Shown here: in pieces, positions 1 through 64,000 of the stretch
How positions within the stretch are numbered: position 1 is the first letter of the stretch
Layout of the letters: every line of letters starts with the position of its first letter
Made by a program: the position numbers and the translations under genes
IMG/VR virus record: IMGVR_UViG_3300032675_000001
Coordinates: 186,001 to 250,000 of that record
DNA: 64,000 nt
Strand: one strand, 5' to 3'
Notes under the pieces: generated by a model
What the model was told of the DNA's origin: nothing
Seen by the model: the letters and a program-made list of their open reading frames with translations, nothing else
Databases searched by the model: none

Positions 1-2
1 AT

Positions 3-764
3 GTTCTTCAGACAGATGGAACTGGAAATCTTTCGTGGGTCTCCATAGGACAAGGTAATGGGATAGCCAACGGAAATTCAAACATAACTGCTGGGATCGC
101 CAATGGAAACATTACGGTATCAATTGGTGGAATTTCAAATACGGTAATATTCACCACCACCGGAGTCAATGTAGCTGGAAATCTCACTGTAGTTGGGAAC
201 ATAACCGATTCAAACACCGTCAGTGCAAACTATCTTATCTCTACTCAGGGGTGTGTTTCTGTATCACAAGGTGTTATTGCGGTAATAGGCAACAATGCTG
301 GTATTTTTAACACATTGACAGGAAATATTAATATTGGGACAGAAGCCAATGTTACGTTTGGTTCGCCAACAGGTAATGTTACTTCTCAAGGGACATTTAC
401 TGCTCCAAACATTGTAACCAGTGGAACGCTCAGTGCACAAAACATAACAGTTGGTGATCTCTATAGTGATAGAACGCCTATTACGGTAAGTGCTAATACA
501 GTTATAGATTCATTTCCTATCAGTGAGTACAGATCGGCAAAATACACAATTAATGCTAGTACTTCCGGTGGATATCAGGCACTCGAGGTCCTATTAATCC
601 ACGATAGTATAAATAGTATCACTACTGTTTATGGTAACTTAACTACCACCGGTTCTGATATTATAACGGTTGATTCAAGTATTAGCAGCAACGTAGTTCA
701 ACTTTTGGCTACTGCAACTGGCGGAACTACTACTGTAAATCTTTTGGGAACTTATGTTCCATGA
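3..764 (+). CDS. Tail fibre-like protein, 5'-partial (starts before the window)
   Basis: The frame of ORF 315..764 stays open back to position 3 (VLQTDGTGNLSW...GNSNI). Its C-terminal VIDSFP..RSAKY..GYQALEVLL domain is shared with the next gene. Confidence 0.75.
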   Translation, partial: VLQTDGTGNLSWVSIGQGNGIANGNSNITAGIANGNITVSIGGISNTVIFTTTGVNVAGNLTVVGNITDSNTVSANYLISTQGCVSVSQGVIAVIGNNAGIFNTLTGNINIGTEANVTFGSPTGNVTSQGTFTAPNIVTSGTLSAQNITVGDLYSDRTPITVSANTVIDSFPISEYRSAKYTINASTSGGYQALEVLLIHDSINSITTVYGNLTTTGSDIITVDSSISSNVVQLLATATGGTTTVNLLGTYVP

Positions 765-790
765 TGTCTGATGATCTAGGATGATATAAA

Positions 791-3700
791 ATGAGTACAA
801 AAAACTTTAACGTTAAAAACGGACTTACAGTAGGTGTTGCAAATATTGATGCCACAACTGGTAATACATATATTGGTAACTTAGTCACCAGTGGTCAGGC
901 GAATCTTGCTTCATTGGTTGTTCCCGGCACTTCAAATCTGGGTCCGATTGGTAATGTTACGATAACTGGTGGTTCATCTGGGTATTATCTTCAAACCAAT
1001 GGATCAGGTGGTCTTTCTTGGGCATCAGTTCCTACTGGCACTGGCATTTCTAATGGCAACTCCAATGTTAATATTCCTGTTGCCAACGGAAACGTAAACA
1101 TTTCGTCTGCTGGTAACGCTAATATTGTAGTAGTTACGGGCACTGGTGCAAACGTTAATGGATCATTAACAGTAAGTGGTGTTAGTAACTTAGGGCCAGT
1201 CAGTAACGTTGTTATCACAGGTGGTACATCAGGATACTATCTACAAACCAATGGATCAGGTGTTCTTTCTTGGCAACCCATTTCAGTTGGCACTGCACTC
1301 CAGAATGGTAATTCAAATGTTACTGTAACTGCTAACTCAAATGTCAATACTTCTGTTGCGGGTGTTGCTAACGTATTCGTAGTAACGAGTACCGGAGCAA
1401 ACCTGACAGGCACATTTAACACCACAGGTAATGCTAACGTAGGTAATTTGGGAACAGCCGGATTAATCACCGCAACAGGTAACGTCACTGGCGGCAACCT
1501 GACCACTGGTGGTATAGTTTCTGCAACAGGTAACGTCACTGGTGGAAACTTGACTACTGGCGGTATAGTTTCTGCAACAGGTAACGTCACTGGCGGCAAT
1601 ATTACTACTGCTGGACAGCTTGTTTCATCTGTTTCAACTGGTACTGCCCCACTTGTCGTTACATCAACAACACAGGTAGCAAACTTGAATGTCGCTACAG
1701 CCGGTACTGCAAGCAATGCTGGAAACGTTCAGGCCAACACCTCAACAAGTTCTACGGTATATTTAACTGGCACAACAAGTGCTACGAACGCATACGTTTC
1801 TTTGAACTTCGTATCTGGCATTTATGCCAATATGAGCAACAACTCAATTACTGCAACTCAGTTTGTTGGTACTCACATCGGTAACGTACAGGCCACTGGT
1901 GCAAATGGTACGGTATTCGCAAACAATGTAACTATATCAGGTGCAGCAGGTGGAAACAGTAACGTTTCTACTGTAACCGGTAACTTGGGCTTAAGAACTA
2001 TTGCTGCCACTTACACTGATACTACTGCTACATCAACTTCAACTATTGCTAATGCAGCTATCCATGCTATCGGCACTCCTACTTTGGCAGCAGCAAATAC
2101 TGCTATAACTGCAACTAATGCTGCCACATTCTACATTCAGGGTGCACCAGTAGCAACTGGTAACATGTCAATAACTAACCCATATGCATTGTTTGTGGGT
2201 GGTGGAAACAGCTATTTTGCTGGCGGCGCAAACATTATAGGTAATGCTAACGCAGGTAACATAGGCGCTGCAACTGGTGTGTTCTCTACAGCCGTCAACA
2301 CTGGCCTAGTTCAAAACGGCACTTCAAATATTACAATAGCATCTGGTGCAAACGTATCAACATTCATTGGTGGTAACTCAACTGCACAGATGGTAGTTAC
2401 ATCAACCGGCGTAAACGTTGCTGGATATACTACAGTTGCTGGAAATATCACTACAAGTGCTAACTTGATCACAAGTAATATTACAAGCACTGGTGCACTT
2501 ACGATCACATCTGGTGGCACTAATACCAATATTAACATTGCACCAATTGGTACTGGTAACATTACTGCAAATAATACTAACATCAATAACCTAAAAGACC
2601 CTGTACAGGCACAAGATGCTGCAACCAAGAACTATGTAGATACCACTGCACAAGGTCTTGATGTAAAGCAGGCAGTTGTAGTTGCAACTGCTACAACTCT
2701 TCCTTCGTATACGTATAATAATGGTTCAAGTGGTGTTGGTGCAACTCTTACTGCAACCACAAATGGCGCACTGTCTATAGATGGTGTTGCAGTTACTGTA
2801 AATTCTCGTGTTCTTATTAAGAATGAAGTAAGTGGAAACGCACCATATAATGGTATCTATAGTGTTACACAAACCGGTAATGCATCTGCTGTTTATATTC
2901 TAACACGTACCGCAGACTTTGATCTAAGCTCACCAAGCTCTGAAATTCCGGGTGCTTTCGTATTTGTAAACTCTGGTACAGTTAATCAGAATACAGGTTG
3001 GGTATGTACCACTACTTCACCCGTAACAGTAGGTACTACAGCAATCACGTTCACCCAGTTCTCAGGTGCTGGTACTTACACTGCTGGTACAGGGTTGACA
3101 CTTACTGGTTCTGTATTCAGTATCACTAACACTGCCGTCACAGCAGGAAGTTATGGTGGCGCATCTCAGGTTCCAACATTTACTGTGAACCAGCAAGGTC
3201 AGCTAACCGCAGCATCTAACGTAGCCGTTGTTGCTCCTGCTGGCACATTGTCTGGAACTACACTTAACTCAACTGTTGTCACATCAAGCTTGACTAGCGT
3301 TGGTACACTTGGAACATTGACTGTATCTGGTAATGCTAACGTTGGTAACATTGGCGCAACAGCAGGTGTGTTTACTGGTGCAGTTACCGGTGCAGCAAAT
3401 ATAACTGGTGCTAACTTAATTGCAAATACTGGCATATTTGCAGGAAACACTGCTTCCGGTAATATATTTATTGGATACGATAGTGCAAATTTAGCACTTG
3501 GAGAATTTGCAGGCAACGTTAACACTTACATTCAAGTGGCATTGTTTAATTCTAACGTAGGAAATCAAGCATCTGCTGACTTTGCTATTTACGATACTAA
3601 TGGTCCAACAAGTGTAACTAACAATTATATTGACATTGGTATTCTTGGTAACACATATAGCAATACATCTTGGACTATCAACGGCCCATCGGATGGTTAC

Positions 3701-5227
3701 GTATACACCGGTAATACCAATCTCTCAGTAGGTACTGCTGCTTCTAAATATATTAACTTCTTCACTGGAGGCACGTTAGCTGCTAATGAGCGTATGCGTA
3801 TTGATGCTAACGGCAATGTTGGCATTGGTAATACTTCTCCTACGAACAATCTTTCTGTTGCAGGTACGGCATTTATTTCTGGAAACGCTAACGTAGGTAA
3901 TATTGGTGCAACAAACGCTAACGTTACTGCTATAACCGTTTCTGCGAACGCCAATGTTGGTAACTTGGGTACTACTGGATTAATTACCGCAACAGGTAAC
4001 GTCACTGGTGGAAACTTGACTACTGGTGGTCTTGTATCAGCAACAGGTAACGTCACTGGTGGTAACTTGACAACTGGTGGTCTTGTATCAGCAACAGGTA
4101 ATGTCACTGGTGGAAACTTGACCACTAGTGGTCTAGCAAGCACAGGGTCACTTGTTGTTTCTGGAACTTCAAACCTAGGCCCAGTTGGCAATGTTACAAT
4201 AACTGGCGGTACAGCAGGTTATTACCTCCAAACAAACGGATCGGGTGTTCTCTCGTGGCAACCAATCTCTGCTGGATCAGCACTCGTAAGTGGTAATTCA
4301 AATGTCACTGTTGCTGCTAACGCAAACGTAAACATCAGTTCAAACGGTGTAGCTAACGTATTTGTAGTAACAAACACTGGCGTTAACGTTGCCGGTACAC
4401 TAAACGCAACTGGCAATGCTAACGTAGCTAACTTGGGCGTAACTAGTAACATAACTGTTGCCAACTTGACTGTATCCACATTCAGTAATTTGGGATCAAA
4501 CGCCAACGTTGTCATCACTGGTGGTACCAATGGTCAGTATCTACAAACAAATGGTTCTGGTGGACTTTCTTGGGCTACTATTAGTACAGCAGGCGTATCC
4601 AACGGAACTTCAAATATCAGTATTCCAGCAGTTAATGGAAACGTAAATACTTCTGTTGCTGGTAATGCTAACGTATTTGTGGTAACTGGCACTGGCGTAA
4701 ACGTTGCCGGAACGTTGAACGCAACTGGCAATGCTAACGTTGGTAATATTGGCGCTAACAACGCAGTATTTACTTTGGTAACTGGCACTTTAACAACTGC
4801 TGCACAACCAAATATTACTTCTGTTGGTACGCTAACATCATTGAATGTTAACGGCAATGCGAGCGCAAATTATTCTCTGTTAAGTGGAGGTATTGTATCT
4901 AATCGTACAAACGTAGCTGTAACCACTACTGCAACTGTAATTGATCAGTTCCCTCCTGCAACATTTAGAGTCGCCAAGTATATCATTATGGCATCTGGAA
5001 CTAATGGCTATCAAGCAAGCGAAATCTTGTTAGTGCAGGATGGTTCAAATGCATACATAACAGTATATGCTGATGTTATTTCCAATGCCACACCGGGTTC
5101 AGATGTCATTGATATTTCTGCAAATATCAACGGGGTATCTGGTAACGTCACATTGTATGCAGCAGCAAACGCAACTTTTGGTACAACTGCTAATGTTAAC
5201 GTAGTTCCATTGTACTTGAAACCATAA
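791..5227 (+). CDS. Long tail fibre protein, Gly/Asn/Thr/Val-rich (1478 aa)
   Basis: Recurrent YLQTNGSGxLSW and NGNSNV modules, ATGNVTGGNLTTGG repeats, and DAATKNYVD and ERMRIDANGNVGIG motifs typical of phage fibres. Confidence 0.8.
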   Translation: MSTKNFNVKNGLTVGVANIDATTGNTYIGNLVTSGQANLASLVVPGTSNLGPIGNVTITGGSSGYYLQTNGSGGLSWASVPTGTGISNGNSNVNIPVANGNVNISSAGNANIVVVTGTGANVNGSLTVSGVSNLGPVSNVVITGGTSGYYLQTNGSGVLSWQPISVGTALQNGNSNVTVTANSNVNTSVAGVANVFVVTSTGANLTGTFNTTGNANVGNLGTAGLITATGNVTGGNLTTGGIVSATGNVTGGNLTTGGIVSATGNVTGGNITTAGQLVSSVSTGTAPLVVTSTTQVANLNVATAGTASNAGNVQANTSTSSTVYLTGTTSATNAYVSLNFVSGIYANMSNNSITATQFVGTHIGNVQATGANGTVFANNVTISGAAGGNSNVSTVTGNLGLRTIAATYTDTTATSTSTIANAAIHAIGTPTLAAANTAITATNAATFYIQGAPVATGNMSITNPYALFVGGGNSYFAGGANIIGNANAGNIGAATGVFSTAVNTGLVQNGTSNITIASGANVSTFIGGNSTAQMVVTSTGVNVAGYTTVAGNITTSANLITSNITSTGALTITSGGTNTNINIAPIGTGNITANNTNINNLKDPVQAQDAATKNYVDTTAQGLDVKQAVVVATATTLPSYTYNNGSSGVGATLTATTNGALSIDGVAVTVNSRVLIKNEVSGNAPYNGIYSVTQTGNASAVYILTRTADFDLSSPSSEIPGAFVFVNSGTVNQNTGWVCTTTSPVTVGTTAITFTQFSGAGTYTAGTGLTLTGSVFSITNTAVTAGSYGGASQVPTFTVNQQGQLTAASNVAVVAPAGTLSGTTLNSTVVTSSLTSVGTLGTLTVSGNANVGNIGATAGVFTGAVTGAANITGANLIANTGIFAGNTASGNIFIGYDSANLALGEFAGNVNTYIQVALFNSNVGNQASADFAIYDTNGPTSVTNNYIDIGILGNTYSNTSWTINGPSDGYVYTGNTNLSVGTAASKYINFFTGGTLAANERMRIDANGNVGIGNTSPTNNLSVAGTAFISGNANVGNIGATNANVTAITVSANANVGNLGTTGLITATGNVTGGNLTTGGLVSATGNVTGGNLTTGGLVSATGNVTGGNLTTSGLASTGSLVVSGTSNLGPVGNVTITGGTAGYYLQTNGSGVLSWQPISAGSALVSGNSNVTVAANANVNISSNGVANVFVVTNTGVNVAGTLNATGNANVANLGVTSNITVANLTVSTFSNLGSNANVVITGGTNGQYLQTNGSGGLSWATISTAGVSNGTSNISIPAVNGNVNTSVAGNANVFVVTGTGVNVAGTLNATGNANVGNIGANNAVFTLVTGTLTTAAQPNITSVGTLTSLNVNGNASANYSLLSGGIVSNRTNVAVTTTATVIDQFPPATFRVAKYIIMASGTNGYQASEILLVQDGSNAYITVYADVISNATPGSDVIDISANINGVSGNVTLYAAANATFGTTANVNVVPLYLKP

Positions 5228-5303
5228 TGATAAGTAAAGGAGCGGGTATTTTCGTTTATACTCGCTCCTACATTAAATAAACGAAACAGGGATATATGGA
5301 ACT

Positions 5304-7634
5304 GTGACGACAAAAAATTTTACCGTTAAAAACGGACTTACAATAGGTGTCGCAAATATTGATGCCACAACAGGTAATGCTAATCTTGGTAACTTAGTTA
5401 CCAGTGGTCAGGCGAATCTTGCTTCATTGGTTGTTCCCGGCACTTCAAACTTAGGTTCAGTCGGTAACATCACAATAACTGGTGGTACATCAGGATACTA
5501 TCTCCAAACAAATGGGTCAGGTGGGCTTTCTTGGCAACCCATTTCAGTTGGTACTGCACTCCAGAATGGTAACTCAAATGTTACTGTAACTGCTAACTCA
5601 AATGTCAATACTTCTGTTGCTGGTGTTGCTAACGTATTTGTAGTAACAAGTACTGGGGTCAATGTCGCTGGAACTTTAAATGCAACAGGTAATGCTAACA
5701 CCGGTAACATCGGTGCAACATTTGGTGTATTTACTAACGTAAGCGGTAATGGTTCTACCCTATCATCTATAAATGGAGCAAATGTAACCGGTACTGTAGC
5801 TAACGCAACGTATGCAACGAGTGCTGGCTCCGCCACTAGTGCAACTACTGCTGGTACGGTAACCACAAATGCACAACCAAACATCACATCTGTTGGCACA
5901 CTGACTTCACTTGCTGTTACTGGAAATACAACTTCAAATAATTTTGTTGCAAGTACTACTAATATAGTTACTTCAAATGCAGTAACTATTCCTTCAGGAA
6001 CTGCCGTGGTATACGCCAGCCAGCAAGGAGGAAGAACTTATATTTCATACGATATGAACACATATCCTTCCTTGTACGAAGCAAGATTTGTCAATATCGG
6101 TACTAGTACTAATGTTCCAACTGGGGCTACCGGTGATGGTTATTGGTTTGGTATGGGAGCAGGAGATGTTGCCAGTAGGGGATATGATTTATTTGGTACT
6201 TCTGGAAATCAGTTCTTTGCTAGATCACGAGAAAATGGAAACGCAGGATGGATACAGCTAGCAAGTAACGTTAGCGGTACGGTATTAACTGCTAGTACAG
6301 TAACAACTAATGCCCAACCGAATATCACTAGTGCTACTAACTTAACAAGTATTGGTGCATTGGGTTCATTGACGGTTACTGGAAACGCCACTGTTGGTAA
6401 CTTGATAGGTCCTCACGCAAATGGAAACTCAAACGTAAGTATTCCTGTTGCCAATGGAAACATCAATTTAACAGCGGGCGGCAACGTAACACTAGTTGTT
6501 ACGCCGACCAATGTTAGCGTAACAGGAAGTACTGCTACTGTAATAGCAGACTCGGCTGCTACCGCCGATTCGGTTCTAATTTTAGAAGTAAAGAATGGTA
6601 CTCAAAATTTGGGTGTTATGGCTAATGCAAGTGCTGGTAGCTATAATCCATTGGTGGGTGTAAATGATATAACATTAGTAGGATCAAATAATTCTACCGG
6701 TGGTGAAGGTAATGTCAATATAAGTATAGTACCATGGTCAACTGGTTCAGGTGGTATTCGTATAATAACTACTAGCAACGTAACAACTGGCATAAACCTT
6801 GTAGCATCAACTACTACTATAACAGGTGTTGCAAACGTTACGGGAAATTTAAATGGTAGTAACATAGCCGCAGCTAATGGGACATTTGCTACTATAACTG
6901 GTACTACATTATCTTTTACTACAGTAAGTGGCACTACAGTAAATGCCGCCACACTAACTGGAGTTTTAACAACTAATGCACAGCCAAATATCACATCAGT
7001 AGGCACACTAACTTCATTATCGGTAACAGGTAATGCTAATGTTGGTAATTTGGGCACTACTGGACAGTTAATTTCAACAGTTGCAACTGGTACCGCTCCT
7101 TTAGTAGTATCTTCAACTACTCAAGTAAATAACCTAAATAGTCAGTATTTGAATGGTTTTACTTGGGCAATTCCTGCTGGTATAGGAACTACTACACCAA
7201 ACAGCGGTTCATTCACTACTCTAACGACAAGCGGTCTTACAACCCACAATGCTAACGTTGCAATGGGCAACAACTACATTACTTCACCAATCTTCAGTTG
7301 CTATAAAGAATATGTGAGTGCAATAACTATAAGTGGTTCTACGCAAACATTAGACTTATCTACCACTAACATTTTCAACATAACACTGACAGCAAATACT
7401 ACCCTATCGTTCATTAATCCACCTGCTGCTGGTATAGCTTACAGTTTCATGATATATTGTAAACAATACAATGTCGGAGGAAATACGATTACTTGGCCAT
7501 CATCAGTCAAGTTTCCAAATGGTTCTACTCCCTCATTGACTACCACTCAGAACTATATTGATATTCTGAATTTTTTCACACTTGATGGTGGTGTTACTTA
7601 TATTGGTGCACTATCACTGGCTAACGTTGCATAA
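5304..7634 (+). CDS. Tail fibre protein paralog (776 aa)
   Basis: N-terminus nearly identical to the 791 gene; AQPNITSVGTL repeats; C-terminal ITWPSSVKFP..DIL.F domain. Confidence 0.78.
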   Translation: MTTKNFTVKNGLTIGVANIDATTGNANLGNLVTSGQANLASLVVPGTSNLGSVGNITITGGTSGYYLQTNGSGGLSWQPISVGTALQNGNSNVTVTANSNVNTSVAGVANVFVVTSTGVNVAGTLNATGNANTGNIGATFGVFTNVSGNGSTLSSINGANVTGTVANATYATSAGSATSATTAGTVTTNAQPNITSVGTLTSLAVTGNTTSNNFVASTTNIVTSNAVTIPSGTAVVYASQQGGRTYISYDMNTYPSLYEARFVNIGTSTNVPTGATGDGYWFGMGAGDVASRGYDLFGTSGNQFFARSRENGNAGWIQLASNVSGTVLTASTVTTNAQPNITSATNLTSIGALGSLTVTGNATVGNLIGPHANGNSNVSIPVANGNINLTAGGNVTLVVTPTNVSVTGSTATVIADSAATADSVLILEVKNGTQNLGVMANASAGSYNPLVGVNDITLVGSNNSTGGEGNVNISIVPWSTGSGGIRIITTSNVTTGINLVASTTTITGVANVTGNLNGSNIAAANGTFATITGTTLSFTTVSGTTVNAATLTGVLTTNAQPNITSVGTLTSLSVTGNANVGNLGTTGQLISTVATGTAPLVVSSTTQVNNLNSQYLNGFTWAIPAGIGTTTPNSGSFTTLTTSGLTTHNANVAMGNNYITSPIFSCYKEYVSAITISGSTQTLDLSTTNIFNITLTANTTLSFINPPAAGIAYSFMIYCKQYNVGGNTITWPSSVKFPNGSTPSLTTTQNYIDILNFFTLDGGVTYIGALSLANVA

Positions 7635-7648
7635 AGGGATAATAGTAT

Positions 7649-11146
<3,498 letters not shown>

Positions 11147-11150
11147 TGTT

Positions 11151-11750
11151 ATGCTTAATGATATTACAGTGAAAAACAGATTTTTGCGATTGCAAGAAGT
11201 TCAACATGTCCCTGAAATAAAACTGTATCTAGCTGACACTGAATCTAACAGAAGAAACGCGAATGGTAGATATGATTGTTGGCCTTATGCTTGGGTAGGA
11301 GGACAGGCTCTCGCGAGATACATTATAGATAATCCCACAGTCGTAAAAGATAAAACTGTAGTTGATTTAGCATCAGGTTCTGGTATAGTAGCGATTGCAG
11401 CTAAACTTGCTGGTGCAAAAAAAGTCATAGCTATGGATGATTACGATCCCTGTATTGAATGCATCCATATAAATTCCAAAGCAAACAATGTGGATATTGA
11501 AATAGTTCAGTGTGATATTTTTAACTATTCGCCAACTGATGTGGATGTATTTTTAATAGGTGACCCGTTTTTAAATGAAAATCTGTTTGATCATCTAAAG
11601 CAGGCATTCAATCCTATAGTAGTAGGATGTCCTATACGAATGCCACACTACTCGTCTTATATATCAAATATAGTACAAACATACCAGCTAGAAACTAAAT
11701 TTGACGGTGAAGATGAATATGAAGTGTATGTTTGGCGGTTGAACGAATAA
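11151..11750 (+). CDS. Class I SAM-dependent methyltransferase, protein lysine MTase-like (ETFB-KMT/PrmA-like)
   Basis: WPYAWVGGQALARYI and VVDLASGSGIVAIAAK (motif I). ATG at 11151 follows the upstream stop. Confidence 0.8.
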   Translation: MLNDITVKNRFLRLQEVQHVPEIKLYLADTESNRRNANGRYDCWPYAWVGGQALARYIIDNPTVVKDKTVVDLASGSGIVAIAAKLAGAKKVIAMDDYDPCIECIHINSKANNVDIEIVQCDIFNYSPTDVDVFLIGDPFLNENLFDHLKQAFNPIVVGCPIRMPHYSSYISNIVQTYQLETKFDGEDEYEVYVWRLNE

Positions 11751-11806
11751 TTCAATGAATAGCCTATAGCATAAGTACACATATAATTGTAAGAAAGGAA
11801 CTATCT

Positions 11807-12133
11807 ATGATTGTTAGTATTGCAAATATTTACCTATATACAGGATTGACACCAACCGGTGGCAATGATTCTGCTTCGGTAATGCAATGGTTAGATCAAA
11901 ATAATATTCAATATACACATCTGTGGTATGGAGACCCGTCTCAACATCAATCAGTTTTTGATGCAGTCAATACATGGGGAATCGGTACATTTAGTGATTT
12001 TCCATTTGTGATATATGATGAAGTAGATGATAATGGTGCAACCCTTCAACAGGCACTAATTGGTCTTTCTGCTATAACAAGCAGTAATCTAGTAGAACTA
12101 TCGGCATTGGGTTCATCTTCCACGCCTAGTTAA
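11807..12133 (+). CDS. Hypothetical protein
   Basis: ORF with AAGGA RBS. Confidence 0.6.
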   Translation: MIVSIANIYLYTGLTPTGGNDSASVMQWLDQNNIQYTHLWYGDPSQHQSVFDAVNTWGIGTFSDFPFVIYDEVDDNGATLQQALIGLSAITSSNLVELSALGSSSTPS

Positions 12134-12134
12134 G

Positions 12135-12344
12135 ATGGGAGATGAGGTCAACATACAACGAATGATTTTAGTAATGCGGTGTTACGATAAACTGCCATTG
12201 CATCTAAGAGAATGGATAGCAGAATTGCATTTTAGTCTTCACGACGATCATATCCTTCGTGGCACCGCAGAAGTTGAAAGATGTAAAGCCTTCATTGAGT
12301 CTGGAGGTGTACATTATGAAAAACCAGGAAATGGACAGAATTGA
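12135..12344 (+). CDS. Hypothetical protein
   Basis: ORF packed between its neighbours. Confidence 0.5.
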   Translation: MGDEVNIQRMILVMRCYDKLPLHLREWIAELHFSLHDDHILRGTAEVERCKAFIESGGVHYEKPGNGQN

Positions 12345-13057
12345 TGTTCTCGTTTTTGAGAAAAAAAGAACCAAAGCTTGAGTTTCTCTGCTTTGATGAT
12401 GATTTAGGAAACATACCAGAACCGTATCCAGCAAGAAAATTGATGCCTGAATGGTACAAGGCATTGCCCATGAAACTGGGAAATGGATTTGAACAATCAA
12501 CACTTAAACGATGTCCGCCTTTTTTGGATGCAATGGTAACAGGGTGGATCATACCATTAGTGGCAGATGTAGAAATTATATCAAACCACGACTGTTCGCA
12601 CATTTCTTATGATACCAAATATCCTCGTCCTATGGTTGAGAATCACGGACAACTGCAAGTATCATCTGAAAAATGTCCAGCACCACACCTTCCTAAGCCA
12701 CCAGTGAAATGGATGAACTATTGGGCAATAAAGTGCCCTAAAGGGTATTCTCTTTTGTTTGTTCCTCCTCTCAACCGAGCAGATGAACGCTTTACGTGCT
12801 TTTCGGGATTAGTTGACTCTGATGGTTATTTTGAATTCATCAATTTTCCTTTTGTTTGGAACAAACCGAATGCACATGAAATTGTAACAGCGGGCACTCC
12901 CCTTATGCAGGTCATTCCAATCAAAAGAGACACACTGTTTACTAAACATGTAGTTCGCGGATTCACGGACGCAGATTACAAAGAATTGCGTGACACGCAT
13001 CGCAAACGTCAAAGCCATGAGTCTCATTACAGAGACTACATTTGGAATAAAAAGTAA
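12344..13057 (+). CDS. Conserved phage protein (DUF6065-like)
   Basis: TLKRCPPFLDAM..GWIIP and AGTPLMQVIP motifs, common beside phage 2OG oxygenases. Confidence 0.6.
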   Translation: MFSFLRKKEPKLEFLCFDDDLGNIPEPYPARKLMPEWYKALPMKLGNGFEQSTLKRCPPFLDAMVTGWIIPLVADVEIISNHDCSHISYDTKYPRPMVENHGQLQVSSEKCPAPHLPKPPVKWMNYWAIKCPKGYSLLFVPPLNRADERFTCFSGLVDSDGYFEFINFPFVWNKPNAHEIVTAGTPLMQVIPIKRDTLFTKHVVRGFTDADYKELRDTHRKRQSHESHYRDYIWNKK

Positions 13058-13653
13058 TGTCAGTATATCAACTCACTCCTCCACCGTCAATAGCGATTCC
13101 AGAAATAAACATTGCTACATGGCATGATGGTTTTTCAGATGAAGAACTTTCTAAAATAATTGAGATTGGAGATAGGCTTGCTATAAAAACGGCTACTGTT
13201 GGAAAAGATTCCGCAGTAAACAACGATATCAGGAAATCCAGCACGGGATGGATGCAGTTAACAAATGAAACTCAATTCATATATGATAAGTTGGGTTTCA
13301 TAGCGAGACAGCTAAATGGTCAATTTTTTGACTTTGACATTTGGGGTTTCGTAGAAGATTTGCAGTATACTATATATGAAGGAGATGGGGAGCACTATGC
13401 TTGGCATCTTGATAGAGGTGGAGCAACCTCAGACACGCCTCGTAAACTGTCAATGGTATTACAGTTGACGGACCCGAAAGAGTATGAGGGTGGAGAATTA
13501 GAAATTTTTGAAGGACCTACTCCTACAAAAATAAAGAGAGAAAAAGGCTTGATTTCTGCTTTCCCATCGTTTATACTACATAGAGTGACACCGGTCACAA
13601 AAGGTACCAGAAAGACACTAGTTGTTTGGTTAACCGGGCCGCGCTTCAAATAG
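13057..13653 (+). CDS. 2OG-Fe(II) oxygenase (PKHD/prolyl-4-hydroxylase-like)
   Basis: WHLD (HxD), RKLS, YEGGEL, HRVTPVTKGTR. Confidence 0.9.
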   Translation: MSVYQLTPPPSIAIPEINIATWHDGFSDEELSKIIEIGDRLAIKTATVGKDSAVNNDIRKSSTGWMQLTNETQFIYDKLGFIARQLNGQFFDFDIWGFVEDLQYTIYEGDGEHYAWHLDRGGATSDTPRKLSMVLQLTDPKEYEGGELEIFEGPTPTKIKREKGLISAFPSFILHRVTPVTKGTRKTLVVWLTGPRFK

Positions 13654-13661
13654 GATTTTAA

Positions 13662-14300
13662 ATGACTGATATACTTGATCAATGGCATTATTTTGCTTCA
13701 CCTGTGTATAGCATCAAGAAACTAGAATTTCTTGATATTGTACAGAAGGTAAGCAACGATGCGTTGCGTATACAGCGCAAACAGCAAAAGATGAATGAAA
13801 TATATCCGGTTATCCAAGCTGATATTTCTAATGCTGAAGCACTAAAAGAATTTCATGATTACGTAATCAATACTGCATGGAATCTATTGAATGATCAAGG
13901 ATATGCCATGGATGGGCAGTCAACGTACTTCACTGGAAGCTGGGTGCAAGAACATCACAAATATTCTTCAATGGAATATCATAATCACAATGATTGTCAA
14001 ATGGTAGCCTTTTATTTTGTAGAATGTCCAGTTGATCCTCCTAGGATGGTTATTCATGATCCAAGACCAGCAAAGACAATGGTTGATCTTCCGGAAGCCG
14101 ATGTGACCAATCTTACTATGGCTACTTCTACTATAAATTTCACACCTGAACCGGGTACATTGATGTATGCAAACTCTTGGCTACCACACAGCTTTACTCG
14201 TAATGCATCTACGAAACCTTTCAAGTTCATTCATATGAACATTGCTACTAGAGTACATAAGGAACCGGTCGTTTACCCTGCCACAGCGGAAATTATATGA
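13662..14300 (+). CDS. Putative 2OG-Fe(II) oxygenase (TIGR02466-like)
   Basis: HNH, HDPRP, PEPG..SWLPH. Confidence 0.75.
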   Translation: MTDILDQWHYFASPVYSIKKLEFLDIVQKVSNDALRIQRKQQKMNEIYPVIQADISNAEALKEFHDYVINTAWNLLNDQGYAMDGQSTYFTGSWVQEHHKYSSMEYHNHNDCQMVAFYFVECPVDPPRMVIHDPRPAKTMVDLPEADVTNLTMATSTINFTPEPGTLMYANSWLPHSFTRNASTKPFKFIHMNIATRVHKEPVVYPATAEII

Positions 14301-14713
14301 TAAGAAGATGCGGATCATGTCATAAATTCTGTGAGGGCCATCTTAGCGGAGAAGCAAATGGCTATTCATTTTGGAAAAGCAGAAAATGTCATTTTTTAAA
14401 CAAACACGGCTGTTCTATTTACGAAAACCGTCCAGACATACCATGTAAATCATACAAGTGTATGTGGCTTGAAGATGAGAAACAGGAGTTTCCAGAATGG
14501 ATGAAACCAGAAGAATCAAATGTTATTCTTACTTGGCGCGTTAAGGATGACATTGAATACGTAGAATTGCTTGAAGCAGGGGAAACAGTGAGGTCTGATG
14601 TTTTGAGTTGGGCTATTCAATATGCATTGAACAACGAGCTAAACATAAATTATCAAATAAACGGTGGTTGGAACAAAATAGGAAACCCGAAATTTTTGGA
14701 GACCGAAATCTAA
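14297..14713 (+). CDS. YkgJ-like cysteine-cluster (Zn/Fe-chelating) protein
   Basis: CGSCHKFC...CHFL...GCSIYENRP..C.SY.C.W. Confidence 0.7.
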   Translation: MIRRCGSCHKFCEGHLSGEANGYSFWKSRKCHFLNKHGCSIYENRPDIPCKSYKCMWLEDEKQEFPEWMKPEESNVILTWRVKDDIEYVELLEAGETVRSDVLSWAIQYALNNELNINYQINGGWNKIGNPKFLETEI

Positions 14714-14962
14714 ATGGCACAGTTTCATGTGAGATATAACAAAACTCGCGGAGAGATAAACAGAGGAACGATGGATCATGTCTGGCGTGTGTTCAGGGAT
14801 GGAAAAGAATATCTATGTAAACATGTAATCATAAATGTTCCTAGCTACGGTGCCAATACCAATGGTGATTGGAGTATTTGTTGTGAAGGGGAAATGATAA
14901 TCAACAGAGAAACATCCACTATTACTATAGAAAAAAGTGAAACAGATCATGAAATTTTATGA
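14714..14962 (+). CDS. Hypothetical protein, related to the N-terminal domain of 31423..32013
   Basis: The YNK...WRV..GKEY...HV...VP pattern is shared with the amber-containing gene. Confidence 0.6.
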   Translation: MAQFHVRYNKTRGEINRGTMDHVWRVFRDGKEYLCKHVIINVPSYGANTNGDWSICCEGEMIINRETSTITIEKSETDHEIL

Positions 14963-15443
14963 TAACGTATTGAGTGACCACATCATTGCTTGGATAGCAC
15001 GTGAAAGAGAAGAACTGCGATGGAAACAGGCTTGGAATTGCAGTCAGTTGTTCTGGGATGATAATATTAGAGTAGGAGTAACGGGGGTATGCGCTGCATC
15101 ACATGTAAGCCCTGAACTATATGATGCCATTTTTGAACATATGAAACCGTATCTACCTTATTATGATAGTCTTCACATCCAGCATTACATTTGGTTTAAA
15201 GGTAGTGGAATCTGTATGCACGATGACTATAAACATAAGTTTGGTGCAACAATCTACTTGAATGATGAATGGGACATGGCATACGGTGGAATATTTATTT
15301 GGGAAGATGAACATGGTCACCGTGCTGTGTGTCCGAAAAAAAACATGCTAGCACTGAATGATGATCGCACTAATCATATGGTTACTTTGGTTAGTGATTT
15401 AGCAGTAGAGCCTAGATACACGATTCAAATCTGGGGAAGATAA
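14949..15443 (+). CDS. 2OG-Fe(II) oxygenase
   Basis: HDD, ATIYLNDEW...GG, HMVT, RYTIQ. Confidence 0.85.
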   Translation: MKFYDNVLSDHIIAWIAREREELRWKQAWNCSQLFWDDNIRVGVTGVCAASHVSPELYDAIFEHMKPYLPYYDSLHIQHYIWFKGSGICMHDDYKHKFGATIYLNDEWDMAYGGIFIWEDEHGHRAVCPKKNMLALNDDRTNHMVTLVSDLAVEPRYTIQIWGR

Positions 15444-15444
15444 T

Positions 15445-16053
15445 ATGGAATTGGAATTTTCAGAAATAAAACTGTATAATCCCGGTGTACTCAAAACGCG
15501 ACTTCCTGTAAGAGTGTTTGCTGAATTGACTAGGGATTTGCAAAAACAAGTCGATTCTAAACCTAAAAGGTACAACACTGATTTAGCAGGGCATTTAGAA
15601 ACAGAATTGCAATATGACATAAACGGCGATTTCAGGCAATGTATAAACTCAATGTTTTTGGAGTACAGAGAACGTTTTGACTTCTATCGTAATGATGACT
15701 ATGTTATAGATTCAAGTTCTTGGGTCAACTTTCAGAAGAAACACGAATATAATCCATTGCATTATCATTACCAAGATGTGTCTTGGGTGGTTTGGATAAC
15801 TATTCCATATGATCTTCAAACTGAAATGTCTCTTCCCAGTATAAGAGAAGCAAACGGGAACGTAGCTTCAAAGTTTCAGTTTGTCTACAACAAGCTGGAT
15901 AGTGGAATACATATGCATGAAATCAATATTGACAAAAGTTGGGAAGGGGTACTTATCATGTTTCCCGCCTACCTAAAGCATCAAGTATATCCATTCCAAA
16001 CCTCAGACGAGCATCGCATTTCTATTGCAGGAAACATCAAGATTATAAAATAA
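15445..16053 (+). CDS. Putative 2OG-Fe(II) oxygenase
   Basis: WVNFQKKHEYNPLHYH, FPAYLKHQVYPF, RISIAGN. Confidence 0.8.
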   Translation: MELEFSEIKLYNPGVLKTRLPVRVFAELTRDLQKQVDSKPKRYNTDLAGHLETELQYDINGDFRQCINSMFLEYRERFDFYRNDDYVIDSSSWVNFQKKHEYNPLHYHYQDVSWVVWITIPYDLQTEMSLPSIREANGNVASKFQFVYNKLDSGIHMHEINIDKSWEGVLIMFPAYLKHQVYPFQTSDEHRISIAGNIKIIK

Positions 16054-16080
16054 CATGCGATTTGGTGAGATAAGTATAAT

Positions 16081-16527
16081 GTGATTAACGTATTTTTACA
16101 AGACTTCTACACTCGCCTTCGTGCTTGGCACGAACTCAAAGAAAACCTACAAAACAAAGACCTTGAGACGGTATGTGTTGAGGTTGATAGGTTTTGGCAA
16201 CGTTGCCCTATGAGTGCTCATTATCTGCATCCCGATGAGATTGAGTCATGGCCAAATCCTTGGGAACTCCTCAAGGATAATGACTATTGCTACTATGCCA
16301 GAGCATTGGGAATGATATACACCTTGTTGCATTTGGGTATCAAAAACATTGACTTTGTTGACGGAATAGACGATAATGGTGAAATGGCTGTATTAGTCTT
16401 AGTCGATAGCGCAAAATATGTGATGAATTGGTATCCAGACTCAGTATTAAATACAAACCTAACAGATTTCAAAATCACCAAACATATTAATATAGAAACG
16501 TTAATAAAGAAAATAGGCAAAGAATGA
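16081..16527 (+). CDS. Hypothetical protein
   Basis: 148-aa ORF. WPNPWEL...YC...ALG suggests a transglutaminase-like fold. Confidence 0.6.
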   Translation: MINVFLQDFYTRLRAWHELKENLQNKDLETVCVEVDRFWQRCPMSAHYLHPDEIESWPNPWELLKDNDYCYYARALGMIYTLLHLGIKNIDFVDGIDDNGEMAVLVLVDSAKYVMNWYPDSVLNTNLTDFKITKHINIETLIKKIGKE

Positions 16528-16563
16528 TTAATGTAGACATCGGTAGATTTACTGACTATAACA

Positions 16564-16633
16564 TAAATAAAGATGTAGTTCGCGGGACTGGAATCCCCAA
16601 CTACTCTAATACTATTACGGAGTATCAGTAATG
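16564..16633 (+). promoter_or_regulatory. Late promoter plus two hairpins, the second occluding the endonuclease RBS
   Basis: TAAATA at 16564; GTAGTT..GGGA/TCCC..AACTAC stem; ATACT/AGTAT stem overlapping GGAG. Confidence 0.6.
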
Positions 16634-17329
16634 ACTATTTATTCTAAAAATAATAATCCTTGCGGATATTATGTTTATGCATATTTGCGTAGCAAAGATT
16701 CTATCATTGCCAAAGTAGGAACCCCATACTATATAGGGAAAGGCATAGGACAACGGGCGTGGTGTCATTTTAAGGATGAGGCCACCCAACCACCGGTTGA
16801 TCACCGATATATAGTAATATTAGAATCCGGTCTTACTACTACCGGAGCACTCGCAATAGAACGCAGAATGATACGTTGGTATGGCCGAATCGATATCGAC
16901 CATGGTGGTATTTTAAGGAACATAACAGAAGGAGGGGATGGTGCTTCTCTGTCAGGAAAACTAAATGGAATGTACGGGAGAACTGGTGAATTACATCCTC
17001 ATTATTGTAAAAAAAGATTTGACATGATTGGTGATCTTAATCCGATGTTCGGGAAACGTGGTGAAGAACATCCGGCATTTGGGTATAGACATTCAGATGA
17101 ACGTCGAAAGAAAATTGCCGATTCCAAAAAAGGGGTTAAGCGAACCGTGTTTGATCAATCGGGAGAAAAGAATCCAATGTTTGGAAGAAAAGGTGAAGAC
17201 CACCCAAGTTTCGGTAAAAATCCTCCTAAAATAGTGTGTCCGAATTGCAGAAAGTTGGTAAGCAATGCAATGTTTGTGCGGTGGCACCAAAATGACAAAT
17301 GTGTACGGAAAGACAAAAATAGTGATTAA
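16631..17329 (+). mobile_element. Free-standing GIY-YIG-type homing endonuclease with NUMOD3-like repeats
   Basis: YYVYAYLR...[19 protein letters not shown], and repeated G..NPMFGK / HSDERRKKI. Confidence 0.85.
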
Positions 17330-18974
17330 TATTGTAAAGCGATCAGGAAAAAAAGAACCACTTAGCCTAGAAAAATGGCAGGCCCAAGTTGCTAAGGTAT
17401 GCAACGGGACTGCTGATGTAAGTCAATCAATGATTGAAATTAAGGCACACCCACATTTTTATGACGGAATCACTACCCAAGAGATTGATGAGATTACTCT
17501 TAGGGCCGTTGTGGATTTGATTGATGTAGAATCCAATTCAGACGTTGGACACACTAATTACCAGTATGTCGCCGGAAAGCAGAGATTGTCCATGTTACGG
17601 AAATCTGTCTATGGACAATATAACCCACCATCATTGTATGAGATTGTAAAGAAAAACGTTTCGGTGGGCCTTTACACGCCAGAACTCCTTGAATGGTATT
17701 CCGAAGATGAATGGAATAAAATGAATGATTTCATAGATCATACTAAGGATGAAGCGTACTCATACGCCGCAATCGAACAACTTATTGAAAAATATCTTGT
17801 TCGCAATAGAGCCACAAAGGAAATCTATGAAACTCCGCAGGTTCGTTACATGGTTGCAGCAGCAACCGTTTTTCACAGGGAGGAACCAAACACCGCAAGA
17901 ATGCGATTCATCAAAGAATACTACAATGCGGCCAGTGATGGGCTTTTTACTCTCGCTACCCCAGTACTTGCTGGCCTTGGAACTCCGACCAAACAGTTTA
18001 GCAGTTGTGTTCTTATTAGGAGCGATGATGACCTCGATAGTATTTTCGCTTCCGGAGAAATGATGGCAAAATATGCCAGCAAACGTGCTGGCATTGGCTT
18101 GGAAATCGGAAGACTTCGCCCTCTCGGTTCGCCTATCCGAGGGGGTGAAATCATGCATACTGGTATGATTCCATTTCTAAAGAAATGGTTTGGTGATTTG
18201 CGTTCTTGTTCTCAGGGAGGTATTCGCAATGCAAGTGCTACAGTATTTTATCCTATCTGGCATTATCAGTTTGACGATCTCATCGTTCTTAAGAACAATC
18301 AGGGAACTGAGGAGACCCGAGTGCGCCACATGGATTACGGGGTTGTCCTTTCAGGAATGTTCTGGAGAAGATTTAAAAACAAAGAGAACATTACGTTCTT
18401 CGATCCTAACGAAGTGCCTGATTTATATGAAGCCTTCTATTCAAACACGGCTAAATTCGAAGAACTCTACGTAAAATACGAAAAGCGTAAAGATTTACGC
18501 AAGAAGGTAATGAGCGCAGAGGAAGTCTTCAAGAGTGGCATTCTCAAAGAACGCACTGACACTGGACGTATCTATCTTGTATTCATTGATAACGTGATGA
18601 ATCAGGGTCCATTTGACCCTGAATACCACACTATCTATCAATCAAATTTGTGTTGTGTAACCGGAGACACTGTGGTTGAATTTCTACATCCTGACGGGAG
18701 AACTGAAAAAATGTCAGTAATGAGTGCCGTTGAAAGATTTCAACTTGGTGCGCTGACTGAATCAAAAATTAAGAGTTTTAGTAATGGAGAAGTTTCTTGG
18801 GAAAATGTTTCCGCTGCCATTAAAACCAAAACCGTTACTGAACTCTATGAAATTGAAGATGAATATGGCAATGTCTTGAAGTGTACTGGCGATCACTTGA
18901 TATACACTAAAAATCGCGGCTATGTTCGTGCAGATGAGTTAGTAGAAACAGACGAGTTATGTTCTGAAATTTGA
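17322..18974 (+). CDS. nrdA: Ribonucleotide reductase class Ia alpha subunit, N-terminal fragment fused to the N-half of a split intein (18654-18971)
   Basis: ATP cone (IVKRSG), [23 protein letters not shown] followed by intein CVTGDT...[12 protein letters not shown] start at 17322. Confidence 0.95.
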
Positions 18975-19007
18975 TTACCGAGTATAAATACATATGGAGA
19001 GCTTCAT

Positions 19008-19946
19008 ATGTATAAAGAACTGTATAAATTGTTGATTGATAATGCAAAGAAAGAGAACCGAATGAAAAATCAGGAAAATTATTATGAACGACACCATGTG
19101 GTTCCTGATTTCATGTTCAAAAACAGAAAGAGACCTGGACCAGTGGGGCACTTAGATGGTGATCCTGATTCTCCAGAAAATATTGTTTTTCTTACTTTTC
19201 AAGAACATCTTTTGGCGCATTATTATCTATATGAAATATATAAAGATACTCGTTATGAGTATTCTGCTGGCTCAGCCCTACAGTTTTTCTTTGTAAAAGC
19301 CACTGGAAATCACAAAAGACAATTAAATCTGTCAGAAGTAGATAAATCGTTTCTTAATGAAATGGAGCATTTGCGATTGTTAGGAAATGAAAGTATCAGC
19401 AAGGCGAGAAAAGGTAAGATGCCAGTAGTTGATGCAGTGACTAGAGAAAAAATCGGTTCTGTATCAATTAATCATCCCAAGGTGATATCAGGTGAATGGG
19501 TGCATCATAGTAAAGGCAAAAAGCAAACTTGGAAACATCGCTCAATGAAGGGCTCTATGAATACGAATTTCAAAGAATTGACACACGATAGAAAAGAACG
19601 CTTGTGGAAATGTGTAGCCGCTTCATGTGAAGAAGGTCATCTCAAGAAGAAACTATTATGCGAAGCATTGAAAAAAGAGTTTACCGAATTCAAAAAGATT
19701 TCATTAGCTTGGATAAAAAATAACTATGATTCATTTGATGATCTAGTTAAAGAAACAAATAAGAATTTAAAGCTGATCATAAAGTATGATCCATATCATA
19801 GAAGTAATGAGCAACGAAATTTGAATGCAATACAATCTTCAAAACATCGTTGGTATAATAACGGTAATCACAACATTAGAGTTACCGATGTTGACACTTT
19901 TATTAAAAACAATCCAGAATACATACCGGGAAAAATTAAATTATGA
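19008..19946 (+). mobile_element. Free-standing HNH homing endonuclease between the nrdA halves
   Basis: YERHHVVP...D.PEN.V.LT..EHLLAHYYL (MobE-like); TATAAATA late promoter at 18983. Confidence 0.85.
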
Positions 19947-21031
19947 TTAAGATTAGAAAAATTGAGGTAGAACCAACTGATGTATATGATCTATCTGTTC
20001 CAGAAACCGAGTGTTTTTTTGCAGACAACATGTTAGTTCACAACTGTGAAATTCTACTTCCGACAAAATCATTTAAGAGCCTTGATGATGAAAATGGCAG
20101 AATTTCTCTCTGCACTCTTGGTTCAATGAACTGGGGTGCATTTAGGAATCCAGAAGATATGCGTAGAGCGTGTCGCATTCTGTTACGAAGTTTGAACAAC
20201 ATTCTTGACTATCAGGATTTCCTGTCCATTCAGTCTAAGCTGTCAAACGATGAGATTAGACCAATCGGGATCGGAGTCACCAATCTTGCATATTGGTCCG
20301 CTAAACGCGGATACAAGTACGGCGAAGCAGAAGCGTTGCAGGAAATCAAGAGTTGGGCAGAGCATCAGACTTATTACTTGATGGAAGCTAATGTTGAGCT
20401 TGCTAAGGAACGCGGACCTTGCTTGCATTCTGACAAGACTCGTTACGGACAGGGAGTTTTCCCTTGGGAACTTAGAGCAAAGGGCGTAAATGACCTTGCT
20501 GACTTTACTCCTGAACTTGACTGGGAAAGCCTCAGAGCCGATATGATGACTTACGGTGTTCGTAACTCTACAGTTGGTGCTATTGCTCCTGTTGAATCAT
20601 CATCTGTTGCTATCAACTCAACTAATGGTATAGCGATGCCTATGAGCCTGATTTCAATCAAGGAATCAAAGGCAGGTTCATTCACTCAAGTTGTTCCAGA
20701 ATACCACAATGCAAAGGTTCGTAAGAACTATCAGTTGATGTGGGACCAGACAGACTGTATCGGATACTTGAAAACCGCAGCAGTATTGGCAGCGTATATG
20801 GATCAGTCCATCAGCACTGATACTTTCTACAACCCTGCTCACTTTCCTGATCGCAAGGTACCAACTACGCTCATCGCAAAGAACCTAATGTTGGCATATT
20901 ACTGGGGAATTAAGACCTTATACTATAGCCTTGTCAACAAACAGGGCGCAAAAGAAGAAGCAGATGAGGCACCACTTGAAGTCATTGACTTCTTTGAAGA
21001 AGACGGTGACTGCGAAAGTTGCAAGCTATGA
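19943..21031 (+). CDS. nrdA: Split intein C-half (19943-20044) plus the ribonucleotide reductase alpha C-terminal fragment
   Basis: MIKIRKI..VYDLSV..FFADNMLVHN|CEI, then LCTLG, IGIGVTNLA, KTLYY and C-terminal CESCKL. Confidence 0.95.
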   Translation: MIKIRKIEVEPTDVYDLSVPETECFFADNMLVHNCEILLPTKSFKSLDDENGRISLCTLGSMNWGAFRNPEDMRRACRILLRSLNNILDYQDFLSIQSKLSNDEIRPIGIGVTNLAYWSAKRGYKYGEAEALQEIKSWAEHQTYYLMEANVELAKERGPCLHSDKTRYGQGVFPWELRAKGVNDLADFTPELDWESLRADMMTYGVRNSTVGAIAPVESSSVAINSTNGIAMPMSLISIKESKAGSFTQVVPEYHNAKVRKNYQLMWDQTDCIGYLKTAAVLAAYMDQSISTDTFYNPAHFPDRKVPTTLIAKNLMLAYYWGIKTLYYSLVNKQGAKEEADEAPLEVIDFFEEDGDCESCKL

Positions 21032-21810
21032 AACTAGGCGTTTATGGGGACAGTTTTGGTACATCCAAAAATCCTGCCATAAAAACAGCTTGGTACAACT
21101 TGCTTGGTGAAATGCTAGGAGCAACTGTTGAAACTCATGCAGTTGGCGGCAGTTCTGTGTACTATTCTTACAAAAGATTTTTGGCTACACATGAAAGATA
21201 TGATGTCATTGTTTTTATGGTAAGCGATCCCATAAGGTATACAAGAGATATATCAGAAGACTTTCCTGATCTTTTTTTAAAAACGGCACCCTTAGACAAC
21301 TTTCGTAAAATGCTTCCAATACCAAATCAGGGAATGGTAAGCGTTATACGAGAGAAGTTGATTAAGGATGGTACAATGACTAAAACCCAAGAAAAGATTC
21401 TTGATGATTTGAATGGATGGTTCAACTCTGTTGATATAGAATACAATACTGATATGGTAGAATTGATGCTATCCAACATTGAGACCATTCATAGCGATGT
21501 CATATTTTATCCCGGCTTTAAGTTTAGCATGGCCAACGATAGAATGCTTAAAACTGGCATAGATAATAGATATAACATGTTGTCTTTAGTAGATGAACAG
21601 GCACACAAGCTAAAAATCAAAAACTTTAACCTATTGCAGTATTCTATGAAAGAAAATGAAAAAACGATGTCGGCGCATTTAGGTCCGGAGTATAATGCGA
21701 CACTGGCAAATCTTTTCTATAGTAAGATCACTGTCGGGAAATGGGACTGGAGTGACTTTGACAACATTGTAATAACTAACCCCACAGACTTTTATTATTT
21801 GAACCAATAA
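21028..21810 (+). CDS. Hypothetical protein, SGNH-like N-terminus
   Basis: GVYGDSF motif; ATGA overlap with the nrdA C-fragment. Confidence 0.6.
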   Translation: MKLGVYGDSFGTSKNPAIKTAWYNLLGEMLGATVETHAVGGSSVYYSYKRFLATHERYDVIVFMVSDPIRYTRDISEDFPDLFLKTAPLDNFRKMLPIPNQGMVSVIREKLIKDGTMTKTQEKILDDLNGWFNSVDIEYNTDMVELMLSNIETIHSDVIFYPGFKFSMANDRMLKTGIDNRYNMLSLVDEQAHKLKIKNFNLLQYSMKENEKTMSAHLGPEYNATLANLFYSKITVGKWDWSDFDNIVITNPTDFYYLNQ

Positions 21811-21833
21811 GATACATTAAAAGAAGAAGATAA

Positions 21834-22934
21834 ATGTCAAAACAGCAGTATAATCTAAACACAAAAACAGACTACCTTCAACGCAAGATGTTTCTTGATC
21901 CTGCTGGACCTGTAACGATCCAGCGTTTTGAAGAAGTCAAGTATCAGAAGCTACAGAAGATTGAGCAAACCGCTCGTGGATTCTTTTGGGTTCCGGAAGA
22001 AGTAAGTCTTACCAAAGATGCAAACGATATGAAGGATGCATCTGAAACGATTGCTCATATTTTTACGGGCAATGTTCTTAGGCAGACCGCACTTGACAGT
22101 TTACAGGGCAGAGCACCAGCACAGGTTTTCACACCCGTATGTTCTATTCCTGAACTTGAAGCAATCATGAGCAATTGGTCGTTTTTTGAAACGAACATCC
22201 ATTCCCGTTCATACTCGCACATCATTCGCAATATTTACAATGTTCCTAAGGAAGTGTTCAACACGATTCATGATACTACGGAAATCATTGATATGGCTGC
22301 AAGTGTAGGCAAGTATTATGATGACTTACATGTGCTCAATTGCAAGAAGGAAGTTGGCATTCATGTTGACGAACAGGAGCATATCAACGCTATTTGGTTA
22401 GCACTTCATGCAAGCTATGCACTTGAAGCATTTCGCTTTATGGTATCGTTTGCTACTAGTCTTGCAATGGTTGAGAACAAGATTTTCATGGGTAATGGTA
22501 ACATCATCAGTCTGATTCTCCAAGATGAACTGTTACATAAGGAATGGACTGCTTGGATTATCAATCAGGTTGTTAAAGAAGATGCAAGGTTCGCAAAAGC
22601 TAAGGTAGATTGCGAAGCAGAAGTACGTAAAATTTACGAAGATGTGATTCGTGAAGAAAAGGAATGGGCTGGGTATCTCTTCAAGAAGGGTCCAGTCATC
22701 GGTCTTAACGAACGCATCATGGTAGACTTTGTTGACTATAATGCCGTAGACGCTCTTAAACAGATCGGCATTAAATACTGGAATCCAGCACCAAAGACTA
22801 CTCCTATCCCATGGTTTAATAAGCATACGGATACGAGTAAGAAACAGACTGCACTACAGGAGAGCGAGTCAACATCGTATGTTATTGGCGTCATGTCCGA
22901 TACTTTGGATTATGATGAATTACCGGATTTATAA
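21834..22934 (+). CDS. nrdB: Ribonucleotide reductase class Ia beta subunit
   Basis: FFWVPEEV, LDSLQGR, ETNIHSRSY (radical Tyr), LEAFRF, DELLH. Confidence 0.97.
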   Translation: MSKQQYNLNTKTDYLQRKMFLDPAGPVTIQRFEEVKYQKLQKIEQTARGFFWVPEEVSLTKDANDMKDASETIAHIFTGNVLRQTALDSLQGRAPAQVFTPVCSIPELEAIMSNWSFFETNIHSRSYSHIIRNIYNVPKEVFNTIHDTTEIIDMAASVGKYYDDLHVLNCKKEVGIHVDEQEHINAIWLALHASYALEAFRFMVSFATSLAMVENKIFMGNGNIISLILQDELLHKEWTAWIINQVVKEDARFAKAKVDCEAEVRKIYEDVIREEKEWAGYLFKKGPVIGLNERIMVDFVDYNAVDALKQIGIKYWNPAPKTTPIPWFNKHTDTSKKQTALQESESTSYVIGVMSDTLDYDELPDL

Positions 22935-22945
22935 GGAGAAAAAGA

Positions 22946-23179
22946 ATGAAGGCAGTTGTATGGAGTAAAGAAAGTTGTCCGTTTTGCGTACAGGCAAAGG
23001 CTTTGTTAACACAAAAGGGAATTGAGTTTGAAGAGCGTAAGATAGGTGCAGAATACACGAAGGAAGACCTACTTGAAGCAGTACCCAATGCAATGACAGT
23101 TCCGCAAATTTTTCTAGACGGGGAACTAATTGGTGGATTTAAAGAGCTTCGTGCTAAGTTTTTAGCAGAAGCAGCATAA
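22946..23179 (+). CDS. grx: Glutaredoxin
   Basis: CPFC, TVPQIF, IGGF. Confidence 0.95.
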   Translation: MKAVVWSKESCPFCVQAKALLTQKGIEFEERKIGAEYTKEDLLEAVPNAMTVPQIFLDGELIGGFKELRAKFLAEAA

Positions 23180-23189
23180 GGAAAAAGAT

Positions 23190-23489
23190 GTGAATTATAC
23201 AGTTAATGAAGTTTATACGTTCAAGTTGAACAGTGGAGAAGAATTAGTAACTAAGGTGTTGGGAGTAGATGGGGATGATATTCTCATTTATGAGCCACTG
23301 GCAGTTACCCCTGCTCCTCAGGGCGTGGGATTGGTGATAGGAATGTTCACCGCAGACCCTAAGTCTGAAACACGACTAAATAGTAAGAACGTTGCTATCT
23401 CTGCACTGACCGATCATAGTGTGAAGGTCAAGTACGTTGAAGCAACAACTGGAATCAAGATTCCAGATAAGAAACTTATTTTAGGATAA
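23190..23489 (+). CDS. Conserved T4-like phage protein (possibly Sm-like)
   Basis: FKLNSGEELV..Y..ATTGI pattern. Confidence 0.6.
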   Translation: MNYTVNEVYTFKLNSGEELVTKVLGVDGDDILIYEPLAVTPAPQGVGLVIGMFTADPKSETRLNSKNVAISALTDHSVKVKYVEATTGIKIPDKKLILG

Positions 23490-23490
23490 T

Positions 23491-23760
23491 ATGGCAGCAC
23501 TTAGCAGAAAAGGCGACCAAAACCAAGTCGGCGGCAAAATCGTAAGGGGAGCATCAACGGTGTTTGCCAACGGTATTGCCGTTGGCTTACATGTAAGCGA
23601 TATCACTTCACATCCCGGTGGAGGCACACACAGTTCATCAAAGACTACCTCAGGTAGTCCGACTGTGTTTGCAGAAGGTGTTGCAGTCCTTCGTGTGGGT
23701 TCCAGTACAAACTGTGGACATTCTATCACACAGGGTAGCCCTAATGTTAACTGTCCGTAA
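23491..23760 (+). CDS. PAAR-repeat spike tip protein
   Basis: GS(P)TVFAEG, RVG..CGH.I..GSPNV. Confidence 0.9.
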   Translation: MAALSRKGDQNQVGGKIVRGASTVFANGIAVGLHVSDITSHPGGGTHSSSKTTSGSPTVFAEGVAVLRVGSSTNCGHSITQGSPNVNCP

Positions 23761-23769
23761 GAAAGAAAC

Positions 23770-26640
23770 ATGGCAGATTCAGGAACACAAAGCCCACTCG
23801 GCATAAACGTATTAGGATCAGTATTGAATAATACTGGTCTAACAATCAATCCTGTAGCTGCTGGCTACATGGGAGCAAGCAAGACAAACACTGATTATAC
23901 CTTTGGTAGTTTGGTGAGTAGCACCGCCCTTCGCTTGCTAACATGGGCAATCAATGACGGTTACAATAGAGGACCCGGCAACAGCAATGCAACTCTAAGT
24001 AACACAACTTATAACAATCTTATTTCAATTGGTAGTACCACAATTCCAGCGTTAGGCAACTCACCTCCTTCTACTTATGTTATCAGTGATCCGGCAAATG
24101 TTTGGACAGGTCAAGCAACATCTGGTTATGGCATTTCTGGTAATACTGGACAAGGACAGTCTGCTACTTGGTTACCGTATAGTACTAGCAATCCAAACAT
24201 GTCAGTTACTCAATGGGGTTACACAAGACTTCATGCTCTCCAAGCATGGAATGAGTTTAACTGGAACGGCACCAGCACAACACAGTCAGTTCCAGATTAC
24301 AAAGAGTTCTGCTCATCTGTAATAACTGCTAACGGTTTGATGACCGCAGCAAACAAAGTAACAACATCAGCAAACAACGCTAACACGTTCCTTGATGGCA
24401 CATACAGCAACATGAATGATCTAATCAGTGCTGATGTTGCGGGTATAAGTCTATCTACGGTTGATTTCGGTAATGATTTGGTAAATCTCGGAAACGCACT
24501 AGATTTAACCACGATTGAATCTTTTGGGCTACCATCTAATCTGTTGGTAACTCTCGGTAAGAACTTGGCAGTAACACAAGACTTAAGCTTGGCATTATTA
24601 GCTTCTGGTCTGTCTACTACTGACGTATCAAACATCACAAATGGTCTGGCTCCAAATATAACCACACAACAGCAACAGCAGATTTATGGTGCATTTTTGA
24701 TCATTACTGGGGAAAATCTACAGAATGTTTTGGCACCATTGCAGTGCAACACACAAGGATTGAATACTCTTGCTGATTTATTGAATGTTCAAAAGCTTTT
24801 TCCAACAAGCTATGCTTCATTAACTGTGCCAGTATACAATGGTGCACCGGGTCCAACAAACAGTAAGACATATTACTTGATTTACTCCAACGGCGGCGTT
24901 AACACAGCACTCAGTAATCCTGTCATTCAAAACTATGTAGGAAGCCAGATTCCAAATGGCACTCCTCAGATTTTTGATAAAGCTGTAGACCCTTCAAACT
25001 ATGCTCCCCCACCAATAGGATTTGGATCATATCTGAATAACATTCTTCCTTTTGATCAAGCTGTGGCTGCGGGCGCATTCTCATACACAATGAGACAGGT
25101 TCGCAATATTAAAAACTGCAACTTCGCAAAGTTTGCCAAAGTAGTTCAGGGTATTGAAAACACATCAGATTTACCATTAGTGGGTGGCACAAGTAAACCA
25201 ACAGATCAAACATTGAATGACATTGCTATATCAAAAACGGCAGTAGGTTCTGGTCTTCAAGGAACCTATACGATGTCTGATTTCTTTGGTTGCATGTCGG
25301 GTTTGCCTTATCCATGGCAGTTGATTCAAGAACGTATTACACAGCTTCAAACCACAAAACTTTACAATATATATCAGCAGTTACTCTTGGCAGTGGAATG
25401 GGAACAAGCAACGGCAACCGTTCAGTATACCACAAATGTGATTGGTGGCACACCGTATTATACAACAACTGGGGTTACTATAAACTCTCCGGGTGGTGGA
25501 TATGGACGAGGTGGCGCACCCGCTCCGACTATTACCATTTCAGATGGGTCAACTGCAACATGCACGATTGATACCAATGATGCAAATGCTGGCTCAAACG
25601 ATACTGGAACCTTTGGTAGAATAAAAACAATCACTTTTGGAACTGCAGGACCAGCTAGCACGACAATACCAACTGCACAGATTCAGGCACCACCTACGGC
25701 AGTACTCCCAGTAAACACAAATGGTTCAGTGGCTACCGGTGGCACCAACACTGCTTATGGTACATCTGGATGGACATCTACAATGAACACCGTGGTCCAA
25801 GATTATATTAATCAGGCCAATACGGAGATTGCTAGCATTCAGCAAAATAATCCAACCATTGCTAACTATTTGCAAACTTATTGGAACACATGCGGTGCAC
25901 AACTTACTATTGAACAGCGCACCCGCTATGTAAATATTATTCCTGTTCCTGTACCTAAGAACAACTTCCTCAATCTTTATCCATCATCATTGAACTTTTT
26001 TGTTGATACTGTTCCAACAATGGCACAGGATACTGGACCACACATGAGTGCACAGACACTTGAAGCTATTAGTGATTTAAGCACCACTGGCGGACAAAGT
26101 ATTGTAGCGATGATGAGACAGGAGCGAAATCAGTCTAGACTACAATCTGCTGGTATTGATTTGGACAATAATATACCAAATACCCCATCACCAAGTGATA
26201 TTAAAACATTGACAACTAATGGTACTATTGCTGGTGCGGTAACTGGAATCACAAGTCCAAATGGGAATACATATACAAATCCTGCTTGGCCAGCAAATAT
26301 ACAGGATGGGGTTATTATTTCTCCTTCCCCACTAGGATTGTATAATCCTACGACTGGATTCCAGCCAGCCGATAGCACTACTGCCGGTGACATTACGCAG
26401 ATTTTAAATGGAACTCAAAATCCATTGGTTAACCCTACCATTCCAGTAGGGCCTTCTGCAAATGTGGCACCTACAAACTCAGTGGTAATCATAGCCCCAC
26501 CAGCCGATCAGAATCCAAACAATCTTCCACCAAACTTGGACCCTAACTTTATCAATAGTGCGCTGTTACCAGCGTCACCAAGTGTTGATGATGCGATCCA
26601 TCACATAACAACGTGCAACTGTGATTGTTGGGTAGCTTAA
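23770..26640 (+). CDS. Large putative virion structural protein (956 aa)
   Basis: Long ORF after PAAR; SPGGGY..APTITI module; ends in CNCDCW. Confidence 0.6.
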   Translation: MADSGTQSPLGINVLGSVLNNTGLTINPVAAGYMGASKTNTDYTFGSLVSSTALRLLTWAINDGYNRGPGNSNATLSNTTYNNLISIGSTTIPALGNSPPSTYVISDPANVWTGQATSGYGISGNTGQGQSATWLPYSTSNPNMSVTQWGYTRLHALQAWNEFNWNGTSTTQSVPDYKEFCSSVITANGLMTAANKVTTSANNANTFLDGTYSNMNDLISADVAGISLSTVDFGNDLVNLGNALDLTTIESFGLPSNLLVTLGKNLAVTQDLSLALLASGLSTTDVSNITNGLAPNITTQQQQQIYGAFLIITGENLQNVLAPLQCNTQGLNTLADLLNVQKLFPTSYASLTVPVYNGAPGPTNSKTYYLIYSNGGVNTALSNPVIQNYVGSQIPNGTPQIFDKAVDPSNYAPPPIGFGSYLNNILPFDQAVAAGAFSYTMRQVRNIKNCNFAKFAKVVQGIENTSDLPLVGGTSKPTDQTLNDIAISKTAVGSGLQGTYTMSDFFGCMSGLPYPWQLIQERITQLQTTKLYNIYQQLLLAVEWEQATATVQYTTNVIGGTPYYTTTGVTINSPGGGYGRGGAPAPTITISDGSTATCTIDTNDANAGSNDTGTFGRIKTITFGTAGPASTTIPTAQIQAPPTAVLPVNTNGSVATGGTNTAYGTSGWTSTMNTVVQDYINQANTEIASIQQNNPTIANYLQTYWNTCGAQLTIEQRTRYVNIIPVPVPKNNFLNLYPSSLNFFVDTVPTMAQDTGPHMSAQTLEAISDLSTTGGQSIVAMMRQERNQSRLQSAGIDLDNNIPNTPSPSDIKTLTTNGTIAGAVTGITSPNGNTYTNPAWPANIQDGVIISPSPLGLYNPTTGFQPADSTTAGDITQILNGTQNPLVNPTIPVGPSANVAPTNSVVIIAPPADQNPNNLPPNLDPNFINSALLPASPSVDDAIHHITTCNCDCWVA

Positions 26641-26819
26641 GGTTTTGTTTTATTTGTTGCTGATTTGCTTTGGTCGGCAGTGGCAGAAAGACACTCATTA
26701 GCTTGTGTGTGAATCTTGACCATAAGAGGGTATACCCCGGATGATGTTGGTAGCTGTCCAATACATTCAAGCAATACGTTAACCTCATCAAGGCTAAGTT
26801 TCAGTTCAATCTGGTCCAT
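26637..26819 (-). CDS. Small hypothetical protein
   Basis: GGAG RBS before MDQIELKLSLDEVN. Confidence 0.6.
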   Translation of the reverse strand: MDQIELKLSLDEVNVLLECIGQLPTSSGVYPLMVKIHTQANECLSATADQSKSATNKTKP

Positions 26820-26920
26820 ATCATTTTTCTCCGTGTGGGCAATGCTAATATTTATATTTCCGCTTGACACGGTATCATTTTTCATCTATATGCTCGGTAT
26901 AGATTGAAAAGGGTATTTTT

Positions 26921-27382
26921 ATGCGTATTCGTGTTGATTATGAAGAAGACTGCACCCATTCGTATTTTGAGGATGTGGCGTATGGTGATTGGGAAGAAAA
27001 ATATTCTTCGAGTGTGACCGATGCCTATCGTATTGCAGACGATGCTGATGTTCCTTATCGCAGCGAATCGTTTGTCGTTCCTGATGATGCTGAATATGTC
27101 TATGTGGTCTACATGATCTACGACACTGGAGACAGCTTCGGTCGTGCTTATGGAAAGATCGACATTCTTCATGCTACCATTTCGGAAACTCAAGCGGACA
27201 AGCTGGCCAAGTACGTCACTGAACATTCCGAAGAATACACTATCAAGTTCAAGGACGACTTCGGGCGTGATATTTCCATTGACAACCGTGGTTCTGGCTA
27301 CTTCGAAGACATTCAATATGTCGGGGTAGAGCGATTTGCCATCGGAGACGGTGTTGCAAAGAAGCGTTATTTCGTTAACTAA
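26921..27382 (+). CDS. Hypothetical early protein (acidic)
   Basis: ORF after a TTGACA promoter at 26864. Confidence 0.7.
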   Translation: MRIRVDYEEDCTHSYFEDVAYGDWEEKYSSSVTDAYRIADDADVPYRSESFVVPDDAEYVYVVYMIYDTGDSFGRAYGKIDILHATISETQADKLAKYVTEHSEEYTIKFKDDFGRDISIDNRGSGYFEDIQYVGVERFAIGDGVAKKRYFVN

Positions 27383-27399
27383 CCCATAGGAGACTGACA

Positions 27400-27627
27400 A
27401 TGAACCGTAGTGAAGCTCTTGCACCGCTTAAAGCAGGTGAAGGACGTGTTCCAGTTACTGCTGGCGTAGTTATCCGTGGTCAGATTCGCAAGGCAGCACT
27501 GCTTTCGGGCATTGACTATTACGAAGAGAAAGGTTGGCTTGAATCAACTTTTATCTTTCGTGGTCCAGCAGATAAGTTGATGCGGTTCTATAAGTGGGCT
27601 AAACAAAACTTTGGCGATGAGGATTGA
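27400..27627 (+). CDS. Hypothetical protein
   Basis: AGGAG RBS. Confidence 0.65.
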   Translation: MNRSEALAPLKAGEGRVPVTAGVVIRGQIRKAALLSGIDYYEEKGWLESTFIFRGPADKLMRFYKWAKQNFGDED

Positions 27628-27630
27628 GAA

Positions 27631-27894
27631 ATGAAACTTGACTGTATTGGACGTAAACTCAAGGTTAATGATCATGTTTCCGTTCCATATGACCATAACT
27701 GGCTGATTTGCCCAACACAATTGATTGGTAAAATCACGCGGTTGGGAACGAAATATGTATATGTACGGTTAACGATTCCTCAACATGAAGGAGACACAAA
27801 GGGTCACGTGGAAGAAATTCCTGTTATTCCTAAGGATTTGTGTAAAATTGAAGACTCTTTTGATTTGTTGAAATATCTGATCACGAGGGATTGA
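27631..27894 (+). CDS. Hypothetical protein
   Basis: ORF in a tightly packed run. Confidence 0.6.
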   Translation: MKLDCIGRKLKVNDHVSVPYDHNWLICPTQLIGKITRLGTKYVYVRLTIPQHEGDTKGHVEEIPVIPKDLCKIEDSFDLLKYLITRD

Positions 27895-27964
27895 AAAATG
27901 ATCTTGACAAGGTGATGGTTTAGCAGTATACGCAACACATCACTCTGATACTAAGGAAAAACTA

Positions 27965-28150
27965 ATGCTGTTTCTTATTCAAAGCGGACTGCTCAGCTTT
28001 GCGGCTGCACTGTTCATCGCTCTTATGGGCATTCTTACTTGGCACTTGGGTCGCAGTGTTCCGGTTGCCATCATGAACTTCTGTTTGGCGGTAATGAACA
28101 TCGGGTTTGGTATCATGAATATTGTAACCCATCCTGGAATTTGGAATTAA
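27965..28150 (+). CDS. Small membrane protein
   Basis: Two hydrophobic segments; promoter at 27904; AAGGA RBS. Confidence 0.6.
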   Translation: MLFLIQSGLLSFAAALFIALMGILTWHLGRSVPVAIMNFCLAVMNIGFGIMNIVTHPGIWN

Positions 28151-28190
28151 AAGCTTCTATTAAGTCGCACTACAACTAAGGAGATAAGAC

Positions 28191-28436
28191 ATGGATTTGT
28201 TTCTGAATGGTCGCAGGGTTCTGTTTGCAGAAGTTGAAGGGGTTGACTTCAAGGACTATCCCAAGTTCTGTGATGCATATATCGCCTATGCTGAGTTTGA
28301 AAACGGGATGCCGCTGAACGATTTCCAGCTTGATCAGCTTACCGAAGAAAACTATGATTTCATTCACGCTGAGTGCATGGAACAGATGTTTGGTGCAGCC
28401 GATTCCGCTCGTGAATACACAAGTGAGTGTGGATAA
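28191..28436 (+). CDS. Hypothetical phage protein
   Basis: AAGGAG RBS; DYPKFCDAYI motif. Confidence 0.65.
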   Translation: MDLFLNGRRVLFAEVEGVDFKDYPKFCDAYIAYAEFENGMPLNDFQLDQLTEENYDFIHAECMEQMFGAADSAREYTSECG

Positions 28437-28501
28437 AAAGTTGTTGACACTATAATCTTTTGGTTCTATGATCACTTCATACTCAAACAAAGGAGTTTAC
28501 C

Positions 28502-28705
28502 ATGAACAAGTATCAAATCGCTTCTGCTGTTGTTGATGAATACATTGCTCTTCTTGATAAAAAGTATGAAAATGATCAATATAAATATCCATGCAAAACT
28601 GGTCATCTCCAAGAGGCTCTCGTGTGGGCAGTAGCTGAAGGCGTTGAAGCCATTCAAGAACGCATCAAGCGGTTGAAATCGGAACAGGAAATCAGCGATG
28701 CATAA
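28502..28705 (+). CDS. Hypothetical protein
   Basis: Promoter at 28444; AAGGAG RBS. Confidence 0.6.
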   Translation: MNKYQIASAVVDEYIALLDKKYENDQYKYPCKTGHLQEALVWAVAEGVEAIQERIKRLKSEQEISDA

Positions 28706-28889
28706 AAACATTGAATCTATTCCCACTGATCAACTCTTTGAGGACGGATTTGCAATGGTTGCTGTTGGTGCTTACCGTTTGATGGAAGACGGTAAGTACC
28801 AAGAAGCATACGATCAGTTGGGATATGTACTCGACTTGTTGATGGAAGATCGGCAAATGCTTCGTAAAAAGTATAAGGTAGAACCGTGA
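28698..28889 (+). CDS. Hypothetical protein
   Basis: Overlap-coupled ORF. Confidence 0.55.
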   Translation: MHKNIESIPTDQLFEDGFAMVAVGAYRLMEDGKYQEAYDQLGYVLDLLMEDRQMLRKKYKVEP

Positions 28890-29036
28890 TTCCTTTAGCA
28901 TTTCGCGGGCTTGCGTTATTTGCTTGTTCGGCGCTATTGATGTACTTCATCGTTAAGAACATGAATCGACCGCGCTAAGACACAATATAATAATATACTA
29001 ACTTTTTCATAAATAGTTACTCAAGGAGTTTAACTT

Positions 29037-29879
29037 ATGAAAAAGTTAGTAACCGCAGTTATGATGCTGCTATCATTGTCGTTGACGATAACAACGACAC
29101 CTGCATTTGCTTGGAATCAGAGAGCACCTCTTCCTCTACAGCAATGCTCAATCCATGCACCATTTGGTGCGCCTCAGTCTGCTCGTCCATTGGAAATGAT
29201 CTGCCGTGAAGCGTATCTTGTTGGATTTGATCCAACGGCACACATTCCCGAATATGTTGAGTGGACTCTTACTCCACAAGCTGCATTGGGTTGTGTAGCA
29301 CGTTCAAACGCATTTGCTACTGACATGAGTGTACCGGGAAGTGCTGCACCGCAAGACTATGCAGGTACAGGATATGATAAGGGACACATGGCACCAGACG
29401 GTGATCAATCTTGGAATCAGCAAGTAGAGTTTGAATCATTCTTGATGACCAATATGACACCACAAGCTGGATCACTAAACCGTGGTATCTGGAAGTTGCT
29501 TGAAACTTCATTCCGTGGTTGGGTATATCAAGAAAATCGTCCATTCACTGCCATCTCTGGTGCAATCTATGGACCACAAGATAAGAAAATCGGTCGTGGC
29601 GTTGTTGTTCCTCACGCATTCTACAAGATCGTGATTGATGACGAAACTGGTTATGTTGCTGCTTGGTATTTCCCACATGTTGCACCATATCCTAACCTAG
29701 GTAATGACTTGACACGTTATCGTAGATCGGTAGCACAGATTGAACAAGAAGCAGGCATTCGTATTGGTCTTCCAAAGAATGCACAGGAAGTTCCTGTCGG
29801 TAAGGAATGGCCAGTAAACTTTGGTGCACTCACACAGGCTAAAAGAGCCAAGTGTGGTGCAAATGCTTCTATTGACTAA
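29037..29879 (+). CDS. DNA/RNA non-specific endonuclease (NucA/Serratia family) with signal peptide
   Basis: YDKGHMAP, SFLMTNMTPQ...NRGIW..LE; hydrophobic N-terminus ending AFA. Confidence 0.92.
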   Translation: MKKLVTAVMMLLSLSLTITTTPAFAWNQRAPLPLQQCSIHAPFGAPQSARPLEMICREAYLVGFDPTAHIPEYVEWTLTPQAALGCVARSNAFATDMSVPGSAAPQDYAGTGYDKGHMAPDGDQSWNQQVEFESFLMTNMTPQAGSLNRGIWKLLETSFRGWVYQENRPFTAISGAIYGPQDKKIGRGVVVPHAFYKIVIDDETGYVAAWYFPHVAPYPNLGNDLTRYRRSVAQIEQEAGIRIGLPKNAQEVPVGKEWPVNFGALTQAKRAKCGANASID

Positions 29880-30087
29880 AATACAAGGGCAGTGCAGCAT
29901 TTATGTTGCACTGTCCACCAAAAGGTGATATGATGAATCTTAATCGTTTAGGAAGTGGTCGCAAACTTATTGACCAGATTTCCAACAAGGGAAACAATAG
30001 AAATATGGGTTGGACATATCAACAACAGCAAAAGTTGCTAGATACTCAAAAAAATCCTCACAATCCACAGACGAGAAACGTTAAGAA

Positions 30088-30351
30088 ATGAGCGATAATA
30101 GAGAGAAGAAGTCCATGCGCCGCGCAAAAACGGTGAATGCTATTGAACGTCAAAAACGTATAGCCAAAGCTGCAGGCGTAAATCATACCAAGAATCAGCC
30201 ACACCGTTATGCAAAGATGCATTCATTGAACTGTGGTGATCCTGATTGTGTAATGTGTGGAAATCCTCGCAAGTTTTTCAAAGAGCGCACATTGCAAGAG
30301 AAAAAGTTTATTGAAGGCACAAAACTTGATGCCCAAAATGGTTGCATTTAA
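30088..30351 (+). CDS. Small basic Cys-containing phage protein
   Basis: CGDPDCVMCGNPRK. Confidence 0.65.
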   Translation: MSDNREKKSMRRAKTVNAIERQKRIAKAAGVNHTKNQPHRYAKMHSLNCGDPDCVMCGNPRKFFKERTLQEKKFIEGTKLDAQNGCI

Positions 30352-30379
30352 CCAAAAACGTGTTATAGTTAAAACATAA

Positions 30380-30454
30380 GCGTCTGAGGTTGAGTGGCAT
30401 CACACGGGTCTCTAAAGCTCAGGATAGCGGGTTCGAATCCTGCCAGACGCGCCA
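30380..30454 (+). tRNA. Amber suppressor tRNA (anticodon CTA)
   Basis: Acceptor GCGTCTG/CAGACGC plus GCCA; T arm GCGGG-TTCGAAT-CCTGC; loop CT-CTA-AA in a wobble-rich CGGGT/GCTCA stem. Confidence 0.75.
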
Positions 30455-30474
30455 ATATTCTACAGGAGAATAAA

Positions 30475-31020
30475 ATGAGTGACGCACTTCCAACTGTCGT
30501 TCCGGCAGTAGTATTTAAGACTCGTGTCCGTGATGACAGCATCGAAGGACCTAATCCATATCGTTGGCAGGATGTAACCTCCTACGATTACTTCGGTGGC
30601 AAGCGAGTCGTTCTTTTTTCCCTTCCGGGTGCATTCACCCCAACTTGTTCAACTTACCAGCTTCCTGGATTTGAGCAGAATTTTACTGCTTTTCAGGAAC
30701 TCGGCATTGATGCAATCTATTGCCTTTCAGTTAACGACTCATTCGTAATGAACAAGTGGGCACAGGATCAGGGTATTCAGAATGTTCAAGTTATTCCGGA
30801 TGGTTCTGGTGTTTTCACTAGCGCGATGAACATGCTTGTTGCCAAGGACAATCTTGGCTTTGGTGCTCGTTCATGGCGCTATGCAGTCATCGTGGACAAC
30901 GGTGTCATTGAAAAGTGGTTCATTGAACCGGGAATTGAGCATAACTGTGCAACTGATCCATATGGTGAAACTTCGCCTGAGAATATTCTTGCCTATCTTA
31001 ACGGCTTGAATCAGGGATAA
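30475..31020 (+). CDS. Peroxiredoxin (Prx5/type II)
   Basis: LPGAFTPTCS, SVNDSFVM..W, RSWRYA. Confidence 0.93.
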   Translation: MSDALPTVVPAVVFKTRVRDDSIEGPNPYRWQDVTSYDYFGGKRVVLFSLPGAFTPTCSTYQLPGFEQNFTAFQELGIDAIYCLSVNDSFVMNKWAQDQGIQNVQVIPDGSGVFTSAMNMLVAKDNLGFGARSWRYAVIVDNGVIEKWFIEPGIEHNCATDPYGETSPENILAYLNGLNQG

Positions 31021-31023
31021 GCT

Positions 31024-31401
31024 ATGAACACTGTATTGTGGCTGCTGGTAGCATTTCAAATTAAACATTTTGTCTGTGACTTTCTGTTGCAGCCAGAATA
31101 CATGTGGAAAAATAAGGGGACTCTGGGACATCGTGGTGGAATTGATCACGCGGTGTTCCACGCCCTTACTACTTACGGGATTCTGTTGTATTTTTCGGTT
31201 CCAGTAGTTGAAGCATACACTATGTTTCTGCTTGAGTTCTTTGCTCACTACTTCATTGATTATGCAAAGATGAACATCAATCGTATCAAGGGCTGGAAAG
31301 CTGATACTCATCCTCAGTTTTGGAATGCACTGGGGCTTGATCAACTGCTACATCAACTAACTTATGTAGCTATTCTTGCATTCATTAATTTACCGCACTA
31401 A
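31024..31401 (+). CDS. DUF3307-like membrane protein
   Basis: HFVCDF.LQ, H...H, HYFID, DQLLH. Confidence 0.75.
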   Translation: MNTVLWLLVAFQIKHFVCDFLLQPEYMWKNKGTLGHRGGIDHAVFHALTTYGILLYFSVPVVEAYTMFLLEFFAHYFIDYAKMNINRIKGWKADTHPQFWNALGLDQLLHQLTYVAILAFINLPH

Positions 31402-31422
31402 ATATATCAAAGGAGAATAACA

Positions 31423-32013
31423 ATGGCATAGATTGAATACGCATGTAAAGATGTAGTCTTCCATTTCAATAAGAAGCATCTGGAAGATCAGACCATTCCC
31501 ATGTGGGTCGTTAAAACACAGGGTAAAACCTACTATGTAGAGCATGTGGAATGTACGGTTCCATGGTCTACCAAAGAAACCCCAGATAATCCTAGCACTA
31601 AAGGCAGCATCAAAGTCAAAGACTGTCTTCTCGTCATTGACGAGGAAAACTGTGCCAACATCACTAAACTCACTGCACATGACAAGATTCGTCTTCGTAA
31701 TGAGGCGAAGGGTATAACTCGCATCGTGTATACTTACAACGGTAAGAAAGATGTTGAAGACGCCATCAATCAATCCAAAATCAAACATGGTCCATTCAAG
31801 ACGCTTGGTGGCGGGTGCGGCACAAAATTTTATGTAACGGAAATCATGAATAAATCAGAACTATCATTCCTGACACTATCGGCGGGTGACAAGTTCCGTG
31901 TCCTTATGCCAAATGAAAAACAGTATCAAGACTATGATGATCCTAATCATGATCCTGATTGGTATTGGAAACAAGAGGTTGAAGAAGATGAAGACGAGGA
32001 TGAAGATGATTAA
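31423..32013 (+). CDS. Hypothetical protein with an in-frame TAG at codon 3 (readthrough candidate or amber pseudogene)
   Basis: AGGAG-ATG GCA TAG ATT GAA..., in frame with ORF 31501..32013. Confidence 0.7.
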
Positions 32014-32197
32014 TAGTCAGCGTATCGTAGTTCCTAAAAAGGATTTTAGAAAGGTAGAGCAGGCTATAAAACAGTCTGGAGTAAAATTCTACCCCTTCTC
32101 AAAAACTTCTGATGGATATGAAATCGAGTTCACGCCTCAAGATCACCCATTGGTATCGTATCTTTTACTAAAGTATGATGTGTCTATGATTGACTAA
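32006..32197 (+). CDS. Hypothetical protein
   Basis: ATG at 32006, coupled to the upstream stop. Confidence 0.5.
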   Translation: MINSQRIVVPKKDFRKVEQAIKQSGVKFYPFSKTSDGYEIEFTPQDHPLVSYLLLKYDVSMID

Positions 32198-32220
32198 ATA
32201 CTGATATACTCGGAGTCATC

Positions 32221-33114
32221 ATGTCAGTAATTATTTTATCTAAGCGTCCAGAAGAGTACGAATGCATTCGGCTACTTGAATCATTTCAAAAACTAGATAT
32301 TAACGCTGGCATTACCCATCCAGATAAATATGACATCGTGGTTAATCAGTCTAATGAAACTGGTATCAAGTATGAAGGTCTTGCCATTGAAAAGCCAAAG
32401 TTGTTTCTTACTCGCACCGGTTCGGGAACAAACAACTTTGCAAGAGCATTGATAAGGCAATTTGAACAAGAGGGAATACTTACAGTAAATTCATCTGACA
32501 GTATTGAGATTGCAAAAGATAAGATGAGAACTTCTCAGATTTTAGCAAGCAATCATATTCCCATTCCAACAACAATGCTTGTTCGCTTTCCCGTAGAAAT
32601 TGATATTGTGGAAAACAAGATAGGCTTCCCGTGCATCGTTAAAGTTCTGAATGGTAGTTACGGTGAGGGAGTCTATCTTTGCGAAAAGAAAAGAGACTTC
32701 AAAAAACTGATGGAGTTTGTAGACTCATTGAAGAGTGCAAAAACTCTTATTGTTCAGGAATATGTAGGTCACCGACCGGGAGAAGACCTTAGGGTTTTTG
32801 TAGTCGGTGGTAAAGTGATCGGGGCCATGAAACGTGTTGCTCCTGTCGGTGACTTCCGCGCCAACATTACAAATGGTGGACACGGAGAACGTTTTGAAGT
32901 CACCGACGAAATTGACTATATTGCTCGTGAAACTGCACGAGTATGTGGATTACAGATTGCTGGTATTGACTTACTGTTTGATGAAAATGGATTCAAAGTT
33001 TGTGAAGCGAACTCAGCACCGGGATTTGAGGGATTCGAGAAATACTGTGAAGTGAATGTTGCTGATCATATTGCTGAGTTCGTGAGATTCAAGCTAAATG
33101 GTATCAATTCTTAA
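32221..33114 (+). CDS. rimK: RimK-family ATP-grasp peptide ligase
   Basis: AKDK, GSYGEGV, QEY, DLRVFVVG, FRAN..GG, GIDL, CEANSAPGFEG. Confidence 0.9.
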   Translation: MSVIILSKRPEEYECIRLLESFQKLDINAGITHPDKYDIVVNQSNETGIKYEGLAIEKPKLFLTRTGSGTNNFARALIRQFEQEGILTVNSSDSIEIAKDKMRTSQILASNHIPIPTTMLVRFPVEIDIVENKIGFPCIVKVLNGSYGEGVYLCEKKRDFKKLMEFVDSLKSAKTLIVQEYVGHRPGEDLRVFVVGGKVIGAMKRVAPVGDFRANITNGGHGERFEVTDEIDYIARETARVCGLQIAGIDLLFDENGFKVCEANSAPGFEGFEKYCEVNVADHIAEFVRFKLNGINS

Positions 33115-33123
33115 GGAATAATT

Positions 33124-33360
33124 ATGTCAAAAATGTATACAAATAAGAGAATCGTAGAAACAGAAGACAATCTACTTCCGCTTCCAAAACAAACTGATTC
33201 TGAAAAAAGAATCAAGTATCTTGAGGAAAGAGTGAGAGTACTAAGTGAGCAGGTTCATCGCATGGCATCAGCACTTGAACTAAACAACAAAAATATTCGC
33301 CGTCAAGGAAGCAACATCAACACTTTGGGTAATGCTTTACGTAGTAGTAAAAACGGGTAA
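33124..33360 (+). CDS. Hypothetical coiled-coil protein
   Basis: AAGGA RBS. Confidence 0.55.
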   Translation: MSKMYTNKRIVETEDNLLPLPKQTDSEKRIKYLEERVRVLSEQVHRMASALELNNKNIRRQGSNINTLGNALRSSKNG

Positions 33361-33600
33361 ACATTAGAAACTCTAAGAAAGTCACAGGGGTAAGAACCCA
33401 AAAGCTTCGCGGCAACTTTACCCCAGAAGAAAGAGAAGCTAAGCGTATTGCTGCAATTGAATTGCAAAGAGCAAATAAAGAAAAAAACCTGACATGTAAG
33501 GGAAACGCTAAATAGTTTTACAAAGATAAGCTTTGTAACCAACGGAGTTTTAAGAATCGGGCCTTTACTCCGTAGCCCATTTAAATATGAAGGAAAAACA

Positions 33601-34452
33601 ATGATGTATAATAGTAAGCTGGTCGCCAGCATCAAAGCCAACGGAAAAGTACTCCGTGAATTCAAAGATACCGTTTATATTCCATTCGGTTCTGAATACT
33701 CAATCCTACTAAAGAATCTCAACACAGTTAGAGCAAATATCAACATCTATATTGATGGCGATAACATTGTTCCCGGTGGACTCGTCCTCAATGCTGGACA
33801 AGAGATTGATCTTCAACGTGCCATTCGCAATGGAAACATGAATGAAGGCAACCGTTTCAAGTTCATTGAACGTACAGGCAAGATTGAAGACCATCGTGGT
33901 ATCAAGCTGGAAGACGGTTTGATCCGAGTAGAATATCAGTTTGAAAAGGTATTCAAGCGTCAGGATGGTATCTATTGGAACAACTACATAACTTGGACTG
34001 CACCGTCGCAACCACACTACGGTGATCCAAGTTGGCAAATTCTACGTTCAACTGGTGGAGGCACTGCAACTCCATCTTGGATGACAGGAACCACAACTTG
34101 TGGTGGTGATGGACTTGGTACAACCTATGCCGCAGTTAACAACATGGCTGTTGGTGCTACACTGACTGCAAGTTCTGCACAGGCATTCAATGCTGCTCCT
34201 CAGACTGAAACAGGAATCACTGTTCCGGGTAGCAAGAGCGATCAGAAGTTTGTAACAGTCAGTGATTTCGTATGTGAACCAGAAAAGCACAATATCATTC
34301 TCAAGTTGCTTGGTGAAACTCCTGACAACGAAGTAGTACGTAAGCCAATCACTGTTAAAGCTAAGCCAAAGTGTGTGACTTGTGGTAAGCAAAACAAAGC
34401 AGCATCCAAGTTTTGTTCAGAATGCGGAACTGCACTAGAAATTTTTGCATAA
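33601..34452 (+). CDS. Conserved phage protein with C-terminal zinc ribbon
   Basis: CVTCG...FCSECG. Confidence 0.7.
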   Translation: MMYNSKLVASIKANGKVLREFKDTVYIPFGSEYSILLKNLNTVRANINIYIDGDNIVPGGLVLNAGQEIDLQRAIRNGNMNEGNRFKFIERTGKIEDHRGIKLEDGLIRVEYQFEKVFKRQDGIYWNNYITWTAPSQPHYGDPSWQILRSTGGGTATPSWMTGTTTCGGDGLGTTYAAVNNMAVGATLTASSAQAFNAAPQTETGITVPGSKSDQKFVTVSDFVCEPEKHNIILKLLGETPDNEVVRKPITVKAKPKCVTCGKQNKAASKFCSECGTALEIFA

Positions 34453-34506
34453 AACTGCTTGACAGCCTAAGGTCTCCTTGTTATATGATTTGTGTAACAA
34501 GGAGAC

Positions 34507-34821
34507 ATGAAGATGAGCAAAGGTAAGTACAGCCCGGCACTGACCCGTAAAATGATCGCTGCGTGGGATGATGACACTTTCATCTATAATGCTGACAAGC
34601 AGATTCCTCCCCTGACTTGGGATTTCGGTGAGTATAGCTCTCGGGTTCATTTGGCTAACCATGACAAGGACGGCTTTGATAGCTATGGCTACAGCGCCTT
34701 TGATGCTGACGGCAATTATGTTGGCATTGGTGATGGTGTTGATCGTTACGGCTACACTGAAATGGACTACCTCGCTATGAGCGATGATGAGTTTGAATCC
34801 ATCTGCATCTACGGAGCTTGA
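34507..34821 (+). CDS. Hypothetical early protein
   Basis: Promoter at 34459; AAGGAG RBS; DGFDSYGY repeats. Confidence 0.65.
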   Translation: MKMSKGKYSPALTRKMIAAWDDDTFIYNADKQIPPLTWDFGEYSSRVHLANHDKDGFDSYGYSAFDADGNYVGIGDGVDRYGYTEMDYLAMSDDEFESICIYGA

Positions 34822-35030
34822 TCATGAATCCGAATCGCAAACTCAAGCAAGAAGTTTATATTCGTATTTGTCAGGACTCTGGGTGGCAGCTTGATTATAT
34901 TGAGGCTGCTAAGTTGGCAGGTAAGGTTCTCACCTGCCACCCGTTTGAAGTTTATAATGCATTTGGCGATATGAGCAATATGCAGAAGGTAGCAACTGGC
35001 GAACATCCTGCCTGCAATCGGAAGGTATAA
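34818..35030 (+). CDS. Hypothetical protein
   Basis: Coupled ORF. Confidence 0.55.
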   Translation: MIMNPNRKLKQEVYIRICQDSGWQLDYIEAAKLAGKVLTCHPFEVYNAFGDMSNMQKVATGEHPACNRKV

Positions 35031-35142
35031 AATGGGCAACAGGGTGAAGGAAATTCTTGACTTCACCCTGTTATTCGTGTATAAATAGACTTGTAGAGGG
35101 ATAGACCTTCTATATAAAATCGCTAACAAGGAGTTTGTAGCA

Positions 35143-36252
35143 ATGGAAGATAAAGAGTTTGACCTATTGGTCTTTGTGGGCCGGTTTCAGCCCTTTCACA
35201 ATGAACATAAGCGTGTCATTGACATCGCACTTCAAAAATCCCGACATGTATTGATTCTCGTAGGTTCGGCAGGTAAGGCCCGCACGATCCGCAATCCGTT
35301 CACCTTTGATGAGCGTCGGCAGATGATTCAGAATTCATTCAATGACGAATTCAAGCATCAAATTGCGTATCGTGATGAATATGCAGATGCTTTGAGTAAG
35401 CGTATTATCATCAAACCTCTTTATGACAAGACCTACAACGATGCTGCTTGGATCAAGCAGGTTCAGGAACTCGTCAAGGATACTACGCTTGACGTAATGA
35501 ATCCTAGCGGGTTCATGGCATCTGGCTACAATGATGCAAAGGTCGGACTGATTGGTGCCAGCAAGGATGGCTCAAGCTACTATCTCAAGCTGTTTCCGCA
35601 ATGGAAGTCGGTGAATGTTGAGATTGAAGCTGACGTTCATGCTACTACCATTCGTGAAGCGTTTCTAGATTCTCCTCCGGTCTGGGTGCTGAAAAACATC
35701 GGCAAAACTGTTCCTAATAGCGTGATGAAATTTTTGATTGATTTTTCTGTAACGGAAGAATACACTACCCTTCACCGAGAACTACTATTCGTCCGCAGCT
35801 ACAAGAAGCAGTGGGAAGTTGCACCCTATCCTCCTATTTTTGTTACCACAGATGCCCTAGTTACTTGTTCTGGACATATTCTTCTAGTTGAACGCAAGGC
35901 GGAACCGGGTAAAGGTATGCTTGCTCTTCCCGGAGGATTTTTGAATCAAGATGAAAAGATCATTGATGGTACTATTCGTGAACTGCGTGAAGAAACCAAG
36001 ATCAAAGTCCCAGAACCAGTTCTTCGGGGTAATATTGTTCGCACTGATGTTTTTGATGATCCTCACCGGTCCTCTCGCGGCAGGACGATCACACATTGTT
36101 CTTTAATTCAGCTTCCTAATGCAGTTGAATTACCTAAGGTTAAAGGATCGGACGATGCGCGAACCGCAGGGTGGTATAAACTCGGTGATCTTGATGAATC
36201 CATGTTGTTTGAGGATCATTGGCATATTATTCAATACCAACTCGGCCTTTAA
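35143..36252 (+). CDS. nadM: Bifunctional NMN adenylyltransferase / Nudix ADP-ribose pyrophosphatase
   Basis: GRFQPFHNEH, NPFT..ER, HATTIR; Nudix GGF..RELREET, GSDDA. Confidence 0.93.
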   Translation: MEDKEFDLLVFVGRFQPFHNEHKRVIDIALQKSRHVLILVGSAGKARTIRNPFTFDERRQMIQNSFNDEFKHQIAYRDEYADALSKRIIIKPLYDKTYNDAAWIKQVQELVKDTTLDVMNPSGFMASGYNDAKVGLIGASKDGSSYYLKLFPQWKSVNVEIEADVHATTIREAFLDSPPVWVLKNIGKTVPNSVMKFLIDFSVTEEYTTLHRELLFVRSYKKQWEVAPYPPIFVTTDALVTCSGHILLVERKAEPGKGMLALPGGFLNQDEKIIDGTIRELREETKIKVPEPVLRGNIVRTDVFDDPHRSSRGRTITHCSLIQLPNAVELPKVKGSDDARTAGWYKLGDLDESMLFEDHWHIIQYQLGL

Positions 36253-36284
36253 TTAGTGTATTGATGAATAAGAGGGCTTTGATC

Positions 36285-36470
36285 ATGGAAGATAATGAAG
36301 TAGGCGGACATAAGTTTCCGGTCCAACTTGGAGAAGTTATTATGAGTGCTATTAATGCTCTACCAGAGGAAGAATATGCAAATGGCAGAACAGCGGCTTA
36401 TTGGCATATTATGGGCGTTCTTGATCGGCATCTTGTAAGGAATCACAATTCTACTGTTGAGGGACTTTGA
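36285..36470 (+). CDS. Hypothetical protein
   Basis: Small ORF in the operon. Confidence 0.45.
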   Translation: MEDNEVGGHKFPVQLGEVIMSAINALPEEEYANGRTAAYWHIMGVLDRHLVRNHNSTVEGL

Positions 36471-36964
36471 TTATGCTTAATCACATTAAAGGCAATCTCA
36501 TTGACCTTGCTGAGCAGGGTGAATTTGATGTTATCGTGCATGGGGCGAACTGCCAAAATGTTATGGGGAGTGGTATTGCCAAAGAGATTCGCGCACGATA
36601 TCCTCAAGTATATGAAGCCGATACTATTGCCACCAAGCAATGGAAAAATCCTGTTGCAAAGTTAGGAAACTTTAGTACATATGCTACTTATGGTAAGCCA
36701 AGTGATAGTGAACACCCTTTTATCATTGTAAACGCTTACACCCAGTTGCACTATCTGCCTCGTGGAGTTGATCATTTTGAGTATGAAAGCTTCTATCTCA
36801 TCTTGAAGAAGCTAGCGGTACTTGGTGGAGTTCGTTTCGGCTTCCCACTAATTGGATGCGGGTTAGCAGGCGGTGATAAGGATCGTATCATTGCCATGCT
36901 GGAAGACTTTGCTGAAAAGGTTTCTGCTAAGGGTGGGGCTGTCACTCTTGTGGAATTCGGTTGA
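36467..36964 (+). CDS. Macro domain (ADP-ribose binding/hydrolase) protein
   Basis: KGNL, VHGANC..MGSGIA, NAYTQ, FPLIGCGLAGG. Confidence 0.88.
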   Translation: MIMLNHIKGNLIDLAEQGEFDVIVHGANCQNVMGSGIAKEIRARYPQVYEADTIATKQWKNPVAKLGNFSTYATYGKPSDSEHPFIIVNAYTQLHYLPRGVDHFEYESFYLILKKLAVLGGVRFGFPLIGCGLAGGDKDRIIAMLEDFAEKVSAKGGAVTLVEFG

Positions 36965-36971
36965 GGTTATT

Positions 36972-37172
36972 ATGATTGAACTAGATGATTTTCCAAAATG
37001 GGAAAGGTTTGGAATTCACAACGACCTTCCCGTATATAAAGTATACACATCTGAAATTCGCAGTTGGGTAGAATCGCAGTCAGAGAAGTTGTGGAAACCC
37101 TATATGTATGGTTATGTAGATTATGTTTTTACTAAAGAACTTGAAATGCTATTCCTATTGAGGTGGTCATAA
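36972..37172 (+). CDS. Hypothetical protein
   Basis: GAGG RBS; ends in FLLRWS, a frequent phage small-protein tail. Confidence 0.55.
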   Translation: MIELDDFPKWERFGIHNDLPVYKVYTSEIRSWVESQSEKLWKPYMYGYVDYVFTKELEMLFLLRWS

Positions 37173-37230
37173 ACTGTAGTTTTTGATTACAAAGTATAAA
37201 TACTGTCATATTAATCAGTATGAGGTATTT

Positions 37231-37989
37231 ATGGACTACACAAAGTTATACGAGTTGTTGATAGAAACAAGGAGAAGTAAAGGAATTCCAGAAGGCTATA
37301 AAGAGGTTCATCATATTGTCCCTAGAAGTTTCGGGGGAAGTGATGATCCAGAAAACTTAGTGGTCTTGACTGCACGGGAACATTTTGTTGCTCATAGACT
37401 ATTAGCCAAGATGTATCCTAACTCAGGCATGGTTCACGCAGTATATAAGATGGCTTGCTCTAACCTCACTATGAAACGATTCAAAGTTACGAGTAGAGTA
37501 TATGAACATTTGCGTAGTGCCCATGCCCATAGAGTTTCTACCGACGAAGTTGCTAAGATGAAGAAGTCGCTTGCTGGTAAAGGAAAGAAGCAAAGTGAAG
37601 ATCATATTAAAGCAAGGACTGAAAGTAGAAAGCAGAACGGAAAATCTTGGTTAAGTGATGAAGCTAAACGAAATATGTCTAAACCAAGAATCAAAGTTAG
37701 CTCAAGGAAAGGACGAAAGTTTAGCACACCGGAAGAACTTGCAGGTATTGCCAAGATGGTGGAAGCTAGGAAACAGAATGGATCATATGCTTGGACAGAG
37801 GAACAGAAACTAGCACAAAGTCTCAGATTCACTGGGAAGAAAAAGAACACGAAACCATTAACTGACGATCAAAAACAAAGGTTAAGGCAAGAAAAAACAA
37901 AACCAGTTACTTGTCCGCATTGTGGAAAAGTAGGAGCAATGATGGTTATGCCTAGATGGCATTTTGACAATTGCAAAAATAAAAGTTGA
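37231..37989 (+). mobile_element. Free-standing HNH homing endonuclease with NUMOD3-like repeats
   Basis: EVHHIVPRSFGGSDDPENLVVLTAREHFVAH; C-terminal CPHCGK..RWHFDNC. Confidence 0.88.
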
Positions 37990-38071
37990 CAAATCAATTC
38001 GGGTTTGTTATACTCACAAATGCAAAGGCGATAGACGTCGAAGCACATTGTTAATAAAAGGAGTTTTTATT

Positions 38072-39436
38072 ATGACACAACACAACATTTGCCTGAATGC
38101 AGATTCTTACAAGTACTCAATGTATGTGCAATACCCTCCTAACACGACTGGCATTTACAGCTACATTGAAAGTCGCGGCGGCGTTCACAGTTCTACTGTG
38201 TTCTTCGGCTTGCAGGCATTCATCAAGGAATATCTTTGTGCTCCAATCACGCAAGAAATGATTGACGAAGCCGAAGCTATTATCCTTGCACACGGAGAAC
38301 CTTTCAATCGTGAAGGTTGGGAATACATTCTGCGTGAACATGATGGCTATCTGCCTGTTCGCATCAAGGCAGTGCCTGAAGGTACTGTTGTTCCTGTCAA
38401 GAATGTTCTCGCTACTATTGAGAACACTGATCCCAACTGCTACTGGCTGACCAGCTTCCTTGAAACTGCGCTGCTTCGTGCAATTTGGTATCCTACAACT
38501 GTTGCTACCAACAGCTACGAAAACAAGAAATTGATTCTTGAATATTTGGAGAAGACTGGTGACCCTACTACTATTGATTTCAAGCTACACGATTTTGGTG
38601 CTCGTGGGGTATCGAGCCTTGAGAGTGCTGGCATCGGAGGCGCTGCCCACTTGGTTAACTTCATGGGAACAGACACGGTTGAGGCTCTTCTGTTTGCTCG
38701 TCGTTACTATAATGCTGATATGGCAGGGTTTAGCGTACCTGCTATGGAACACAGCACTGTAACTAGCTGGGGTCGCGAATACGAAGTTGATTCGTATCGC
38801 AACATGGTCAAGAAAAACGGCAAGCCCGGTGGCATTGTTTCGGCAGTATCGGATAGCTATGACATCTTCAAGGCTTGCGAACTGTGGGGTACGGAACTCA
38901 AGCAGGATGTGCTTGATAGTGGTGCTACTCTTGTTGTTCGTCCTGATTCGGGCGATCCGGCCGATGTGGTTAGTAAGTGCTTGAAGATTCTTGACAAGTA
39001 CTTTGGTCACACTGTCAATGACAAGGGCTTCAAGGTCCTGAACAATGTTCGTGTGTTGCAGGGCGATGGTATCAATCACGCAAGCATTCGCAGCATTCTC
39101 TACACTATCACGCTTGCTGGCTACAGTGCTGACAACGTGGTGTTTGGTCAGGGTGGTGCATTGCTCCAGATTGTGAACCGCGATGATCAAAAATTCGCTC
39201 TTAAGTGCAGTGCTGCATTAGTTAATGATCAATGGGTTAACGTATTTAAAGACCCTATCACTGATCAAGGCAAACAAAGCAAGAAAGGTCGCGTAACCCT
39301 TTACCAAGATTCGGATGGAAAATACTTTACCGATATTGAGGGGAAGGGCGAGTCAGTACTAGTAACCGTTTTTGAGAACGGTCACTTGATTACTGAACAC
39401 ACATTTGATGATATCAGGAAACGAGCTTCGCTCTAA
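38072..39436 (+). CDS. nadV: Nicotinamide phosphoribosyltransferase
   Basis: DSYK, LHDFGARG, AMEHS, VSDSYD, RPDSGDP, QGDG, KDPITD..K.SKKG. Confidence 0.95.
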   Translation: MTQHNICLNADSYKYSMYVQYPPNTTGIYSYIESRGGVHSSTVFFGLQAFIKEYLCAPITQEMIDEAEAIILAHGEPFNREGWEYILREHDGYLPVRIKAVPEGTVVPVKNVLATIENTDPNCYWLTSFLETALLRAIWYPTTVATNSYENKKLILEYLEKTGDPTTIDFKLHDFGARGVSSLESAGIGGAAHLVNFMGTDTVEALLFARRYYNADMAGFSVPAMEHSTVTSWGREYEVDSYRNMVKKNGKPGGIVSAVSDSYDIFKACELWGTELKQDVLDSGATLVVRPDSGDPADVVSKCLKILDKYFGHTVNDKGFKVLNNVRVLQGDGINHASIRSILYTITLAGYSADNVVFGQGGALLQIVNRDDQKFALKCSAALVNDQWVNVFKDPITDQGKQSKKGRVTLYQDSDGKYFTDIEGKGESVLVTVFENGHLITEHTFDDIRKRASL

Positions 39437-40418
39437 TACCTACAATTTCTTTAGTTATCCATCTAGGGTCATCTTTTTCTACCCTTCCAACTGACTTGCC
39501 CGTTCTAGAGCATTTTGCAATAATAGTGTTTTTAGAACGGGCAATTATTTCTCCAGTACCCCATCTTGGATCATTCCTGTGAATATTTCCCAGAGATTCA
39601 CGGGTTTTTGAATCTTTGGCGGGTATGAAGTCTTTAGACATACTGATGATTTCTCCAGTTTTCCATCTCGGGTCTGTTACGGATATTCTTCCTAATGGCA
39701 TATTAGTTGTGGCATCAATTGCAGGAGCATTTTTAGAATTCACATGTTTAATGGTTCCATTTATGTAGTCTGGGTCATTGCGTGAAATCATACCATTTTT
39801 GGTAGCAACGAATTCGGAAAAGAGCGGAGACCCTATTATTTCTCCAGTTTTCCAGCGCGAGTCTGTTACAGCAATTCTTCCAATACATTTCTTTGTAACA
39901 GGATCATATGCTGTTCCGTAACCATTACTGGTGCTTTTCAACTTTCCTGAAAGATATGTTGGATTAGTTTTTTCTGTTTGAAATGTCTTTCCGTTTTCAT
40001 CGCGAACTGCGAGCTTGCCTTTTGTATTTCCTTGAATTTCTCCAGTTTTAACTCTTTCGTCTTCACAGTCAACCCACACTAAGTTACCATTATGATCAAT
40101 TCCGCAGAAATGTCCAGTTGTATCAAATTTAGAATTACCATACGCTCTATTGAGCCATTTTTGGTCGTGTATTACATTCAGTTTGCGTTGAACTTTATCC
40201 TCCCACTGTCTGGAAGCTAATACATTGTTAAAGATTTTTCTAACTTGGATAACATCGGGGTGTCCGTTATCTTCTATAAACTGTTTGACAATTGGACTTG
40301 AAGTAAAGTATGTGGTCCATAGATCAGATGGGTGGCAGTTTTTGGCGTATCGCACACCATAGTACCATTTGTTGAGATTGGTCCACCCGATAAGATATGT
40401 AAATGGAGTATGTTGCAT
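39414..40418 (-). mobile_element. Seg-like GIY-YIG homing endonuclease with repeated C-terminal modules
   Basis: PFTYLIGW...YYGVR..YFTSS; about 7 D(P)RWxTGEI-like repeats. Confidence 0.8.
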
Positions 40419-40524
40419 TTTTATCCCTTTTGAAAGTTTGCTATGATTATTTATCTTTTCTCTTGACATTCCGATCAACTTAGTGTAATGTGAAAACATG
40501 ATGAACGAACACACAGGAGTTAAG

Positions 40525-40857
40525 ATGAAGAGGTATGCTTATTTCTTCACGCGACAAGACATTTTCCGCGAGTACCAATTGGTGCAGACGGCTCATGTCG
40601 TTATGAAACTCGGCTACGGTCTTTGGAAGAACGGTGATGCTGACGCTGATCCGGACAACACTTACTTCACTTGTGTTGGTGTTCGCAATCTAGAAGCCCT
40701 TGCGGCTGTTGAAAAGATTCTCATTAAGTTTGGATTCAAGTACGAGAAGTTTCTTGAACCTGATCTAAACGATGGTGAGTATACTGCACTGGCAGTTTAT
40801 CCAGTTGATGAAGATAAGCGGGATGTCCTGCTTGCATTTAACCTGCTAAAGTTTTGA
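40525..40857 (+). CDS. Peptidyl-tRNA hydrolase 2-like protein
   Basis: QLVQTAH...F.EPDL....TALAVYP...LL pattern. Confidence 0.55.
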   Translation: MKRYAYFFTRQDIFREYQLVQTAHVVMKLGYGLWKNGDADADPDNTYFTCVGVRNLEALAAVEKILIKFGFKYEKFLEPDLNDGEYTALAVYPVDEDKRDVLLAFNLLKF

Positions 40858-40864
40858 GGAAAAA

Positions 40865-41926
40865 ATGGCATACTTTTTGAAGAACGGTAATACTTTCCGA
40901 GTTTCCAGCAAGGAAGCTATGGATTTGCACGAACAACTTCCTGCAGGCAACTACACTATTGCTCAGGATATGATGGGCAACTTCTATCTTGAACAGATTG
41001 ATGACTTTGAGATTCCTGCGAAGATGTATGGCAATACTCTTCGTCATACTGATCGCATCATCAATACGTTCTGGGAACGTCCACAGCAGACCGGTGTTCT
41101 GTTGAACGGTGAAAAGGGTTCGGGTAAGACTTTGCTTGCCAAGAATCTCTCTACTGAACTTGCAAAGCAGGGTGTTCCTACTATCGTGATCAACCGCGAT
41201 TGGAAGGGTGACGCATTCTTCAAGCTGTTGCAGGACATTGATCAGCCTTGTGTCGTTCTCTTTGACGAGTTTGAAAAGGTCTATGATCGTGAAGATCAGG
41301 AACAGATTCTGACTCTGCTTGACGGTGTGTTCGGCAGCAAGAAGCTTTACGTTCTTACTTGCAATGACAAGTACCGCATTGATTCGCACATGCGTAATCG
41401 TCCGGGTCGTATCTTCTACCTGCTTGACTTCAAGGGTCTTGATTCTGCATTCATTCGTGAATACTGTGAAGATCGTCTGAACAACAAGCAGTACATTGAT
41501 CAGATTTGCGGTCTTACGAGCCTCTTTAATCAGTTCAACTTTGACATGCTCAAGGCACTTGTTGAAGAAATGAACCGTTACAACGAGTCTCCGTCCGAAG
41601 CCCTTGAAATGCTCAATGCGAAGATTGAGTATGATGACGGTGCCAAGTTTGACCTCAAGTTGATTGACAATGGTGTTGAAGTTGAGGACGTATGTCCGTC
41701 GCAGTGGCGAGGCAACCCGCTTGCTGTTGCTGGTATCAATGTTGAATATGACACTGATCCCAACGACGATGATGCGGAGTACAAGGACCTTCGCTTCACT
41801 CCTGAACATCTGATCAACCTGAACACTCAGGAAGGTCGCTTCATCTTTGAAAGCAAGGGCGCGCGTCTCATTATGACTCGCGCTAAGGAGAAGCCGTTGT
41901 TTGATTACATTTATCTTGCTATCTGA
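40865..41926 (+). CDS. AAA+ ATPase
   Basis: GEKGSGKT, LFDEFEK, RPGRI. Confidence 0.9.
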   Translation: MAYFLKNGNTFRVSSKEAMDLHEQLPAGNYTIAQDMMGNFYLEQIDDFEIPAKMYGNTLRHTDRIINTFWERPQQTGVLLNGEKGSGKTLLAKNLSTELAKQGVPTIVINRDWKGDAFFKLLQDIDQPCVVLFDEFEKVYDREDQEQILTLLDGVFGSKKLYVLTCNDKYRIDSHMRNRPGRIFYLLDFKGLDSAFIREYCEDRLNNKQYIDQICGLTSLFNQFNFDMLKALVEEMNRYNESPSEALEMLNAKIEYDDGAKFDLKLIDNGVEVEDVCPSQWRGNPLAVAGINVEYDTDPNDDDAEYKDLRFTPEHLINLNTQEGRFIFESKGARLIMTRAKEKPLFDYIYLAI

Positions 41927-41936
41927 AAAGGAGAGG

Positions 41937-41958
41937 TGTAGGGGCTTCGGCCCCTACA
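41937..41958 (+). terminator. UUCG hairpin, probable terminator
   Basis: TGTAGGGGC-TTCG-GCCCCTACA. Confidence 0.7.
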
Positions 41959-41965
41959 TTATTAC

Positions 41966-42388
41966 ATGCTAGAATGCTTAATCATCGGAGATAGTATTGC
42001 ACATGGTGTTGCTATGCAGCGCCATGTGTGTGCTGATTATGGTCATGTCGGTTGGACCAGCAAACAAGTGAACCGACACTACAAAACTTTTTCACTGAAT
42101 GCAGACACTGTGGTAATCAGTTTGGGAACAAACGATACTGCAATGATAGATACTTATAGCGAGATTAGCCAGCTACGGTCTAGAATCCAAGCCAAGCGAG
42201 TAATCTGGATCATTCCTGCCGCAGTTAATCCTAAGTCAGGCACAACAGCACTGACAATCCAGCACATCGTGTCAACAGTCGCATCAATGTACAAAGATTA
42301 CACACTAACGATTCCCAAGCCACTAGCCGACCATTATCATCCTACTGGTAAGGGATATAAACAACTCGCAAAGGAAGCAGGATTATGA
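41966..42388 (+). CDS. SGNH/GDSL hydrolase
   Basis: GDSIA, SLGTND, DHYHP. Confidence 0.85.
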   Translation: MLECLIIGDSIAHGVAMQRHVCADYGHVGWTSKQVNRHYKTFSLNADTVVISLGTNDTAMIDTYSEISQLRSRIQAKRVIWIIPAAVNPKSGTTALTIQHIVSTVASMYKDYTLTIPKPLADHYHPTGKGYKQLAKEAGL

Positions 42389-42882
42389 ACTGGTTAACTA
42401 TGGTAGGCGGAACCATACCCAAATACGCACAGGAGATTGCTACTGATTTGGAAGAAGCAATGTCTTCTGATAGTGGGCTTACTGAGATTGATTCTCATGC
42501 GTGTGCATTGGCAGCAGCAGTAGCAACCGGAAACGGTGGACTCGGATTTGAGATTTCAATGAATGGTCCTCTGTTCAAGACAAATGAGCGTGAAGCAGCA
42601 AAACGTGCAGCCACACTTCTTTCTTACAAAGATACATTATACATTTTTAACTCCTGCTTTGAATGGTCCGGATTGACTCCTGACATCAGCTATTCTGACA
42701 GCAGTGTAACTGAAACGCAGTATACAATGTATGAGTTTGCGGCTGCAGTGGCTCTTAAGAACAAGGTTTTCATTGCAGAGCGAATGAAGAACCTGACTAG
42801 CATGGGTGTTCCGCACTCTCAGATTATGGCAATCTCTAAGATTGCGGCGGTGGTTGCAACCTTCTCTAAGATTGTTGTTTGA
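42385..42882 (+). CDS. AhpD-like protein lacking the CxxC motif
   Basis: IPKYAQ..L, ACALAAAVA.GN, EAAK.AA, YEFAAAV, KIAAVV match the AhpD layout. Confidence 0.55.
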   Translation: MNWLTMVGGTIPKYAQEIATDLEEAMSSDSGLTEIDSHACALAAAVATGNGGLGFEISMNGPLFKTNEREAAKRAATLLSYKDTLYIFNSCFEWSGLTPDISYSDSSVTETQYTMYEFAAAVALKNKVFIAERMKNLTSMGVPHSQIMAISKIAAVVATFSKIVV

Positions 42883-43437
42883 TTACTTAATACCGATAAT
42901 CATAAATCTACGATACCCGTTGTCATCACTATACCTAATCTCTTTAGTACCAGAGAACAGATACTTTGACATCGGGTATTTTTGTGCCAAATCATCAAGT
43001 TCCTCGTTTGGATTAACGCACAACCAAACATCATCATCGCCAATCGTGACATCACTTGATTGGATGCAAACAAGTTTGCCGTACTCAAGATTCTCAAACC
43101 AATCGTTGGTAGCCATATGTTCTGGCGAACAGTTGATAATCACATCATACCAAGATACATCATATGACCCAGCATCAGCGGTTAAGTTTTGAACTTTTCC
43201 ATCTATCGTCCAAGCGTCTACTATTTTATCAGCGATAGGCTTCACATCAGGGTCTAAATCAATGCCCAAAAAGGCTTGACATTGATCTGGGTTACGTGTT
43301 AGAAGCATAAATGCAACGAGGTTGTACCAACTTCCAAGCACTGCTACCTTAGCATTGTCGGGAAGAAACGGTTCAAGTTCTTTGCACAACCAGAGTTTAC
43401 TCTGGATTTGTCCATGAGAGAAAGCATCAAAGTTCAT
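42883..43437 (-). CDS. Class I SAM-methyltransferase-like phage protein
   Basis: FSHGQIQSKLWL, VLGSWY, GIDLD, VIINCSPEH, RFMIIG. Confidence 0.7.
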   Translation of the reverse strand: MNFDAFSHGQIQSKLWLCKELEPFLPDNAKVAVLGSWYNLVAFMLLTRNPDQCQAFLGIDLDPDVKPIADKIVDAWTIDGKVQNLTADAGSYDVSWYDVIINCSPEHMATNDWFENLEYGKLVCIQSSDVTIGDDDVWLCVNPNEELDDLAQKYPMSKYLFSGTKEIRYSDDNGYRRFMIIGIK

Positions 43438-43461
43438 GTGAATATTTAGATGATTTTTTTC

Positions 43462-43567
43462 TTGACAACAGTTTTTGAATGATATATAAGAGTGAATATG
43501 AAGCGATTTTGAGGAAAAGTTGAAAAACAGCCCCTTAAATGGCGTTTTTTTAAACACGGAATAAATA
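43462..43567 (+). promoter_or_regulatory. Tandem sigma70-like and late promoters heading the tRNA region
   Basis: TTGACA at 43462 with a TATATA/TATAA -10 region; TAAATA at 43562. Confidence 0.6.
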
Positions 43568-43575
43568 AACTTACT

Positions 43576-43722
43576 ATGAATAACACTTGTAACATATGTC
43601 TGCAACAGCATAAACAACTCTGGGCACTCGCCACAGAAGGGTTAACTATGCCTGTAGCATATCCTACAAGCATCCGCGTTAGCTTTAATTCATTGAATGG
43701 TGACGGGGGTACACAGGTTTGA
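43576..43722 (+). CDS. Putative attenuator leader peptide (48 aa, all 20 amino acids)
   Basis: MNNTCNICLQQHKQLWALATEGLTMPVAYPTSIRVSFNSLNGDGGTQV*; the stop lies in the antiterminator arm. Confidence 0.65.
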   Translation: MNNTCNICLQQHKQLWALATEGLTMPVAYPTSIRVSFNSLNGDGGTQV

Positions 43723-43758
43723 CAAAGAAGTAGAAACTTCAAACATCAAATCTAAGGT

Positions 43759-43787
43759 ACCCCGGAAAGAAGTTTCCGGGGTTTTTT
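43759..43787 (+). terminator. Rho-independent terminator (attenuator), mutually exclusive with antiterminator 43706-43763
   Basis: ACCCCGGAAA-GAAG-TTTCCGGGGT-TTTTT. Confidence 0.85.
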
Positions 43788-44019
43788 GTTAGTCAAGGCC
43801 AAAAACTTTGACAGTTGGGATGAAAGACCTGACAAAAGTGCAAGTCGGAACGAGGCTGCAAAGCACTATAAAAAAAGAACGGGCGTCACTGGGATGAAAT
43901 CTGTGGAGGTAACACAGAGAGTAAAAAAGGTGGGGAGCGGGTCAGTCCGAATTGCCGGACAACATATCTCGCTCCATCAAGAAACAAAAGGCTATTTCAT
44001 ATTAGATAGGAGTACGAAT

Positions 44020-44214
44020 ATGTACAAGAAAACTGCAAAAGCGACACAACGAAAAATGATGAAGACTGCAGAATATGCACCAAGTCTCGCTACTTTATAT
44101 GATAAACATGACAAATCACAGTGGTCCGCTAAAACCATTAACCGAGCGATTTCTTCTACAAAGAAAAGAAGGAAAAACTTTGGAAATTATATGTTTGGTA
44201 TGAAGTTCCGTTAA
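44020..44214 (+). CDS. Small basic hypothetical protein
   Basis: AGGAG RBS before ATG 44020. Confidence 0.55.
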   Translation: MYKKTAKATQRKMMKTAEYAPSLATLYDKHDKSQWSAKTINRAISSTKKRRKNFGNYMFGMKFR

Positions 44215-44334
44215 ACATCTATTACTTGAGAACATTGAGATTTAAACACACGCCCTCTTACCATGAATAAGAGACTAGCACATCAGAAATGTTTTCAAGT
44301 AACAGATGTATTATAAATATCACGCAGGATTCAT

Positions 44335-44408
44335 TGCCCCTTCGTCTAAAGGTAGGACAACAGATTTTGATTCTGTTTACGTTGGTTCGAGTCCAGCAGG
44401 GGCATCCA
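44335..44408 (+). tRNA. trnQ: tRNA-Gln(TTG)
   Basis: ACAGA-TTTTGAT-TCTGT; CCA end. Confidence 0.9.
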
Positions 44409-44425
44409 AACTCTTATAAAATAAT

Positions 44426-44500
44426 GCTGCTTTAGCTCAGTGGTAGAGCAACGCATTAGTAATGCGTAGGTCGTCAGTTCGAATCCGACAAGCAGCACCA
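44426..44500 (+). tRNA. trnT: tRNA-Thr(AGT)
   Basis: ACGCA-TTAGTAA-TGCGT. Confidence 0.9.
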
Positions 44501-44507
44501 GAAAAAT

Positions 44508-44584
44508 GGTCCCTTAGTTCAGTGGAATAGAGCGCCTGTCTTCGAAACAGGATGTCGGGAGTTCGAATCTCTCAGGGACTACCA
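44508..44584 (+). tRNA. trnR: tRNA-Arg(TCG)
   Basis: CCTGT-CTTCGAA-ACAGG. Confidence 0.9.
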
Positions 44585-44798
44585 GATTACCTTGTCCTGA
44601 CTGTGAAGAAGGAAACCCGTAACCCTTGATATCCGCAGTGTCCGCCAAGGATGAGTCGGAAGGGAAAAGTTGGAACAAAGCATTCGGGTCCAACAAGGTA
44701 TATAGTTTCGCCGGATTACTAAACAGCGGTTCCTAGGTCTGCCGTGGTGTTTACCGGTAGAGGTTCCCGATACCTCTATAAAAACAGGGAGAATTCAT

Positions 44799-44875
44799 GC
44801 AGCCATAGCTCAACTGGATAGAGCATCGGTCTACGAAACCGAAGGTTATAGGTTCAAAGCCTATTGGTTGCACCA
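44799..44875 (+). tRNA. trnR: tRNA-Arg(ACG)
   Basis: TCGGT-CTACGAA-ACCGA. Confidence 0.9.
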
Positions 44876-44882
44876 TTTTCAT

Positions 44883-44957
44883 TGACTAATAGTATAATGG
44901 TAATGCACTTCGCTGTTAACGAAGGTTATGTAGGTTCGAGTCCTACTTAGTCAGCCA
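44883..44957 (+). tRNA. trnN: tRNA-Asn(GTT)
   Basis: CTTCG-CTGTTAA-CGAAG. Confidence 0.88.
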
Positions 44958-45001
44958 TTTTAACACTTGACATTGTTTCACAATCTGATAGAGTAACACA
45001 C

Positions 45002-45424
45002 ATGAGCTATCATCTTTTTCTTGACGATGAACGTGTCCCCAGTCAGGTGACTTGGGTTGCGATTCCGGATGACGTTTATCACGTTGTGCGCAGCTACGAT
45101 GATTTTGTAGCTATGATTACTCAATGTGGTGTTCCATCATTCGTGACGTTTGACCATGACCTTGCTGATGTTCACTATCAGCATATGCTCAGAGATTGTC
45201 AGCAGAACAGTACTGGACAGTTGTTGTTCGCTGTTGCTGATCAAGTGTCTGATTACGACTATGGTCCAGAGAAGACCGGATACGATTGTGCTAAGTGGCT
45301 TGTTGATTATTGTGCAGACAATGGTGTCAAGTTTCCAGAATACACGGTTCATTCTATGAACCCTATCGGTGGCAAGCGTATCAAAGATTACGTTGAGAAT
45401 GCTAAAAAGCATCTTGACATTTAA
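45002..45424 (+). CDS. Cyclic-phosphate-processing receiver-like domain protein
   Basis: LFLDDER, FDHDL, TGYDCAKWL, HSMNP.G. Confidence 0.7.
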   Translation: MSYHLFLDDERVPSQVTWVAIPDDVYHVVRSYDDFVAMITQCGVPSFVTFDHDLADVHYQHMLRDCQQNSTGQLLFAVADQVSDYDYGPEKTGYDCAKWLVDYCADNGVKFPEYTVHSMNPIGGKRIKDYVENAKKHLDI

Positions 45425-45427
45425 TAT

Positions 45428-45503
45428 GGTGTTTGTAGCTCAGTGGTAGAGCGGCGGTTTGTGGTACCGCATGTCGCGGGTTCGATCCCCGTCTTACACC
45501 CCA
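45428..45503 (+). tRNA. trnH: tRNA-His(GTG) with G-1:C73
   Basis: GCGGT-TTGTGGT-ACCGC; two T-T mismatches in the acceptor stem. Confidence 0.85.
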
Positions 45504-45532
45504 GTTTACGTGCGTGAATGATAAATAGAGTT

Positions 45533-45754
45533 ATGGTAGACTTAACTTTCTTTAATCCGTATGGAAGAATGTTTGGGATTTCCCTTATCATTCTTGGCTT
45601 CTTTATCCTAGTAGCAGGTGCGCTGGGTGGCTTGGGTTTGTGGGTATACTATCTTGCAACTCATGGTCAGATTCCTCTTGCAATCCTAGTTACTGGATCA
45701 AGTTGCATTATCCTTGGATGGATCATCAAACTTATTTTTCGTTCACGTACTTAA
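45533..45754 (+). CDS. Small membrane protein
   Basis: Two hydrophobic helices; TAAATA upstream. Confidence 0.55.
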   Translation: MVDLTFFNPYGRMFGISLIILGFFILVAGALGGLGLWVYYLATHGQIPLAILVTGSSCIILGWIIKLIFRSRT

Positions 45755-45755
45755 C

Positions 45756-45830
45756 GCATCCTTAGCTCAGTGGTAGAGCATCTGCTCGACACGCAGAAGG
45801 TCGTTGGTTCGAAACCATCAGGATGCACCA
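45756..45830 (+). tRNA. trnV: tRNA-Val(GAC)
   Basis: TCTGC-TCGACAC-GCAGA (C33). Confidence 0.88.
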
Positions 45831-45836
45831 GTTTAT

Positions 45837-46145
45837 GGCGGCGAGTGACACCACTATTTGGTGCACCGTAATAGTGACGAATGAACGTTACCACTGCCCC
45901 ATTTTGAAATCTATGTTTTCGTCGCAATGTGACATAGATATTATTATGCCGGGTACGGGTCATCGCGTATGATGCGACGAACATACGGCTCCTCCCGGCT
46001 CCAGTTTTATGCGCCCATCGTGCTGGTTTTGACTTCCAAAATCAGAAACGGCAGAGAAAAATAAGTGGGCGCGCCAATCTTATGCCCTTGGCTTGTATGA
46101 CTTTGTGGAGATGATTACAGCAAGACGAAAATTACAAGGGCACCA
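45837..46145 (+). ncRNA. Four short acceptor-stem/CCA tRNA-like RNAs lacking D and T arms (45837-45901, 45948-46003, 46011-46076, 46084-46145)
   Basis: Each has a 6-7 bp terminal stem, an internal hairpin and a CCA end. Confidence 0.6.
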
Positions 46146-46162
46146 AACTTAAGGAGAATGAC

Positions 46163-46342
46163 ATGAAGCGTGACATTTATTTCGCCAAGCCTAGCCTGAT
46201 CGAGCGTTGCTGTCCCGGTCATGATACTTTTCCTACTGAAACCTATAATAGCCGCCGCAGCAAGAAGGCTCGTAGCCGCGATAAGAAGCTTGAACATCGC
46301 ATGGCTCGTCATCTGCTGAATCGTGCTATTGATACTGAATAA
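46163..46342 (+). CDS. Small basic hypothetical protein (59 aa)
   Basis: AAGGAG RBS; MKRDIYFAKPSLIERCCPGHD... Confidence 0.55.
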   Translation: MKRDIYFAKPSLIERCCPGHDTFPTETYNSRRSKKARSRDKKLEHRMARHLLNRAIDTE

Positions 46343-46344
46343 AT

Positions 46345-46434
46345 GGAGTCGTGACAGAGTGGCCGAATGTGACACCCTGGAAAGGTGTTGTACTCGCAAG
46401 GGTACCGTGGGTTCGAATCCCACCGACTCCGCCA
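46345..46434 (+). tRNA. trnS: tRNA-Ser(GGA)
   Basis: ACACC-CTGGAAA-GGTGT; long variable arm. Confidence 0.92.
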
Positions 46435-46440
46435 AAATTG

Positions 46441-46594
46441 TGCAGTTTAGAAAAACGTTATCGGTGGTGGAAGCGGCATACACATCTGTCTAGGGAAATA
46501 GCGTCACAATAGCCCCGACAACGGACTTCGCGTAGTAAGTGACTAGCTAATGCGATTGCGGGTTCGAGTCCCGCCCACCTAAACTGCATTACCA
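46441..46594 (+). ncRNA. Expanded tRNA-like RNA
   Basis: TGCAGTTTAG/CTAAACTGCA closing stem, D-like segment and perfect T arm GCGGG-TTCGAGT-CCCGC. Confidence 0.55.
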
Positions 46595-46598
46595 ATAA

Positions 46599-46677
46599 CG
46601 AGCATTAGGAAAGTCTGGTTTAATCCGCCTGGTTTGGGACCAGGAGATCGTAGGTTCGAATCCTACATGCTCGACCA
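46599..46677 (+). tRNA. trnP: tRNA-Pro(TGG)
   Basis: CCTGG-TTTGGGA-CCAGG. Confidence 0.9.
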
Positions 46678-46757
46678 GTTAGAAGTCATTATCGTTAAGC
46701 TCGGATGTACAGTAAACGATAATGGTTTCGCCTTCTAAAATGTGATATATATAAGAA

Positions 46758-48356
46758 ATGAAAGAACATGGTTTAATATTTGGCGGTATGATCAATATGG
46801 ATGAATCCATCCATCCTAATGATTTGTTTGGCATCAGCTACAGTTCTGTTCGCCGTCATGCCGGGTCACATAGAATTGCGTCTTTCTTGCGCAATCGCGG
46901 AATGGATATTGAAGTCATAGATTATGCACCATCTTGGAAGTTTGAAGAATTCAAAGAACTAATAAATTCTAGAGTTCATTCTAAGACTAGATTTGTCGGT
47001 CTTGGTTCAATTTTTAATATGAACACTGAAACGTTGTACAGATGTTTTCATTGGCTAAAGCAAACATATCCGGACATCTTGATTATTACTGGGGCAACTG
47101 AGTTCCATAATGTTCATTTCATTCCTGCTGATTATATGGTTGTTGGCTACGGAGAACTCGCCATTTTGGAAATCCTCAAAGGAACAGCAAAATGGAACGA
47201 AGAAGTCATTGACAAGAACGGCAATACTCGTAAAACCGTTCATGCATTACGCGATTATCCAGCGTATCCGATGAAAAATTTGTCAATAGATTATGAACAG
47301 CGAGATTTCTTGCAGCCATATGAAGCAGTAACCATGGAAACTAGCCGTGGATGTAGATTCAAATGTGCTTTTTGTACATATTCGGTTCTTGGAGTCAAAG
47401 AAGATCACACTAGGGATGCACAAGACTTTAAAGACAATCTGATTCGCAACTATGATAATTTTGGCATATATCGCTATTCAATTGCTGATGAAACTTTCAA
47501 TGATTACACTGACAAAATCATCAAGTATGCAGATGTAGTTGACGGTCTATCATTTAGTCCAAATTTTGGTGGATATATTAGAGCGGACCTCCTTCATGCT
47601 CGTCCAAACGATATTGAACATCTAGCTAGAATGAGATTTAATGGTCAATTCTATGGAGTTGAGTCATTTCATAGACCTAGTGCAAAGATGATTGGTAAAG
47701 GTATGGAACCAGAAAAAATCCAACAGGCGATTCTGGATACCAAAGAGTATTTCATGAAACATCTTGGATACTATAAAGGGACTATCAGTCTTATTGTTGG
47801 CTTACCCAATGAGACTGAGGATACCTTACTGGAAACTAAAAAGTGGTGTGATGATAATTGGCAAACACAGCATGTTGCGTATACACCATTATTCATTACT
47901 ACTGACCACAACAATGTTAAACAGAGTACACTCACTGCAACATATAAAAAGCAGGGGTATACACTGGTAACACCTGATGATATAAAGCTAGATGAATCTC
48001 ATCCCGATTTAAAACTTATATTTTCTAGTAATTCTGTACCAACTGAAATAAAGAATTATATAAGAGTTTTCTTGAGAAATCTTGGTCCAACAGTTCTTTT
48101 TCATCATTGGAAAAGTAACACCGGAATGACTGAGCGAGACGCATTGCTTTGGATTTCAAAAAATGTATGGGGCACAGAAGATTACTTAAGATTCGGTGTA
48201 GACCACTGGCGCATGGATGAATGGTATATTGCAGGTAAGACTGATCAAGAAATGCTAGGATCATACCATGATTTAGGTGGAATACGTCCACCATCGCAAG
48301 TCAGAGTTGACTTCATTGAAGATTATAAGACTAAGAAACTCAACTACGTTTCTTAA
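46758..48356 (+). CDS. Radical SAM protein (B12-binding/class B-like architecture)
   Basis: ETSRGCRFKCAFC, ADETFN, YIRADL, GVESF, IVGLP.ET. Confidence 0.88.
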   Translation: MKEHGLIFGGMINMDESIHPNDLFGISYSSVRRHAGSHRIASFLRNRGMDIEVIDYAPSWKFEEFKELINSRVHSKTRFVGLGSIFNMNTETLYRCFHWLKQTYPDILIITGATEFHNVHFIPADYMVVGYGELAILEILKGTAKWNEEVIDKNGNTRKTVHALRDYPAYPMKNLSIDYEQRDFLQPYEAVTMETSRGCRFKCAFCTYSVLGVKEDHTRDAQDFKDNLIRNYDNFGIYRYSIADETFNDYTDKIIKYADVVDGLSFSPNFGGYIRADLLHARPNDIEHLARMRFNGQFYGVESFHRPSAKMIGKGMEPEKIQQAILDTKEYFMKHLGYYKGTISLIVGLPNETEDTLLETKKWCDDNWQTQHVAYTPLFITTDHNNVKQSTLTATYKKQGYTLVTPDDIKLDESHPDLKLIFSSNSVPTEIKNYIRVFLRNLGPTVLFHHWKSNTGMTERDALLWISKNVWGTEDYLRFGVDHWRMDEWYIAGKTDQEMLGSYHDLGGIRPPSQVRVDFIEDYKTKKLNYVS

Positions 48357-48364
48357 AATACTAT

Positions 48365-48450
48365 GGAGTGTGCTGAGGTTGGCTCCTCGCACTGTCTCGA
48401 AAACAGTAGGTACTGCAAGGTACATAGTTCGATGCTATCACACTCCGCCA
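48365..48450 (+). tRNA. trnS: tRNA-Ser(CGA), atypical 8/4 fold
   Basis: GGAGTGTG/CACACTCC 8-bp acceptor; ATAG/CTAT 4-bp T stem; ACTGT-CTCGAAA-ACAGT. Confidence 0.8.
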
Positions 48451-48533
48451 GAGGTTTAGAGCATTGTGGGTATGGCTGTAATTTTTCCGCCGATGTGGAT
48501 CGTGACTGGACAAACCCTCCGATAAAGATTTTT

Positions 48534-48606
48534 GGGGCCGCTAGTGGGTCTAGCGGTTGGGCTGGCAGTCCGACTTGCGAGAGTTCAATTCTCTCCGGCT
48601 CCACCA
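48534..48606 (+). tRNA. trnA: tRNA-Ala(GGC), atypical D arm
   Basis: GGGGCCG/CGGCTCC (G3:U70) plus ACCA; loop CTGGCAG. Confidence 0.75.
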
Positions 48607-48615
48607 AATATTTTT

Positions 48616-48703
48616 AAAAATAGTTCTTGACATTATCTGAACTACACGCTATTGTGAGTTCATAGAGAGCGACGAAAGAAACTCTCTGTTCTTTGACATT
48701 GTT
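48616..48703 (+). promoter_or_regulatory. rrn-like promoter with boxB hairpin and boxA
   Basis: AAAATAGTTCTTGACA...GCTATTGT; AGAGAG/CTCTCT hairpin; GTTCTTTGACATTGTT. Confidence 0.7.
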
Positions 48704-48936
48704 GAATGAATAAAATCTATCGGGTGGTCAAGCTAAGGGCGTGAGCGTGGCACTGGCAAGACCTGAAATAGAGTAGCGGACCCTCCCTAGCACCGTGACT
48801 CTTCCCTACGATAGACTGTTTAGATGAACCCTGTTGACGTAATTGTGCAGTGGTAGCTCGTCCGTTAATTCGGTGGTCCTAGCGCAGGTTCGAATCCTGT
48901 ACGAAGGGTACGACTTTATATAAAGAAAGGAAGATC

Positions 48937-49176
48937 ATGTTCTATGAAAAGTGTGCCGAGTTACTCGGTGCGACATATGAATGTGAATCTTTCCCTTATC
49001 GCTATCGTACTCGCTGGAACAATCGTTCTCCGGGCAACGGTAGGTTTGAGGGCTTTGGAATAATCAGAAAGTTTGGTGATAACTATCAAGTGGCGTTAAC
49101 TCGTCCGATATCGCATCATGCTATCTATCATTCCGAAGAAGAAGTATTCGCATTCCTGAGAAGTTTATCTCAATGA
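48937..49176 (+). CDS. Hypothetical protein
   Basis: AAGGA RBS; TRWNNR.PGNGR motif. Confidence 0.6.
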   Translation: MFYEKCAELLGATYECESFPYRYRTRWNNRSPGNGRFEGFGIIRKFGDNYQVALTRPISHHAIYHSEEEVFAFLRSLSQ

Positions 49177-49267
49177 TAGACTTATTAGATGAACACTGTT
49201 AGTCTGATAAACTCATAGAGCTAGAAGGGCGACAGCAAGAGAAACAGTGTTCTTCTAATAAGTTTAT

Positions 49268-49343
49268 GCTTCTGTAGCTCAGTTGGTAGAGCACCAGACT
49301 GAAAATCTGGGTGTCGCCGGTTCAATCCCGGCTGGAAGCACCA
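49268..49343 (+). tRNA. trnF: tRNA-Phe(GAA)
   Basis: CCAGA-CTGAAAA-TCTGG. Confidence 0.93.
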
Positions 49344-49365
49344 GAATTAAAACCAAATAGTTAAT

Positions 49366-49450
49366 GCGGGTATGGTGTAATTGGTAGCCACGGCAGACTT
49401 AGAATCTGTTGCTTTATCGCGTGGGGGTTCAAGTCCCTCTACCCGCACCA
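49366..49450 (+). tRNA. trnL: tRNA-Leu(TAG)
   Basis: GCAGA-CTTAGAA-TCTGT. Confidence 0.92.
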
Positions 49451-49656
49451 AGTTTTGCTCAAGTGTGATTAGCTTGAGAACAGAGTAGACGATTCATGTC
49501 GGGCAAGGCAACTCTTATCAAGTTGTTAGTTGTGGCACAGGATGGGGACGGTCTCTATAAAAACGTGTATCCAGCTATTCATGTTGAGTGAGAAATACTC
49601 GGAAGATCGCTACGGTGCCCGATCACTTGACTAAATACTCTCAACAGGAGAGTAAA

Positions 49657-49830
49657 ATGGACCCAGAACTGCAAGCACAGATTAAAGATTATCTAGCAAA
49701 CAATCTGTCAATGACATTTGGTATTAGTCAAGACCCATATGGTCTATGGCAAGATCAGATAACGATCAACTTATGCCTTGAAGGTGAAGTGATCAATACT
49801 ATTGTCATGTATGACTGGAGTAATAACTAA
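49657..49830 (+). CDS. Small hypothetical protein
   Basis: TAAATA and AGGAG upstream. Confidence 0.55.
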   Translation: MDPELQAQIKDYLANNLSMTFGISQDPYGLWQDQITINLCLEGEVINTIVMYDWSNN

Positions 49831-49836
49831 GTAAAT

Positions 49837-49922
49837 GCCCCGATGGTGGAATCGGTAGACGCGGGAGACTCAAAATCTCTTGCCCAAAAGGCGTGGGGGT
49901 TCAAGTCCCTCTCGGGGCACCA
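49837..49922 (+). tRNA. trnL: tRNA-Leu(CAA)
   Basis: GGAGA-CTCAAAA-TCTCT. Confidence 0.92.
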
Positions 49923-49923
49923 T

Positions 49924-50400
49924 TTAACTTTTTGGACCAGTAAATTTGATATAGCGTTTTTCGCCAGTTTCAAAGTTTACAAGCCTGTCAAGTAGGTGAC
50001 CGCCTTCTTCGTAGTCACCATTTGGGTCTTCTCTTCGAAGATACACTATAGGTGTGTAAAATCCATCTTCTGTAGGTAAAAAGTATGCTGGACCAAAATT
50101 AAATTCTTGACGTATATGGGCAGAATGAGCACTTTCTTGTCCTGTCTTAGATCGTGTCACTCCATGTCTAATAACTTTGTAAATTCCGCCTTTTGGTAAA
50201 CGAATTCTACTGCCAATCGGAAGATCATCAAACAGACCTTGCTCATTCATTGCTGATAATGCAGATTGAGAACCACTTACACCATTCTGGACTTTATTCA
50301 TAAGTTCTTTATGGAATCCACGTAGTTCTTTGTCTTTTTTTGCAGAATCAAAATCAACAACATTTGATTCTATTATGTTAATAAGGTCTCTCATATTCAT
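49924..50400 (-). CDS. Hypothetical protein, possible internal virion protein
   Basis: N-terminal MRDLINIIES. Confidence 0.65.
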   Translation of the reverse strand: MNMRDLINIIESNVVDFDSAKKDKELRGFHKELMNKVQNGVSGSQSALSAMNEQGLFDDLPIGSRIRLPKGGIYKVIRHGVTRSKTGQESAHSAHIRQEFNFGPAYFLPTEDGFYTPIVYLRREDPNGDYEEGGHLLDRLVNFETGEKRYIKFTGPKS

Positions 50401-50420
50401 TTGATGATTCCGTTTATAGT

Positions 50421-50999
50421 TTATAGGCCAGCTTCCGCTTTAAGAGCGTTGAGTTTCTGGTCATAACTCTTAGCCCAAGAATAAACGGCCTTCTTTAGGC
50501 GGGCAAAAATGCTTCCAACGGCTTCGTTTATGGGCTTAACTGTCAAGGCTGGTGCTTTCTGTGTTTTTGTGACCATTTCTTCTTGACTCTTGATGCCCTC
50601 TAACACTTTGATAAGTTCAGGTGTAAGATGCTTTTCAAGTTCTTCAAGAATGTTCTTATACTTTGGAGCCTCGGTAACTTTAGGGTCTTTGGTAAGATTG
50701 AAAATGAAACTGACTGTTTCAATGACACGAGTACGAGCAGCATCTGCAGCATCAAAAAGATCAGCAACGTCTTCTCTAGTGTGTTGCTTGATTTCATCTT
50801 TTAGTTGCTTCATTTCTTCTGTGAGTTCTTCCATTCGCTGTAGCTTCTGAGCAAGCTTAGTGTATGTTTGGCTCTTATAGCTGCGAAGTCTTGCGATGAC
50901 TTTGGTCCCCTTGGGATCATCTTCGTATTCAATATCCGGGTTGTCTGTAATTCTGCCTTCGCAGATCATCATGAGTTTTTTAAAGCTGTCAATATCCAT
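50421..50999 (-). CDS. Hypothetical coiled-coil protein, possible internal virion protein
   Basis: Minus-strand TAAATA near 51028; FKKLMMICEG N-terminus. Confidence 0.65.
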   Translation of the reverse strand: MDIDSFKKLMMICEGRITDNPDIEYEDDPKGTKVIARLRSYKSQTYTKLAQKLQRMEELTEEMKQLKDEIKQHTREDVADLFDAADAARTRVIETVSFIFNLTKDPKVTEAPKYKNILEELEKHLTPELIKVLEGIKSQEEMVTKTQKAPALTVKPINEAVGSIFARLKKAVYSWAKSYDQKLNALKAEAGL

Positions 51000-51217
51000 G
51001 GGAAGTTACCTTGTTAATATGGTATTTATCTCATATAGTTTTGTAGTGGGTGTTAGTAAGGTGAAATCTCAGCGTAGGCATACGTTGAAAAAGGATGGCG
51101 TATCCTGAAAGTAATCTGCAATAACGTACCCAAAGGACGTAAGTCCACAGGCGGAGGCGCTGATAAATTCCGCATAATGCTTCCTATGTTGTGGAGGAAG
51201 GCCCGCTACAATTTTTT

Positions 51218-51293
51218 GCTCTATAAGCATTGCTGGCGATGCGCCGGATTCGTAACCCGGAGATAACAGGTTCGATTCCTGTATAGAGCACCA
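51218..51293 (+). tRNA. trnT: tRNA-Thr(CGT)
   Basis: CCGGA-TTCGTAA-CCCGG. Confidence 0.87.
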
Positions 51294-51294
51294 T

Positions 51295-51387
51295 GCACCC
51301 GTAGCTCAATGGTAGAGCGGTGAGCTTATACCTCATGATCGGCAGATTACCGAACGGTTGGCGGTTCGAGTCCGTCCGGGTGCACCA
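51295..51387 (+). tRNA. trnI: tRNA with TAT (Ile) anticodon and long variable arm
   Basis: GTGAG-CTTATAC-CTCAT; variable arm TCGG/CCGA. Confidence 0.8.
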
Positions 51388-51394
51388 ATTTAAT

Positions 51395-51480
51395 GCCCAG
51401 GTGGTGGAATGGTAGACACGCAACGTTGAGGTCGTTGTGGACGAAAGTCCGTGAAAGTTCGAGTCTTTTCTTGGGCACCA
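51395..51480 (+). tRNA. trnL: tRNA-Leu(GAG)
   Basis: CAACG-TTGAGGT-CGTTG. Confidence 0.92.
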
Positions 51481-51497
51481 GATTTAGGAATATAGTT

Positions 51498-52328
51498 ATG
51501 GATACTATTGTGGCAATTTTAACATCTGGAAAGTTGGATAAGCTGGAGAGATGTATTCAGAGTGTATTGGGACAAACAAAAAACATCGTAGTGATCATTA
51601 ATACTTTAGATGAAGAATATATCCCACATGCACAACGCCTTTCATCATTGATGGGAATACCATCAATTGTTACTCCATCTAATGGAAAACCGGGAAAAGG
51701 AAAAAACTCGCTGATTGAGTACTTTCTGACTACTGAGTTCACTCATGTTATTCCAGTAGATGGCGATGATTATTTGATGCCAAACGCAGTATCCATACTG
51801 GAACATGTTGCAAACAGAGAATCAGCAGATGTGATAGGTCTTATTGATGCCCTTGCTCTTTTAGATGGTTCACATCTTATGGTAGAGGATTGGCTACACA
51901 CTGATGTTTATCTAAACAGAACAATCAGCAGCATAAACGAAAAAGATTTCAAAAAGTTCAATCTTCACATTGAAAAGATACGCCGGGTATCTACTGAGCA
52001 TGGAAACTTTTTTAACCGATTAGTGCTTCTTTCTAAAGCTGCCGCCTCTCTCATTGACTATGAAGAAGAAATGGGTGGCGCAGAAGATGTCAAGCAAAGC
52101 CTCTTGCTCAAACTTGCACATAATAGTCAAATCATCCGGTATGTGTTGTTGAGCAGTAAAAACGTATATGTTCATGATGTCAGCGATACTGGCGTGTTCT
52201 TTAATGTTTTGTGCAAATGTGATCCAGATAAAGAGAAGTATTTTTTCTGGAAAGACCTTCCAAGAGAACAAATAAATACACTCAAGTCTTTTGAACTGGA
52301 GTGTGTGTATGAGCAAGATGGAATTTAA
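51498..52328 (+). CDS. Glycosyltransferase family 2-like protein
   Basis: LERCIQSVL, NG.PGKGKN, VDGDD, ED. Confidence 0.75.
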   Translation: MDTIVAILTSGKLDKLERCIQSVLGQTKNIVVIINTLDEEYIPHAQRLSSLMGIPSIVTPSNGKPGKGKNSLIEYFLTTEFTHVIPVDGDDYLMPNAVSILEHVANRESADVIGLIDALALLDGSHLMVEDWLHTDVYLNRTISSINEKDFKKFNLHIEKIRRVSTEHGNFFNRLVLLSKAAASLIDYEEEMGGAEDVKQSLLLKLAHNSQIIRYVLLSSKNVYVHDVSDTGVFFNVLCKCDPDKEKYFFWKDLPREQINTLKSFELECVYEQDGI

Positions 52329-52986
52329 TATTGATTGGTTGGATGGATGGTCTAACTTTAAAAAAATGTTCAAAGACCCGTCCTCTACCAAGCACATACT
52401 TGCTTTGGCAAAAGCGATGAATGGTCCCGCTCTGAAAAGATCGTATAGTAGGCTTCTTGAAACCGAAGAGGGAACAAACATTGCAACGTCTTTTCCGGAA
52501 ATAGCCGATCTTTATGAACATCTGGTTGATTGCCAAAGTGGAACAGTTGGAAATGCTATATTGAGCAATCAAAACTCAATTGAAGTATTGATTCGTCTCA
52601 GTCGGCTAGGAACACGCAACAGAAGTTGGATCAACAGAAAACATCCATACATATGGATGGCCAGAAGATTCAGAGACACTCATGACATTTGGCATGTTTT
52701 AACCGGGTACGATATGGACTTTTTTGGAGAAATCTGCTTAGCGGCATTTAGTTATGGGCAGACCAAAGCATATCAGTGGGGACTAATATGTGTTATGGGA
52801 GTCTGGAAACTTAAGACATCTCCAAAAAAACTCTTGGCAGTCTATGAAGCTTATCGTCGCGGTAGAAAATGCTCATGGTTGCTGGCAGAAAACTACGAGC
52901 ATGTCCTCAAAGAAAACCTAGATGATTGTAGAAAAAGATTGAACATATTCACTGCAAAACGTTATGATAAAATTACAAAAAATTGA
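52309..52986 (+). CDS. coq4: Coq4-family protein
   Basis: RFRDTHDIWHVLTGY...GEICLAAFSYGQ; C-terminal L.E.L...R..L.I. Confidence 0.8.
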   Translation: MSKMEFNIDWLDGWSNFKKMFKDPSSTKHILALAKAMNGPALKRSYSRLLETEEGTNIATSFPEIADLYEHLVDCQSGTVGNAILSNQNSIEVLIRLSRLGTRNRSWINRKHPYIWMARRFRDTHDIWHVLTGYDMDFFGEICLAAFSYGQTKAYQWGLICVMGVWKLKTSPKKLLAVYEAYRRGRKCSWLLAENYEHVLKENLDDCRKRLNIFTAKRYDKITKN

Positions 52987-53596
52987 CAGTTCATATCCGA
53001 TAGAAAAGATTATCGCGTTCTGTGACGAAGCTATTGCAGACACCAGACCCGGCGCACAGAACATGAGTCCTATTGATTGGGAAAATAACCCATCTTCTTT
53101 TCTCTATCTTCTCTATTGTGAAAAACGATATGATGGAGAGGGAAATGGATATGTCATATGCGAAAAAGACGATAAGATTATTTGTGGTAGTGGCTTTTCG
53201 GCATCAGATATTGATGAAAAAATGACTCATCTAAGTTCACGAAGCTACACCATTCCCGGAATACGAGTTCCAAGGATACATGGAGCAATTCACGATTTTG
53301 CCGTGGATACCAGCATAGAGGCAGGTAGATATGGCGCGTTTTCATCATTAAATGAATACAACAAGAGATTTGTAGAAGGTTATTTGTATCTCAATGATCC
53401 AAAAAATCATAAACAATATCATGTTGTTGATGGAAAACATTATGCCAAACCGGGCGTAAGAATCCATCCTATGGAAGCCGCTGGTCCTTTGAGATTGAAA
53501 GGCACTAAACAGTGGATAACTTATATGATTTGGAATGAGTCACATCGTGACGTATTTCTGAGCACATTAACAAAGATAAAATGGGAAGAAACTTAA
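52964..53596 (+). CDS. Hypothetical protein
   Basis: 210-aa ORF. Confidence 0.6.
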   Translation: MIKLQKIDSSYPIEKIIAFCDEAIADTRPGAQNMSPIDWENNPSSFLYLLYCEKRYDGEGNGYVICEKDDKIICGSGFSASDIDEKMTHLSSRSYTIPGIRVPRIHGAIHDFAVDTSIEAGRYGAFSSLNEYNKRFVEGYLYLNDPKNHKQYHVVDGKHYAKPGVRIHPMEAAGPLRLKGTKQWITYMIWNESHRDVFLSTLTKIKWEET

Positions 53597-53706
53597 AAGT
53601 GCAAAGCTGATTATATATTTATAGATTTTGCTTGCACTAAGAGAGATTATAGACTACAAAGGAATCACGGTCTAAATATGTAGAAAGAAAGCAAACAGGA
53701 GATTTT

Positions 53707-54270
53707 ATGGCAATTCTAGCACTAGATATTTCAGGTGTCCCTCGGACGTGGGTCACCCACGACGAAGCAATTTCGTATTACGCGAAGGACCTCGTAGCCT
53801 GGACTCTCGGTGATGTAGTTGCCAAGTATCGTGGTGGTACTCGCCGTGACGGTTCGCAAAGTTACCTTGAAGCAGCAAGCATCATTGCTGTAAAGGGTCA
53901 TGGCTTTGACTTCAACAAGCACAACAAGGTTGTGTTGACGAACAAGACTTTGTTCGCACGTGACCGTAATGTGTGCGCTTACTGCGGTTCGCACTTCCAC
54001 AGTGTTAACTTGAGCCGTGATCACATCTACCCTAAGTTCTTGGGTGGTATTGATGAATGGACCAACGTAGTAACTGCATGTAAGGTCTGTAACCAAAAGA
54101 AGGGTTGCAAGACGTTGAAGGAAGCCCGTATGGAACTGCTTTACGTCCCTTATGAGCCAAACCACTTTGAGAATCTGATTCTCCAGAATCGCAACATCCT
54201 TGCGGATCAGATGGAATATCTGTTGTCGGGTGTTCCGAAGCACAGTCGAATTATTGATATGGCAGCATAG
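53707..54270 (+). CDS. HNH endonuclease (McrA/HNH_5-like)
   Basis: LFARD..CAYCG, DHI.P..GG..W.NVVTACK.CN..K. Confidence 0.88.
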   Translation: MAILALDISGVPRTWVTHDEAISYYAKDLVAWTLGDVVAKYRGGTRRDGSQSYLEAASIIAVKGHGFDFNKHNKVVLTNKTLFARDRNVCAYCGSHFHSVNLSRDHIYPKFLGGIDEWTNVVTACKVCNQKKGCKTLKEARMELLYVPYEPNHFENLILQNRNILADQMEYLLSGVPKHSRIIDMAA

Positions 54271-54320
54271 AAAAATAATTCGACTCTGCTTTCAACCATT
54301 AAATATTATTAAGTTATCAT

Positions 54321-54396
54321 TCCTCAGTAGCACAGTGGTAGTTGCATCGGTCTGTTAAACCGAATGTCGTTGGTTCGAGTCCAACCTGAGGAGCCA
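54321..54396 (+). tRNA. trnN: tRNA-Asn(GTT), second copy
   Basis: TCGGT-CTGTTAA-ACCGA. Confidence 0.92.
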
Positions 54397-54456
54397 ATTT
54401 AAAACCTCTAACCTGCAAAACTTTGATAAATATATTTGCAGGTTAGAGGTTATATT

Positions 54457-55029
54457 ATGAGTTACATGTCGGATAATGTAAAACGTTGGCGAGACAGAAC
54501 CAAATCTAGAATGGTTGAATCAATGGGTGGTAAATGTCAGTGTTGCGGCTATGATACACATACCGCTGCTTTAGCATTCCACCATATTGATCCCAGTCAG
54601 AAGGACATTAAATTTGGGGACGCAAGAGCGAACCCTAGTTCTTGGTCTAAGATCGTAGCTGAACTTAAAAAATGTATTTTGGTATGTCACAATTGTCATA
54701 GTGAAATACATGCTGGAGTTAGAGCAATTCCGGACTCATTTGCTACTTTTAATGAAGACTTTGCTGACTTCAAAAAAGTATCTGATTATGATTCGTGTCC
54801 GGTATGCAGTAAACAAAAACCAGTAGGACAAAAGTTTTGTAGTCATACTTGCGCTCAGCGCAACAGCCGAAAGGTAGATTGGGATAGTATTGACTTGATT
54901 GCGTTGCTTGACAAGCATGGAATTAGAGAACTAGAAAATATGCTAGGAGTTTCTAATGCGGCTATATACAAGCGGAGAGACAAAATATTACGCTCTAAAA
55001 GCATTGCTGGCGATGCGCCGGATTTGTAA
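54457..55029 (+). mobile_element. HNH homing endonuclease whose 3' end overlaps tRNA-Thr(TGT)
   Basis: CQCCG, FHH.DP, C.LVCHNCH.EIH. Confidence 0.8.
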
Positions 55030-55067
55030 CCCGGAGATAGTGAGTTCGATTCTCGCTTAGAGCACCA
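54992..55067 (+). tRNA. trnT: tRNA-Thr(TGT)
   Basis: CCGGA-TTTGTAA-CCCGG. Confidence 0.87.
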
Positions 55068-55123
55068 TTTTTATCCCAAGATTGCACTAAATAAAGTGTG
55101 AGAATCAGTAAAGGAGAACTGAA

Positions 55124-55486
55124 ATGGGAATGTTAGATAAGATTGCACCTTGGGTGCAAAAGGCGGAAGAAGAAGTTATTCATCTTGAGCAGGTTATTGT
55201 TCAGGACGCAAAGTATCTTTATGAAAAGGCACACCAAGAAGCACTAGCTGCCAATCAGGAAGTTGTTCGTCTTAAGGGGCTTTTGCAGGATGCACTTGTC
55301 AAGTCACGCGATTTGCATCAGGTAGCAATCAATGCTGCTCAGGAAGCAGGAAAAGTGGCAGAAGCAGAGTTCAACAAACTCAAGCAAGCTGTAGCCGCAC
55401 ATACGGCAGATTTCAACACTCAGCATAGTCAGATTGTTGGTTCTAATCCACCGGCACCAAGCAATACTCCTGAACAAAGTTCTTGA
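55124..55486 (+). CDS. Hypothetical coiled-coil protein
   Basis: TAAATA and AAGGAG upstream. Confidence 0.65.
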   Translation: MGMLDKIAPWVQKAEEEVIHLEQVIVQDAKYLYEKAHQEALAANQEVVRLKGLLQDALVKSRDLHQVAINAAQEAGKVAEAEFNKLKQAVAAHTADFNTQHSQIVGSNPPAPSNTPEQSS

Positions 55487-55530
55487 CATTAGCATCAAAC
55501 CTGCTATACTGAGGGCATGTTAAAGAGAAT

Positions 55531-55608
55531 GGTGCCATAGCTCAGTTGGAGTAGAGCACGAGCCTTCTAAGCTTGGGGTCGTAGGTTCGAGTCCTACTGG
55601 CATCGCCA
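55531..55608 (+). tRNA. trnR: tRNA-Arg(TCT)
   Basis: CGAGC-CTTCTAA-GCTTG. Confidence 0.92.
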
Positions 55609-55652
55609 CTCTTTTTGTTTGATAGAGATTTTACGATATAAATAGTTTTAAT

Positions 55653-55727
55653 GGGGCCTTAGTGCTAACGGGAACACGGTAGCTTTGCAAGCTTCAATTA
55701 AGGGTTCGATTCCCTTAGGCTCCACCA
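55653..55727 (+). tRNA. trnA: tRNA-Ala(TGC)
   Basis: G3:U70; loop TTTGCAA. Confidence 0.88.
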
Positions 55728-55828
55728 AGTTTAAGAAATCTCCCTTGAGGGGATCAGGTTGTGGATGTCTTAGGTGGCATCGGATATGCGGCAGGACACG
55801 AGAAGCCAGTATATCATGAAGTTTATAA

Positions 55829-55905
<77 letters not shown>

Positions 55906-55913
55906 GTTTACAT

Positions 55914-55988
55914 GCCGGGTTAGCTCAGTGGTAGAGCACCGCCTTTACACGGCGATTGCCGGGGGTTCAAATCCCTCACCCGGTACCA
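55914..55988 (+). tRNA. trnV: tRNA-Val(TAC)
   Basis: CGCC-TTTACAC-GGCG. Confidence 0.9.
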
Positions 55989-56066
55989 TATTCATGAAAA
56001 ACTACAGGTTATATATCTGTAGTTTTTCTTTTTGTGATAAATATATAACTATTCTTTACGGAAGAA

Positions 56067-56480
56067 TTGGAAGAAAGGTTTTATGAGTTGGCACAAGTTA
56101 ATAAACATATCCTCGTTACAGGATACCTAGCAGACGCCCCTGAGGCAGAATACGTTACTTTTCTAGCAGACTGGTTCAAACGCTTAGTTGAAGCAGTTGA
56201 CATGAAGGTCCTTATTGAACCTATTTGTGTTTGGTGCGATGATGAAGGTAACGAAGGCGTAACGGGGATGGTAGGAATAACTACTAGCCATTCATCAATT
56301 CATTTTTGGTCTGGTGAGCCATCGTATTACAAGTTTGATCTGTATTCGTGCAAGGATTTCTCACTTGACGCAGTAGCAGGTATGCTCAAGGAACTTGGCA
56401 CACATAAATTCACCTACACCGTAGTTGATCGCACAGATGATGAACATCCTGTGATTGATAGTGGTGTTGTCACTTTCTAA
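56067..56480 (+). CDS. speD: S-adenosylmethionine decarboxylase proenzyme-like protein (start uncertain, possibly TTG 56088)
   Basis: GVTG...ITTSHSSIHFW...DLYSCKDF. Confidence 0.75.
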   Translation: MEERFYELAQVNKHILVTGYLADAPEAEYVTFLADWFKRLVEAVDMKVLIEPICVWCDDEGNEGVTGMVGITTSHSSIHFWSGEPSYYKFDLYSCKDFSLDAVAGMLKELGTHKFTYTVVDRTDDEHPVIDSGVVTF

Positions 56481-56618
56481 ATAACGAGGTTGGAGTTCCC
56501 GTGACTCCGTTGGTACCTGAGGACAAAGAGGAAAATAACACTAGTTTTCTCTCCTGCTGGGCCAGAATAAAATTGCGGGCGGATACGGAGAGAGTTGTGT
56601 TAACTCTCTCCCCGACAT

Positions 56619-56693
56619 GCAGGTGTGATGTCAACGGTAGCATGACGGTCTCCAAAACCGTTCGTCTGGGTTCGAATCCTAGCACCTGTGCCA
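56619..56693 (+). tRNA. trnW: tRNA-Trp(CCA)
   Basis: ACGGT-CTCCAAA-ACCGT. Confidence 0.92.
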
Positions 56694-56702
56694 AACTTTC
56701 TG

Positions 56703-56787
56703 AAAATAGTTCTTGACAATACCCCAACAATGTCATATAACGATAAGACAGAGAGCGTAAAACGCTCTCTAGTTCTTTGACATTGTT
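56703..56787 (+). promoter_or_regulatory. Second rrn-like promoter with boxB hairpin and boxA
   Basis: AAAATAGTTCTTGACA...CATATAA; AGAGAGCGT/ACGCTCTCT; GTTCTTTGACATTGTT. Confidence 0.7.
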
Positions 56788-56801
56788 AGAAAGTTTAATG
56801 T

Positions 56802-56885
56802 GCGGGCTTGGCGTAATTGGTAGCCGCAAGGGACTTAAAATCCCTCGATTTATTCGTACCGGTTCGAGTCCGGTAGCCCGTACCA
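56802..56885 (+). tRNA. trnL: tRNA-Leu(TAA)
   Basis: AGGGA-CTTAAAA-TCCCT. Confidence 0.92.
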
Positions 56886-56897
56886 AACATATTTTAG

Positions 56898-57056
56898 ACT
56901 TGTTACGCTATTACTGCAGTCTACGGTTGCAAACGTTGAAAGTAGATGTAGTATAATCCGGTAGTACGCTGCCCGACGATAGCCGTTAAAGGTGACAATA
57001 GGGCGGAGGTTTTGGTTCAAATCCAAACCCTACATTGCAGTAATAGCGTAACAAGT
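56898..57056 (+). ncRNA. tRNA-like core enclosed in a 21-23 bp stem
   Basis: ACTTGTTACGCTATTACTGCA and its exact complement; D-like arm; T arm TTTGG-TTCAAAT-CCAAA. Confidence 0.65.
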
Positions 57057-57147
57057 TTAATACATTCAATACACAGAAAAAAACGGCTAAAATCCACCGG
57101 ACTGATAAACCGGAATCCTTCTGTGTATTGGATATTGATAGTATAAT

Positions 57148-57225
57148 GGAGCATACGGCTAACAGGATGGGTCACCTGATTTTCAGTCAGGAATAAAGTC
57201 GGTTCGAGTCCGACATGCTTCACCA
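57148..57225 (+). tRNA. trnE: tRNA-Glu(TTC), atypical D region
   Basis: CCTGA-TTTTCAG-TCAGG. Confidence 0.78.
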
Positions 57226-57231
57226 TTTAAT

Positions 57232-57308
57232 GGCCCCATAGATTACGCTGGCTAGATCACTGCCCTTTCAAGGCGGAGGAACGGGATCGACACCCGTTGG
57301 GGTCACCA
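57232..57308 (+). tRNA. trnE: tRNA-Glu(TTC)
   Basis: CTGCC-CTTTCAA-GGCGG. Confidence 0.85.
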
Positions 57309-57342
57309 TTTATACATTATAGTATAACAAATCTTATTAAAT

Positions 57343-57417
57343 GGCCCCTTCGTCTATCGGATAGGACACAAGGTTCTCATCCTTGAAAGAGGAGTTCAAT
57401 TCTCCTAGGGGTCACCA
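57343..57417 (+). tRNA. trnE: tRNA-Glu(CTC)
   Basis: CAAGG-TTCTCAT-CCTTG. Confidence 0.9.
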
Positions 57418-57426
57418 TTTATACAT

Positions 57427-57502
57427 TGCCCGATAGATCAATTGGCAGATCGTCTGACTCTGACTCAGAAGGTTCTAGGTTCGACCCCTAGTCGGGCATC
57501 CA
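57427..57502 (+). tRNA. trnQ: tRNA-Gln(CTG)
   Basis: TCTGA-CTCTGAC-TCAGA. Confidence 0.9.
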
Positions 57503-57526
57503 AGTTTAACAACATAGGAGCATAAT

Positions 57527-57757
57527 GTGAACAACATCATTACTGTAGACTTTAGTAAGAGGAATGTGATCGGACGACAGGTAAATCCATCAATAGGAGA
57601 TGGGCTGACTGCTTATCTAGATAGTCTACGGCAATCTGGTTTGGATGAAGATGATGTTTTGGACACACTTGATGCTATCAATGATGTGAACACGTATTTG
57701 AATGCTGATCCAGAAGTTCAATCATTTGCTGATGGATGGCTAGAGAAGTTTCTGTGA
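57527..57757 (+). CDS. Hypothetical protein
   Basis: AGGAG RBS, GTG start. Confidence 0.6.
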   Translation: MNNIITVDFSKRNVIGRQVNPSIGDGLTAYLDSLRQSGLDEDDVLDTLDAINDVNTYLNADPEVQSFADGWLEKFL

Positions 57758-57820
57758 GTTAATGGGGAAGTAGATTTCATATCTGACTTACAAATGATAA
57801 ATACATTTGAGGAGTTAGAT

Positions 57821-58246
57821 ATGAAACAGAATCATAAAGACAAATTTACTGATGAGGAGTTAATCGCTCAATATAACTTGACACCTGTTCTTAGTAAGAT
57901 TTCAAGCCATTTTAATGTTCCTGATGTCACCGTGTGGCGAAGAGCAAAAAAGTTAGGTCTTGAGTTTTCTGGCAGTGGTAAAGGGGCGATGATTCCTACG
58001 GCAGAGATATTAGAAGGAAAGCATCCTCAATATCAAACTAATAAATTAAGAAAACGCCTTCTAAAAGAAGGTATCAAGGAAGACAAATGTGAAGAATGTG
58101 GAATCACTTGCTATAACAATAAACCCATCGTTATGCATCTTGATCACATTGATGGGAATAGCAGAAATCATAATTTAAATAATCTAAGATTGCTATGTCC
58201 AAATTGTCATTCCCAAACTGATACTTGGTGCGGAAAGAACAAATAA
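57821..58246 (+). mobile_element. HNH homing endonuclease
   Basis: CEECG, HLDHIDGN..N..L.NLRLLCPNCHSQT. Confidence 0.88.
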
Positions 58247-58254
58247 AATTTATT

Positions 58255-58339
58255 GGGGAGGTAAAGCCGATAGTTTCGGCAGTCGGTCTGTAAAACCGAC
58301 CTGTAAAAGGGAGTGGAGCGTAACCACACCTCCCCACCA
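58255..58339 (+). tRNA. trnY: tRNA-Tyr(GTA), atypical 8/4 fold with non-canonical T loop
   Basis: GGGGAGGT/ACCTCCCC; GTCGGT-CTGTAAA-ACCGAC; GTGG-AGCGTAA-CCAC. Confidence 0.75.
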
Positions 58340-58444
58340 AAAAAAATGAAAAAAACGAAAAAAAGTTATTGACAGCGATCTTGGTTTGAATTAATAGAGG
58401 TTCATCAGCGAGACACGGTGTTTCGCGAAACACGGAGACGTAAA

Positions 58445-58651
58445 ATGAATATCGGTGAAATGTATACCTTCAAGCGCGCTGCTGGTCGTGGTCGTCCCTT
58501 CGTTGGTGAAGTGGTTCGCAAGGCTGGCCTCTTCACTTACATGAAGATGAAGGATGGTACCACTGTTGCAGTGTACACCAATCGTGTCCTCAACAAGTAC
58601 GAATTCAAGCCTTACAACACCAAGGCTCGTCGTGAACTGGTGAGCGAATAA
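58445..58651 (+). CDS. Small basic hypothetical protein
   Basis: Promoter at 58368; GGAG RBS; hairpin terminator at about 58670-58707. Confidence 0.65.
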   Translation: MNIGEMYTFKRAAGRGRPFVGEVVRKAGLFTYMKMKDGTTVAVYTNRVLNKYEFKPYNTKARRELVSE

Positions 58652-58715
58652 TAAACATCTTCCTGATGGGATTATGGTCTCGGGTTATTCCGGGACCATA
58701 ATCTTTTGATATAAT

Positions 58716-58792
58716 GCTCCTGTAGCTCAATTGGTCAGAGCTGTCCGCTCATAACGGATAGGTTGGGAGTTCAAGTCTCTCCGGGAGCACCA
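58716..58792 (+). tRNA. tRNA(CAT), Ile2- or Met-type
   Basis: GTCCG-CTCATAA-CGGAT. Confidence 0.88.
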
Positions 58793-58798
58793 AATTAT

Positions 58799-58830
58799 GC
58801 TGATATAACACAGCGGTTTTATCAGCACCA
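58799..58830 (+). pseudogene. Internally deleted tRNA (Thr-like acceptor minihelix)
   Basis: GCTGATA-TAACACAGCGGTTT-TATCAGC-ACCA. Confidence 0.65.
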
Positions 58831-58848
58831 TTTCTGATAAATAATTAT

Positions 58849-59211
58849 GTGAAACTACTGAGAATCTTGTTACCTATCATGGTATTAATTCCTAGTCCGG
58901 CACTGGCGGCTGATCCTTCATGGGAAGAGATTAAACGCCTTGAAATTACATATGATGTATTAAATGTCGCAGACTTAGTAGAAACTGAAAGTTGTTTACA
59001 TGCTCATACCTGCGTAGAAGGCAATCCTATATTAGGACATCATCCTAGTCTAGGCAAACTTCTTGTAGCAAAAATAGCATTTTCTGGTGTGCATTATTAT
59101 GCATCCAGAGAGATTTTTGAAAAACATATCAAACTAATTAGGGGATTTGAGTATGCTAGTATTGCCATTCAAGGTGGCGTAGTTGTAGCAAATCTCCGTA
59201 TTGTTTTATAA
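58849..59211 (+). CDS. Hypothetical protein with signal peptide
   Basis: Hydrophobic N-terminus ending ALA; TAAATA upstream. Confidence 0.6.
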   Translation: MKLLRILLPIMVLIPSPALAADPSWEEIKRLEITYDVLNVADLVETESCLHAHTCVEGNPILGHHPSLGKLLVAKIAFSGVHYYASREIFEKHIKLIRGFEYASIAIQGGVVVANLRIVL

Positions 59212-59482
59212 TACATGACAGTATAGCTTATATGGGATAGGTCGTAAGTTCGAGTCTTCCCGAAAGCACCATTTTAAAGAATGCGACAGCCCTCTATACC
59301 CATGAACCCAGTCGCGAGGGTAGGTAATGACATGGTGATAGTGCATCAACTGCGAGGGACTAGGGGTGGAGATTGAACCCTAATCTGGGTGGGAGTCCCG
59401 GAAACAAAAATATTAAATGGTTAAATGCATTTATTTGATGTTCTTATGCGATGAAGCATAAATAGTAGTAGGAGATACTACT

Positions 59483-59983
59483 ATGAAATGTCTATATTGT
59501 GATAGAGAAATAGCAAACAAAGGGTCATTGACTGCCCACCAAATGAGTTGCCACAAAAACCCTAATAGGGTGATACATAAACGTTCACCACTTGCCGGGC
59601 ATAAAAAAGGGAATCCATCCCGATTAAAAGGAATAAAAAAGACAGATGAAGTGATCGCTAGAACCATTGCTATAGTAGAGTCTGGCGGACTACCATTACT
59701 TTCTGAAGTTTCCAGCCGCAAACATGCAAAGAGATATTTAATACATACGAAGGGTCACAAATGTAGTGTATGTGAAATAACTGAATGGATGGGTAAACCA
59801 GTTCCTTTAGTTTGTGACCATATATCTGGTGATAGTACTGACAATAGAATTGAAAACTTTAGATTAGTTTGTTGCAACTGTGATGCTCAACTTCCGACAT
59901 TTAAGAGTAAGAACAGAGGCAACGGAAGATATTATGATAGAGAATATAGACAGAAAAAATCTGCAGAGAGAACTAACACATAA
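59483..59983 (+). mobile_element. HNH homing endonuclease with N-terminal zinc finger
   Basis: CLYC...H...C; CSVC; DHISGD..DN...N.RLVCCNC. Confidence 0.85.
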
Positions 59984-59993
59984 ATACAAATAT

Positions 59994-60083
<90 letters not shown>

Positions 60084-60104
60084 ACCCGAGCAACGGAAGC
60101 CCCC

Positions 60105-61169
60105 ATGTCAACAGTATTGTTCATTTTAAAGAGAAAAGACAACTATAACCACGAGCGTGATGGTAGACATGTTGGCTTAAGTACAGGGTTATTTAACTCT
60201 GCATCTTTTGTGAGCGATATGCTTAATGATGTGGGTATTGATGCTGCGATGGAAGTCGCAGTTGATAACAACTGCATTGATAGGCTTGTGTCAAAGCACA
60301 AGCCAAAGTTTGTAATAATTGAAGCACTCTGGGTAGTCCCACAAAAGTTTGAAATCCTTCAAAAGTTACATCCTGATGTGATTTGGATTCTTCGTCTTCA
60401 CAGTGAAATGCCTTTTATGGCAGGTGAAGGAATGGCGATGAACTGGATTGGTGAATACTCCAACATTCGCAATATGCTTATTTCGGTGAATGCGCCTCGT
60501 ATGCTTAGAGAAGTAAAAGTATTCTTGAAGGCAATGCATCACTGGACAGACAAGCAAGTGAATAACAAGGTCCTTTATCTTCCAAACTTCTATCCTCAGG
60601 ATTATGCAAAGCCAAAGAAGATTGATCATTCAAGTCATTTCATTGACATCGGTTGCTTTGGTGCCATTCGTCCATTGAAGAATCATATGGTTCAGGCAGT
60701 TGCTGCAGTAGATTTTGCAGAAAAGCTTGGTAAGAGAGTCCGGTTTCATATCAACTCTGGTCGTATTGAAATGAAGGGTCAGCCAGTTGCTCATAACCTT
60801 GAACATTTCTTTGCTCATTTGTATGATCGTGGTCACAGACTGATAAATCATACTTGGGCACCTAGAGAAGAGTTTTTGAAAGTATGCGCTCAGATGGATA
60901 TCGGAATGCAGTGCAACTTTTCTGAAACCTTTAATATTGTTGGTGCTGATTTGATTAGTCAGGGTGTTCCTCTTATCGGAACATCTGAGATTCCTTGGTT
61001 GGCAGCAGGTAAGGCAAATGCGACAAATAGCGCAGATATTGCACATGCTTTGGAACATGCTTATCGTTTCTCATGGTTGAACGTGAAACTCAATCAGTGG
61101 ACTTTGACTAAATACACTAAGAAAACTTCCAAGATTTGGAAGAAGGTATTTAAAAAGTTAGGAGCATAA
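60105..61169 (+). CDS. Glycosyltransferase, GT-B/GT4-like
   Basis: FGAIRPLKN; SETFNIVGAD...GVPLIG. Confidence 0.75.
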   Translation: MSTVLFILKRKDNYNHERDGRHVGLSTGLFNSASFVSDMLNDVGIDAAMEVAVDNNCIDRLVSKHKPKFVIIEALWVVPQKFEILQKLHPDVIWILRLHSEMPFMAGEGMAMNWIGEYSNIRNMLISVNAPRMLREVKVFLKAMHHWTDKQVNNKVLYLPNFYPQDYAKPKKIDHSSHFIDIGCFGAIRPLKNHMVQAVAAVDFAEKLGKRVRFHINSGRIEMKGQPVAHNLEHFFAHLYDRGHRLINHTWAPREEFLKVCAQMDIGMQCNFSETFNIVGADLISQGVPLIGTSEIPWLAAGKANATNSADIAHALEHAYRFSWLNVKLNQWTLTKYTKKTSKIWKKVFKKLGA

Positions 61170-61170
61170 C

Positions 61171-61383
61171 ATGTATAACAGACATACTTACAGGGTCCGT
61201 ATTCACGGATGGGAAGGCGGAGAACTTGTGGTTGGTGTTCTCACGTTTGCAACAAGAGAAGAAGCATTTTCCTTTGCTACTGAAAAGAGCAATACCTACG
61301 GTCATTTGGTAAAAATCTACAATGAGTTTAATGAACTCATTCATGAAATTGCAGCGTTAGTAGATCAACCTACATACGCATAA
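61171..61383 (+). CDS. Hypothetical protein
   Basis: AGGAG RBS. Confidence 0.6.
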   Translation: MYNRHTYRVRIHGWEGGELVVGVLTFATREEAFSFATEKSNTYGHLVKIYNEFNELIHEIAALVDQPTYA

Positions 61384-61390
61384 CGAATAT

Positions 61391-61482
61391 GGAGAGTTGG
61401 GTGAGTGGCTTAAACCATCTTCCTGCTAAGAAGGCGTACTGAGAAATCGGTACCGAGGGTTCGAATCCCTCACTCTCCGCCA
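61391..61482 (+). tRNA. trnS: tRNA-Ser(GCT)
   Basis: TCTTC-CTGCTAA-GAAGG. Confidence 0.93.
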
Positions 61483-61561
61483 AATTTTTTAAAAATAATA
61501 GTTGACATTTGTTCTGCTCTCGCTTATAGAGAGTTATCAAACGAACAAATGGAGTTACGAA

Positions 61562-61750
61562 ATGTTTATTACCCTGAATGCTGTGGCCACAGACAGGCCC
61601 GTCATCGTCAACACTGCTTATATTCTCGGTGTTGTTCAAGACGGCGATGACGTTTGGGTGTCCAGTAAAGGTCAGGATGCGTTCAAGGTGTCTGAAACGA
61701 TTGATCAGATTGAACGTATGCTGATGCGGGCAGAGTTGCTCGTCATTTAA
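61562..61750 (+). CDS. Small protein, FlbD/SwrD-like pattern
   Basis: FITL..PVIVN..I..V...VSETIDQI; promoter at 61502. Confidence 0.5.
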   Translation: MFITLNAVATDRPVIVNTAYILGVVQDGDDVWVSSKGQDAFKVSETIDQIERMLMRAELLVI

Positions 61751-61761
61751 TAAAGTTTAAT

Positions 61762-61839
61762 GCGTCGGTGGCAGAGTGGCCCAATGCAAGTGCCTGCAAA
61801 GCACTAAAGCCGCGTGTTCGAATCACGCCCGACGCTCCA
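61762..61839 (+). tRNA. trnC: tRNA-Cys(GCA)
   Basis: AGTGC-CTGCAAA-GCACT; U73. Confidence 0.92.
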
Positions 61840-61846
61840 TTTTAGC

Positions 61847-62104
61847 TTCACGGTTTACCGAGGGGCAGGAAGAGCCTACATCAATCTTGCGGAGTATCTG
61901 AAAAGTCTGATGCAACTTACATCGGAAACTCTCAGAACAGAAACAAGATCATGATAACACCACTCAACGATGTGGTAGGTACTATAGTTGTAGTCCGAGA
62001 AAAAGCCGAGACTTTGAGGTAGAGGAAGAAGTTCCCGAGCCAAAGAGTCGGAGCAAGTATCCCGCTATAGTGGAGAGTTTTCCTGTCACGCGGTAAGCCG
62101 TGAA
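61847..62104 (+). ncRNA. Unassigned structured RNA of about 260 nt
   Basis: TTCACGGTTTACCG/CGGTAAGCCGTGAA closing stem and inner GGCAGGAAGA/TTTTCCTGTC stem; no ORF. Confidence 0.55.
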
Positions 62105-62108
62105 TAAT

Positions 62109-62183
62109 GCGAGTGTAGCTCAGTGGAAGAGCACCGTGCTGATAACGCGGTGGTCGGTAGTTCGATCCTACCCACTCGCACCA
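62109..62183 (+). tRNA. trnI: tRNA-Ile(GAT)
   Basis: CCGTG-CTGATAA-CGCGG. Confidence 0.92.
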
Positions 62184-62188
62184 TACTT

Positions 62189-62265
62189 GGACCCGTAGCT
62201 CAATAGGTTAGAGCAGGCGACTTTTAATCGAAAGGTTCCCGGTTCAAGTCCGGGCGGGTCTACCA
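62189..62265 (+). tRNA. trnK: tRNA-Lys(TTT)
   Basis: CGA-CTTTTAA-TCG. Confidence 0.88.
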
Positions 62266-62287
62266 AATACACAGAAAGGAGAAGGCA

Positions 62288-62662
62288 ATGGGCTGGTACG
62301 ATGTACACGTAGACGTTAATGATATGATTGGTAAGACCTTCTCTAAAATTACTTCTGATGGCTGGACTGTAGATTTTGAAAATGATGAAGTGCGTTATAC
62401 ACTTTACCATAATCAGGATTGTTGTGAAGACGTAAGAGTAGAAGATGTAATTGGTGATTTGGAAGACTTAGTGGGCTGGCCAATATTGATTGCCAGAGAA
62501 GATTCTAATGCAGATGATCCTGGGACATGCAATAGCGAAAGTTATACATGGACTTTCTACAACTTCGCTACCTTCAAGGGGTACGTGACTATACGTTTTT
62601 TGGGTGAGTCCAACGGTTACTATAGTGAAGAAGTTTCGTGTAAAAAAGAAGTACTGAAATAG
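62288..62662 (+). CDS. Conserved phage hypothetical protein
   Basis: H.QDCCE.V, TWTFY, GESNGYYSE. Confidence 0.75.
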   Translation: MGWYDVHVDVNDMIGKTFSKITSDGWTVDFENDEVRYTLYHNQDCCEDVRVEDVIGDLEDLVGWPILIAREDSNADDPGTCNSESYTWTFYNFATFKGYVTIRFLGESNGYYSEEVSCKKEVLK

Positions 62663-62686
62663 TGCTTCTTTTTGCATAAATACTTA

Positions 62687-64000
62687 ATGCAAATTAAACA
62701 CCTTCTAGAAGCTATTGATCAAACTAGTTTTTTGACTCAGGACACCTATAGCCTGTTGTCCAAAGACATTGATCGCTTCATCAACGCTAATGCAAATCGT
62801 ATTTTTGCTTCTGTTGGCGAAGGTAGTTATCTAAAGAAGATGAATGCGATAGACAAACAAAAGCAAGAAGTGCGCGACCAAAATCTTGACTGGAAAGAAG
62901 AAGATAAACTTCTATCAAGGCTATCTGATAAAGAACAGACACTGAGTGGCCAAGTTCAAAGCAAACTGCATGACAGTGACCCAGACCCTGAAATAGTAGA
63001 AGACTTCATTGATACTCTTGAGTTGCATCTACAGGATTTGGCTCGTGACTACATGGAAGCCCAGTTTGGTAAAATTGAAAAATATAATCATGACGAGCCG
63101 TGGGAAGAAAACAGAAAGAAAAACCTGTATTGGCTTCAACATATTATTGTACAGATTGACACTAAAGGAAAAAATAAAACAACCGACCAGACAAAAACTG
63201 GAGGAGGATATTTTAGTAGATATCCACAGAAAGATGAATTGCATAGCAGATCATCACAAAAAGTAAATTTACAAAACGAGTTAGGCAATCATATCAATAT
63301 CTATTCTTCTGTTGCAAATATTTGGGAAGTGTTGATCCATAGATTGTTAGAGCGGGATTCGGTGAATCGTTACGGGGACTCAGGATATGACAATCCGATA
63401 CCTGGTTTTGTGAAACCTATAATAAGTGTGTTCGTTCATGAAGTCGTACATATGGAGCAATATGCTCGTGCAAGTATGAGGCAGCAGAAAACAGATAAAG
63501 GTTTCAGACGAGGGGATTACTCAATGATTCCCAATCCTGAACAGCCACGCCCCAAGCTAAACACATATACTAAAACTGATGCACGTGGTCCTAAAAATCA
63601 AAAAGGTAACTACAGAACGTATCGTGGCGGAAAGCGTGGTAACGAAACATATGATGTTGGCAACTATGGATATAATGTGGATCGGTGGGCAGCATATCTC
63701 GGATCGGTAAATGAAATTGAAGCACACGCTGCTCACCTAGCAACTGAACTTTATTCTGATTTTGTGGAAAGTAATCCGTTCCGTTATGCATATTCGGCAA
63801 ATGAAAAGCAACGAATCATTAATGATTTCGTTGATCATTCGGTTGAAAATGTGAAATGGGGTTATATGCCCAACAACTCGTATGAGCAAATAATAGCAAA
63901 AACTGCAAGAGAGGCTGCTAAAAATCCAAACCCAACGTCAAGAGAAAAACAGTTTCTCAAGGTTTGGAAGTTGTATCTCAAAAAGGTCATTAAACACCTG
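62687..64000 (+). CDS. Zincin (HExxH) metallopeptidase-like protein, 3'-partial and absent from the ORF track
   Basis: Open frame from ATG 62687 (MQIKHLLEA) with FVHEVVH and later NEIEAHA; TAAATA at 62677. Confidence 0.75.
   Translation, partial: MQIKHLLEAIDQTSFLTQDTYSLLSKDIDRFINANANRIFASVGEGSYLKKMNAIDKQKQEVRDQNLDWKEEDKLLSRLSDKEQTLSGQVQSKLHDSDPDPEIVEDFIDTLELHLQDLARDYMEAQFGKIEKYNHDEPWEENRKKNLYWLQHIIVQIDTKGKNKTTDQTKTGGGYFSRYPQKDELHSRSSQKVNLQNELGNHINIYSSVANIWEVLIHRLLERDSVNRYGDSGYDNPIPGFVKPIISVFVHEVVHMEQYARASMRQQKTDKGFRRGDYSMIPNPEQPRPKLNTYTKTDARGPKNQKGNYRTYRGGKRGNETYDVGNYGYNVDRWAAYLGSVNEIEAHAAHLATELYSDFVESNPFRYAYSANEKQRIINDFVDHSVENVKWGYMPNNSYEQIIAKTAREAAKNPNPTSREKQFLKVWKLYLKKVIKHL

Follow-up and report, generated by a model that had tools for sequence, protein, structure and literature searches.

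A fractured class Ia ribonucleotide reductase gene in a giant lake-water phage, with candidate split-intein halves on either side of a MobE-like HNH gene

Background

Fractured genes that combine split inteins with free-standing endonucleases were described by Dassa et al. 2009 (NAR 37:2560; PMC2677866), and include the ribonucleotide reductase (RNR) loci NrdA-1 to NrdA-7, NrdJ-1 and NrdJ-2. In such loci of phage-like environmental DNA, the 5' part of the host gene with the N-terminal half of the intein (IntN), a free-standing endonuclease ORF, and the C-terminal half (IntC) with the 3' part of the host gene follow one another on one strand, the intein being split at the usual position of its endonuclease domain. 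The endonucleases are GIY-YIG or Vsr-like in all 26 published loci; HNH-fractured intein genes were predicted in the same study, yet not observed. Where the host is an RNR catalytic subunit, the break lies in the loop of the radical cysteine, directly before this residue in the NrdA loci, with insertion directly after it reported for NrdJ only. We take the NrdJ insertion point from the text of that paper (PMC2677866), since the native NrdJ-1 extein residues were not found in our literature search.

Several cultured phages carry related arrangements. In Aeromonas phage Aeh1, nrdA is divided into nrdA-a and nrdA-b by mobE (Friedrich et al. 2007; Crona et al. 2011, PMC3045599), an HNH gene located near the active site and overlapping the downstream nrdA gene. 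Aeh1 has no intein; the break falls between C439 and C462 and short tails restore function non-covalently. Its HNH gene is expressed only late in infection, owing to control of both transcription and translation (PMC3045599). Yersinia phage vB_YenM_TG1 (KP202158), a T4-like Tegunavirus, has a three-gene nrdA layout with a split intein homologous to the one studied here; its GenBank entry marks only two nrdA coding sequences and an HNH gene, and we found no description of the locus as a split intein in the literature searched. The insertion in TG1 is classical, SNL/C...VHN/CAEI (splice points marked by slashes), with the radical Cys as the +1 residue. Lastly, the contiguous RIR1 inteins of Dickeya phage LIMEstone1 and Pseudoalteromonas phage PH357 occupy the same active-site loop of phage class Ia NrdA, at the classical point SNL/C, in unsplit single polypeptides of 1100 and 1162 aa without a free-standing homing endonuclease gene (HEG).

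Here we analyse a window of 64,000 nucleotides (positions 186,001 to 250,000 of IMG/VR record IMGVR_UViG_3300032675_000001) from a giant, 360-kb phage of lake water. Its nrdA shares the layout, the split position and the setting in phage-like environmental DNA with the fractured genes of Dassa et al., as well as an RNR host broken in the radical-Cys loop; it differs in its endonuclease, which is HNH (MobE-like), and in being a class Ia NrdA broken one residue after the radical Cys.

Results and discussion

Anatomy of the locus

The nrdA locus at 17322-21031 consists of three same-strand ORFs in the ORF list and raw sequence of the window (Table 1). ORF 1 (17322..18974) runs through IYQSNLC into the N-intein and then to a stop. 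Other possible starts lie upstream (ATG 17292 and ATG 17265); we took GTG 17322 because it matches the lengths of homologues (550-552 aa). The first extein comprises the ATP-cone, the all-alpha domain and the first barrel half, has the C225 equivalent in LRSCSQGG, and ends in QSNLC, wherein N corresponds to E. coli N437 and C to the thiyl-radical C439. ORF 3 (19943..21031) begins with 34 residues, MIKIRKIEVEPTDVYDLSVPETECFFADNMLVHN, followed by CEILLPT, that is, Cys+1 (position 440) and then E441; the second extein further carries the C462 equivalent (ISLCTLGS), the YY pair and the C-terminal CESC. The HNH stop and IntC start codons overlap as ATGA, with the IntC ATG at 19943.

Table 1. Features of the nrdA locus and its downstream genes (positions in the window)
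Feature	Position	Strand	Basis
nrdA-N extein, 444 aa	17322..18653	+	ORF list, Pfam, E. coli R1 alignment
N-intein, 106 aa + stop	18654..18974	+	raw sequence, NrdJ-1 match, allele alignment
T4-type late-promoter-like motif TATAAATA, 17 nt upstream of HNH start (putative function)	18983..18990	+	function inferred
11-bp RNA hairpin enclosing HNH Shine-Dalgarno and start codon (putative function)	18988..19013	+	function inferred
HNH (MobE-like) gene, putative free-standing homing endonuclease, 312 aa	19008..19946	+	motif, PHROG, homologues
C-intein, 34 aa, MIKIRKI...LVHN	19943..20044	+	raw sequence, allele alignment
nrdA-C extein, 328 aa + stop	20045..21031	+	ORF list, Pfam, E. coli R1 alignment
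nrdB, class Ia small subunit, proposed functional partner of spliced NrdA	21834..22934	+	ORF list, Pfam
Glutaredoxin/NrdC-like ORF, 77 aa, CPFC motif	22946..23179	+	motif + position

The two NrdA pieces thus contain the hallmarks of a class Ia RNR alpha subunit (ATP-cone, all-alpha and barrel domains, C225, N437, C439, E441, C462, the YY pair and the C-terminal Cys pair), and align to E. coli R1 among PDB sequences at E 1e-131 and 1e-71. The barrel domain PF02867 is common to class I and class II RNRs, and a search of the genome for a second large-subunit barrel with this Pfam model found none. The small ORF that follows nrdB likely encodes the RNR reductant, its glutaredoxin/NrdC-like assignment being drawn from the CPFC motif and the adjoining nrdB, as in the related loci L090 and L092 where Pfam marks Glutaredoxin. 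The junctions are spanned by contigs of independent lake-metagenome runs, one separate study included, with 0 differences and no alternative joints; the arrangement is neither a chance pattern nor an assembly artefact.

The break point

The Ribonuc_red_lgC profile of Pfam is covered at positions 1-213 by piece 1 and 213-522 by piece 3, so that the break is exact. In the PDB alignments with E. coli R1 the last Cys of the N-extein is C439, the +1 Cys is position 440 and the next Glu is E441. A preliminary description of this DNA had claimed a fracture of nrdA at 17322-21031, with the radical Cys and the catalytic Glu on different genes; the first claim is borne out by ORFs, raw sequence and Pfam, and the second by these alignments. 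The loop SNLCCEI, which it expected trans-splicing to rebuild, is a natural one: SNLCCEILLPT stands uninterrupted in 16 intein-less alleles of related phages and SNLCVEILLPT in 40, the uninterrupted alleles reading SNLC-C/V/Q-EI at the break.

With C439 at -1 and position 440 at +1, the aligned residues place the insertion at the NrdJ point, after the radical Cys, and not at the classical NrdA point before it, which lies one codon upstream. The alternative parse SNL/CC...HN/CEI was rejected, as it would take one residue out of the N-x-C-x-E loop and displace block A by one position; the SNLC/C parse is preferred because of the uninterrupted alleles and the gap-free alignment of block A. A Cys at -1 beside both Cys1 and Cys+1 is an unusual context, in which splicing could be slowed or redox-trapped.

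The intein halves

The closest solved relative of the N-intein is the NrdJ-1 split intein (phmmer; PDB 8ubs, E 8e-12). As in NrdJ-1 (PDB 8ubs/9omb), the N-half is of about 105 aa with an acidic tail and is inserted directly after the radical Cys, and a 13-residue stretch is identical in the two. In contrast, the rest of the N-half has diverged, the C-half is only weakly similar (E 0.55), and the host is a class Ia NrdA rather than a class II NrdJ. For IntC, the matches are to the C-terminal ends of several solved inteins, with HN as the last residues. The single halves score 27.2 and 23.8 bits with PF14890, below the gathering threshold of 35.8, as expected of queries that are each only half a domain.

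The elements of a class 1 intein that had been read from the sequence (Cys1, block B TGDH, terminal HN and a +1 Cys) were all found. Cys1 (18654-18656) matches Cys1 of seven related alleles in a gap-free alignment. The block B TxxH signature is T78-G-D-H81 (18885-18896), and of 111 related N-pieces 83 have CTGDH, while conservative variants of it occur in others. The C-terminal LVHN/C lies at 20036-20047, with His-Asn at 20039-20044. The seven nrdA alleles and a UvsW-helicase intein aligned with them share, without exception, Cys1, the block B Thr and His (T-x-[DN]-H), the terminal Asn and the +1 Cys; just ahead of that Asn stands His in the nrdA alleles and Ser in the helicase intein. A second, unrelated split intein is present in the same genome, in a UvsW-like helicase.

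The halves are encoded on separate polypeptides: the N-intein (coding part 18654-18971) has its own stop, TGA at 18972-18974, and IntC its own start at 19943, preceded by a weak Shine-Dalgarno sequence (GGGA, about 13 nt upstream). The beginning of IntC, M[IL]KI[RK][KR]I, is conserved in 6 alleles. The acidic IntN tail and basic IntC start of the preliminary description hold up, with net charges of -6 for the last 40 IntN residues and +3 for MIKIRK, but the complementarity is only local, since IntC as a whole has a net charge of -4. Structure prediction gave the IntN-IntC complex a score of 0.85 against 0.02 for the best control, a value that may in part stem from solved split inteins already known to the model; 51 of 78 solved complexes attained the mark used, as did 2 of 108 mismatched pairs. 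Contacts agreed to at least 94% across three runs, with partner pLDDT of at least 82, and the predicted interface takes in Cys1 and Cys+1. The halves are thus predicted in silico to associate into one fold.

The HNH gene and its putative control

The middle ORF, same-stranded, falls between blocks B and F/G of the intein, where an endonuclease domain would sit. Its HNH motif comprises HH 29-30, N58, H67 and H71, all invariant in an alignment of 23 family members that has 72 invariant columns at identities down to 53%. In the AF2 model (pLDDT 81), the motif lies on a beta-beta-alpha element made of strands at 26-30 and 59-63 and then a helix at 64-78. The protein matches phrog_655 (E 2.8e-15) and its GenBank homologues are annotated MobE/HNH, so that the HNH ORF previously noted here can be placed in a MobE-like family. 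With PF14412 (AHH) it scores 19.3 bits against a threshold of 22.3, and this sub-threshold match recurs in 16 of the 23 members. Foldseek of the full-length model, which is extended and multi-domain (pTM 0.45), found no PDB match at E <=0.001, the best being at E 0.13, with faint HNH-domain matches at ranks 17 and 46; phmmer found no relative among PDB sequences. The HNH assignment is based on the motif, the PHROG match and the sub-threshold AHH hits. The closest cultured-phage homologue is the TG1 HNH protein (32% identity over 82% of the query). GC content is 0.30-0.36 in the HNH gene and 0.40-0.46 in the exteins. The locus had been ascribed to a known type with a free-standing endonuclease; this is correct for the layout, but not for the endonuclease, the published ones being GIY-YIG or Vsr-like. 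We regard this mismatch as a difference of variant, not of kind.

Ahead of the HNH gene lies TATAAATA, and [TC]ATAAATA occurs at the same place in homologous loci; this motif precedes an ORF start in 16 of 41 cases, whereas permuted motifs do so in about 10%. Its possible role as a late promoter is drawn from the analogy with T4 and Aeh1. The overlapping hairpin encloses the Shine-Dalgarno sequence GGAG (18996-18999) and the start codon (19008-19010) of the HNH gene, and the same or an analogous hairpin is seen in the related loci L014 and L090 and in phage TG1, which also has the TATAAATA motif at this place. A scan for sigma-70 promoters and terminators found neither an enrichment nor, between the three ORFs, a convincing terminator.

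Selection, distribution and mobility

Both intein halves are under strong purifying selection: pN is 0.02-0.05 for IntC and 0.13-0.14 for IntN (0.18 for the HNH gene), at a pS of 0.66-0.87 that is near saturation. As dS is saturated in most pairs, we give pN and pS, and dN/dS only for L014 versus L009 (0.055 for IntN, 0.063 for IntC) and one IntC pair. For the HNH gene, the window and L014 differ by a pN of 0.18 against a pS of 0.74. In L009 the HNH gene is reduced to remnants of about 220 bp, with IntN (80%) and IntC (94%) intact and still bounded by a stop and a start of their own.

A megablast search of 50,697 phage records with the locus gave no match, and its relatives were reached through protein-level searches only. 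In a collection of 5.8 billion proteins there are at least 176 NrdA pieces with this N-intein and at least 234 proteins of the HNH family. The notion that such loci are rare does not stand for this lineage, given these counts and the same layout in TG1: the fractured nrdA with HNH is common in freshwater phages, not a one-off case, and the arrangement is kept in more than 100 diverged sequences. Other relatives show empty sites, contiguous mini-inteins (P0196, P0205), the split intein with decayed HNH gene (L009), or intein-less, tail-type breaks at another position (L013, L061, L071, L093). The element is patchy on the extein tree, with at least 4-5 changes among 60 rows. Between L014 and L009, nucleotide identity is 82% and 92% in the intein parts and 72% and 69% in the exteins. 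All HNH homologues whose context was read lie between NrdA intein halves. Together with the low GC of the HNH gene, the patchiness, the greater likeness of the inteins than of the exteins and this constant location are indirect evidence of mobility.

Proposed mechanism and alternative explanations

We consider it very probable that a class 1 intein, split by a free-standing MobE-like HNH gene that serves as the engine of mobility, interrupts the only class Ia RNR large-subunit gene of this genome. The three ORFs are probably co-transcribed with nrdB, and NrdA-N-IntN and IntC-NrdA-C would be made as separate translation products, whose intein halves would pair into a HINT fold. Trans-splicing would then proceed by an N-S acyl shift at Cys1, trans-thioesterification to Cys+1, cyclisation of the terminal Asn and an S-N shift. 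Its expected product is a 772-aa NrdA of about 88 kDa, with the active-site loop SNLCCEI and the junction peptide SNLCCEILLPTK. The HNH enzyme would cut intein-less or HEG-less nrdA alleles of co-infecting relatives, and repair would copy the HNH gene along with both intein halves. Its expression is probably delayed to late infection by the hairpin over the ribosome-binding site and a late promoter in or beside it.

The Aeh1 enzyme raises the prospect that non-splicing intein halves merely clamp NrdA-N and NrdA-C into a heterodimer that works unspliced. NrdA-a and NrdA-b of Aeh1, split by mobE between C439 and C462, do function without splicing via added tails (PMC3045599), and among relatives of the window locus there are intein-less breaks a few codons downstream, with a basic tail and an acidic head. 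However, the window locus has full intein blocks flanking the HNH gene in place of short non-intein tails; a clamp has no need of Cys1, TxxH, HN and Cys+1, yet the splicing nucleophiles and block B are retained, invariant in diverged alleles and under strong purifying selection. Moreover, the break is inside the N437-C439-E441 finger loop at the barrel centre, where, to judge from the known R1 structure, about 140 residual intein residues should block the active site. We therefore regard a non-covalent enzyme in pieces as improbable. Still more improbable is a decaying locus in which the insertion inactivated nrdA and the phage uses the host RNR. Insert-riddled nrdA genes of Campylobacter phages have been proposed to be degenerating, but here exteins, intein halves and HNH gene are all intact ORFs with pN far below pS, the catalytic residues are complete, nrdB and the glutaredoxin gene are intact downstream, and the arrangement has persisted across the diverged sequences.

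Group I introns are frequent in phage nrd genes, for instance T4 nrdB, so that removal at the RNA level, by a group I or II intron or by ribosome bypass of the intervening DNA, also deserves mention. A permissive Rfam scan of 16000-23500 returned 0 matches at E <=1, and the insert is bordered by intein motifs that are in frame and have homologues among solved inteins; the case against RNA-level processing is built on these two observations, the contiguous mini-intein alleles P0196 and P0205 also speak against it, and we give it hardly any credence. Inheritance could instead be purely vertical, with an intein that splices and an HNH protein, domesticated or decaying, that is no longer active in homing. 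L009, in which the HNH gene decayed and the split intein stayed, illustrates such an outcome, but for the window we find it unlikely in view of the constraint between the window and L014, the invariant columns that include HH, N and H, and the patchy distribution on the extein tree.

Conclusions

The kind of element described here, the fractured gene, has been known since 2009, and the concept is unchanged. With this locus, HNH joins the endonuclease classes known to fracture genes that bear inteins. More tentatively, it could belong to a large undescribed freshwater-phage lineage with a MobE-like HNH gene in an NrdJ-1-type split intein, the cassette having slid one codon from the classical NrdA site; because of this slide, the thiyl-radical Cys would now be the -1 residue, and the slide may be chemically possible only where residue 440 is Cys. 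Through the three adjacent cysteines (-1, 1 and +1), maturation of NrdA could be redox-sensitive.

As a new candidate split intein of the NrdJ-1 family, the pair offers a Cys +1 nucleophile and the native flanks ...SNLC and CEI..., and the split intein in the UvsW-like helicase of the same genome may help orthogonal protein ligation; should the NrdA pair splice fast and orthogonally to it, the two would be a naturally co-evolved orthogonal pair. The same cassette is seen at two insertion points one codon apart, which bears on intein movement between sites. One phage lineage holds every stage of the evolutionary model of Dassa et al.: the empty site, the contiguous mini-intein, the split intein with an active-looking endonuclease gene, and the split intein with a decayed one.

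The fractured nrdA locus and its split intein

The virus record, of which the window covers bases 186001-250000, spans 360,683 bp with direct terminal repeats and is rated 100% complete; the phage turns up again in one separate freshwater study and in 16 or more runs of lake-water metagenomes. In several runs, contigs from independent assemblies span all junctions of the locus, with 0 differences and 0 alternative joints. The stop codon of ORF 2 and the start codon of ORF 3 overlap as ATGA. In an alignment to E. coli R1 the N-extein ends in C439, while the C-extein begins at position 440 and continues with E441; thus, as the preliminary description had claimed, the Cys that bears the thiyl radical comes from one gene and the catalytic Glu from another. 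No second RNR large-subunit barrel domain was found in the phage genome.

Features of the nrdA region and of related broken genes (window coordinates unless another sequence is named; a slash within a sequence marks a break)
Feature	Coordinates	Strand	Description
GIY-YIG-like endonuclease gene	16631-17329	+	232 aa, free-standing; YVYAYL...YYIGKG, NUMOD3 repeat; stop overlaps nrdA GTG start
nrdA locus	17322-21031	+	three ORFs, one strand, head to tail
ORF 1 (NrdA-N + IntN)			Pfam: ATP-cone, all-alpha domain, RNR barrel profile positions 1-213; then 106 residues CVTGDT...CTGDH...
TATAAATA	18983-18990		ahead of HNH gene
11-bp hairpin	18988-19013		takes in HNH Shine-Dalgarno and AUG
ORF 2			HNH gene, 312 aa, between ORF 1 and ORF 3
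ORF 3 (IntC + NrdA-C)			34-residue start MIKIRKIEVEPTDVYDLSVPETECFFADNMLVHN; then, by Pfam, barrel profile from position 213 exactly
263-aa ORF	21019-21810	+	between nrdA-C and nrdB, overlapping nrdA stop; begins MKLGVYGDSFG
Fractured UvsW-like helicase gene	whole phage genome (G000:C1), about 42,600-44,700	-	outside window (loci L086, L089); UvsW_N, ResIII/DEAD, Helicase_C; broken inside motif II, at DE/CH
HNH gene remnants	L009, 5780-6000		HNH gene reduced to ~220 bp, recognisable
nrdA insert	L084, 4580-6080		1.3 kb, after ...CAEITLPNSPFESIDDEGE; 372-aa HNH-like ORF on opposite strand

The assignment of the ORF 1 tail and the ORF 3 head to the two halves of a split intein, originally made from the sequence alone, is borne out by their relationships. 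IntN (106 aa) matches the solved NrdJ-1 split intein (E 8e-12) with one 13-residue stretch identical, and IntC (34 aa) has matches in the C-terminal parts of several solved inteins, through to the final HN. Seven related nrdA alleles and the second intein of the same genome, which ends in SN as against HN, show no variation at Cys1, the block B Thr and His, the terminal Asn or the +1 Cys. Each half alone scores under the Pfam threshold for PF14890, as expected of half domains. A complex model of both halves, with five native residues of flanking sequence included, was given a score of 0.85, compared with 0.02 for the best control; 51 of the 78 solved complexes attained that mark, as did 2 of the 108 mismatched pairs. 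Contacts were at least 94% shared between runs, the partner pLDDT was at least 82, and the modelled interface takes in Cys1 and Cys+1; this score points to likeness to split inteins, not to binding. A permissive Rfam scan of 16000-23500 found no RNA family. Trans-spliced NrdA would carry the junction peptide SNLCCEILLPTK.

Insertion point of the intein in class Ia NrdA

We compared the insertion point with 80 IMG/VR relatives of NrdA-C, about 65 of which have an uninterrupted nrdA. The latter read SNLCVEILLPT in 40 cases, among them L007, and SNLCCEILLPT in 16, among them L044 and L045; in the others position 440 is occupied by Q, M, A or L. The stretch ...SNLCCVTG... is open to two parses. 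A split before the first Cys spoils the N-x-C-x-E spacing and yields no natural allele; only SNLC/C...HN/CEI both retains this spacing and matches a natural allele, and the block A alignment is gap-free on the second Cys of SNLCCVTG. The SNLC/C parse places the intein one residue after the radical Cys, a point known only from class II NrdJ in the study of Dassa et al. (PMC2677866), in which seven NrdA loci are broken one residue earlier. Homologous cassettes with a C-intein almost identical to IntC occupy this classical point, SNL/C...VHN/C(Q or A)EI, in Yersinia phage vB_YenM_TG1 (TG1) and the loci L092 and L093. Among the best 120 N-pieces with this N-intein, at least 103 are at the shifted point and 14 at the classical one. 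The shifted point requires a residue 440 able to act as the +1 nucleophile, and we infer that the cassette slid by one codon in a Cys-Cys background.

Fractured genes, which combine a split intein with a free-standing endonuclease, have been known as a kind since 2009 (Dassa et al., PMC2677866). However, the loci of that study have GIY-YIG or Vsr-like endonuclease genes, with HNH merely predicted, and their NrdA is broken at the classical point, whereas the present locus has an HNH gene and breaks class Ia NrdA at the shifted point, as in NrdJ. A 2025 survey gives the Vsr-like case as the only one for split inteins, and no description of an HNH version of the fractured gene, or of the TG1 locus, was found in the literature searched. 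Hence, the kind of element is already known, and what is new here is the HNH endonuclease, combined with a class Ia NrdA broken at the shifted point. Such fractured genes had been taken to be rare, which does not hold for this element, as at least 176 N-pieces carry this N-intein.

The HNH endonuclease and its putative control

The presence of a separate HNH gene between the intein halves, also part of the initial reading, is supported by the invariance of H29, H30, N58, H67 and H71 in ORF 2, its match to phrog_655 "homing endonuclease" (E 2.8e-15), and the HNH or MobE annotation of its GenBank homologues. A beta-beta-alpha element is predicted at residues 26-30, 59-63 and 64-78 (model mean pLDDT 81), and 16 of 23 family members give sub-threshold matches to PF14412 (AHH, HNH/EndoVII superfamily); Foldseek and PDB sequence searches with ORF 2 added nothing. 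The family has at least 234 members at E <= 1e-5, all without a name, and its homologues lie between NrdA intein halves in every context examined (TG1, L014/L076, L090, L092 and L093/L094). The GC content of the HNH gene is 0.30-0.36 versus 0.40-0.46 for the exteins.

The hairpin over the start of the HNH gene recurs with a different loop in L014 and L090. The TG1 hairpin has 12 bp, with the TATAAATA motif in its loop and the Shine-Dalgarno sequence as its 3' arm. Of the 41 occurrences of [TC]ATAAATA in the present genome, 16 are upstream of ORF starts, versus about 10% for permuted motifs. In T4 and the Aeromonas phage Aeh1, which has an intein-less nrdA-a/mobE/nrdA-b arrangement, the ribosome-binding site is hidden in read-through transcripts and exposed in late ones; by analogy, the HNH gene is likely to be under comparable late control.

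Other insertions and broken genes

Among the 80 relatives, no contig other than L006, which is identical, has the GIY-YIG/NUMOD3 gene in this place at the nrdA start; L013 has a copy with 49% identity, at another position and on the opposite strand. The 263-aa ORF has no Pfam or PHROG match, and its predicted structure resembles phage DUF6071 and SGNH-GDSL hydrolase-like proteins (TM 0.62-0.71). The nrdA-nrdB spacer ranges from 0 to ~2 kb among relatives, making it a slot that varies, as does the mobE position of T4.

The N-piece of the fractured UvsW-like helicase reads VMVDE/CFDGEARVL...VTGNHKF...HEIVNKT-stop and the C-piece MKLIRKTEIDKPDEVFNLHIENDHNYIVDGAVVSN/CHMAK, with a 311-aa PD-(D/E)xK-like endonuclease ORF between the intein halves (phrog_15427, E 1e-24; weak TnsA-like_N match). 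PHROG 16259 spans this N-piece including its N-intein, indicating that the arrangement recurs in phages.

In the ENA and JGI metagenome contigs L093/L094, and in L092 and L083, nrdA is in three or four pieces, with three different solutions. One is LRSC/CVTPDTWVEVLDEVDSEDK-stop, a 19-aa N-intein directly after the C225 equivalent and thus an atypical split site, followed by a 364-369-aa ORF (in L083 a 234-aa HNH in its stead) and a C-intein of ~135 aa ending ...MVLTHN/SQGGIRN. Another has the HNH split intein placed classically, at SNL/C. The third, without intein motifs, comprises an 80-aa piece with a basic tail, a GIY-YIG gene and an acidic-head piece, resembling the likewise intein-less break of Aeh1. 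Aeh1-like intein-less breaks 7-12 codons past E441 are also seen in the IMG/VR contigs L013, L061/L062/L080/L082 and L071-L073, with a basic NrdA-a tail (e.g. ...LDATRKIVKVKKKDSAKFLENKPADFVNVRKL-stop), a 243-262-aa ORF and an acidic NrdA-b head (e.g. MSELYEYVDAVPEDDEEYDYYEVDEVEG/RVALCTLGS). The L013 copy of this ORF is near-identical to the GIY-YIG-matching L093 ORF, with which those of L061 and L071 share the C-terminal half only. The jumbo Klebsiella phage KP13-7 (L001) has five hypothetical ORFs between nrdA_1 and nrdA_2.

Selection and spread of the element

Across the window, L014 and L009, with synonymous sites near saturation, non-synonymous change is low in all segments: IntC (pN 0.02-0.05, pS 0.66-0.76), IntN (0.13-0.14, 0.74-0.77) and HNH (0.18, 0.74). 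For the L014-L009 pair, IntN has a dN/dS of 0.055 and IntC one of 0.063. In L009 both halves of the split intein, with their stop and start, are still intact, and in the related proteins P0196 and P0205 the halves are joined in frame by short linkers as contiguous mini-inteins without an endonuclease. Thus, empty sites, mini-inteins, the HNH-decayed L009 and the split HNH form represent all stages of the gene-breaking model proposed for fractured genes by Dassa et al. (PMC2677866) in one lineage.

On an extein tree of 60 sequences the split-intein state requires at least 4-5 changes, and L013, the nearest NrdA relative of the window (94%), is without the split intein. The inteins of L014 and L009 are more similar to each other than are their exteins. 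Both this patchy distribution and the excess of intein over extein similarity are consistent with a horizontal spread through homing, accompanied by losses.

What the first reader, a model, noticed from the sequence alone, without database searches (positions are those of the whole stretch)
30380..32013. Amber suppressor tRNA plus a nearby gene with an in-frame TAG at codon 3
Seen: a solitary tRNA outside the main array, with loop CT-CTA-AA and G73, has its own sigma70-like promoter. Its loop differs by one base from this phage's tRNA-Trp loop (CTCCAAA). About 1 kb downstream, TAAATA and a strong AGGAG RBS precede ATG GCA TAG ATT GAA TAC (31423), in frame with ORF 31501-32013, which has no obvious RBS of its own. 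The codons after the TAG appear to be coding: VVFHFNKK...MWVVKTQGKTYYVEHVECTVP aligns with the intact paralog at 14714 (FHVRYNKT...VWRVFRDGKEYLCKHVIINVP). The rest of the window reads in the standard code. Inference: gene-specific amber readthrough acting as a timing or dosage switch, or an early stage of TAG reassignment.
Basis: partly seen in the sequence, partly recalled or inferred. Interest (0 to 1): 0.85.

Follow-up and report, generated by a model that had tools for sequence, protein, structure and literature searches.

The report
Suppressor-tRNA-gated phage gene with early amber codon
A giant phage carries its own amber-suppressor tRNA next to a conserved gene whose third codon is a UAG stop; the same pairing recurs in hundreds of related phages, so the stop looks like a deliberate translational gate and identifies target genes for suppressor tRNAs whose targets were previously unknown.

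Summary
A cloverleaf tRNA with anticodon CUA lies at 30380-30454. About 1 kb downstream, AAGGAG-N7-ATG GCA TAG (31429) continues in frame into a conserved ORF that ends at TAA 32013.

It is neither a sequencing error nor a private mutation. In 70 of 82 related phage loci the homologue has a 1-9 codon leader followed by an in-frame stop at the same place. That stop is TAG every time, never TAA or TGA. Database proteins that show Q at this site are TAG at the DNA level (6 of 6 checked). A same-strand tRNA(CUA) lies within 10 kb in about 40 of 50 dereplicated TAG loci, often adjacent.

These genomes otherwise use the standard code. A second family, PTH2 peptidyl-tRNA hydrolase, shows the same design, and its stop type matches the suppressor present in six phages (four TAG/CUA, two TGA/UCA), three of them cultured or near relatives (Phosso, Atu_ph07).

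Best reading: the suppressor tRNA acts as a trans-acting licence for translating a small set of genes. The physiological purpose (timing, conditional expression or feedback) and the gated protein's function remain unknown; its fold matches no solved structure. I found no prior description.

The parts
30380..30454 (+). Amber-suppressor tRNA: anticodon CUA, U33, A37, G1-C72, G73, encoded CCA, short variable loop. It stands alone, about 14 kb upstream of the tRNA array.
   Evidence: ARAGORN; Rfam RF00005 at 39.8 bits. Thirty homologous tRNA(CUA) genes show compensatory changes in 17 of 19 pairs.
31410..31415 (+). Shine-Dalgarno sequence AAGGAG, 7 nt upstream of ATG 31423. It is positioned to serve the ATG, not the TAG.
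   Evidence: Sequence. The same SD-to-ATG spacing holds in the homologues whatever the leader length.
31423..31428 (+). Two-codon leader, ATG GCA (Met-Ala).
   Evidence: Leaders of 1-9 codons (most often 2) occur in 70 homologous loci.
31429..31431 (+). In-frame amber codon TAG (the gate), followed by A (ATT).
   Evidence: The stop at the equivalent position is TAG in 70 of 70 homologous loci, and TAG in 9 further contigs from ENA, Logan and NCBI.
31432..32013 (+). Body of the gated gene (193 codons plus TAA, then a tandem TAG). It has an N-terminal beta-rich 'FHFNK' domain (about residues 1-80), a C-terminal alpha/beta ACT-like domain and an acidic tail.
   Evidence: Homologues align from the first residues after the TAG. 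AlphaFold2 pLDDT is 88 for the full length and 93 for the N-domain. No Pfam or PHROG family matches and no significant PDB fold match.
32003..32197 (+). Small downstream ORF (64 aa). Its ATG overlaps the last codons of the gated gene, so it is probably translationally coupled to it.
   Evidence: Sequence. A homologue sits immediately after the long-form gene in 17 of 57 dereplicated loci.

Best explanation
This is a conserved phage cassette: a dedicated amber-suppressor tRNA plus a client gene whose ORF opens with a strong Shine-Dalgarno sequence, ATG, a 1-9 codon throw-away leader and then UAG. Ribosomes start at the ATG. Without the phage tRNA(CUA), RF1 ends translation after a di- to deca-peptide. 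With the charged suppressor, the UAG is read as sense and the full protein is made (here 195 aa). The overlapping downstream ORF is then probably translated through coupling. The tRNA therefore acts as an orthogonal, trans-acting licence for translating a very small regulon in a genome that otherwise uses the standard code. In related jumbo phages the same device, with UAG or UGA to match the suppressor present, gates a PTH2 peptidyl-tRNA hydrolase operon that also contains the FHFNK-domain gene. What is shown: the anatomy, its conservation, its exclusivity to TAG, the linkage to the tRNA, and the stop/anticodon covariation. What is inferred: that suppression actually happens; that the purpose is conditional or delayed expression, tying these translation-associated proteins to the moment when the phage's own tRNAs are expressed, processed and charged; and that the inserted amino acid does not matter, because it lies in a non-conserved leader. 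The biochemical function of the gated protein is unknown. Its association with PTH2, tRNAs and (in 7 of 57 loci) a RimK-like ligase points to translation or tRNA metabolism.
For: (1) Of 82 homologous loci, 70 have an in-frame stop 7-11 codons before the invariant FHFNK motif, and all 70 are TAG (no TAA, no TGA). Each is preceded by an in-frame ATG 1-9 codons upstream with a Shine-Dalgarno sequence placed for that ATG. Local terminator usage is TAA 561, TGA 331, TAG 60.
(2) An independent database holds 1487 homologous clusters. Among the top 120, 78 have a leader with 'Q' at that site and none has any other residue there. All 6 proteins checked (9 contigs) have TAG at the DNA level.
(3) The family's true stop codons are TAA or TGA only.
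(4) A tRNA(CUA) lies on the same strand within 10 kb in 31 of 50 dereplicated TAG loci by default ARAGORN, and in about 40 of 50 with relaxed ARAGORN plus a covariance model. In 24 of 26 loci that hold a single tRNA, that tRNA is CUA. Overall 52 of 485 tRNAs are CUA, none is UUA and one is UCA. Spacing is often 12-140 nt, or the two overlap.
(5) The tRNAs are under structural selection: 17 of 19 pairs show compensatory changes, and U33-CUA-A37 is invariant.
(6) The genomes use the standard code. Same-frame split ORFs number TAA 31, TGA 17, TAG 4. The early-stop signature numbers TAG 36, TGA 1, TAA 1.
(7) PTH2 genes (Pfam PF01981) carry the same leader-plus-stop, and the stop matches the suppressor. 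TAG with CUA: L152, L160, Phosso (tRNA 'Pyl' CTA), and L090 (weak PTH2-like). TGA with UCA: L153, and Atu_ph07 (suppressor UCA reported in PMC6102473).
(8) The TAG is ancestral in the main clade: 47 of 50 members keep it, with 3 isolated losses.
(9) In homologues without the TAG, the Met start sits exactly where the TAG would be, so the leader plus TAG is an add-on gate rather than part of the protein.
Against: There is no direct evidence of suppression: no proteomics, ribosome profiling or charging data. The amino acid inserted is unknown, and the tRNA resembles no isoacceptor. About 10 of 50 TAG loci show no clear tRNA(CUA) within 10 kb, although some of these have truncated flanks or odd CCCUAA-loop tRNAs. 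Several TAG-less homologues still have a tRNA(CUA) nearby, so the tRNA has other roles or other clients. When the tRNA and gene are co-transcribed, a simple two-input AND gate is less obvious. Purine at the +4 position (59 A, 11 G of 70) fits efficient suppression but is confounded by the conserved Ile/Val residue at that codon. The purpose (timing, dosage or sensing) cannot be distinguished from sequence alone.
Confidence: 0.72

Rival explanations
1. Feedback sensor rather than timer. The early UAG measures the balance between suppressor activity and RF1 termination, as the in-frame UGA of prfB measures RF2. The gated proteins (FHFNK protein, PTH2) would then adjust suppression, peptidyl-tRNA turnover or translation. 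The molecular event (suppression at the UAG) is the same; only the purpose differs.
For: The clients are linked to translation: PTH2, adjacency to tRNAs and a RimK-like ligase downstream in 7 of 57 loci. The gene family stays linked to a tRNA(CUA) even when it has lost its own TAG. From general knowledge, a stop at codons 2-10 makes failed attempts cheap, and RF-mediated release is reported to be poor on very short peptides (minigene literature; recalled, not tested here).
Against: Nothing shows that the FHFNK protein acts on the tRNA, RF1 or ribosomes. Its fold matches nothing in the PDB. No frameshift or other prfB-like element is present.
Confidence: 0.25
2. Termination-reinitiation. The Met-X-stop unit is a tiny upstream ORF, and the main ORF is translated by ribosomes that reinitiate at the next codon (ATT, ATC or GTT) without any suppressor.
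For: The codon after the TAG is often ATT or ATC (43 of 70), which can act as near-cognate starts. In TAG-less homologues the start Met occupies the TAG position.
Against: Reinitiation does not need a particular stop codon, yet 70 of 70 are TAG, although TAG makes up only about 6% of stops. TAG-to-TAA is a single transition and is never seen. The codons after the stop also include AAT, AAA, ACT, AAC and GAA, which are not start-like. This model explains neither the tRNA(CUA) linkage nor the TGA/UCA versus TAG/CUA covariation in PTH2.
Confidence: 0.06
3. Early step toward genome-wide TAG-to-sense recoding (code 15), as in crAss-like or Lak phages.
For: A suppressor tRNA is present and TAG is the rarest stop. 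The published model places acquisition of a suppressor before recoding (Borges et al. preprint).
Against: The TAG is ancient and fixed at one position in one family. In-frame TAGs are not enriched in other genes (TAG 4, TAA 31, TGA 17 for same-frame splits). TAG still terminates genes. In the window, 31429 is the only such site.
Confidence: 0.05
4. Artefact or dead gene: a sequencing error, a private nonsense mutation, or a protein that really starts at Met 31501.
For: Code-11 gene callers start the gene at 31501 or at a GTG near FHFNK.
Against: The same TAG appears in more than 80 independent contigs from IMG/VR, ENA, Logan, NCBI (including GOS) and a cultured phage. The 23 residues before Met31501 include invariant positions F10, H11, N13, K14. 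No Shine-Dalgarno sequence precedes 31501.
Confidence: 0.01

Closest known systems
Stop-codon-recoded phages with suppressor tRNAs (crAss-like, Lak, 'Agate', 'Jade' and others; Ivanova 2014; Borges et al., bioRxiv 10.1101/2021.08.26.457843)
   Same: A phage-encoded suppressor tRNA allows translation of phage genes that contain in-frame stops in a standard-code host. It is proposed to act as a post-transcriptional regulator of when genes are expressed.
   Different: In those phages, tens to hundreds of genes (structural, lysis) carry many in-frame stops at arbitrary positions, and the stop is lost as a terminator. Here the genome uses the standard code. A single stop sits at codons 2-10 behind a dedicated leader in one or a few specific small genes, is conserved across a deep family, and is usually physically linked to the tRNA.
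Synthetic amber-suppressor gates (supD/T7 RNAP-amber AND gate, recalled from memory; suppressor-tRNA feed-forward 'leak dampener', PMC7969014, seen only as a title and abstract)
   Same: The architecture matches: amber codon(s) near the start of the target ORF plus a suppressor tRNA, so that protein appears only when both the mRNA and the tRNA are present.
   Different: Those gates are engineered. This one is natural and evolutionarily conserved. Whether the tRNA and mRNA are controlled separately is unknown, because they are often adjacent on the same strand.
prfB (RF2) autoregulation by an early in-frame UGA
   Same: An in-frame stop early in the ORF makes expression depend on the competition between termination and an alternative decoding event.
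   Different: prfB needs a +1 frameshift and senses its own product. Here decoding stays in frame and depends on a separate tRNA gene. No link between the product and termination has been shown.
Orphan suppressor tRNAs of cultured jumbo phages (Atu_ph07 UCA, PMC6102473; XacN1 CUA x2, PMC5852040; AP-J-162 'tRNA-Pyl' CUA, PMC11242549)
   Same: They are the same kind of tRNA in the same kind of phage. Atu_ph07 and Phosso belong to the clade that carries the FHFNK domain.
   Different: Those papers reported no target genes. XacN1's authors looked only at C-terminal readthrough and found none. The early-stop PTH2 genes found here are candidate targets in Atu_ph07 and Phosso. I found no early-TAG gene within 20 kb either side of XacN1's suppressors.
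Lambda bar minigenes / two-codon ORFs (recalled from memory)
   Same: SD-ATG-one sense codon-stop units.
   Different: The bar minigenes are stand-alone and act by peptidyl-tRNA drop-off. Here conserved coding sequence continues in frame straight after the stop.

Membership tests
Functional amber-suppressor elongator tRNA | Cloverleaf maintained by selection | tested here: met
   Rfam tRNA 39.8 bits. Of 19 pairs, 17 show compensatory double changes across 30 homologues.
Functional amber-suppressor elongator tRNA | Seven-nt anticodon loop with U33, C34-U35-A36 and a purine at position 37 | tested here: met
   The loop is CU-CUA-AA in the window. T-CTA-A is invariant in the alignment.
Functional amber-suppressor elongator tRNA | Elongator rather than initiator: paired 1:72 and no three consecutive G-C pairs in the anticodon stem | tested here: met
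   G1-C72 is present in 29 of 30. The anticodon stem varies. The Shine-Dalgarno sequence serves the ATG, not the TAG.
Functional amber-suppressor elongator tRNA | Aminoacylated and able to suppress UAG in vivo | not testable with these tools
   Requires charging assays or a reporter. Isotype could not be inferred.
Pyrrolysine system (the ARAGORN/GenBank label 'tRNA-Pyl') | Atypical tRNAPyl architecture (very small D-loop without G18G19, 3-nt variable loop, non-canonical T-loop; criteria recalled from memory) | tested here: not met
   The window tRNA has GG in its D-loop, a canonical GGTTCGAATCC T-arm and a roughly 5-nt variable region. The label follows from the anticodon alone.
Pyrrolysine system (the ARAGORN/GenBank label 'tRNA-Pyl') | pylS and pylBCD genes present | not tested
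   Only about 20 window proteins were scanned against Pfam. None was Pyl-related, but the scan was not exhaustive.
Genome-wide TAG-recoded (code 15) phage | Many genes interrupted by in-frame TAG | tested here: not met
   The window has one site. Across 57 loci, same-frame splits number TAG 4, TAA 31, TGA 17.
Genome-wide TAG-recoded (code 15) phage | TAG no longer used as a terminator | tested here: not met
   TAG ends 60 of 952 long open segments and about 4 plus-strand genes in the window.
Genome-wide TAG-recoded (code 15) phage | Phage-encoded suppressor tRNA | tested here: met
Programmed C-terminal readthrough (Q-beta A1 type) | The stop ends a functional ORF, and readthrough adds an extension | tested here: not met
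   The ORF upstream of the stop is only 1-9 non-conserved codons. All conserved sequence lies after the stop.
uORF termination-reinitiation | Works with any stop codon; a start or near-cognate codon lies at or near the stop | tested here: not met
   The stop is TAG in 70 of 70. The following codons include AAT, AAA, ACT, AAC and GAA.
prfB-like autoregulatory recoding | Early in-frame stop plus an obligatory frameshift; the product acts on that stop | tested here: not met
   The early stop is present, but coding continues in frame 0. Whether the product acts on termination cannot be tested.
Natural suppressor-tRNA translational gate (the class proposed here) | Stop type in the leader covaries with the anticodon of the co-resident suppressor | tested here: met
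   PTH2: TAG with CUA in L152, L160, L090 and Phosso; TGA with UCA in L153 and Atu_ph07. FHFNK family: TAG with CUA.

The most novel reading that the evidence does not exclude
Many standard-code jumbo and T4-like phages may run a previously unrecognised translational control layer. An orthogonal suppressor tRNA (CUA or UCA) would act as a trans-activator of a small 'stop-gated regulon' (the FHFNK-domain protein, PTH2 peptidyl-tRNA hydrolase, and ORFs coupled to them), through a stop codon placed 2-10 codons after the start. This would give a function to the orphan suppressor tRNAs of phages such as Atu_ph07 and Phosso. It would couple a translation-remodelling module to the state of the phage's own tRNA pool or to the RF/suppressor balance.
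Probability: 0.5. Interest if true: 0.88.

Novelty: new variant of a known kind. Interest (0 to 1): 0.8.

Why it matters
Suppressor tRNAs are regularly reported in large standard-code phages with no known purpose. The Atu_ph07 and XacN1 papers could not name targets. This finding supplies concrete, testable targets and a simple rule for finding more: look for a matching stop just after the start codon, not at gene ends.

It also shows that gene callers systematically mis-annotate these genes. They are truncated at an internal Met, left unannotated (RHph_I1_18), or translated with code 15 so that the stop appears as Q.

If confirmed, it is a natural counterpart of the amber-suppressor gates built in synthetic biology, and a gene-specific form of recoding distinct from genome-wide code change. 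It also flags an abundant aquatic-phage protein family (1487 database clusters) with a fold that matches no solved structure and a likely role in translation.

Tried and rejected
- **Megablast of the region against cultured phages:** no match.
- **Family searches for the gated protein:** Pfam, PHROGs, PDB sequence search and the ESM Atlas gave nothing.
- **Fold searches:** Foldseek against the PDB gave only weak ACT-like similarity for the C-domain and nothing for the N-domain. BFVD returned only uncharacterised phage proteins.
- **Amino-acid identity of the tRNA:** nearest-isoacceptor comparison gave no consistent isotype. The tRNA-Trp origin is rejected.
- **'Q' in database homologues as evidence for Gln:** rejected. 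The Q is code-15 translation of TAG.
- **Initiator-tRNA/UAG-start idea** (the TAG sits where TAG-less homologues have their ATG): rejected, because of G1-C72, the Shine-Dalgarno spacing to the upstream ATG, and the in-frame ATG that is always present.
- **Bypassing, hopping or frameshifting:** rejected, because conserved codons follow the TAG directly in frame 0.
- **TAG 62660 as a second readthrough site:** rejected. It lies in a terminator-like hairpin, and the next gene has its own ATG.
- **The sigma70 promoter claim:** not supported by the consensus scan.
- **XacN1:** no early-TAG gene within 20 kb either side of its two suppressors. The whole genome was not scanned.
- **Bacterial and archaeal genomes:** only 6 hits, all MAG contigs that look like phage DNA, so no host was assigned.
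- Scanning genome contigs with alignment A1 failed for lack of a conserved stretch, so I used A3.
Full report
**What is in the window**

ARAGORN finds 35 tRNAs. Thirty-four lie in an array from 44.3 kb onward. One stands alone at 30380-30454 (+) with anticodon CTA. Rfam's tRNA model scores it 39.8 bits, above the gathering score of 29. Its loop is CU-CUA-AA, position 73 is G and the CCA end is encoded.

Downstream lie a peroxiredoxin gene (30475-31020) and a DUF3307 membrane-protein gene (31024-31401). Then comes AAGGAG (31410-31415), 7 nt, ATG 31423, GCA, TAG 31429, ATT GAA TAC GCA TGT. This stays open in frame to TAA 32011, which is followed by a tandem TAG. ATG 31501, where a code-11 ORF finder starts the gene, has no Shine-Dalgarno sequence.

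- The 'sigma70 promoter' (TTGCAT-16-TATAGT) was not called by the consensus scan.
- The resemblance to the tRNA-Trp loop is trivial, because the tRNA bodies are unrelated.
- The paralog at 14714 is only 27-30% identical.

**The window uses the standard code**

A crude gene call gives stops of TAA 49, TGA 30 and TAG 10, and about 4 of the TAG stops end plus-strand genes. A scan for SD-ATG-(1-12 codons)-stop-long ORF returns only 31429 as a stand-alone gene; the two other TAG hits lie in alternative frames inside larger genes. Same-frame ORF pairs split by a single stop are no commoner for TAG than for TAA or TGA. TAG 62660, which is followed in frame by a long ORF, sits inside a terminator-like hairpin, and the next gene has its own ATG.

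**The stretch after the TAG is coding, and the TAG is conserved**

tblastn of the post-TAG translation hits cultured phages from residue 4-6 onward, well upstream of Met31501. In Rhizobium phage RHph_I1_18 the homologue is unannotated. Its DNA reads AGGAAAGG-N7-ATG AGT GAG TTC ATG TAG AAC GAA TCG TGC..., and a tRNA annotated 'tRNA-Pyl(cta)' begins 12 nt after its stop.

A profile search of IMG/VR returned 80 loci; two are 100% identical to the window, one of them a 360,683-bp contig. Together with the three cultured-phage loci, this gave 82 loci with the FHFNK anchor. Of these, 70 have an in-frame stop 7-11 codons upstream of the anchor. All 70 are TAG. Each is preceded by an in-frame ATG 1-9 codons upstream (most often M-X-TAG), with AGGAG about 7 nt before that ATG.

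The base after the TAG is A in 59 cases and G in 11. This fits the known preference for a 3' purine in amber suppression (recalled from memory), but it is confounded by the conserved Ile/Val at that codon. The true stop codons of the family are TAA or TGA only.

Of the 12 loci without the stop:
- 7 start with Met exactly at the TAG position (L007, L048, L057-60, L080).
- 5 carry the domain as the C-terminal part of a longer protein (Atu_ph07, Phosso, L072, L073, L079).

**Independent confirmation from other data sets**

The 5.8-billion-protein database holds 1487 homologous clusters. None is named and none has a Pfam domain. Among the top 120, 78 begin with M-x(1-4)-Q-[ITVL]E..C, 0 have any other residue at that site, about 14 begin with Met at the site, and 18 are truncated.

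The Q is an artefact of code-15 gene calling. For 6 of 6 proteins looked up (9 contigs from NCBI including the GOS marine metagenome, ENA and Logan), the codon is TAG.

Among 185,579 bacterial and archaeal species genomes, only 6 MAG contigs carry the family. Four of the 6 have leader plus TAG. Three of those four have a tRNA(CUA) beside them; the fourth (L172) has an odd tRNA that ARAGORN calls tRNA-???(ct), and a fifth, TAG-less locus (L175) also has a tRNA(CUA). The family is in effect specific to phages.

**Linkage to the suppressor tRNA**

I used 10-kb flanks and dereplicated to 57 loci. The tally was:

| Gene | tRNA(CUA) within 10 kb | Loci |
|---|---|---|
| TAG | yes | 31 |
| TAG | no | 19 |
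| no TAG | yes | 5 |
| no TAG | no | 2 |

- Every tRNA(CUA) is on the gene's strand.
- Of 485 tRNAs, 52 are CUA, 0 are UUA and 1 is UCA.
- In 24 of 26 loci with exactly one tRNA in 20 kb, that tRNA is CUA. One of the two exceptions is the UCA suppressor.
- Relaxed ARAGORN thresholds and a covariance model built from the CUA tRNAs recover further CUA tRNAs in 9 of the 19 'missing' loci. That brings the total to about 40 of 50. Several of the remainder have truncated flanks or unusual CCCUAA-loop tRNAs.
- The tRNA-to-gene distance ranges from an overlap of 14 nt, through 12-140 nt, to a few kb.

The tRNAs are clearly functional molecules. Seventeen of 19 predicted pairs show compensatory changes, and U33-CUA-A37 is invariant. 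Most share G1-C72, C2-G71, G3-C70 and A73 (G73 in the window), but they resemble no isoacceptor. The amino acid therefore cannot be assigned. By E. coli precedents (recalled from memory), Gln or Lys (through U35) or Leu (A73, anticodon-independent) are candidates. Because the site lies in a non-conserved leader, the identity probably does not matter.

**These are not recoded genomes, and the device is used on other genes**

Across the 57 loci, long open segments end in TAA 561, TGA 331 and TAG 60. Same-frame splits number TAA 31, TGA 17 and TAG 4. The early-stop signature numbers TAG 36, TGA 1 and TAA 1. Thirty-one of the 36 are the FHFNK gene. The other five are:
- PTH2 peptidyl-tRNA hydrolases in L152 and L160 (Pfam PF01981, E 1e-20 and 3e-25).
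- A weak PTH2-like gene in L090 (E 0.016).
- A GIY-YIG/NUMOD3 homing-endonuclease gene in L091, inserted next to the FHFNK gene and copying its 'MA*IEY' start.
- One likely false positive (L102).

Following PTH2 into the Atu_ph07-like clade gave these pairings:

| Phage or locus | PTH2 leader | Suppressor |
|---|---|---|
| Phosso | ATG AAG TAT TAG | annotated tRNA-Pyl (CTA) |
| Atu_ph07 | ATG ATT GGC GAA CAC TTT TGA | single suppressor, UCA (Attai et al. 2018, PMC6102473) |
| L153 | ATG...CGC TGA | tRNA(UCA) about 4 kb downstream |
| L152, L160, L090 | TAG | tRNA(CUA) |

The stop type matches the suppressor anticodon in all six. In Atu_ph07 and Phosso, the annotated PTH2 CDS starts at an internal Met and lacks the first 12 or more profile positions. 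In that clade the genes PTH2, a hypothetical ORF and the N-extension-plus-FHFNK gene overlap by 4 nt. The FHFNK protein there is therefore probably gated indirectly, through translational coupling.

**Evolution**

On a maximum-likelihood tree of 56 distinct domains, the fusion clade plus L080 (6 rows, no TAG) separates from a main clade of 50 rows. In the main clade 47 rows carry the TAG, and the 3 exceptions are isolated tips. The TAG is therefore ancestral and has been retained, while the leaders (MA, MS, MK, ML, MSQQ, MTTL and others) and the protein (down to about 57% identity) have diverged. TAG-to-TAA is a single transition, yet it is never seen. The site is under selection to remain specifically an amber codon.

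**What the gated protein is**

AlphaFold2 with a 52-54 sequence alignment gives a confident model: pLDDT 88 for the full length and 93 for the N-domain alone. The protein has three parts:
- a beta-rich N-terminal domain of about 80 residues, with invariant F10, H11, N13, K14, W25, G31, H38 and the block P-W-S-T-K-E-T-P-D-N-P-S-T-K-G;
- an alpha/beta C-terminal domain with weak ACT-like similarity;
- an acidic tail.

Short forms (about 80 aa, N-domain only) and long forms (about 185-205 aa) both occur. Foldseek finds nothing significant in the PDB for either model and only uncharacterised phage proteins in BFVD. The function is unknown.

The context points to translation. The neighbours include suppressor tRNAs, PTH2, a conserved overlapping small ORF (17 of 57 loci) and, in 7 of 57 loci including the window, a RimK-like ATP-grasp ligase just downstream.

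**Mechanism**

The most economical reading has four steps. Ribosomes load at the Shine-Dalgarno sequence and ATG. At codon 2-10 they meet the UAG. RF1 then releases a tiny peptide, unless the phage tRNA(CUA) is present and charged. If it is, the full protein and the coupled downstream ORFs are made. The suppressor thus acts as an orthogonal translational activator of a very small regulon.

I rate 'suppression at this UAG by the phage tRNA produces the protein' at about 0.7-0.75. The purpose is inferred and unresolved. It could be delay or conditional expression tied to expression and charging of the phage's tRNAs. It could equally be a prfB-like feedback on the suppression/termination balance.

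Rejected alternatives:
- **Reinitiation:** excluded by the exclusive use of TAG, the non-start codons after the stop, the tRNA linkage and the TGA/UCA covariation.
- **Initiator tRNA reading UAG:** excluded by G1-C72 and the Shine-Dalgarno spacing.
- **Bypassing or frameshifting:** coding continues in frame 0.
- **Pyrrolysine:** the tRNA has a canonical architecture.
- **Nascent genome-wide recoding:** the TAG is ancient, fixed at one site, and the genomes are standard-code.
- **Sequencing error or pseudogene:** excluded by the comparative data.

**Relation to what is known**

Phage suppressor tRNAs and stop-codon recoding as a regulatory strategy are established for genome-wide recoded gut phages (Borges et al.). 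A gene-specific N-terminal stop gate with a linked dedicated suppressor, in standard-code phages, did not turn up in five full-text searches. The papers on Atu_ph07 and XacN1 name no target genes for their suppressors, and the XacN1 authors state explicitly that they could not identify any. The closest functional analogues are synthetic amber-suppressor gates. I therefore class this as a new variant of a known kind, with high interest.

**Caveats**

- All the evidence is comparative.
- About a fifth of TAG loci lack a detectable tRNA(CUA) within 10 kb.
- Only 64 kb of this 360-kb phage was examined.
- I found no early-TAG gene near XacN1's suppressors, so the rule may not hold for every phage.

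Noticed in passing
L002 387-398 (Phosso, PV764938), L003 432-452 (Atu_ph07, MF403008), L152 8633-8656, L153 8607-8630, L160 9028-9042: PTH2 peptidyl-tRNA hydrolase genes of Atu_ph07-like jumbo phages start with a 3-7 codon leader followed by an in-frame TAG or TGA that matches the phage's suppressor tRNA. The GenBank CDSs start at an internal Met and are truncated at the N-terminus.
   Followed up: yes
window 32221-33114 (and 7 of 57 related loci): A RimK-like ATP-grasp ligase (the ribosomal protein S6 glutamylation family) lies just downstream of the gated gene. The long-form gated proteins end in an acidic D/E tail, which raises the possibility that they are its substrate.
   Followed up: partly
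L091 5327-6001: A GIY-YIG/NUMOD3 homing-endonuclease gene is inserted directly upstream of the FHFNK gene. It begins ATG GCA TAG ATT GAA TAC (MA*IEY), apparently a duplicated copy of its neighbour's gated start.
   Followed up: partly
L070, L071, L074-L078 (e.g. L070 4223-4297 against the gene end at 4237): In one subgroup the tRNA(CUA) gene overlaps the last 14 nt of the gated ORF. RNase P processing of a co-transcript would therefore remove the mRNA's stop codon.
   Followed up: no
L126 9735-9811, L127, L172 322-398, L159 15472-15549: These are unusual tRNAs whose anticodon loops contain CCCUAA or GCCUAA. ARAGORN calls them '???(ct)' or Arg(cct). They sit where a CUA suppressor would be expected and may be non-canonical UAG decoders.
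   Followed up: partly
L159 8600-8720: The PTH2 homologue here is preceded by GGAG-N8-ATG AAC ACA GCT ATG CAG TAG GTT CTG TAG, in a different frame from the PTH2 domain. This could be an indel, a pseudogene or a frameshift. It is unexplained.
   Followed up: no
window 17265-21031: The ribonucleotide reductase large subunit is split into two ORFs with intein splicing-domain matches at the junctions, and an extra ORF (19008-19946) lies between them. This looks like an intein with an endonuclease insertion.
   Followed up: no
window 7649-11146: A collagen-triple-helix repeat protein (1165 aa) lies in a locally GC-rich stretch (55% against 42%). The repeat composition creates very long spurious antisense ORFs.
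   Followed up: no
window 14714-14962: An 82-aa distant paralogue of the FHFNK N-domain (27-30% identity) starts MAQFHVRYNK and has no in-frame stop. BFVD shows the same small beta fold in several uncharacterised phage proteins, some fused to DUF2061.
   Followed up: partly
L178 20514-23007 (XacN1 AP018399, about 36.5-39.0 kb): A stretch of about 2.5 kb with no annotated gene, and no long plus-strand ORF, lies immediately after XacN1's two tandem tRNA-Sup(CUA) genes. It may be a structured RNA or something else that was missed in annotation.
   Followed up: no
window 30088-30351: A small basic Cys-rich protein (phrog_4499) lies immediately upstream of the suppressor tRNA. A homologue lies 0.8-4.4 kb upstream of the gated gene in 18 of 57 related loci.
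   Followed up: partly
window 32587-32615 (-): A sub-threshold Rfam match to CRISPR-DR41 (28.6 bits against a gathering score of 36) lies inside the RimK-like gene. It is probably chance.
   Followed up: no

Follow-up and report, generated by a model that had tools for sequence, protein, structure and literature searches.

Analysis of the two NAD-rebuilding genes of this giant lake phage reveals that nadM and nadV are each preceded by the same small two-hairpin leader. The leader recurs, with its first loop kept and its stems changed in step, before the same two genes in dozens of other phages and in a few bacteria. It is most likely a translational operator shared by the two genes of the NAD+ reconstitution pathway NARP2. 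However, regulation itself is inferred, since there is no experimental or transcript evidence and only DNA lake-metagenome runs hold this sequence. The stretch analysed (hereafter the window) comprises 64,000 nucleotides of the 360,683-bp phage genome, and the positions of the features are collected below.

Features of the nadM and nadV leaders and neighbouring genes (window coordinates)
Position	Strand	Feature	Details and basis
35057..35085	+	Sigma-70-like promoter of nadM	TTGACT, 17 nt, TATAAA; also reads TATAAATA; read from the sequence; TTGAC-N17-TATAAAT(A) conserved in related nadM leaders
35092..35114	+	Hairpin 1, nadM leader	T35092-G35100 pairs with C35106-A35114, 9 bp of which 2 are G-U; pentaloop AUAGA (35101-35105) closed by G35100-C35106; -9.1 kcal/mol
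35122..35141	+	Hairpin 2, nadM leader	GCUAACAA pairs with UUUGUAGC; Shine-Dalgarno GGAG (35130-35133) in pentaloop GGAGU; AUG follows 1 nt later
35143..36252	+	nadM	Bifunctional NMN adenylyltransferase / Nudix ADP-ribose pyrophosphatase, 369 aa; Pfam CTP_transf_like and NUDIX
36473..36964	+	Macro-domain protein	Pfam Macro, on ORF 36467-36964; no motif of its own
37986..38014	+	Sigma-70-like promoter of nadV	TTGACA, 17 nt, TG-TATACT; 11 of 12 consensus positions; promoter scan; conserved as TTGACA in most related nadV leaders
38021..38045	+	Hairpin 1, nadV leader	TGC 38021-38023 pairs with GCA 38043-38045 and GGCG 38027-38030 with CGTC 38036-38039, separated by a 3x3 internal loop (AAA/GAA); pentaloop AUAGA (38031-38035) closed by G38030-C38036
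38052..38072	+	Hairpin 2, nadV leader	8 A-U pairs, consecutive and in register, around pentaloop GGAGU (Shine-Dalgarno 38060-38063); 3' arm runs into the AUG
38072..39436	+	nadV	Nicotinamide phosphoribosyltransferase, 454 aa; Pfam NAMPT_N and NAPRTase

In both leaders GATAGAC lies 14-15 nt after a sigma-70-like -10 box, although the promoter scan listed only the promoter of nadV, and exactly 21 nt before AAGGAGTTT. Folding shows that both copies of hairpin 1 are the minimum-free-energy fold, with z = -3.1 (nadM) and -2.0 (nadV) against shuffles. The outer-stem and internal-loop layout of the nadV hairpin recurs in relatives such as those labelled L012, L016 and L017. The bare word GATAGAC is not enriched in the window (9 found against 5.7 expected, and 18 of 100 shuffles reach 9), and within one window the coincidence is only suggestive. 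However, the structured motif (covariance model R1) scores 30.1 bits in the nadM leader and 24.0 bits in the nadV leader and nothing else in the window is significant. In the whole phage genome, the two-hairpin model gives 45.9 and 39.8 bits at these two sites while the next best hit is 20.7 bits.

The first-pass annotation had described the hairpin with the loop G-ATAGA-C correctly and had proposed a common cis-regulatory RNA or protein-binding element that co-regulates the two NAD genes. Two results that would have contradicted this proposal, namely absence of the motif from homologous leaders or its equal frequency before unrelated genes, were looked for and neither was obtained, so that the proposal is supported. 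Three features had been missed: the second hairpin which holds the Shine-Dalgarno sequence, the occurrence of the motif in bacteria, and the freedom of position 2 of the loop.

Homologous leaders keep the motif. We found it in at least 43-48 of 76 assessable viral nadV loci, in all eight viral nadM loci fetched by protein, in four cultured phages (Synechococcus phages B23 and BUCT-ZZ01, Xanthomonas phages LucasX and RTH11) and in several bacterial nadM-nadV loci. In total, 65 distinct nadV or nadM leaders carry it, from uncultured phages, the four cultured phages and a few Gammaproteobacteria such as Hahella ganghwensis. These 65 were collected without any pairing filter, and in 31 of them all 6 inner positions pair, whereas other GATAGAC words have a mode of 2 of 6. 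The motif is rare in the bacteria sampled, as only Hahella ganghwensis was positive among 150 Gammaproteobacteria (class sample) and 150 genomes of Hahella's order, although the stricter filters used there lose weak matches. Some related modules lack the ANAGA loop: L026 has no hairpin 1, while RsoM2USA and L038 have a hairpin 1 with a different loop. The element is therefore dispensable or replaceable.

Covariation of hairpin 1 was measured over 46 aligned hairpins. Paired cells amount to 81.6% against 49.5% in shuffles, and the covariation score is 0.794 against 0.197 (0 of 500 shuffles reach it), with slid controls giving at most 0.195. All four Watson-Crick pair types occur at stem positions. 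Hairpin 2, measured over 59 distinct leaders which were not selected for pairing, gives 82.3% against 52.3% and 0.757 against 0.192, with slid controls at most 0.275. The sequences are related, however, so the shuffle statistics overstate independence. RNAalifold on 34 full leaders predicts both hairpins on its own, with compensatory changes at 11 of 14 pairs. Interestingly, hairpin 2 is not a generic feature of the ribosome-binding sites of this phage, as only 4 of 44 GGAG-type sites in the window have such a hairpin.

Whole-genome scans of six phage genomes, including this one, and of one bacterial MAG rank the nadM and nadV leaders first. Across 680 kb of viral loci there are 70 hits, all on the gene strand and all at nadV or nadM leaders. 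It should be noted that the covariance models were trained on the same leaders they re-find. Extra weak hits in genomes G001 and G003, in two bacterial genomes and in the 150-genome class sample lie in coding sequence or are terminator-like hairpins, and we treat them as chance. The element is sometimes intercistronic: LucasX has the motif in the 60-nt nadM-nadV gap, and Hahella is similar.

Taken in order, the element consists of hairpin 1, whose stem is of free sequence (4-11 bp, sometimes with an internal loop) and whose pentaloop is A-N-A-G-A, usually AUAGA, closed by G-C; an A/U-rich linker of about 8-14 nt; hairpin 2, which presents the Shine-Dalgarno GGAG in a pentaloop GGAGU closed by A-U; and the start codon, which follows by 0-5 nt. 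We read it as a structured part of the mRNA and not of the DNA. This reading rests on covariation, orientation and position, since the strand test comparing G-U with A-C mismatches was not significant (22 against 15, p = 0.32). In the most likely model, a shared trans-acting partner, as yet unidentified, would recognise the loop of hairpin 1, 29-45 nt before the AUG, and would change how readily the ribosome can use the Shine-Dalgarno sequence held in hairpin 2. The two enzymes, NadV and NadM-Nudix, which act on the nicotinamide-to-NMN-to-NAD+ route, would then be made in step.

The motif travels with the two genes through unrelated phages (T4-like cyanophages, Xanthomonas jumbo phages and this lake jumbo phage) and into some Gammaproteobacteria. 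The partner should therefore be either something encoded by the cassette itself, with autogenous control by NadM-Nudix or NadV, or something universal such as an NAD-related metabolite or the ribosome. We favour a protein over a small ligand. Such control would resemble that of iron-responsive elements bound by IRP1/aconitase and of the thrS leader bound by threonyl-tRNA synthetase, where a short hairpin with a fixed loop and a free stem lies at a constrained distance upstream of the start in mRNAs of functionally linked genes, and a pathway enzyme binds it and blocks initiation. However, the loop sequence is unrelated (CAGUGN in iron-responsive elements, anticodon-like in thrS) and nothing shows that NadM or NadV binds RNA. 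NadM proteins from motif-bearing loci, aligned with those from motif-lacking loci, show no distinguishing insertion. Loop variants in the two leaders of one genome gave a mixed picture, agreeing in BUCT-ZZ01, L030 and L103 but not in L021, L107 and L109.

NARP2 is one of the pathways by which phages rebuild NAD+ after NAD-depleting immune systems destroy it, and it is reported to be costly, as it consumes PRPP, overproduces NAD+ and is toxic on cloning (bioRxiv 10.1101/2024.02.11.579819). A dedicated, deeply conserved RNA control element on both genes would mean that expression of the pathway is tuned, and would add a post-transcriptional layer to bacterial NAD salvage beside the NrtR repressor. 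It is possible, though doubtful on present evidence, that the leader is a sensor of the NAD status of the cell, either as a minimal riboswitch or as an operator bound by NadM-Nudix or NadV in a ligand-dependent way. The phage would then switch NARP2 on when host immunity such as Thoeris, SIR2 or DSR breaks NAD+ down and off otherwise, avoiding the PRPP cost. This would be the first cis-acting RNA control of a phage counter-defence pathway, shared with bacterial nadM-nadV operons. No earlier description of the motif was found in the literature searched, which did not include most subscription journals, and the element is a clean candidate for a new Rfam family. Culturable systems include Xanthomonas phages LucasX and RTH11, Synechococcus phage BUCT-ZZ01 on S. 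elongatus PCC 7942, Synechococcus phage B23, Hahella ganghwensis DSM 17046 and Microbulbifer taiwanensis.

Among the alternatives, a very small riboswitch, in which the two hairpins, perhaps with the A-rich linker, bind NAD+, NMN, ADP-ribose, nicotinamide or PRPP directly and binding changes access to the Shine-Dalgarno sequence, survives best but appears unlikely. The motif keeps its form in hosts as distant as cyanobacteria and Gammaproteobacteria, which fits a universal ligand, it is strictly tied to one pathway, and feedback control would make sense for a costly pathway. The layout, with free stems, fixed loops, a Shine-Dalgarno sequence in the second hairpin and a variable linker, is reminiscent of the guanidine-II (mini-ykkC) riboswitch, which also acts on translation through the Shine-Dalgarno region. 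However, mini-ykkC has two identical ACGR tetraloops that pair with each other around the ligand, whereas the loops ANAGA and GGAGU have at most 2 complementary positions and cannot pair. Only about 5-7 nucleotides outside the Shine-Dalgarno sequence are conserved, with no conserved bulge, junction or linker position, and hairpin 1 is stable on its own. No conserved alternative pairing was found. Six contiguous pairs between loop 1 and the bases just before the AUG occur in 16 of 38 nadV leaders against 1 of 186 control ribosome-binding sites, but nadM and the GC-rich bacterial leaders show only 3-5 weak pairs, and variant loops show no compensatory change. Such a pseudoknot is therefore kept as a possibility for a subset and not as the mechanism. 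A scan of window positions 34000-40000 against all 4227 Rfam families at E up to 10 gave only three chance snoRNA-like hits, none at the leaders. The NAD+-I (nadA motif) and NAD+-II (pnuC motif) riboswitches, which are also cis-acting leaders before NAD biosynthesis or salvage genes, thus do not match, and their architecture (internal-loop aptamers, a pseudoknot) and genes (nadA, pnuC) are different.

Less likely still is a factor-independent leader, in which hairpin 1 protects the 5' end or insulates the cistron and hairpin 2 sets a fixed translation efficiency. In the phage leaders hairpin 1 begins within a few nucleotides of the predicted transcription start, as 5' stabiliser hairpins do, and RsoM2USA and L038 keep the Shine-Dalgarno hairpin together with their different loop. 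However, a stabiliser needs no particular loop, whereas here A, A, G and A of the loop are kept across NadV proteins only 53-60% identical and across GC contents from about 20% to 66%, while every stem position changes. The motif is also found inside operons, far from any 5' end, and no other gene in six phage genomes uses it.

A DNA operator bound by a transcription factor such as host NrtR, the ADP-ribose-responsive repressor of NAD genes, is close to refuted. The hairpin is an inverted repeat close to promoters of NAD genes, NrtR is encoded divergently from nadM in four of the bacterial loci, and NrtR sites are palindromes with a central spacer of about 7 bp (PMC2330246, PMC6800001). However, NrtR operators of 21-23 bp have conserved arms and a non-conserved centre (core GT-N7-AC; for example GTTTTCGA-N7-TCGAAAAC), whereas in our aligned hairpins the arms are free and the asymmetric 7-nt centre is invariant or nearly so. 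All instances have the same orientation relative to the gene, the distance is fixed to the start codon, and there are intercistronic copies. In the bacterial loci a separate palindrome with conserved arms, TAGTGGC-N5-GCCACTA, lies upstream of the hairpin and is the obvious NrtR box. The NrtR winged-helix domain (PF21906) is absent from five phage genomes, while control genomes gave hits. Chance resemblance of two short hairpins is refuted by conservation in homologous leaders.

Other known leader signals were also compared. CsrA/RsmA dual sites have an upstream hairpin and a second one showing the Shine-Dalgarno GGA in its loop, about 10-20 nt apart, and hairpin 2 (A-A-GGA-G in the loop) looks like a CsrA site. 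However, hairpin 1 has AGA in all 65 leaders where CsrA needs GGA, and PF02599 is absent from the phage genomes. Neither hairpin was called by the terminator scan, and hairpin 1 is followed by an A-rich linker and not by a run of U. The Macro-domain gene between nadM and nadV belongs to the NAD/ADP-ribose module, and in most relatives the nadV promoter directly follows its stop codon. Lambda-type nut boxB hairpins also lie just after an early promoter, with a purine-rich pentaloop recognised by sequence and a free stem, but their loops are GNRA-like (GAAAA, GAAGA or GACAA), and they are phage-specific and act on transcription antitermination over long operons. In contrast, this motif sits before two particular genes, also occurs in bacteria and is tied to the start codon, although this comparison did not include a search for an N protein. 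The CGCUAACAA-like stretch after hairpin 1 of nadM is the covarying 5' arm of hairpin 2, not a boxA.

The genome to which the window (bases 186001-250000) belongs is a complete phage genome of 360,683 bp with terminal repeats. The window comes from lake-water metagenomes, has a G+C content of 42% and carries 35 tRNA genes downstream of the region of interest. Gene order in this region, together with the other features discussed below, is listed in the table. NadV plus NadM-Nudix constitute the nicotinamide-to-NMN-to-NAD+ route, which in phages is called NARP2 and is a counter-measure against NAD-depleting immunity. In most relatives the nadV promoter directly abuts the Macro gene, whereas here an HNH homing endonuclease is inserted between the Macro module and the nadV promoter; the same insertion is seen in two of the related loci, L001 and L016. 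One of the tRNAs called by ARAGORN has the anticodon CUA and is labelled Pyl, which would make it an amber-suppressor-like tRNA. It overlaps the start of an ORF and stands apart from the main array of 34 tRNAs at 44.3-62.3 kb.

Coordinates of the features in the window and in the compared loci (handles beginning with L denote the compared loci)
Sequence	Position	Strand	Feature
Window	30380-30454		tRNA, anticodon CUA (labelled Pyl); overlaps the start of an ORF at 30394
Window	35038-35072		12-bp inverted repeat (AACAGGGTGAAG, 11 nt, CTTCACCCTGTT)
Window	35143-36252		NadM-Nudix
Window			Small ORF
Window	36473-36964		Macro-domain protein
Window			Small ORF
Window	37222-37989		HNH homing endonuclease
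Window	38072-39436		NadV (nicotinamide phosphoribosyltransferase)
Window	39414-40514	-	ORF with GIY-YIG- and HNH-like matches, directly after nadV
Window	48810-48835		First copy of a 26-nt direct repeat (88% identical) beginning with GATAGAC
Window	49175-49200		Second copy of the direct repeat; one arm of a long inverted repeat with its partner near 49240-49265
Window	55993-56031	-	Terminator-like hairpin (CTACAG...CTGTAG followed by TTTTT) inside the plus-strand tRNA array
Window	59461-59485		Shine-Dalgarno hairpin of the HNH endonuclease gene at 59483 (8 flanking pairs)
L145	1560-1735		Palindrome TAGTGGC-N5-GCCA(CTA), nrtR-nadM intergenic region, Gammaproteobacteria
L107	1660-1690		As for L145
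L109	1655-1680		As for L145
L103	1555-1580		As for L145
L042 (viral contig)	2528-2790		Complete two-hairpin leader preceding a 54-codon ORF
L088 (Ralstonia phage RsoM2USA)	about 262-346 and 5898-5982		nadM and nadV leaders with an unrelated first loop
L038	about 3930-3990		Leader with an unrelated first loop

Both hairpins described in the first-pass annotation, one in the leader of each NAD gene, are correctly placed and are the minimum-free-energy folds. Each of them follows a sigma-70-like promoter by 14-15 nt and precedes AAGGAGTTT by exactly 21 nt. However, the word GATAGAC is not enriched in the window, with 9 copies found against 5.7 expected, and the other seven copies have no flanking stem and no leader context. 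A 26-nt direct repeat beginning with the same word lies in the tRNA region. Within one window, the resemblance of the two leaders is therefore only a suggestive coincidence.

For comparison, we retrieved 79 viral loci encoding NadV relatives and 8 encoding NadM relatives. GATAGAC, or a close variant, is situated 18-26 nt before the ribosome-binding site of nadV in at least 43-48 of 76 assessable loci, and it also precedes nadM in all eight loci retrieved by NadM. The flanking arms differ from locus to locus but remain complementary. An ungapped alignment of 46 distinct hairpins reveals that 81.6% of cells are paired, against 49.5% after shuffling, with a covariation score of 0.794 against 0.197 (0 of 500 shuffles reach it) and at most 0.195 when the 3' partner is slid by 1-3 columns. 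All four Watson-Crick pair types occur at stem positions. The sequences are, however, phylogenetically related. Because this set had been filtered for pairing, the collection was repeated using position only, which gave 65 distinct leaders (38 nadV and 27 nadM). All 6 inner positions pair in 31 of these and at least 4 pair in 53, while other GATAGAC words have a mode of 2 of 6. Position 2 of the loop tolerates all four bases (AUAGA, AAAGA, ACAGA and AGAGA), and nadV of the Xanthomonas phage RTH11 has GUAGA. The core is therefore A-N-A-G-A. The closing pair is G-C, occasionally A-U or C-G, and in a few leaders it is unpaired (G-A or A-A).

Interestingly, a second hairpin belongs to the motif. 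In every leader the Shine-Dalgarno sequence sits in a pentaloop, usually GGAGU, which is closed by an invariant A-U pair, and the 3' arm of the stem ends 0-5 nt before the start codon. This helix covaries as strongly as the first (82.3% against 52.3% paired, and 0.757 against 0.192). These sequences were not selected for pairing. RNAalifold analysis of 34 full-length leaders predicts both helices without guidance, and 11 of its 14 pairs show compensatory changes. The second hairpin is not a habit of this phage, as only 4 of 44 GGAG-type ribosome-binding sites in the window have it and two of those four are the NAD genes. Apart from these, an HNH endonuclease gene is the only other gene in the window whose Shine-Dalgarno GGAG sits in a strong hairpin loop, and it has no ANAGA hairpin upstream.

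A covariance model of the first hairpin (R1) finds only the two leaders in the window and in the whole genome, and a model of both hairpins (R2) scores them 45.9 and 39.8 bits, with the next hit at 20.7 bits. Covariance-model E-values are rough, and the models were trained on the leaders they recover. In five further whole phage records the top hits are again the nadM and nadV leaders, and the two extra weak hits that we inspected lie in coding sequence. A terminator-like hairpin in the tRNA array of the window was also picked up as a weak covariance-model hit. Across 680 kb of viral loci, all 70 hits are on the gene strand and at these leaders. In the viral contig L042, the complete two-hairpin leader precedes a 54-codon ORF and nadM starts only about 200 nt further on, which may reflect an insertion between leader and gene, or a small gene on the other strand.

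Among cultured phages, the motif is present before both genes in Synechococcus phage B23, Synechococcus phage BUCT-ZZ01 (with the loop GAAAGAC) and Xanthomonas phage LucasX, and it is also present in Xanthomonas phage RTH11. It was not found in RsoM2USA, ACP17, Mx1 or nt-1. However, the nadM and nadV leaders of RsoM2USA and of the locus L038 keep a first hairpin and the hairpin with the Shine-Dalgarno sequence in its loop, but with unrelated first loops, suggesting that the first loop can be exchanged while the layout is kept. The motif also occurs before nadV and/or nadM in Hahella ganghwensis, Microbulbifer taiwanensis and several gammaproteobacterial MAGs, and loop variants occur in Pokkaliibacter and Methylomonas. 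In one 3.7-Mb MAG the two best genome-wide hits are the nadM and nadV leaders. Nevertheless, the motif is rare in bacteria: none of two samples of 150 genomes, surveyed with strict filters, had it apart from Hahella ganghwensis itself. Rhodobacteraceae nadV leaders (loci L135, L138, L139, L140 and L142) have a different conserved leader, in which a hairpin CUGCGG-GAGGU-CCGCAG is followed by a second hairpin containing the Shine-Dalgarno sequence. This looks like an analogous two-hairpin layout with a different first loop.

Several features point to an RNA element acting on translation. The conservation pattern, with free arms around a fixed asymmetric centre, is that of an RNA hairpin and the reverse of a protein-bound DNA palindrome. 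All instances are in the sense orientation, and the distance from the loop to the start codon is 29-45 nt (median 34). In LucasX the motif fills the 60-nt gap between nadM and nadV, starting about 10 nt after the nadM stop codon, and in Hahella it is likewise intercistronic. A promoter inside the nadM coding sequence is not excluded, but the position of the element follows the start codon rather than a promoter. Moreover, in four bacterial loci NrtR is encoded divergently from nadM, and a palindrome with conserved arms, TAGTGGC-N5-GCCACTA, present in two copies in Hahella, lies upstream of the hairpin and is separate from it. This palindrome is presumably the NrtR operator of this lineage, whereas the NrtR DNA-binding domain is absent from five phage genomes.

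The motif is thus a structured, pathway-specific leader whose second helix contains the ribosome-binding site, from which we infer translational control in the absence of transcript or binding data. The only conserved information outside the Shine-Dalgarno sequence is a terminal pentaloop and its closing pair, which is typical of protein-binding hairpins such as IRE, boxB, phage coat-protein operators and the thrS operator. Because the motif accompanies the two genes across unrelated phages and hosts, the simplest protein partner is one of the two enzymes. However, NadM shows no motif-linked insertion, and nothing else supports this directly. A minimal riboswitch, for which guanidine-II is a precedent with two loop-conserved hairpins, remains possible, but no conserved pocket-like positions or switching helices were found. 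A pseudoknot between the loop and the bases preceding the AUG is plausible only for a subset of nadV leaders.

No Rfam family matches the element, and no description of it was found in the literature searched, including the NARP2 papers, the NrtR papers and riboswitch-discovery surveys. We class it as a new family among the cis-acting leader RNA operators. It is tentatively possible that it is a genuine NAD-status sensor for a phage counter-defence pathway, which gives it above-average interest. A 12-bp inverted repeat is also present upstream of nadM, where it starts 8 nt after the stop codon of the upstream ORF and encloses the -35 box of the nadM promoter. No U-run follows this repeat, and it could be an end-of-transcript hairpin or a second regulatory element. 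Interestingly, it is conserved in related nadM leaders and shows a compensatory change in the loci L083/L001 (CAGGG to CCGGG, matched by CCCTG to CCCGG).

Follow-up and report, generated by a model that had tools for sequence, protein, structure and literature searches.

A leader ORF that contains all 20 amino acids precedes the tRNA genes of a giant phage and may act as a transcription attenuator

In the amino-acid operons of enterobacteria (trp, his, leu, thr, pheA, ilvGMEDA and ilvBN), a short ORF lies between the promoter and the regulated genes, an intrinsic terminator lies just downstream, and an antiterminator pairing shares bases with the 5' arm of the terminator. The regulating amino acid is sensed through clustered codons, and the antiterminator of trp is weaker than its terminator. 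Multivalent attenuators report on more than one amino acid, such as Thr and Ile in thr or Ile, Leu and Val in ilvGMEDA, but these sense two or three related amino acids through clustered codons. T-box riboswitches also use terminator/antiterminator control in response to the charging state of tRNA, but they bind one specific uncharged tRNA directly and need no translation. In drug- or metabolite-sensing leader peptides (ermC, cat, tnaC, secM and the mgtA/mgtCBR leaders), the ribosome position on a short upstream ORF remodels the downstream RNA, and some of these depend on the nascent peptide sequence. They respond to one ligand or to one amino acid such as Pro or Trp, and none is known to be built from all 20 amino acids or to precede tRNA genes. 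Shortage of any amino acid is sensed through the translating ribosome by RelA in the stringent response and by eukaryotic Gcn2/GCN4 uORF control, which are protein-based, trans-acting pathways. Phage tRNA arrays are common, but how their expression is controlled is hardly known.

In this study, we analyzed a window of 64,000 nucleotides, positions 186,001 to 250,000 of the IMG/VR virus record IMGVR_UViG_3300032675_000001. A preliminary description of this window had proposed that a 48-codon ORF using all 20 amino acids forms, with its last codons and stop, an antiterminator in front of a strong terminator and a tRNA array, and that it senses depletion of any tRNA. The observation itself was confirmed. 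The parts of the locus from the promoter to the tRNA array lie on the plus strand. The ORF at 43576-43722 encodes 48 amino acids followed by TGA and contains all 20 amino acids. It uses 31 distinct codons, including CTG, CTC, TTA, TTG, ATA, ATC, CAA and CAG, as had been stated. Two promoters had been described, but only one was supported, a sigma-70-type promoter at 43462-43490 (TTGACA at 43462-67, a 17-nt spacer and TATAAG at 43485-90). The promoter scan missed it only because the -10 ends in G, and no acceptable second promoter was found. A -35/-10 pair at this place was present in 101 of 101 distinct upstream regions of relatives, 60-90 nt before the ATG. ARAGORN found 34 tRNA genes downstream (44335-62265, interspersed with ORFs) and one at 30380, instead of the 36 described. 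Of the internal promoters named, those at 44967, 48627 and 55483 were recovered as promoter-like, whereas that at 56713 was not.

The pairings of the ORF end were then examined. The outer stem pairs GGGGTAC (43706-43712, codons 44-46 of the ORF) with GTACCCC (43757-43763), and its 3' strand overlaps the 5' arm of the terminator by 5 nt. The middle stem pairs AGGTTTGA (43715-43722), which contains the TGA stop at 43720-22, with TCAAATCT (43746-43753), and the inner stem pairs GAAGT (43727-31) with ACTTC (43736-40). The middle and inner stems form a hairpin, H1 (43715-43753; -8.0 kcal/mol, z -4.0), which caps the antiterminator. The intrinsic terminator (43759-43788) consists of ACCCCGGAAA / TTTCCGGGGT with the loop GAAG, a 10-bp stem with 6 GC at 43759-43782, and a T-run. 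Folding of 43690-43770, without the 3' arm of the terminator, gave exactly the composite hairpin (-26.5 kcal/mol, z -4.35). When the 3' arm was added (43690-43792), the terminator was in the minimum-energy fold, and with a little more flank the composite hairpin won again. The two folds are therefore near-isoenergetic alternatives.

In the window alone, the composition would not be convincing. All 20 amino acids occurred in 1.2-2.0% of 45-48-aa windows of the long ORFs of this phage, and in 3 of 100 small ORFs. The number of distinct codons was ordinary (background 27.4 +/- 4.6, with 26% at or above 31), and so was codon adaptiveness. Other all-20 small ORFs in the window lie inside other genes and are unrelated, and there is no second leader.

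The family comparison is what makes the composition non-random. We collected relatives, including by a two-block DNA pattern in the metagenome collection, and found the same module in well over 100 uncultured freshwater phage contigs. A 16-mer scan of IMG/VR gave about 57 hits, of which only about 10 were real. GenBank phages gave no DNA match to 43000-44400 and no tblastn match to two family peptides, and no cultured carrier is known. Three exact matches of the 19-nt RNA pattern in reference bacterial and archaeal genomes were chance hits inside bacterial coding sequence, with no tRNAs, and gave no clue to the host. The peptide had no hit in Pfam or PHROGs, and its database relatives are all unnamed or 'hypothetical protein'. 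Full-text literature searches found nothing describing such a leader.

Of 135 distinct peptides (43-50 aa), 119 contained all 20 amino acids and the other 16 contained 19, against a background of 1.5% for 46-mers. Column shuffles gave 30.8 +/- 4.3 peptides with all 20. Simulation on the family's own tree from an all-20 root, with site-specific rates and frequencies, gave 29-47 tips and never reached 119 in 300 runs. Among representatives below 60% identity, 10 of 14 had all 20, against 2.3 +/- 1.2 expected, and below 50% identity 4 of 5 did, against 1.2 (P = 0.006). A control set of small ORFs from the same loci showed no such excess (z 1.8, against z 8.5 for the leader). All of these statistics rest on related sequences from similar lake metagenomes. 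Cys, His, Trp, Tyr, Phe, Asp and Glu averaged 0.96-1.4 copies per peptide, and when one of these was missing from its usual column, it was present elsewhere in 257 of 265 cases. For example, three peptides (P0063, P0064 and P0065) carry Cys in three different places, and the relative L082 (related loci are numbered with L) lost and regained both Trp and Cys. Some clades lack Cys although the phage encodes tRNA-Cys. The idea that Cys-less leaders belong to phages without tRNA-Cys was rejected, because L094 has tRNA-Cys. These results demonstrated that the all-20 composition is selected in a family that has diverged to about 35-50% identity.

The ORF appears to be coding, as its frame and stop position are kept through 3-nt indels, and synonymous changes are present. 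Compared with the neighboring gene in the same genome pairs, the leader was less conserved in amino acids (~50% versus ~70%) but more conserved in codon choice at identical residues (~65% versus ~50%). The high codon diversity in the preliminary description was not supported as a distinguishing feature, as across the family it was only modestly raised (35.4 versus 32.5 distinct codons). Both Ser, Leu, Gly and Thr codon groups, and ATA-Ile, were represented more often than random synonymous choice predicts (20.1 versus 18.5 of 24 groups). The peptide is not free to vary, since it has invariant motifs such as Y-P-T-S-I-R-G and L-W. No Shine-Dalgarno lies at normal spacing. The ATG is conserved, but the only purine-rich motif upstream is the GGA of a conserved 5'-UTR motif at 43555-43568 (CACGGAATAAATAA here, CCAGGACTAAATAA in relatives), whose columns are invariant or nearly invariant in a 93-sequence alignment. 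This GGA lies about 15 nt before the ATG, too far for a normal Shine-Dalgarno, while neighboring genes use GGAG at 8 nt, and translation of the leader is therefore unproven.

We next investigated whether the pairing of the ORF end with the terminator is kept in relatives. In 82 of 93 sequences, the ORF segment that pairs best with the 5' arm of the terminator was the last ~20 nt of the ORF, with a mean duplex energy of -14.5 kcal/mol there against -2 to -8 elsewhere. The complementarity holds even where both sequences differ, as in the window, L027 and L082 types, and cognate pairs were preferred between divergent types. However, the pairing excess over shuffled ORF ends was modest per sequence (0.65 versus 0.45). 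The sequence of H1 differs in relatives (TAAGTAGAC / GTTTATTTA and others), but 2-3 stop-codon bases were paired in 77 of 93, although H1 is weak in the main clade, at -1 to -3 kcal/mol. The stop-in-hairpin geometry is thus kept, and the outcome that had been named beforehand as a refutation, homologues lacking the geometry, did not occur. The stem of the terminator is conserved with compensatory pairs (CG to AU in 40 sequences and UA to CG in 21), and a T-run of 4 or more follows it in 83 of 93 relatives. RNAalifold on the full 93-sequence alignment recovered the terminator but not H1 or the antiterminator, because indels scramble that part of the alignment, and per-sequence folding was used instead. 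Capturing the 5' arm yields about -12.5 kcal/mol, against -17.7 for the terminator, and the E. coli trp leader has a similar balance. The stop codon lies 18-31 nt before the terminator arm, so a terminating ribosome would not cover the terminator. A search for a trp-like region 1 found no ORF or UTR segment that pairs with the ORF-end strand better than with shuffled controls. The design has three strands rather than the four of trp, and neither an anti-antiterminator nor a pause hairpin was found.

The linkage to tRNA genes was universal. All 53 loci with enough flank had same-strand tRNA genes within 3 kb downstream, and the median distance from the stop codon to the first tRNA was 487 nt. 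However, 29 of 53 loci, including the largest clade, have a further sigma-70-like promoter between the terminator and the tRNAs. In those loci the leader cannot be the sole gate, and tRNA expression cannot depend on readthrough alone. The preliminary description had already suggested, from internal promoters, that only the first block of tRNAs may be controlled.

These results suggest that the module is a ribosome-mediated transcription attenuator whose leader peptide is built to need every kind of charged tRNA, a reading that we consider somewhat more likely than not. In this view, host RNA polymerase starts at the sigma-70 promoter and a ribosome translates the 43-48-codon ORF. The last four to six codons are complementary to the 5' arm of the terminator, and the small hairpin holding the stop codon would nucleate this pairing. 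If the ribosome is absent, or is held up earlier in the ORF because some aminoacyl-tRNA is lacking, the ORF end would capture the 5' arm as it emerges, and transcription would run on into a conserved structured RNA and the tRNA genes of the phage. If the ribosome reaches the end of the ORF, it would cover the antiterminator strand and melt the stop-codon hairpin, so that the terminator forms and the transcript ends. The phage would make more of its own tRNAs when decoding of any amino acid is slow, and fewer when translation is healthy, giving homeostatic feedback. The ORF, its selected composition, the alternative pairings and their conservation, the promoter, the terminator and the linkage to tRNA arrays were established by our analysis on sequence, thermodynamic and comparative grounds, whereas translation of the ORF, actual termination and readthrough, the control of termination by the two folds, the direction of the response and its biological purpose are inferred. 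The interpretation in the preliminary description was thus partly supported, and its link to anticodon-nuclease defence is pure speculation. Since no upstream partner exists for the antiterminator strand, untranslated transcripts should read through, and the device would be 'on' by default. Glu, typically only 6-7 codons from the end, and often Gln/Asp lie so close to the antiterminator strand that a stall there should hide it and not give readthrough under the simple model. However, no amino-acid type depends on the last 3 codons in any peptide, and only 8 of 135 peptides depend on the last 5.

The locus shares with the enterobacterial attenuators a short ORF between the promoter and the downstream genes, an intrinsic terminator just downstream, an antiterminator pairing that shares bases with the 5' arm of the terminator and is weaker than the terminator, and an antiterminator strand that a ribosome reaching the end of the ORF would mask. 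Compared with them, the locus has no run of codons for one amino acid, as each of the 20 is present and the rarer ones about once. The peptide sequence is partly conserved, no good Shine-Dalgarno is present, the genes downstream are tRNAs and a non-coding RNA instead of biosynthetic enzymes, and the module is carried by a phage. The Rfam His_leader match scored only 20.3 bits against a threshold of 49 (E = 1.7). Unlike the multivalent attenuators, the whole set of amino acids is covered with near-single copies. No T-box (RF00230) match was found at E <= 10 in 42800-44400, nor at E <= 0.5 in four related loci, and here an ORF is the conserved sensing element. Dependence on the nascent peptide, as in some of the drug- or metabolite-sensing leaders, could explain the invariant Y-P-T-S-I-R-G motif. 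In contrast to RelA and Gcn2/GCN4, this would be a cis-acting RNA/ORF device in a virus. It is about as likely as not that a widespread family of freshwater giant phages carries such a cis-acting 'pan-aminoacyl-tRNA' sensor, in which shortage or destruction of any tRNA species during infection would raise transcription of the tRNA array and of the associated structured RNA. Leader-peptide attenuation has so far been a way to sense one amino acid or a few, and such an ORF would be a compact general sensor of decoding capacity, which would bear directly on how phages cope with host tRNA loss and could be reused as a reporter of translation stress. Even if the regulatory model fails, a 43-48-residue peptide family in which 88% of members contain every amino acid needs explaining.

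Other explanations are less likely. The 45-aa peptide may be the functional product of an ordinary stand-alone small gene, for example a modulator of a host or phage factor connected with tRNA or translation, with the complementarity between ORF end and terminator incidental or serving only mRNA stability. The invariant motifs, which are unlike classical leader peptides, the strong promoter and canonical terminator of the unit, the new promoter after the terminator in 29 of 53 loci and a predicted N-terminal helix spanning residues 3-22 would fit this reading, although the AlphaFold model was poor (pLDDT 62, pTM 0.24). We consider it unlikely, because it does not explain the retention of all 20 amino acids with single-copy residues moving between columns, the specific match of the ORF end to each terminator type, or the higher conservation of synonymous sites than in the neighboring gene while amino acids are less conserved. 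It is slightly less likely that the peptide acts in trans as a signal of translational health, its level reporting that the tRNA pool is complete and its conserved motif repressing or activating other promoters of the array, while the terminator simply ends this small transcript. This would explain the all-20 constraint, the invariant motifs and the position upstream of a separate promoter. However, it gives no role to the ORF-end/terminator complementarity or the stop-in-hairpin geometry, no DNA- or RNA-binding fold or family is recognizable, and nothing here supports a 45-aa peptide as a regulator, although this is possible. It is also doubtful that the unit is primarily a structured or dual-function RNA, in which the ~290-nt terminated transcript is active and translation only remodels or times it. 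The whole leader folded much better than shuffles (z -4.96), synonymous sites are unusually conserved, and a second conserved structured RNA lies next to it. A tentative long-range helix inside the ORF, between CTTGTA (43586-43591, Thr-Cys-Asn codons) and TACAAG (43665-43670, in the Y-P-T-S codons), was present in the minimum-energy fold of the whole leader. Both of its strands are nearly invariant, with one compensatory case (ACTTGTG with CACAAGT in L106), but this evidence is weak. An RNA-only role would not maintain a reading frame through indels, a fixed stop position and a full amino-acid set, RNAalifold found little conserved structure in the ORF body apart from the terminator, and there was no Rfam match. 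Chance, as a spurious ORF in a 5' or 3' UTR with a composition that is a 1.5-3% event in the window alone, is refuted by the conservation of the ORF, its frame, its composition and its geometry in more than 100 distinct sequences down to ~35% identity.

Between the terminator and the tRNAs lies a conserved structured RNA of unknown kind (43806-44010), which would be the first thing transcribed on readthrough. GOLLD, ROOL, tmRNA and RNase P were considered for this RNA, but none matched, as only tRNAs passed the Rfam gathering thresholds in the whole window and only noise appeared at E-value thresholds. It showed 89-98% nucleotide identity to relatives that are only ~50% identical in the leader peptide, its core was present in 44 of 53 loci, and compensatory pairs were seen. 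The phage T4 tRNA cluster likewise contains small stable RNAs (species 1 and 2 / rnaC, rnaD), structured RNAs of unknown role that are co-located and probably co-transcribed with phage tRNA genes, and the resemblance rests on this alone. In this phage, a gene for a 64-aa basic protein with a GGAG Shine-Dalgarno (44020-44214) is inserted between the RNA and the first tRNA. It had no family hit in Pfam or PHROGs, but a homologue is present in L075.

The window lies on IMGVR_UViG_3300032675_000001, a 360-kb uncultured phage contig that has no close relative among GenBank phages. We first determined the layout between a leftward gene ending at 43437 and the tRNA array. A sigma-70-type promoter (TTGACA at 43462-67, a 17-nt spacer, and TATAAG at 43485-90) is followed by a 5' UTR of about 80 nt and a 48-codon ORF (43576-43722). 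The ORF is followed by a composite hairpin, a strong intrinsic terminator (stem 43759-82 plus T-run), about 200 nt of conserved non-coding sequence, a 64-aa basic protein gene (44020-44214), and 34 tRNA genes (44335-62265). When the RNA was folded without the 3' arm of the terminator, it adopted the proposed antiterminator (-26.5 kcal/mol, z -4.35). When the 3' arm was included, the terminator and the antiterminator were close competitors. The arrangement reported in the preliminary description was present, and all of its hairpin coordinates were exact. However, its second promoter and its count of 36 tRNAs were not confirmed.

We next examined whether the ORF of the window is unusual by itself. 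All 20 amino acids occur in 1.2-2.0% of 45-48-residue windows of the proteins of this phage and in 3 of 100 small ORFs. The use of 31 distinct codons and the codon adaptiveness were ordinary. Searches of Rfam, Pfam, and PHROGs returned nothing. These results indicate that the window alone is not remarkable.

We next searched IMG/VR and lake metagenomes for relatives, using the neighboring gene, a 16-mer from the ORF, the peptide alignment, a 19-nt block of the downstream RNA, and a two-block DNA pattern. Well over 100 loci were recovered. Every locus showed the same order, namely a promoter, the UTR motif CCAGGACTAAATAA, an ORF of 43-48 codons, an A/U-rich hairpin carrying the stop codon, a GC-rich terminator, and then tRNA genes. 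Among distinct sequences, a -35/-10 pair was located 60-90 nt before the ATG in 101 of 101 upstream regions. The terminator had a T-run of 4 or more in 83 of 93 sequences, and its stem showed compensatory pairs. Same-strand tRNA genes were found within 3 kb downstream in 53 of 53 loci, with a median distance of 487 nt to the first tRNA, which is usually tRNA-Gln or tRNA-Arg.

A conserved structured RNA of about 200 nt (43806-44010, plus strand) lies between the terminator of the leader and the tRNAs. It is more conserved than the leader (89-98% identity), shows compensatory pairs, is present in 44 of 53 loci, and has no Rfam family. In the largest clade, it lies behind its own promoter and a 51-53-aa ORF. 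In the window, the 64-aa protein gene (44020-44214, plus strand), which encodes a lysine/arginine-rich product and has a good Shine-Dalgarno, is inserted between this RNA and the first tRNA. It is present in the related locus L075 but absent from most relatives.

The leader ORF is real, as its frame and stop position survive 3-nt insertions and deletions and synonymous changes occur. We then investigated its composition. Of 135 distinct peptides (43-50 aa), 119 contained all 20 amino acids and 16 contained 19, with Cys being the one usually missing. Shuffling of residues within alignment columns gave 30.8 +/- 4.3. When one representative was taken per 60%-identity cluster, 10 of 14 had all 20, against 2.3 +/- 1.2 expected, and at 50% identity 4 of 5 did, against 1.2 (P = 0.006). 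Evolution was also simulated on the family's own tree from an all-20 root, with site-specific rates and residue frequencies. This simulation gave 29-47 all-20 tips and never reached 119 in 300 runs. A control set of small ORFs from the same loci showed no excess (z 1.8, against z 8.5 for the leader). These results indicate that the composition of the leader is selected.

We also examined how the set is kept complete. Cys, His, Trp, Tyr, Phe, Asp, and Glu average 0.96-1.4 copies per peptide. When one of these residues is absent from its usual column, it is almost always present somewhere else. Three closely related peptides (P0063, P0064, and P0065) carry their single Cys at three different positions, and the related locus L082 lost Trp and Cys from the usual columns and has them elsewhere. 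In a few relatives (L082, L086, and L097), an in-frame ATG 12 codons upstream extends the ORF through the conserved UTR motif, and in the two Cys-less leaders, L086 and L097, this extension supplies a Cys codon. Compared with the flanking gene in the same genome pairs, the leader changes more in amino acids (~50% versus ~70% identity) but less at synonymous sites of conserved residues (~65% versus ~50% identical codons). Coverage of separate codon groups, including both Ser, Leu, Gly, and Thr groups and ATA-Ile, was modestly above random synonymous choice. The AlphaFold model of the peptide was poor (pLDDT 62), with one predicted N-terminal helix.

We next examined the pairing between the ORF and the terminator. 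Among all 16-nt windows of the ORF, the one that pairs best with the 5' arm of the terminator was at the 3' end of the ORF in 82 of 93 sequences, with a mean energy of -14.5 kcal/mol there, against -2 to -8 elsewhere. The window, L027, and L082 types of leader have different C-terminal codons and different terminator arms, and each pairs best with its own arm. The pairing excess over shuffles was, however, modest per sequence. Capture of the arm is worth about -12.5 kcal/mol, against -17.7 for the terminator hairpin, and the terminator was in the full-length minimum-energy fold in 64 of 93 sequences. Two or three bases of the stop codon were paired in the intervening hairpin in 77 of 93 sequences, although this hairpin is weak in the main clade. 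The terminator arm starts 18-31 nt after the stop, outside the footprint of a terminating ribosome. No amino-acid type depends on the last three codons and very few depend on the last five, and those codons are the antiterminator strand itself. A tentative, nearly invariant long-range helix was also found inside the ORF (CTTGTA at 43586-43591 with TACAAG at 43665-43670), with one compensatory variant in the related locus L106. It would lie within reach of an initiating ribosome and might limit translation to the first, transcription-coupled round.

The simplest account of these data is a three-strand attenuator. In this view, the end of the ORF would capture the terminator arm by default, giving readthrough, and a ribosome that completes the ORF would prevent this, giving termination. 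Because the ORF needs every amino acid, a stall for want of any charged tRNA would favor readthrough into the structured RNA and the tRNA genes. This is the interpretation put forward in the preliminary description, and it was partly supported, since the family data support its two pillars, the composition and the geometry. We have high confidence that the conserved all-amino-acid ORF is a real, selected feature, whereas the regulatory model is inferred and we consider it about as likely to be right as not. Several points call for caution. No Shine-Dalgarno lies at normal spacing and no anti-antiterminator was found. In addition, 29 of 53 loci carry another sigma-70-like promoter after the terminator, and peptide motifs such as Y-P-T-S-I-R-G are invariant. 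Glu usually sits too near the end to be sensed by the simple model, and Cys-less leaders occur in a phage that has tRNA-Cys. A functional small peptide, a peptide acting as a trans signal of translational health, and a dual-function RNA are not excluded as alternatives, but each of them leaves either the composition or the geometry unexplained.

Nothing comparable was found in Rfam, Pfam, or PHROGs, in GenBank phages, in reference prokaryotic genomes, or in full-text literature searches. Leader-peptide attenuation is a known kind of mechanism. The sensing of all amino acids at once, the target (tRNA genes), and the carrier (a phage) would be new.

Other genes were found in and around the tRNA array. 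A protein with a cREC_REC domain (cyclic-phosphate-processing receiver, PF20274, E = 8e-21) is encoded inside the array at 45002-45424 (plus strand), which hints at RNA or tRNA repair functions next to the tRNAs. A radical SAM/B12-binding protein is also encoded inside the array (46758-48356, plus strand), and radical SAM (and SPASM) genes lie directly upstream of the leader in the distant clade (loci L103-L105 and L108). A lone tRNA with anticodon CUA (30380-30454, plus strand) lies 14 kb upstream of the array. It is of the amber-suppressor type, is labeled 'Pyl' by ARAGORN, and scored 39.8 bits against the Rfam tRNA family. Leader ORFs in the family end almost always in TAA (88 of 93). Farther upstream, a 1165-aa ORF (7649-11146, plus strand) with Gly-rich tandem repeats, in which the unit is about 30 aa and contains CTWPGKC, forms a GC-rich island (GC 0.61, strong AT skew) in a genome of otherwise 42% GC.
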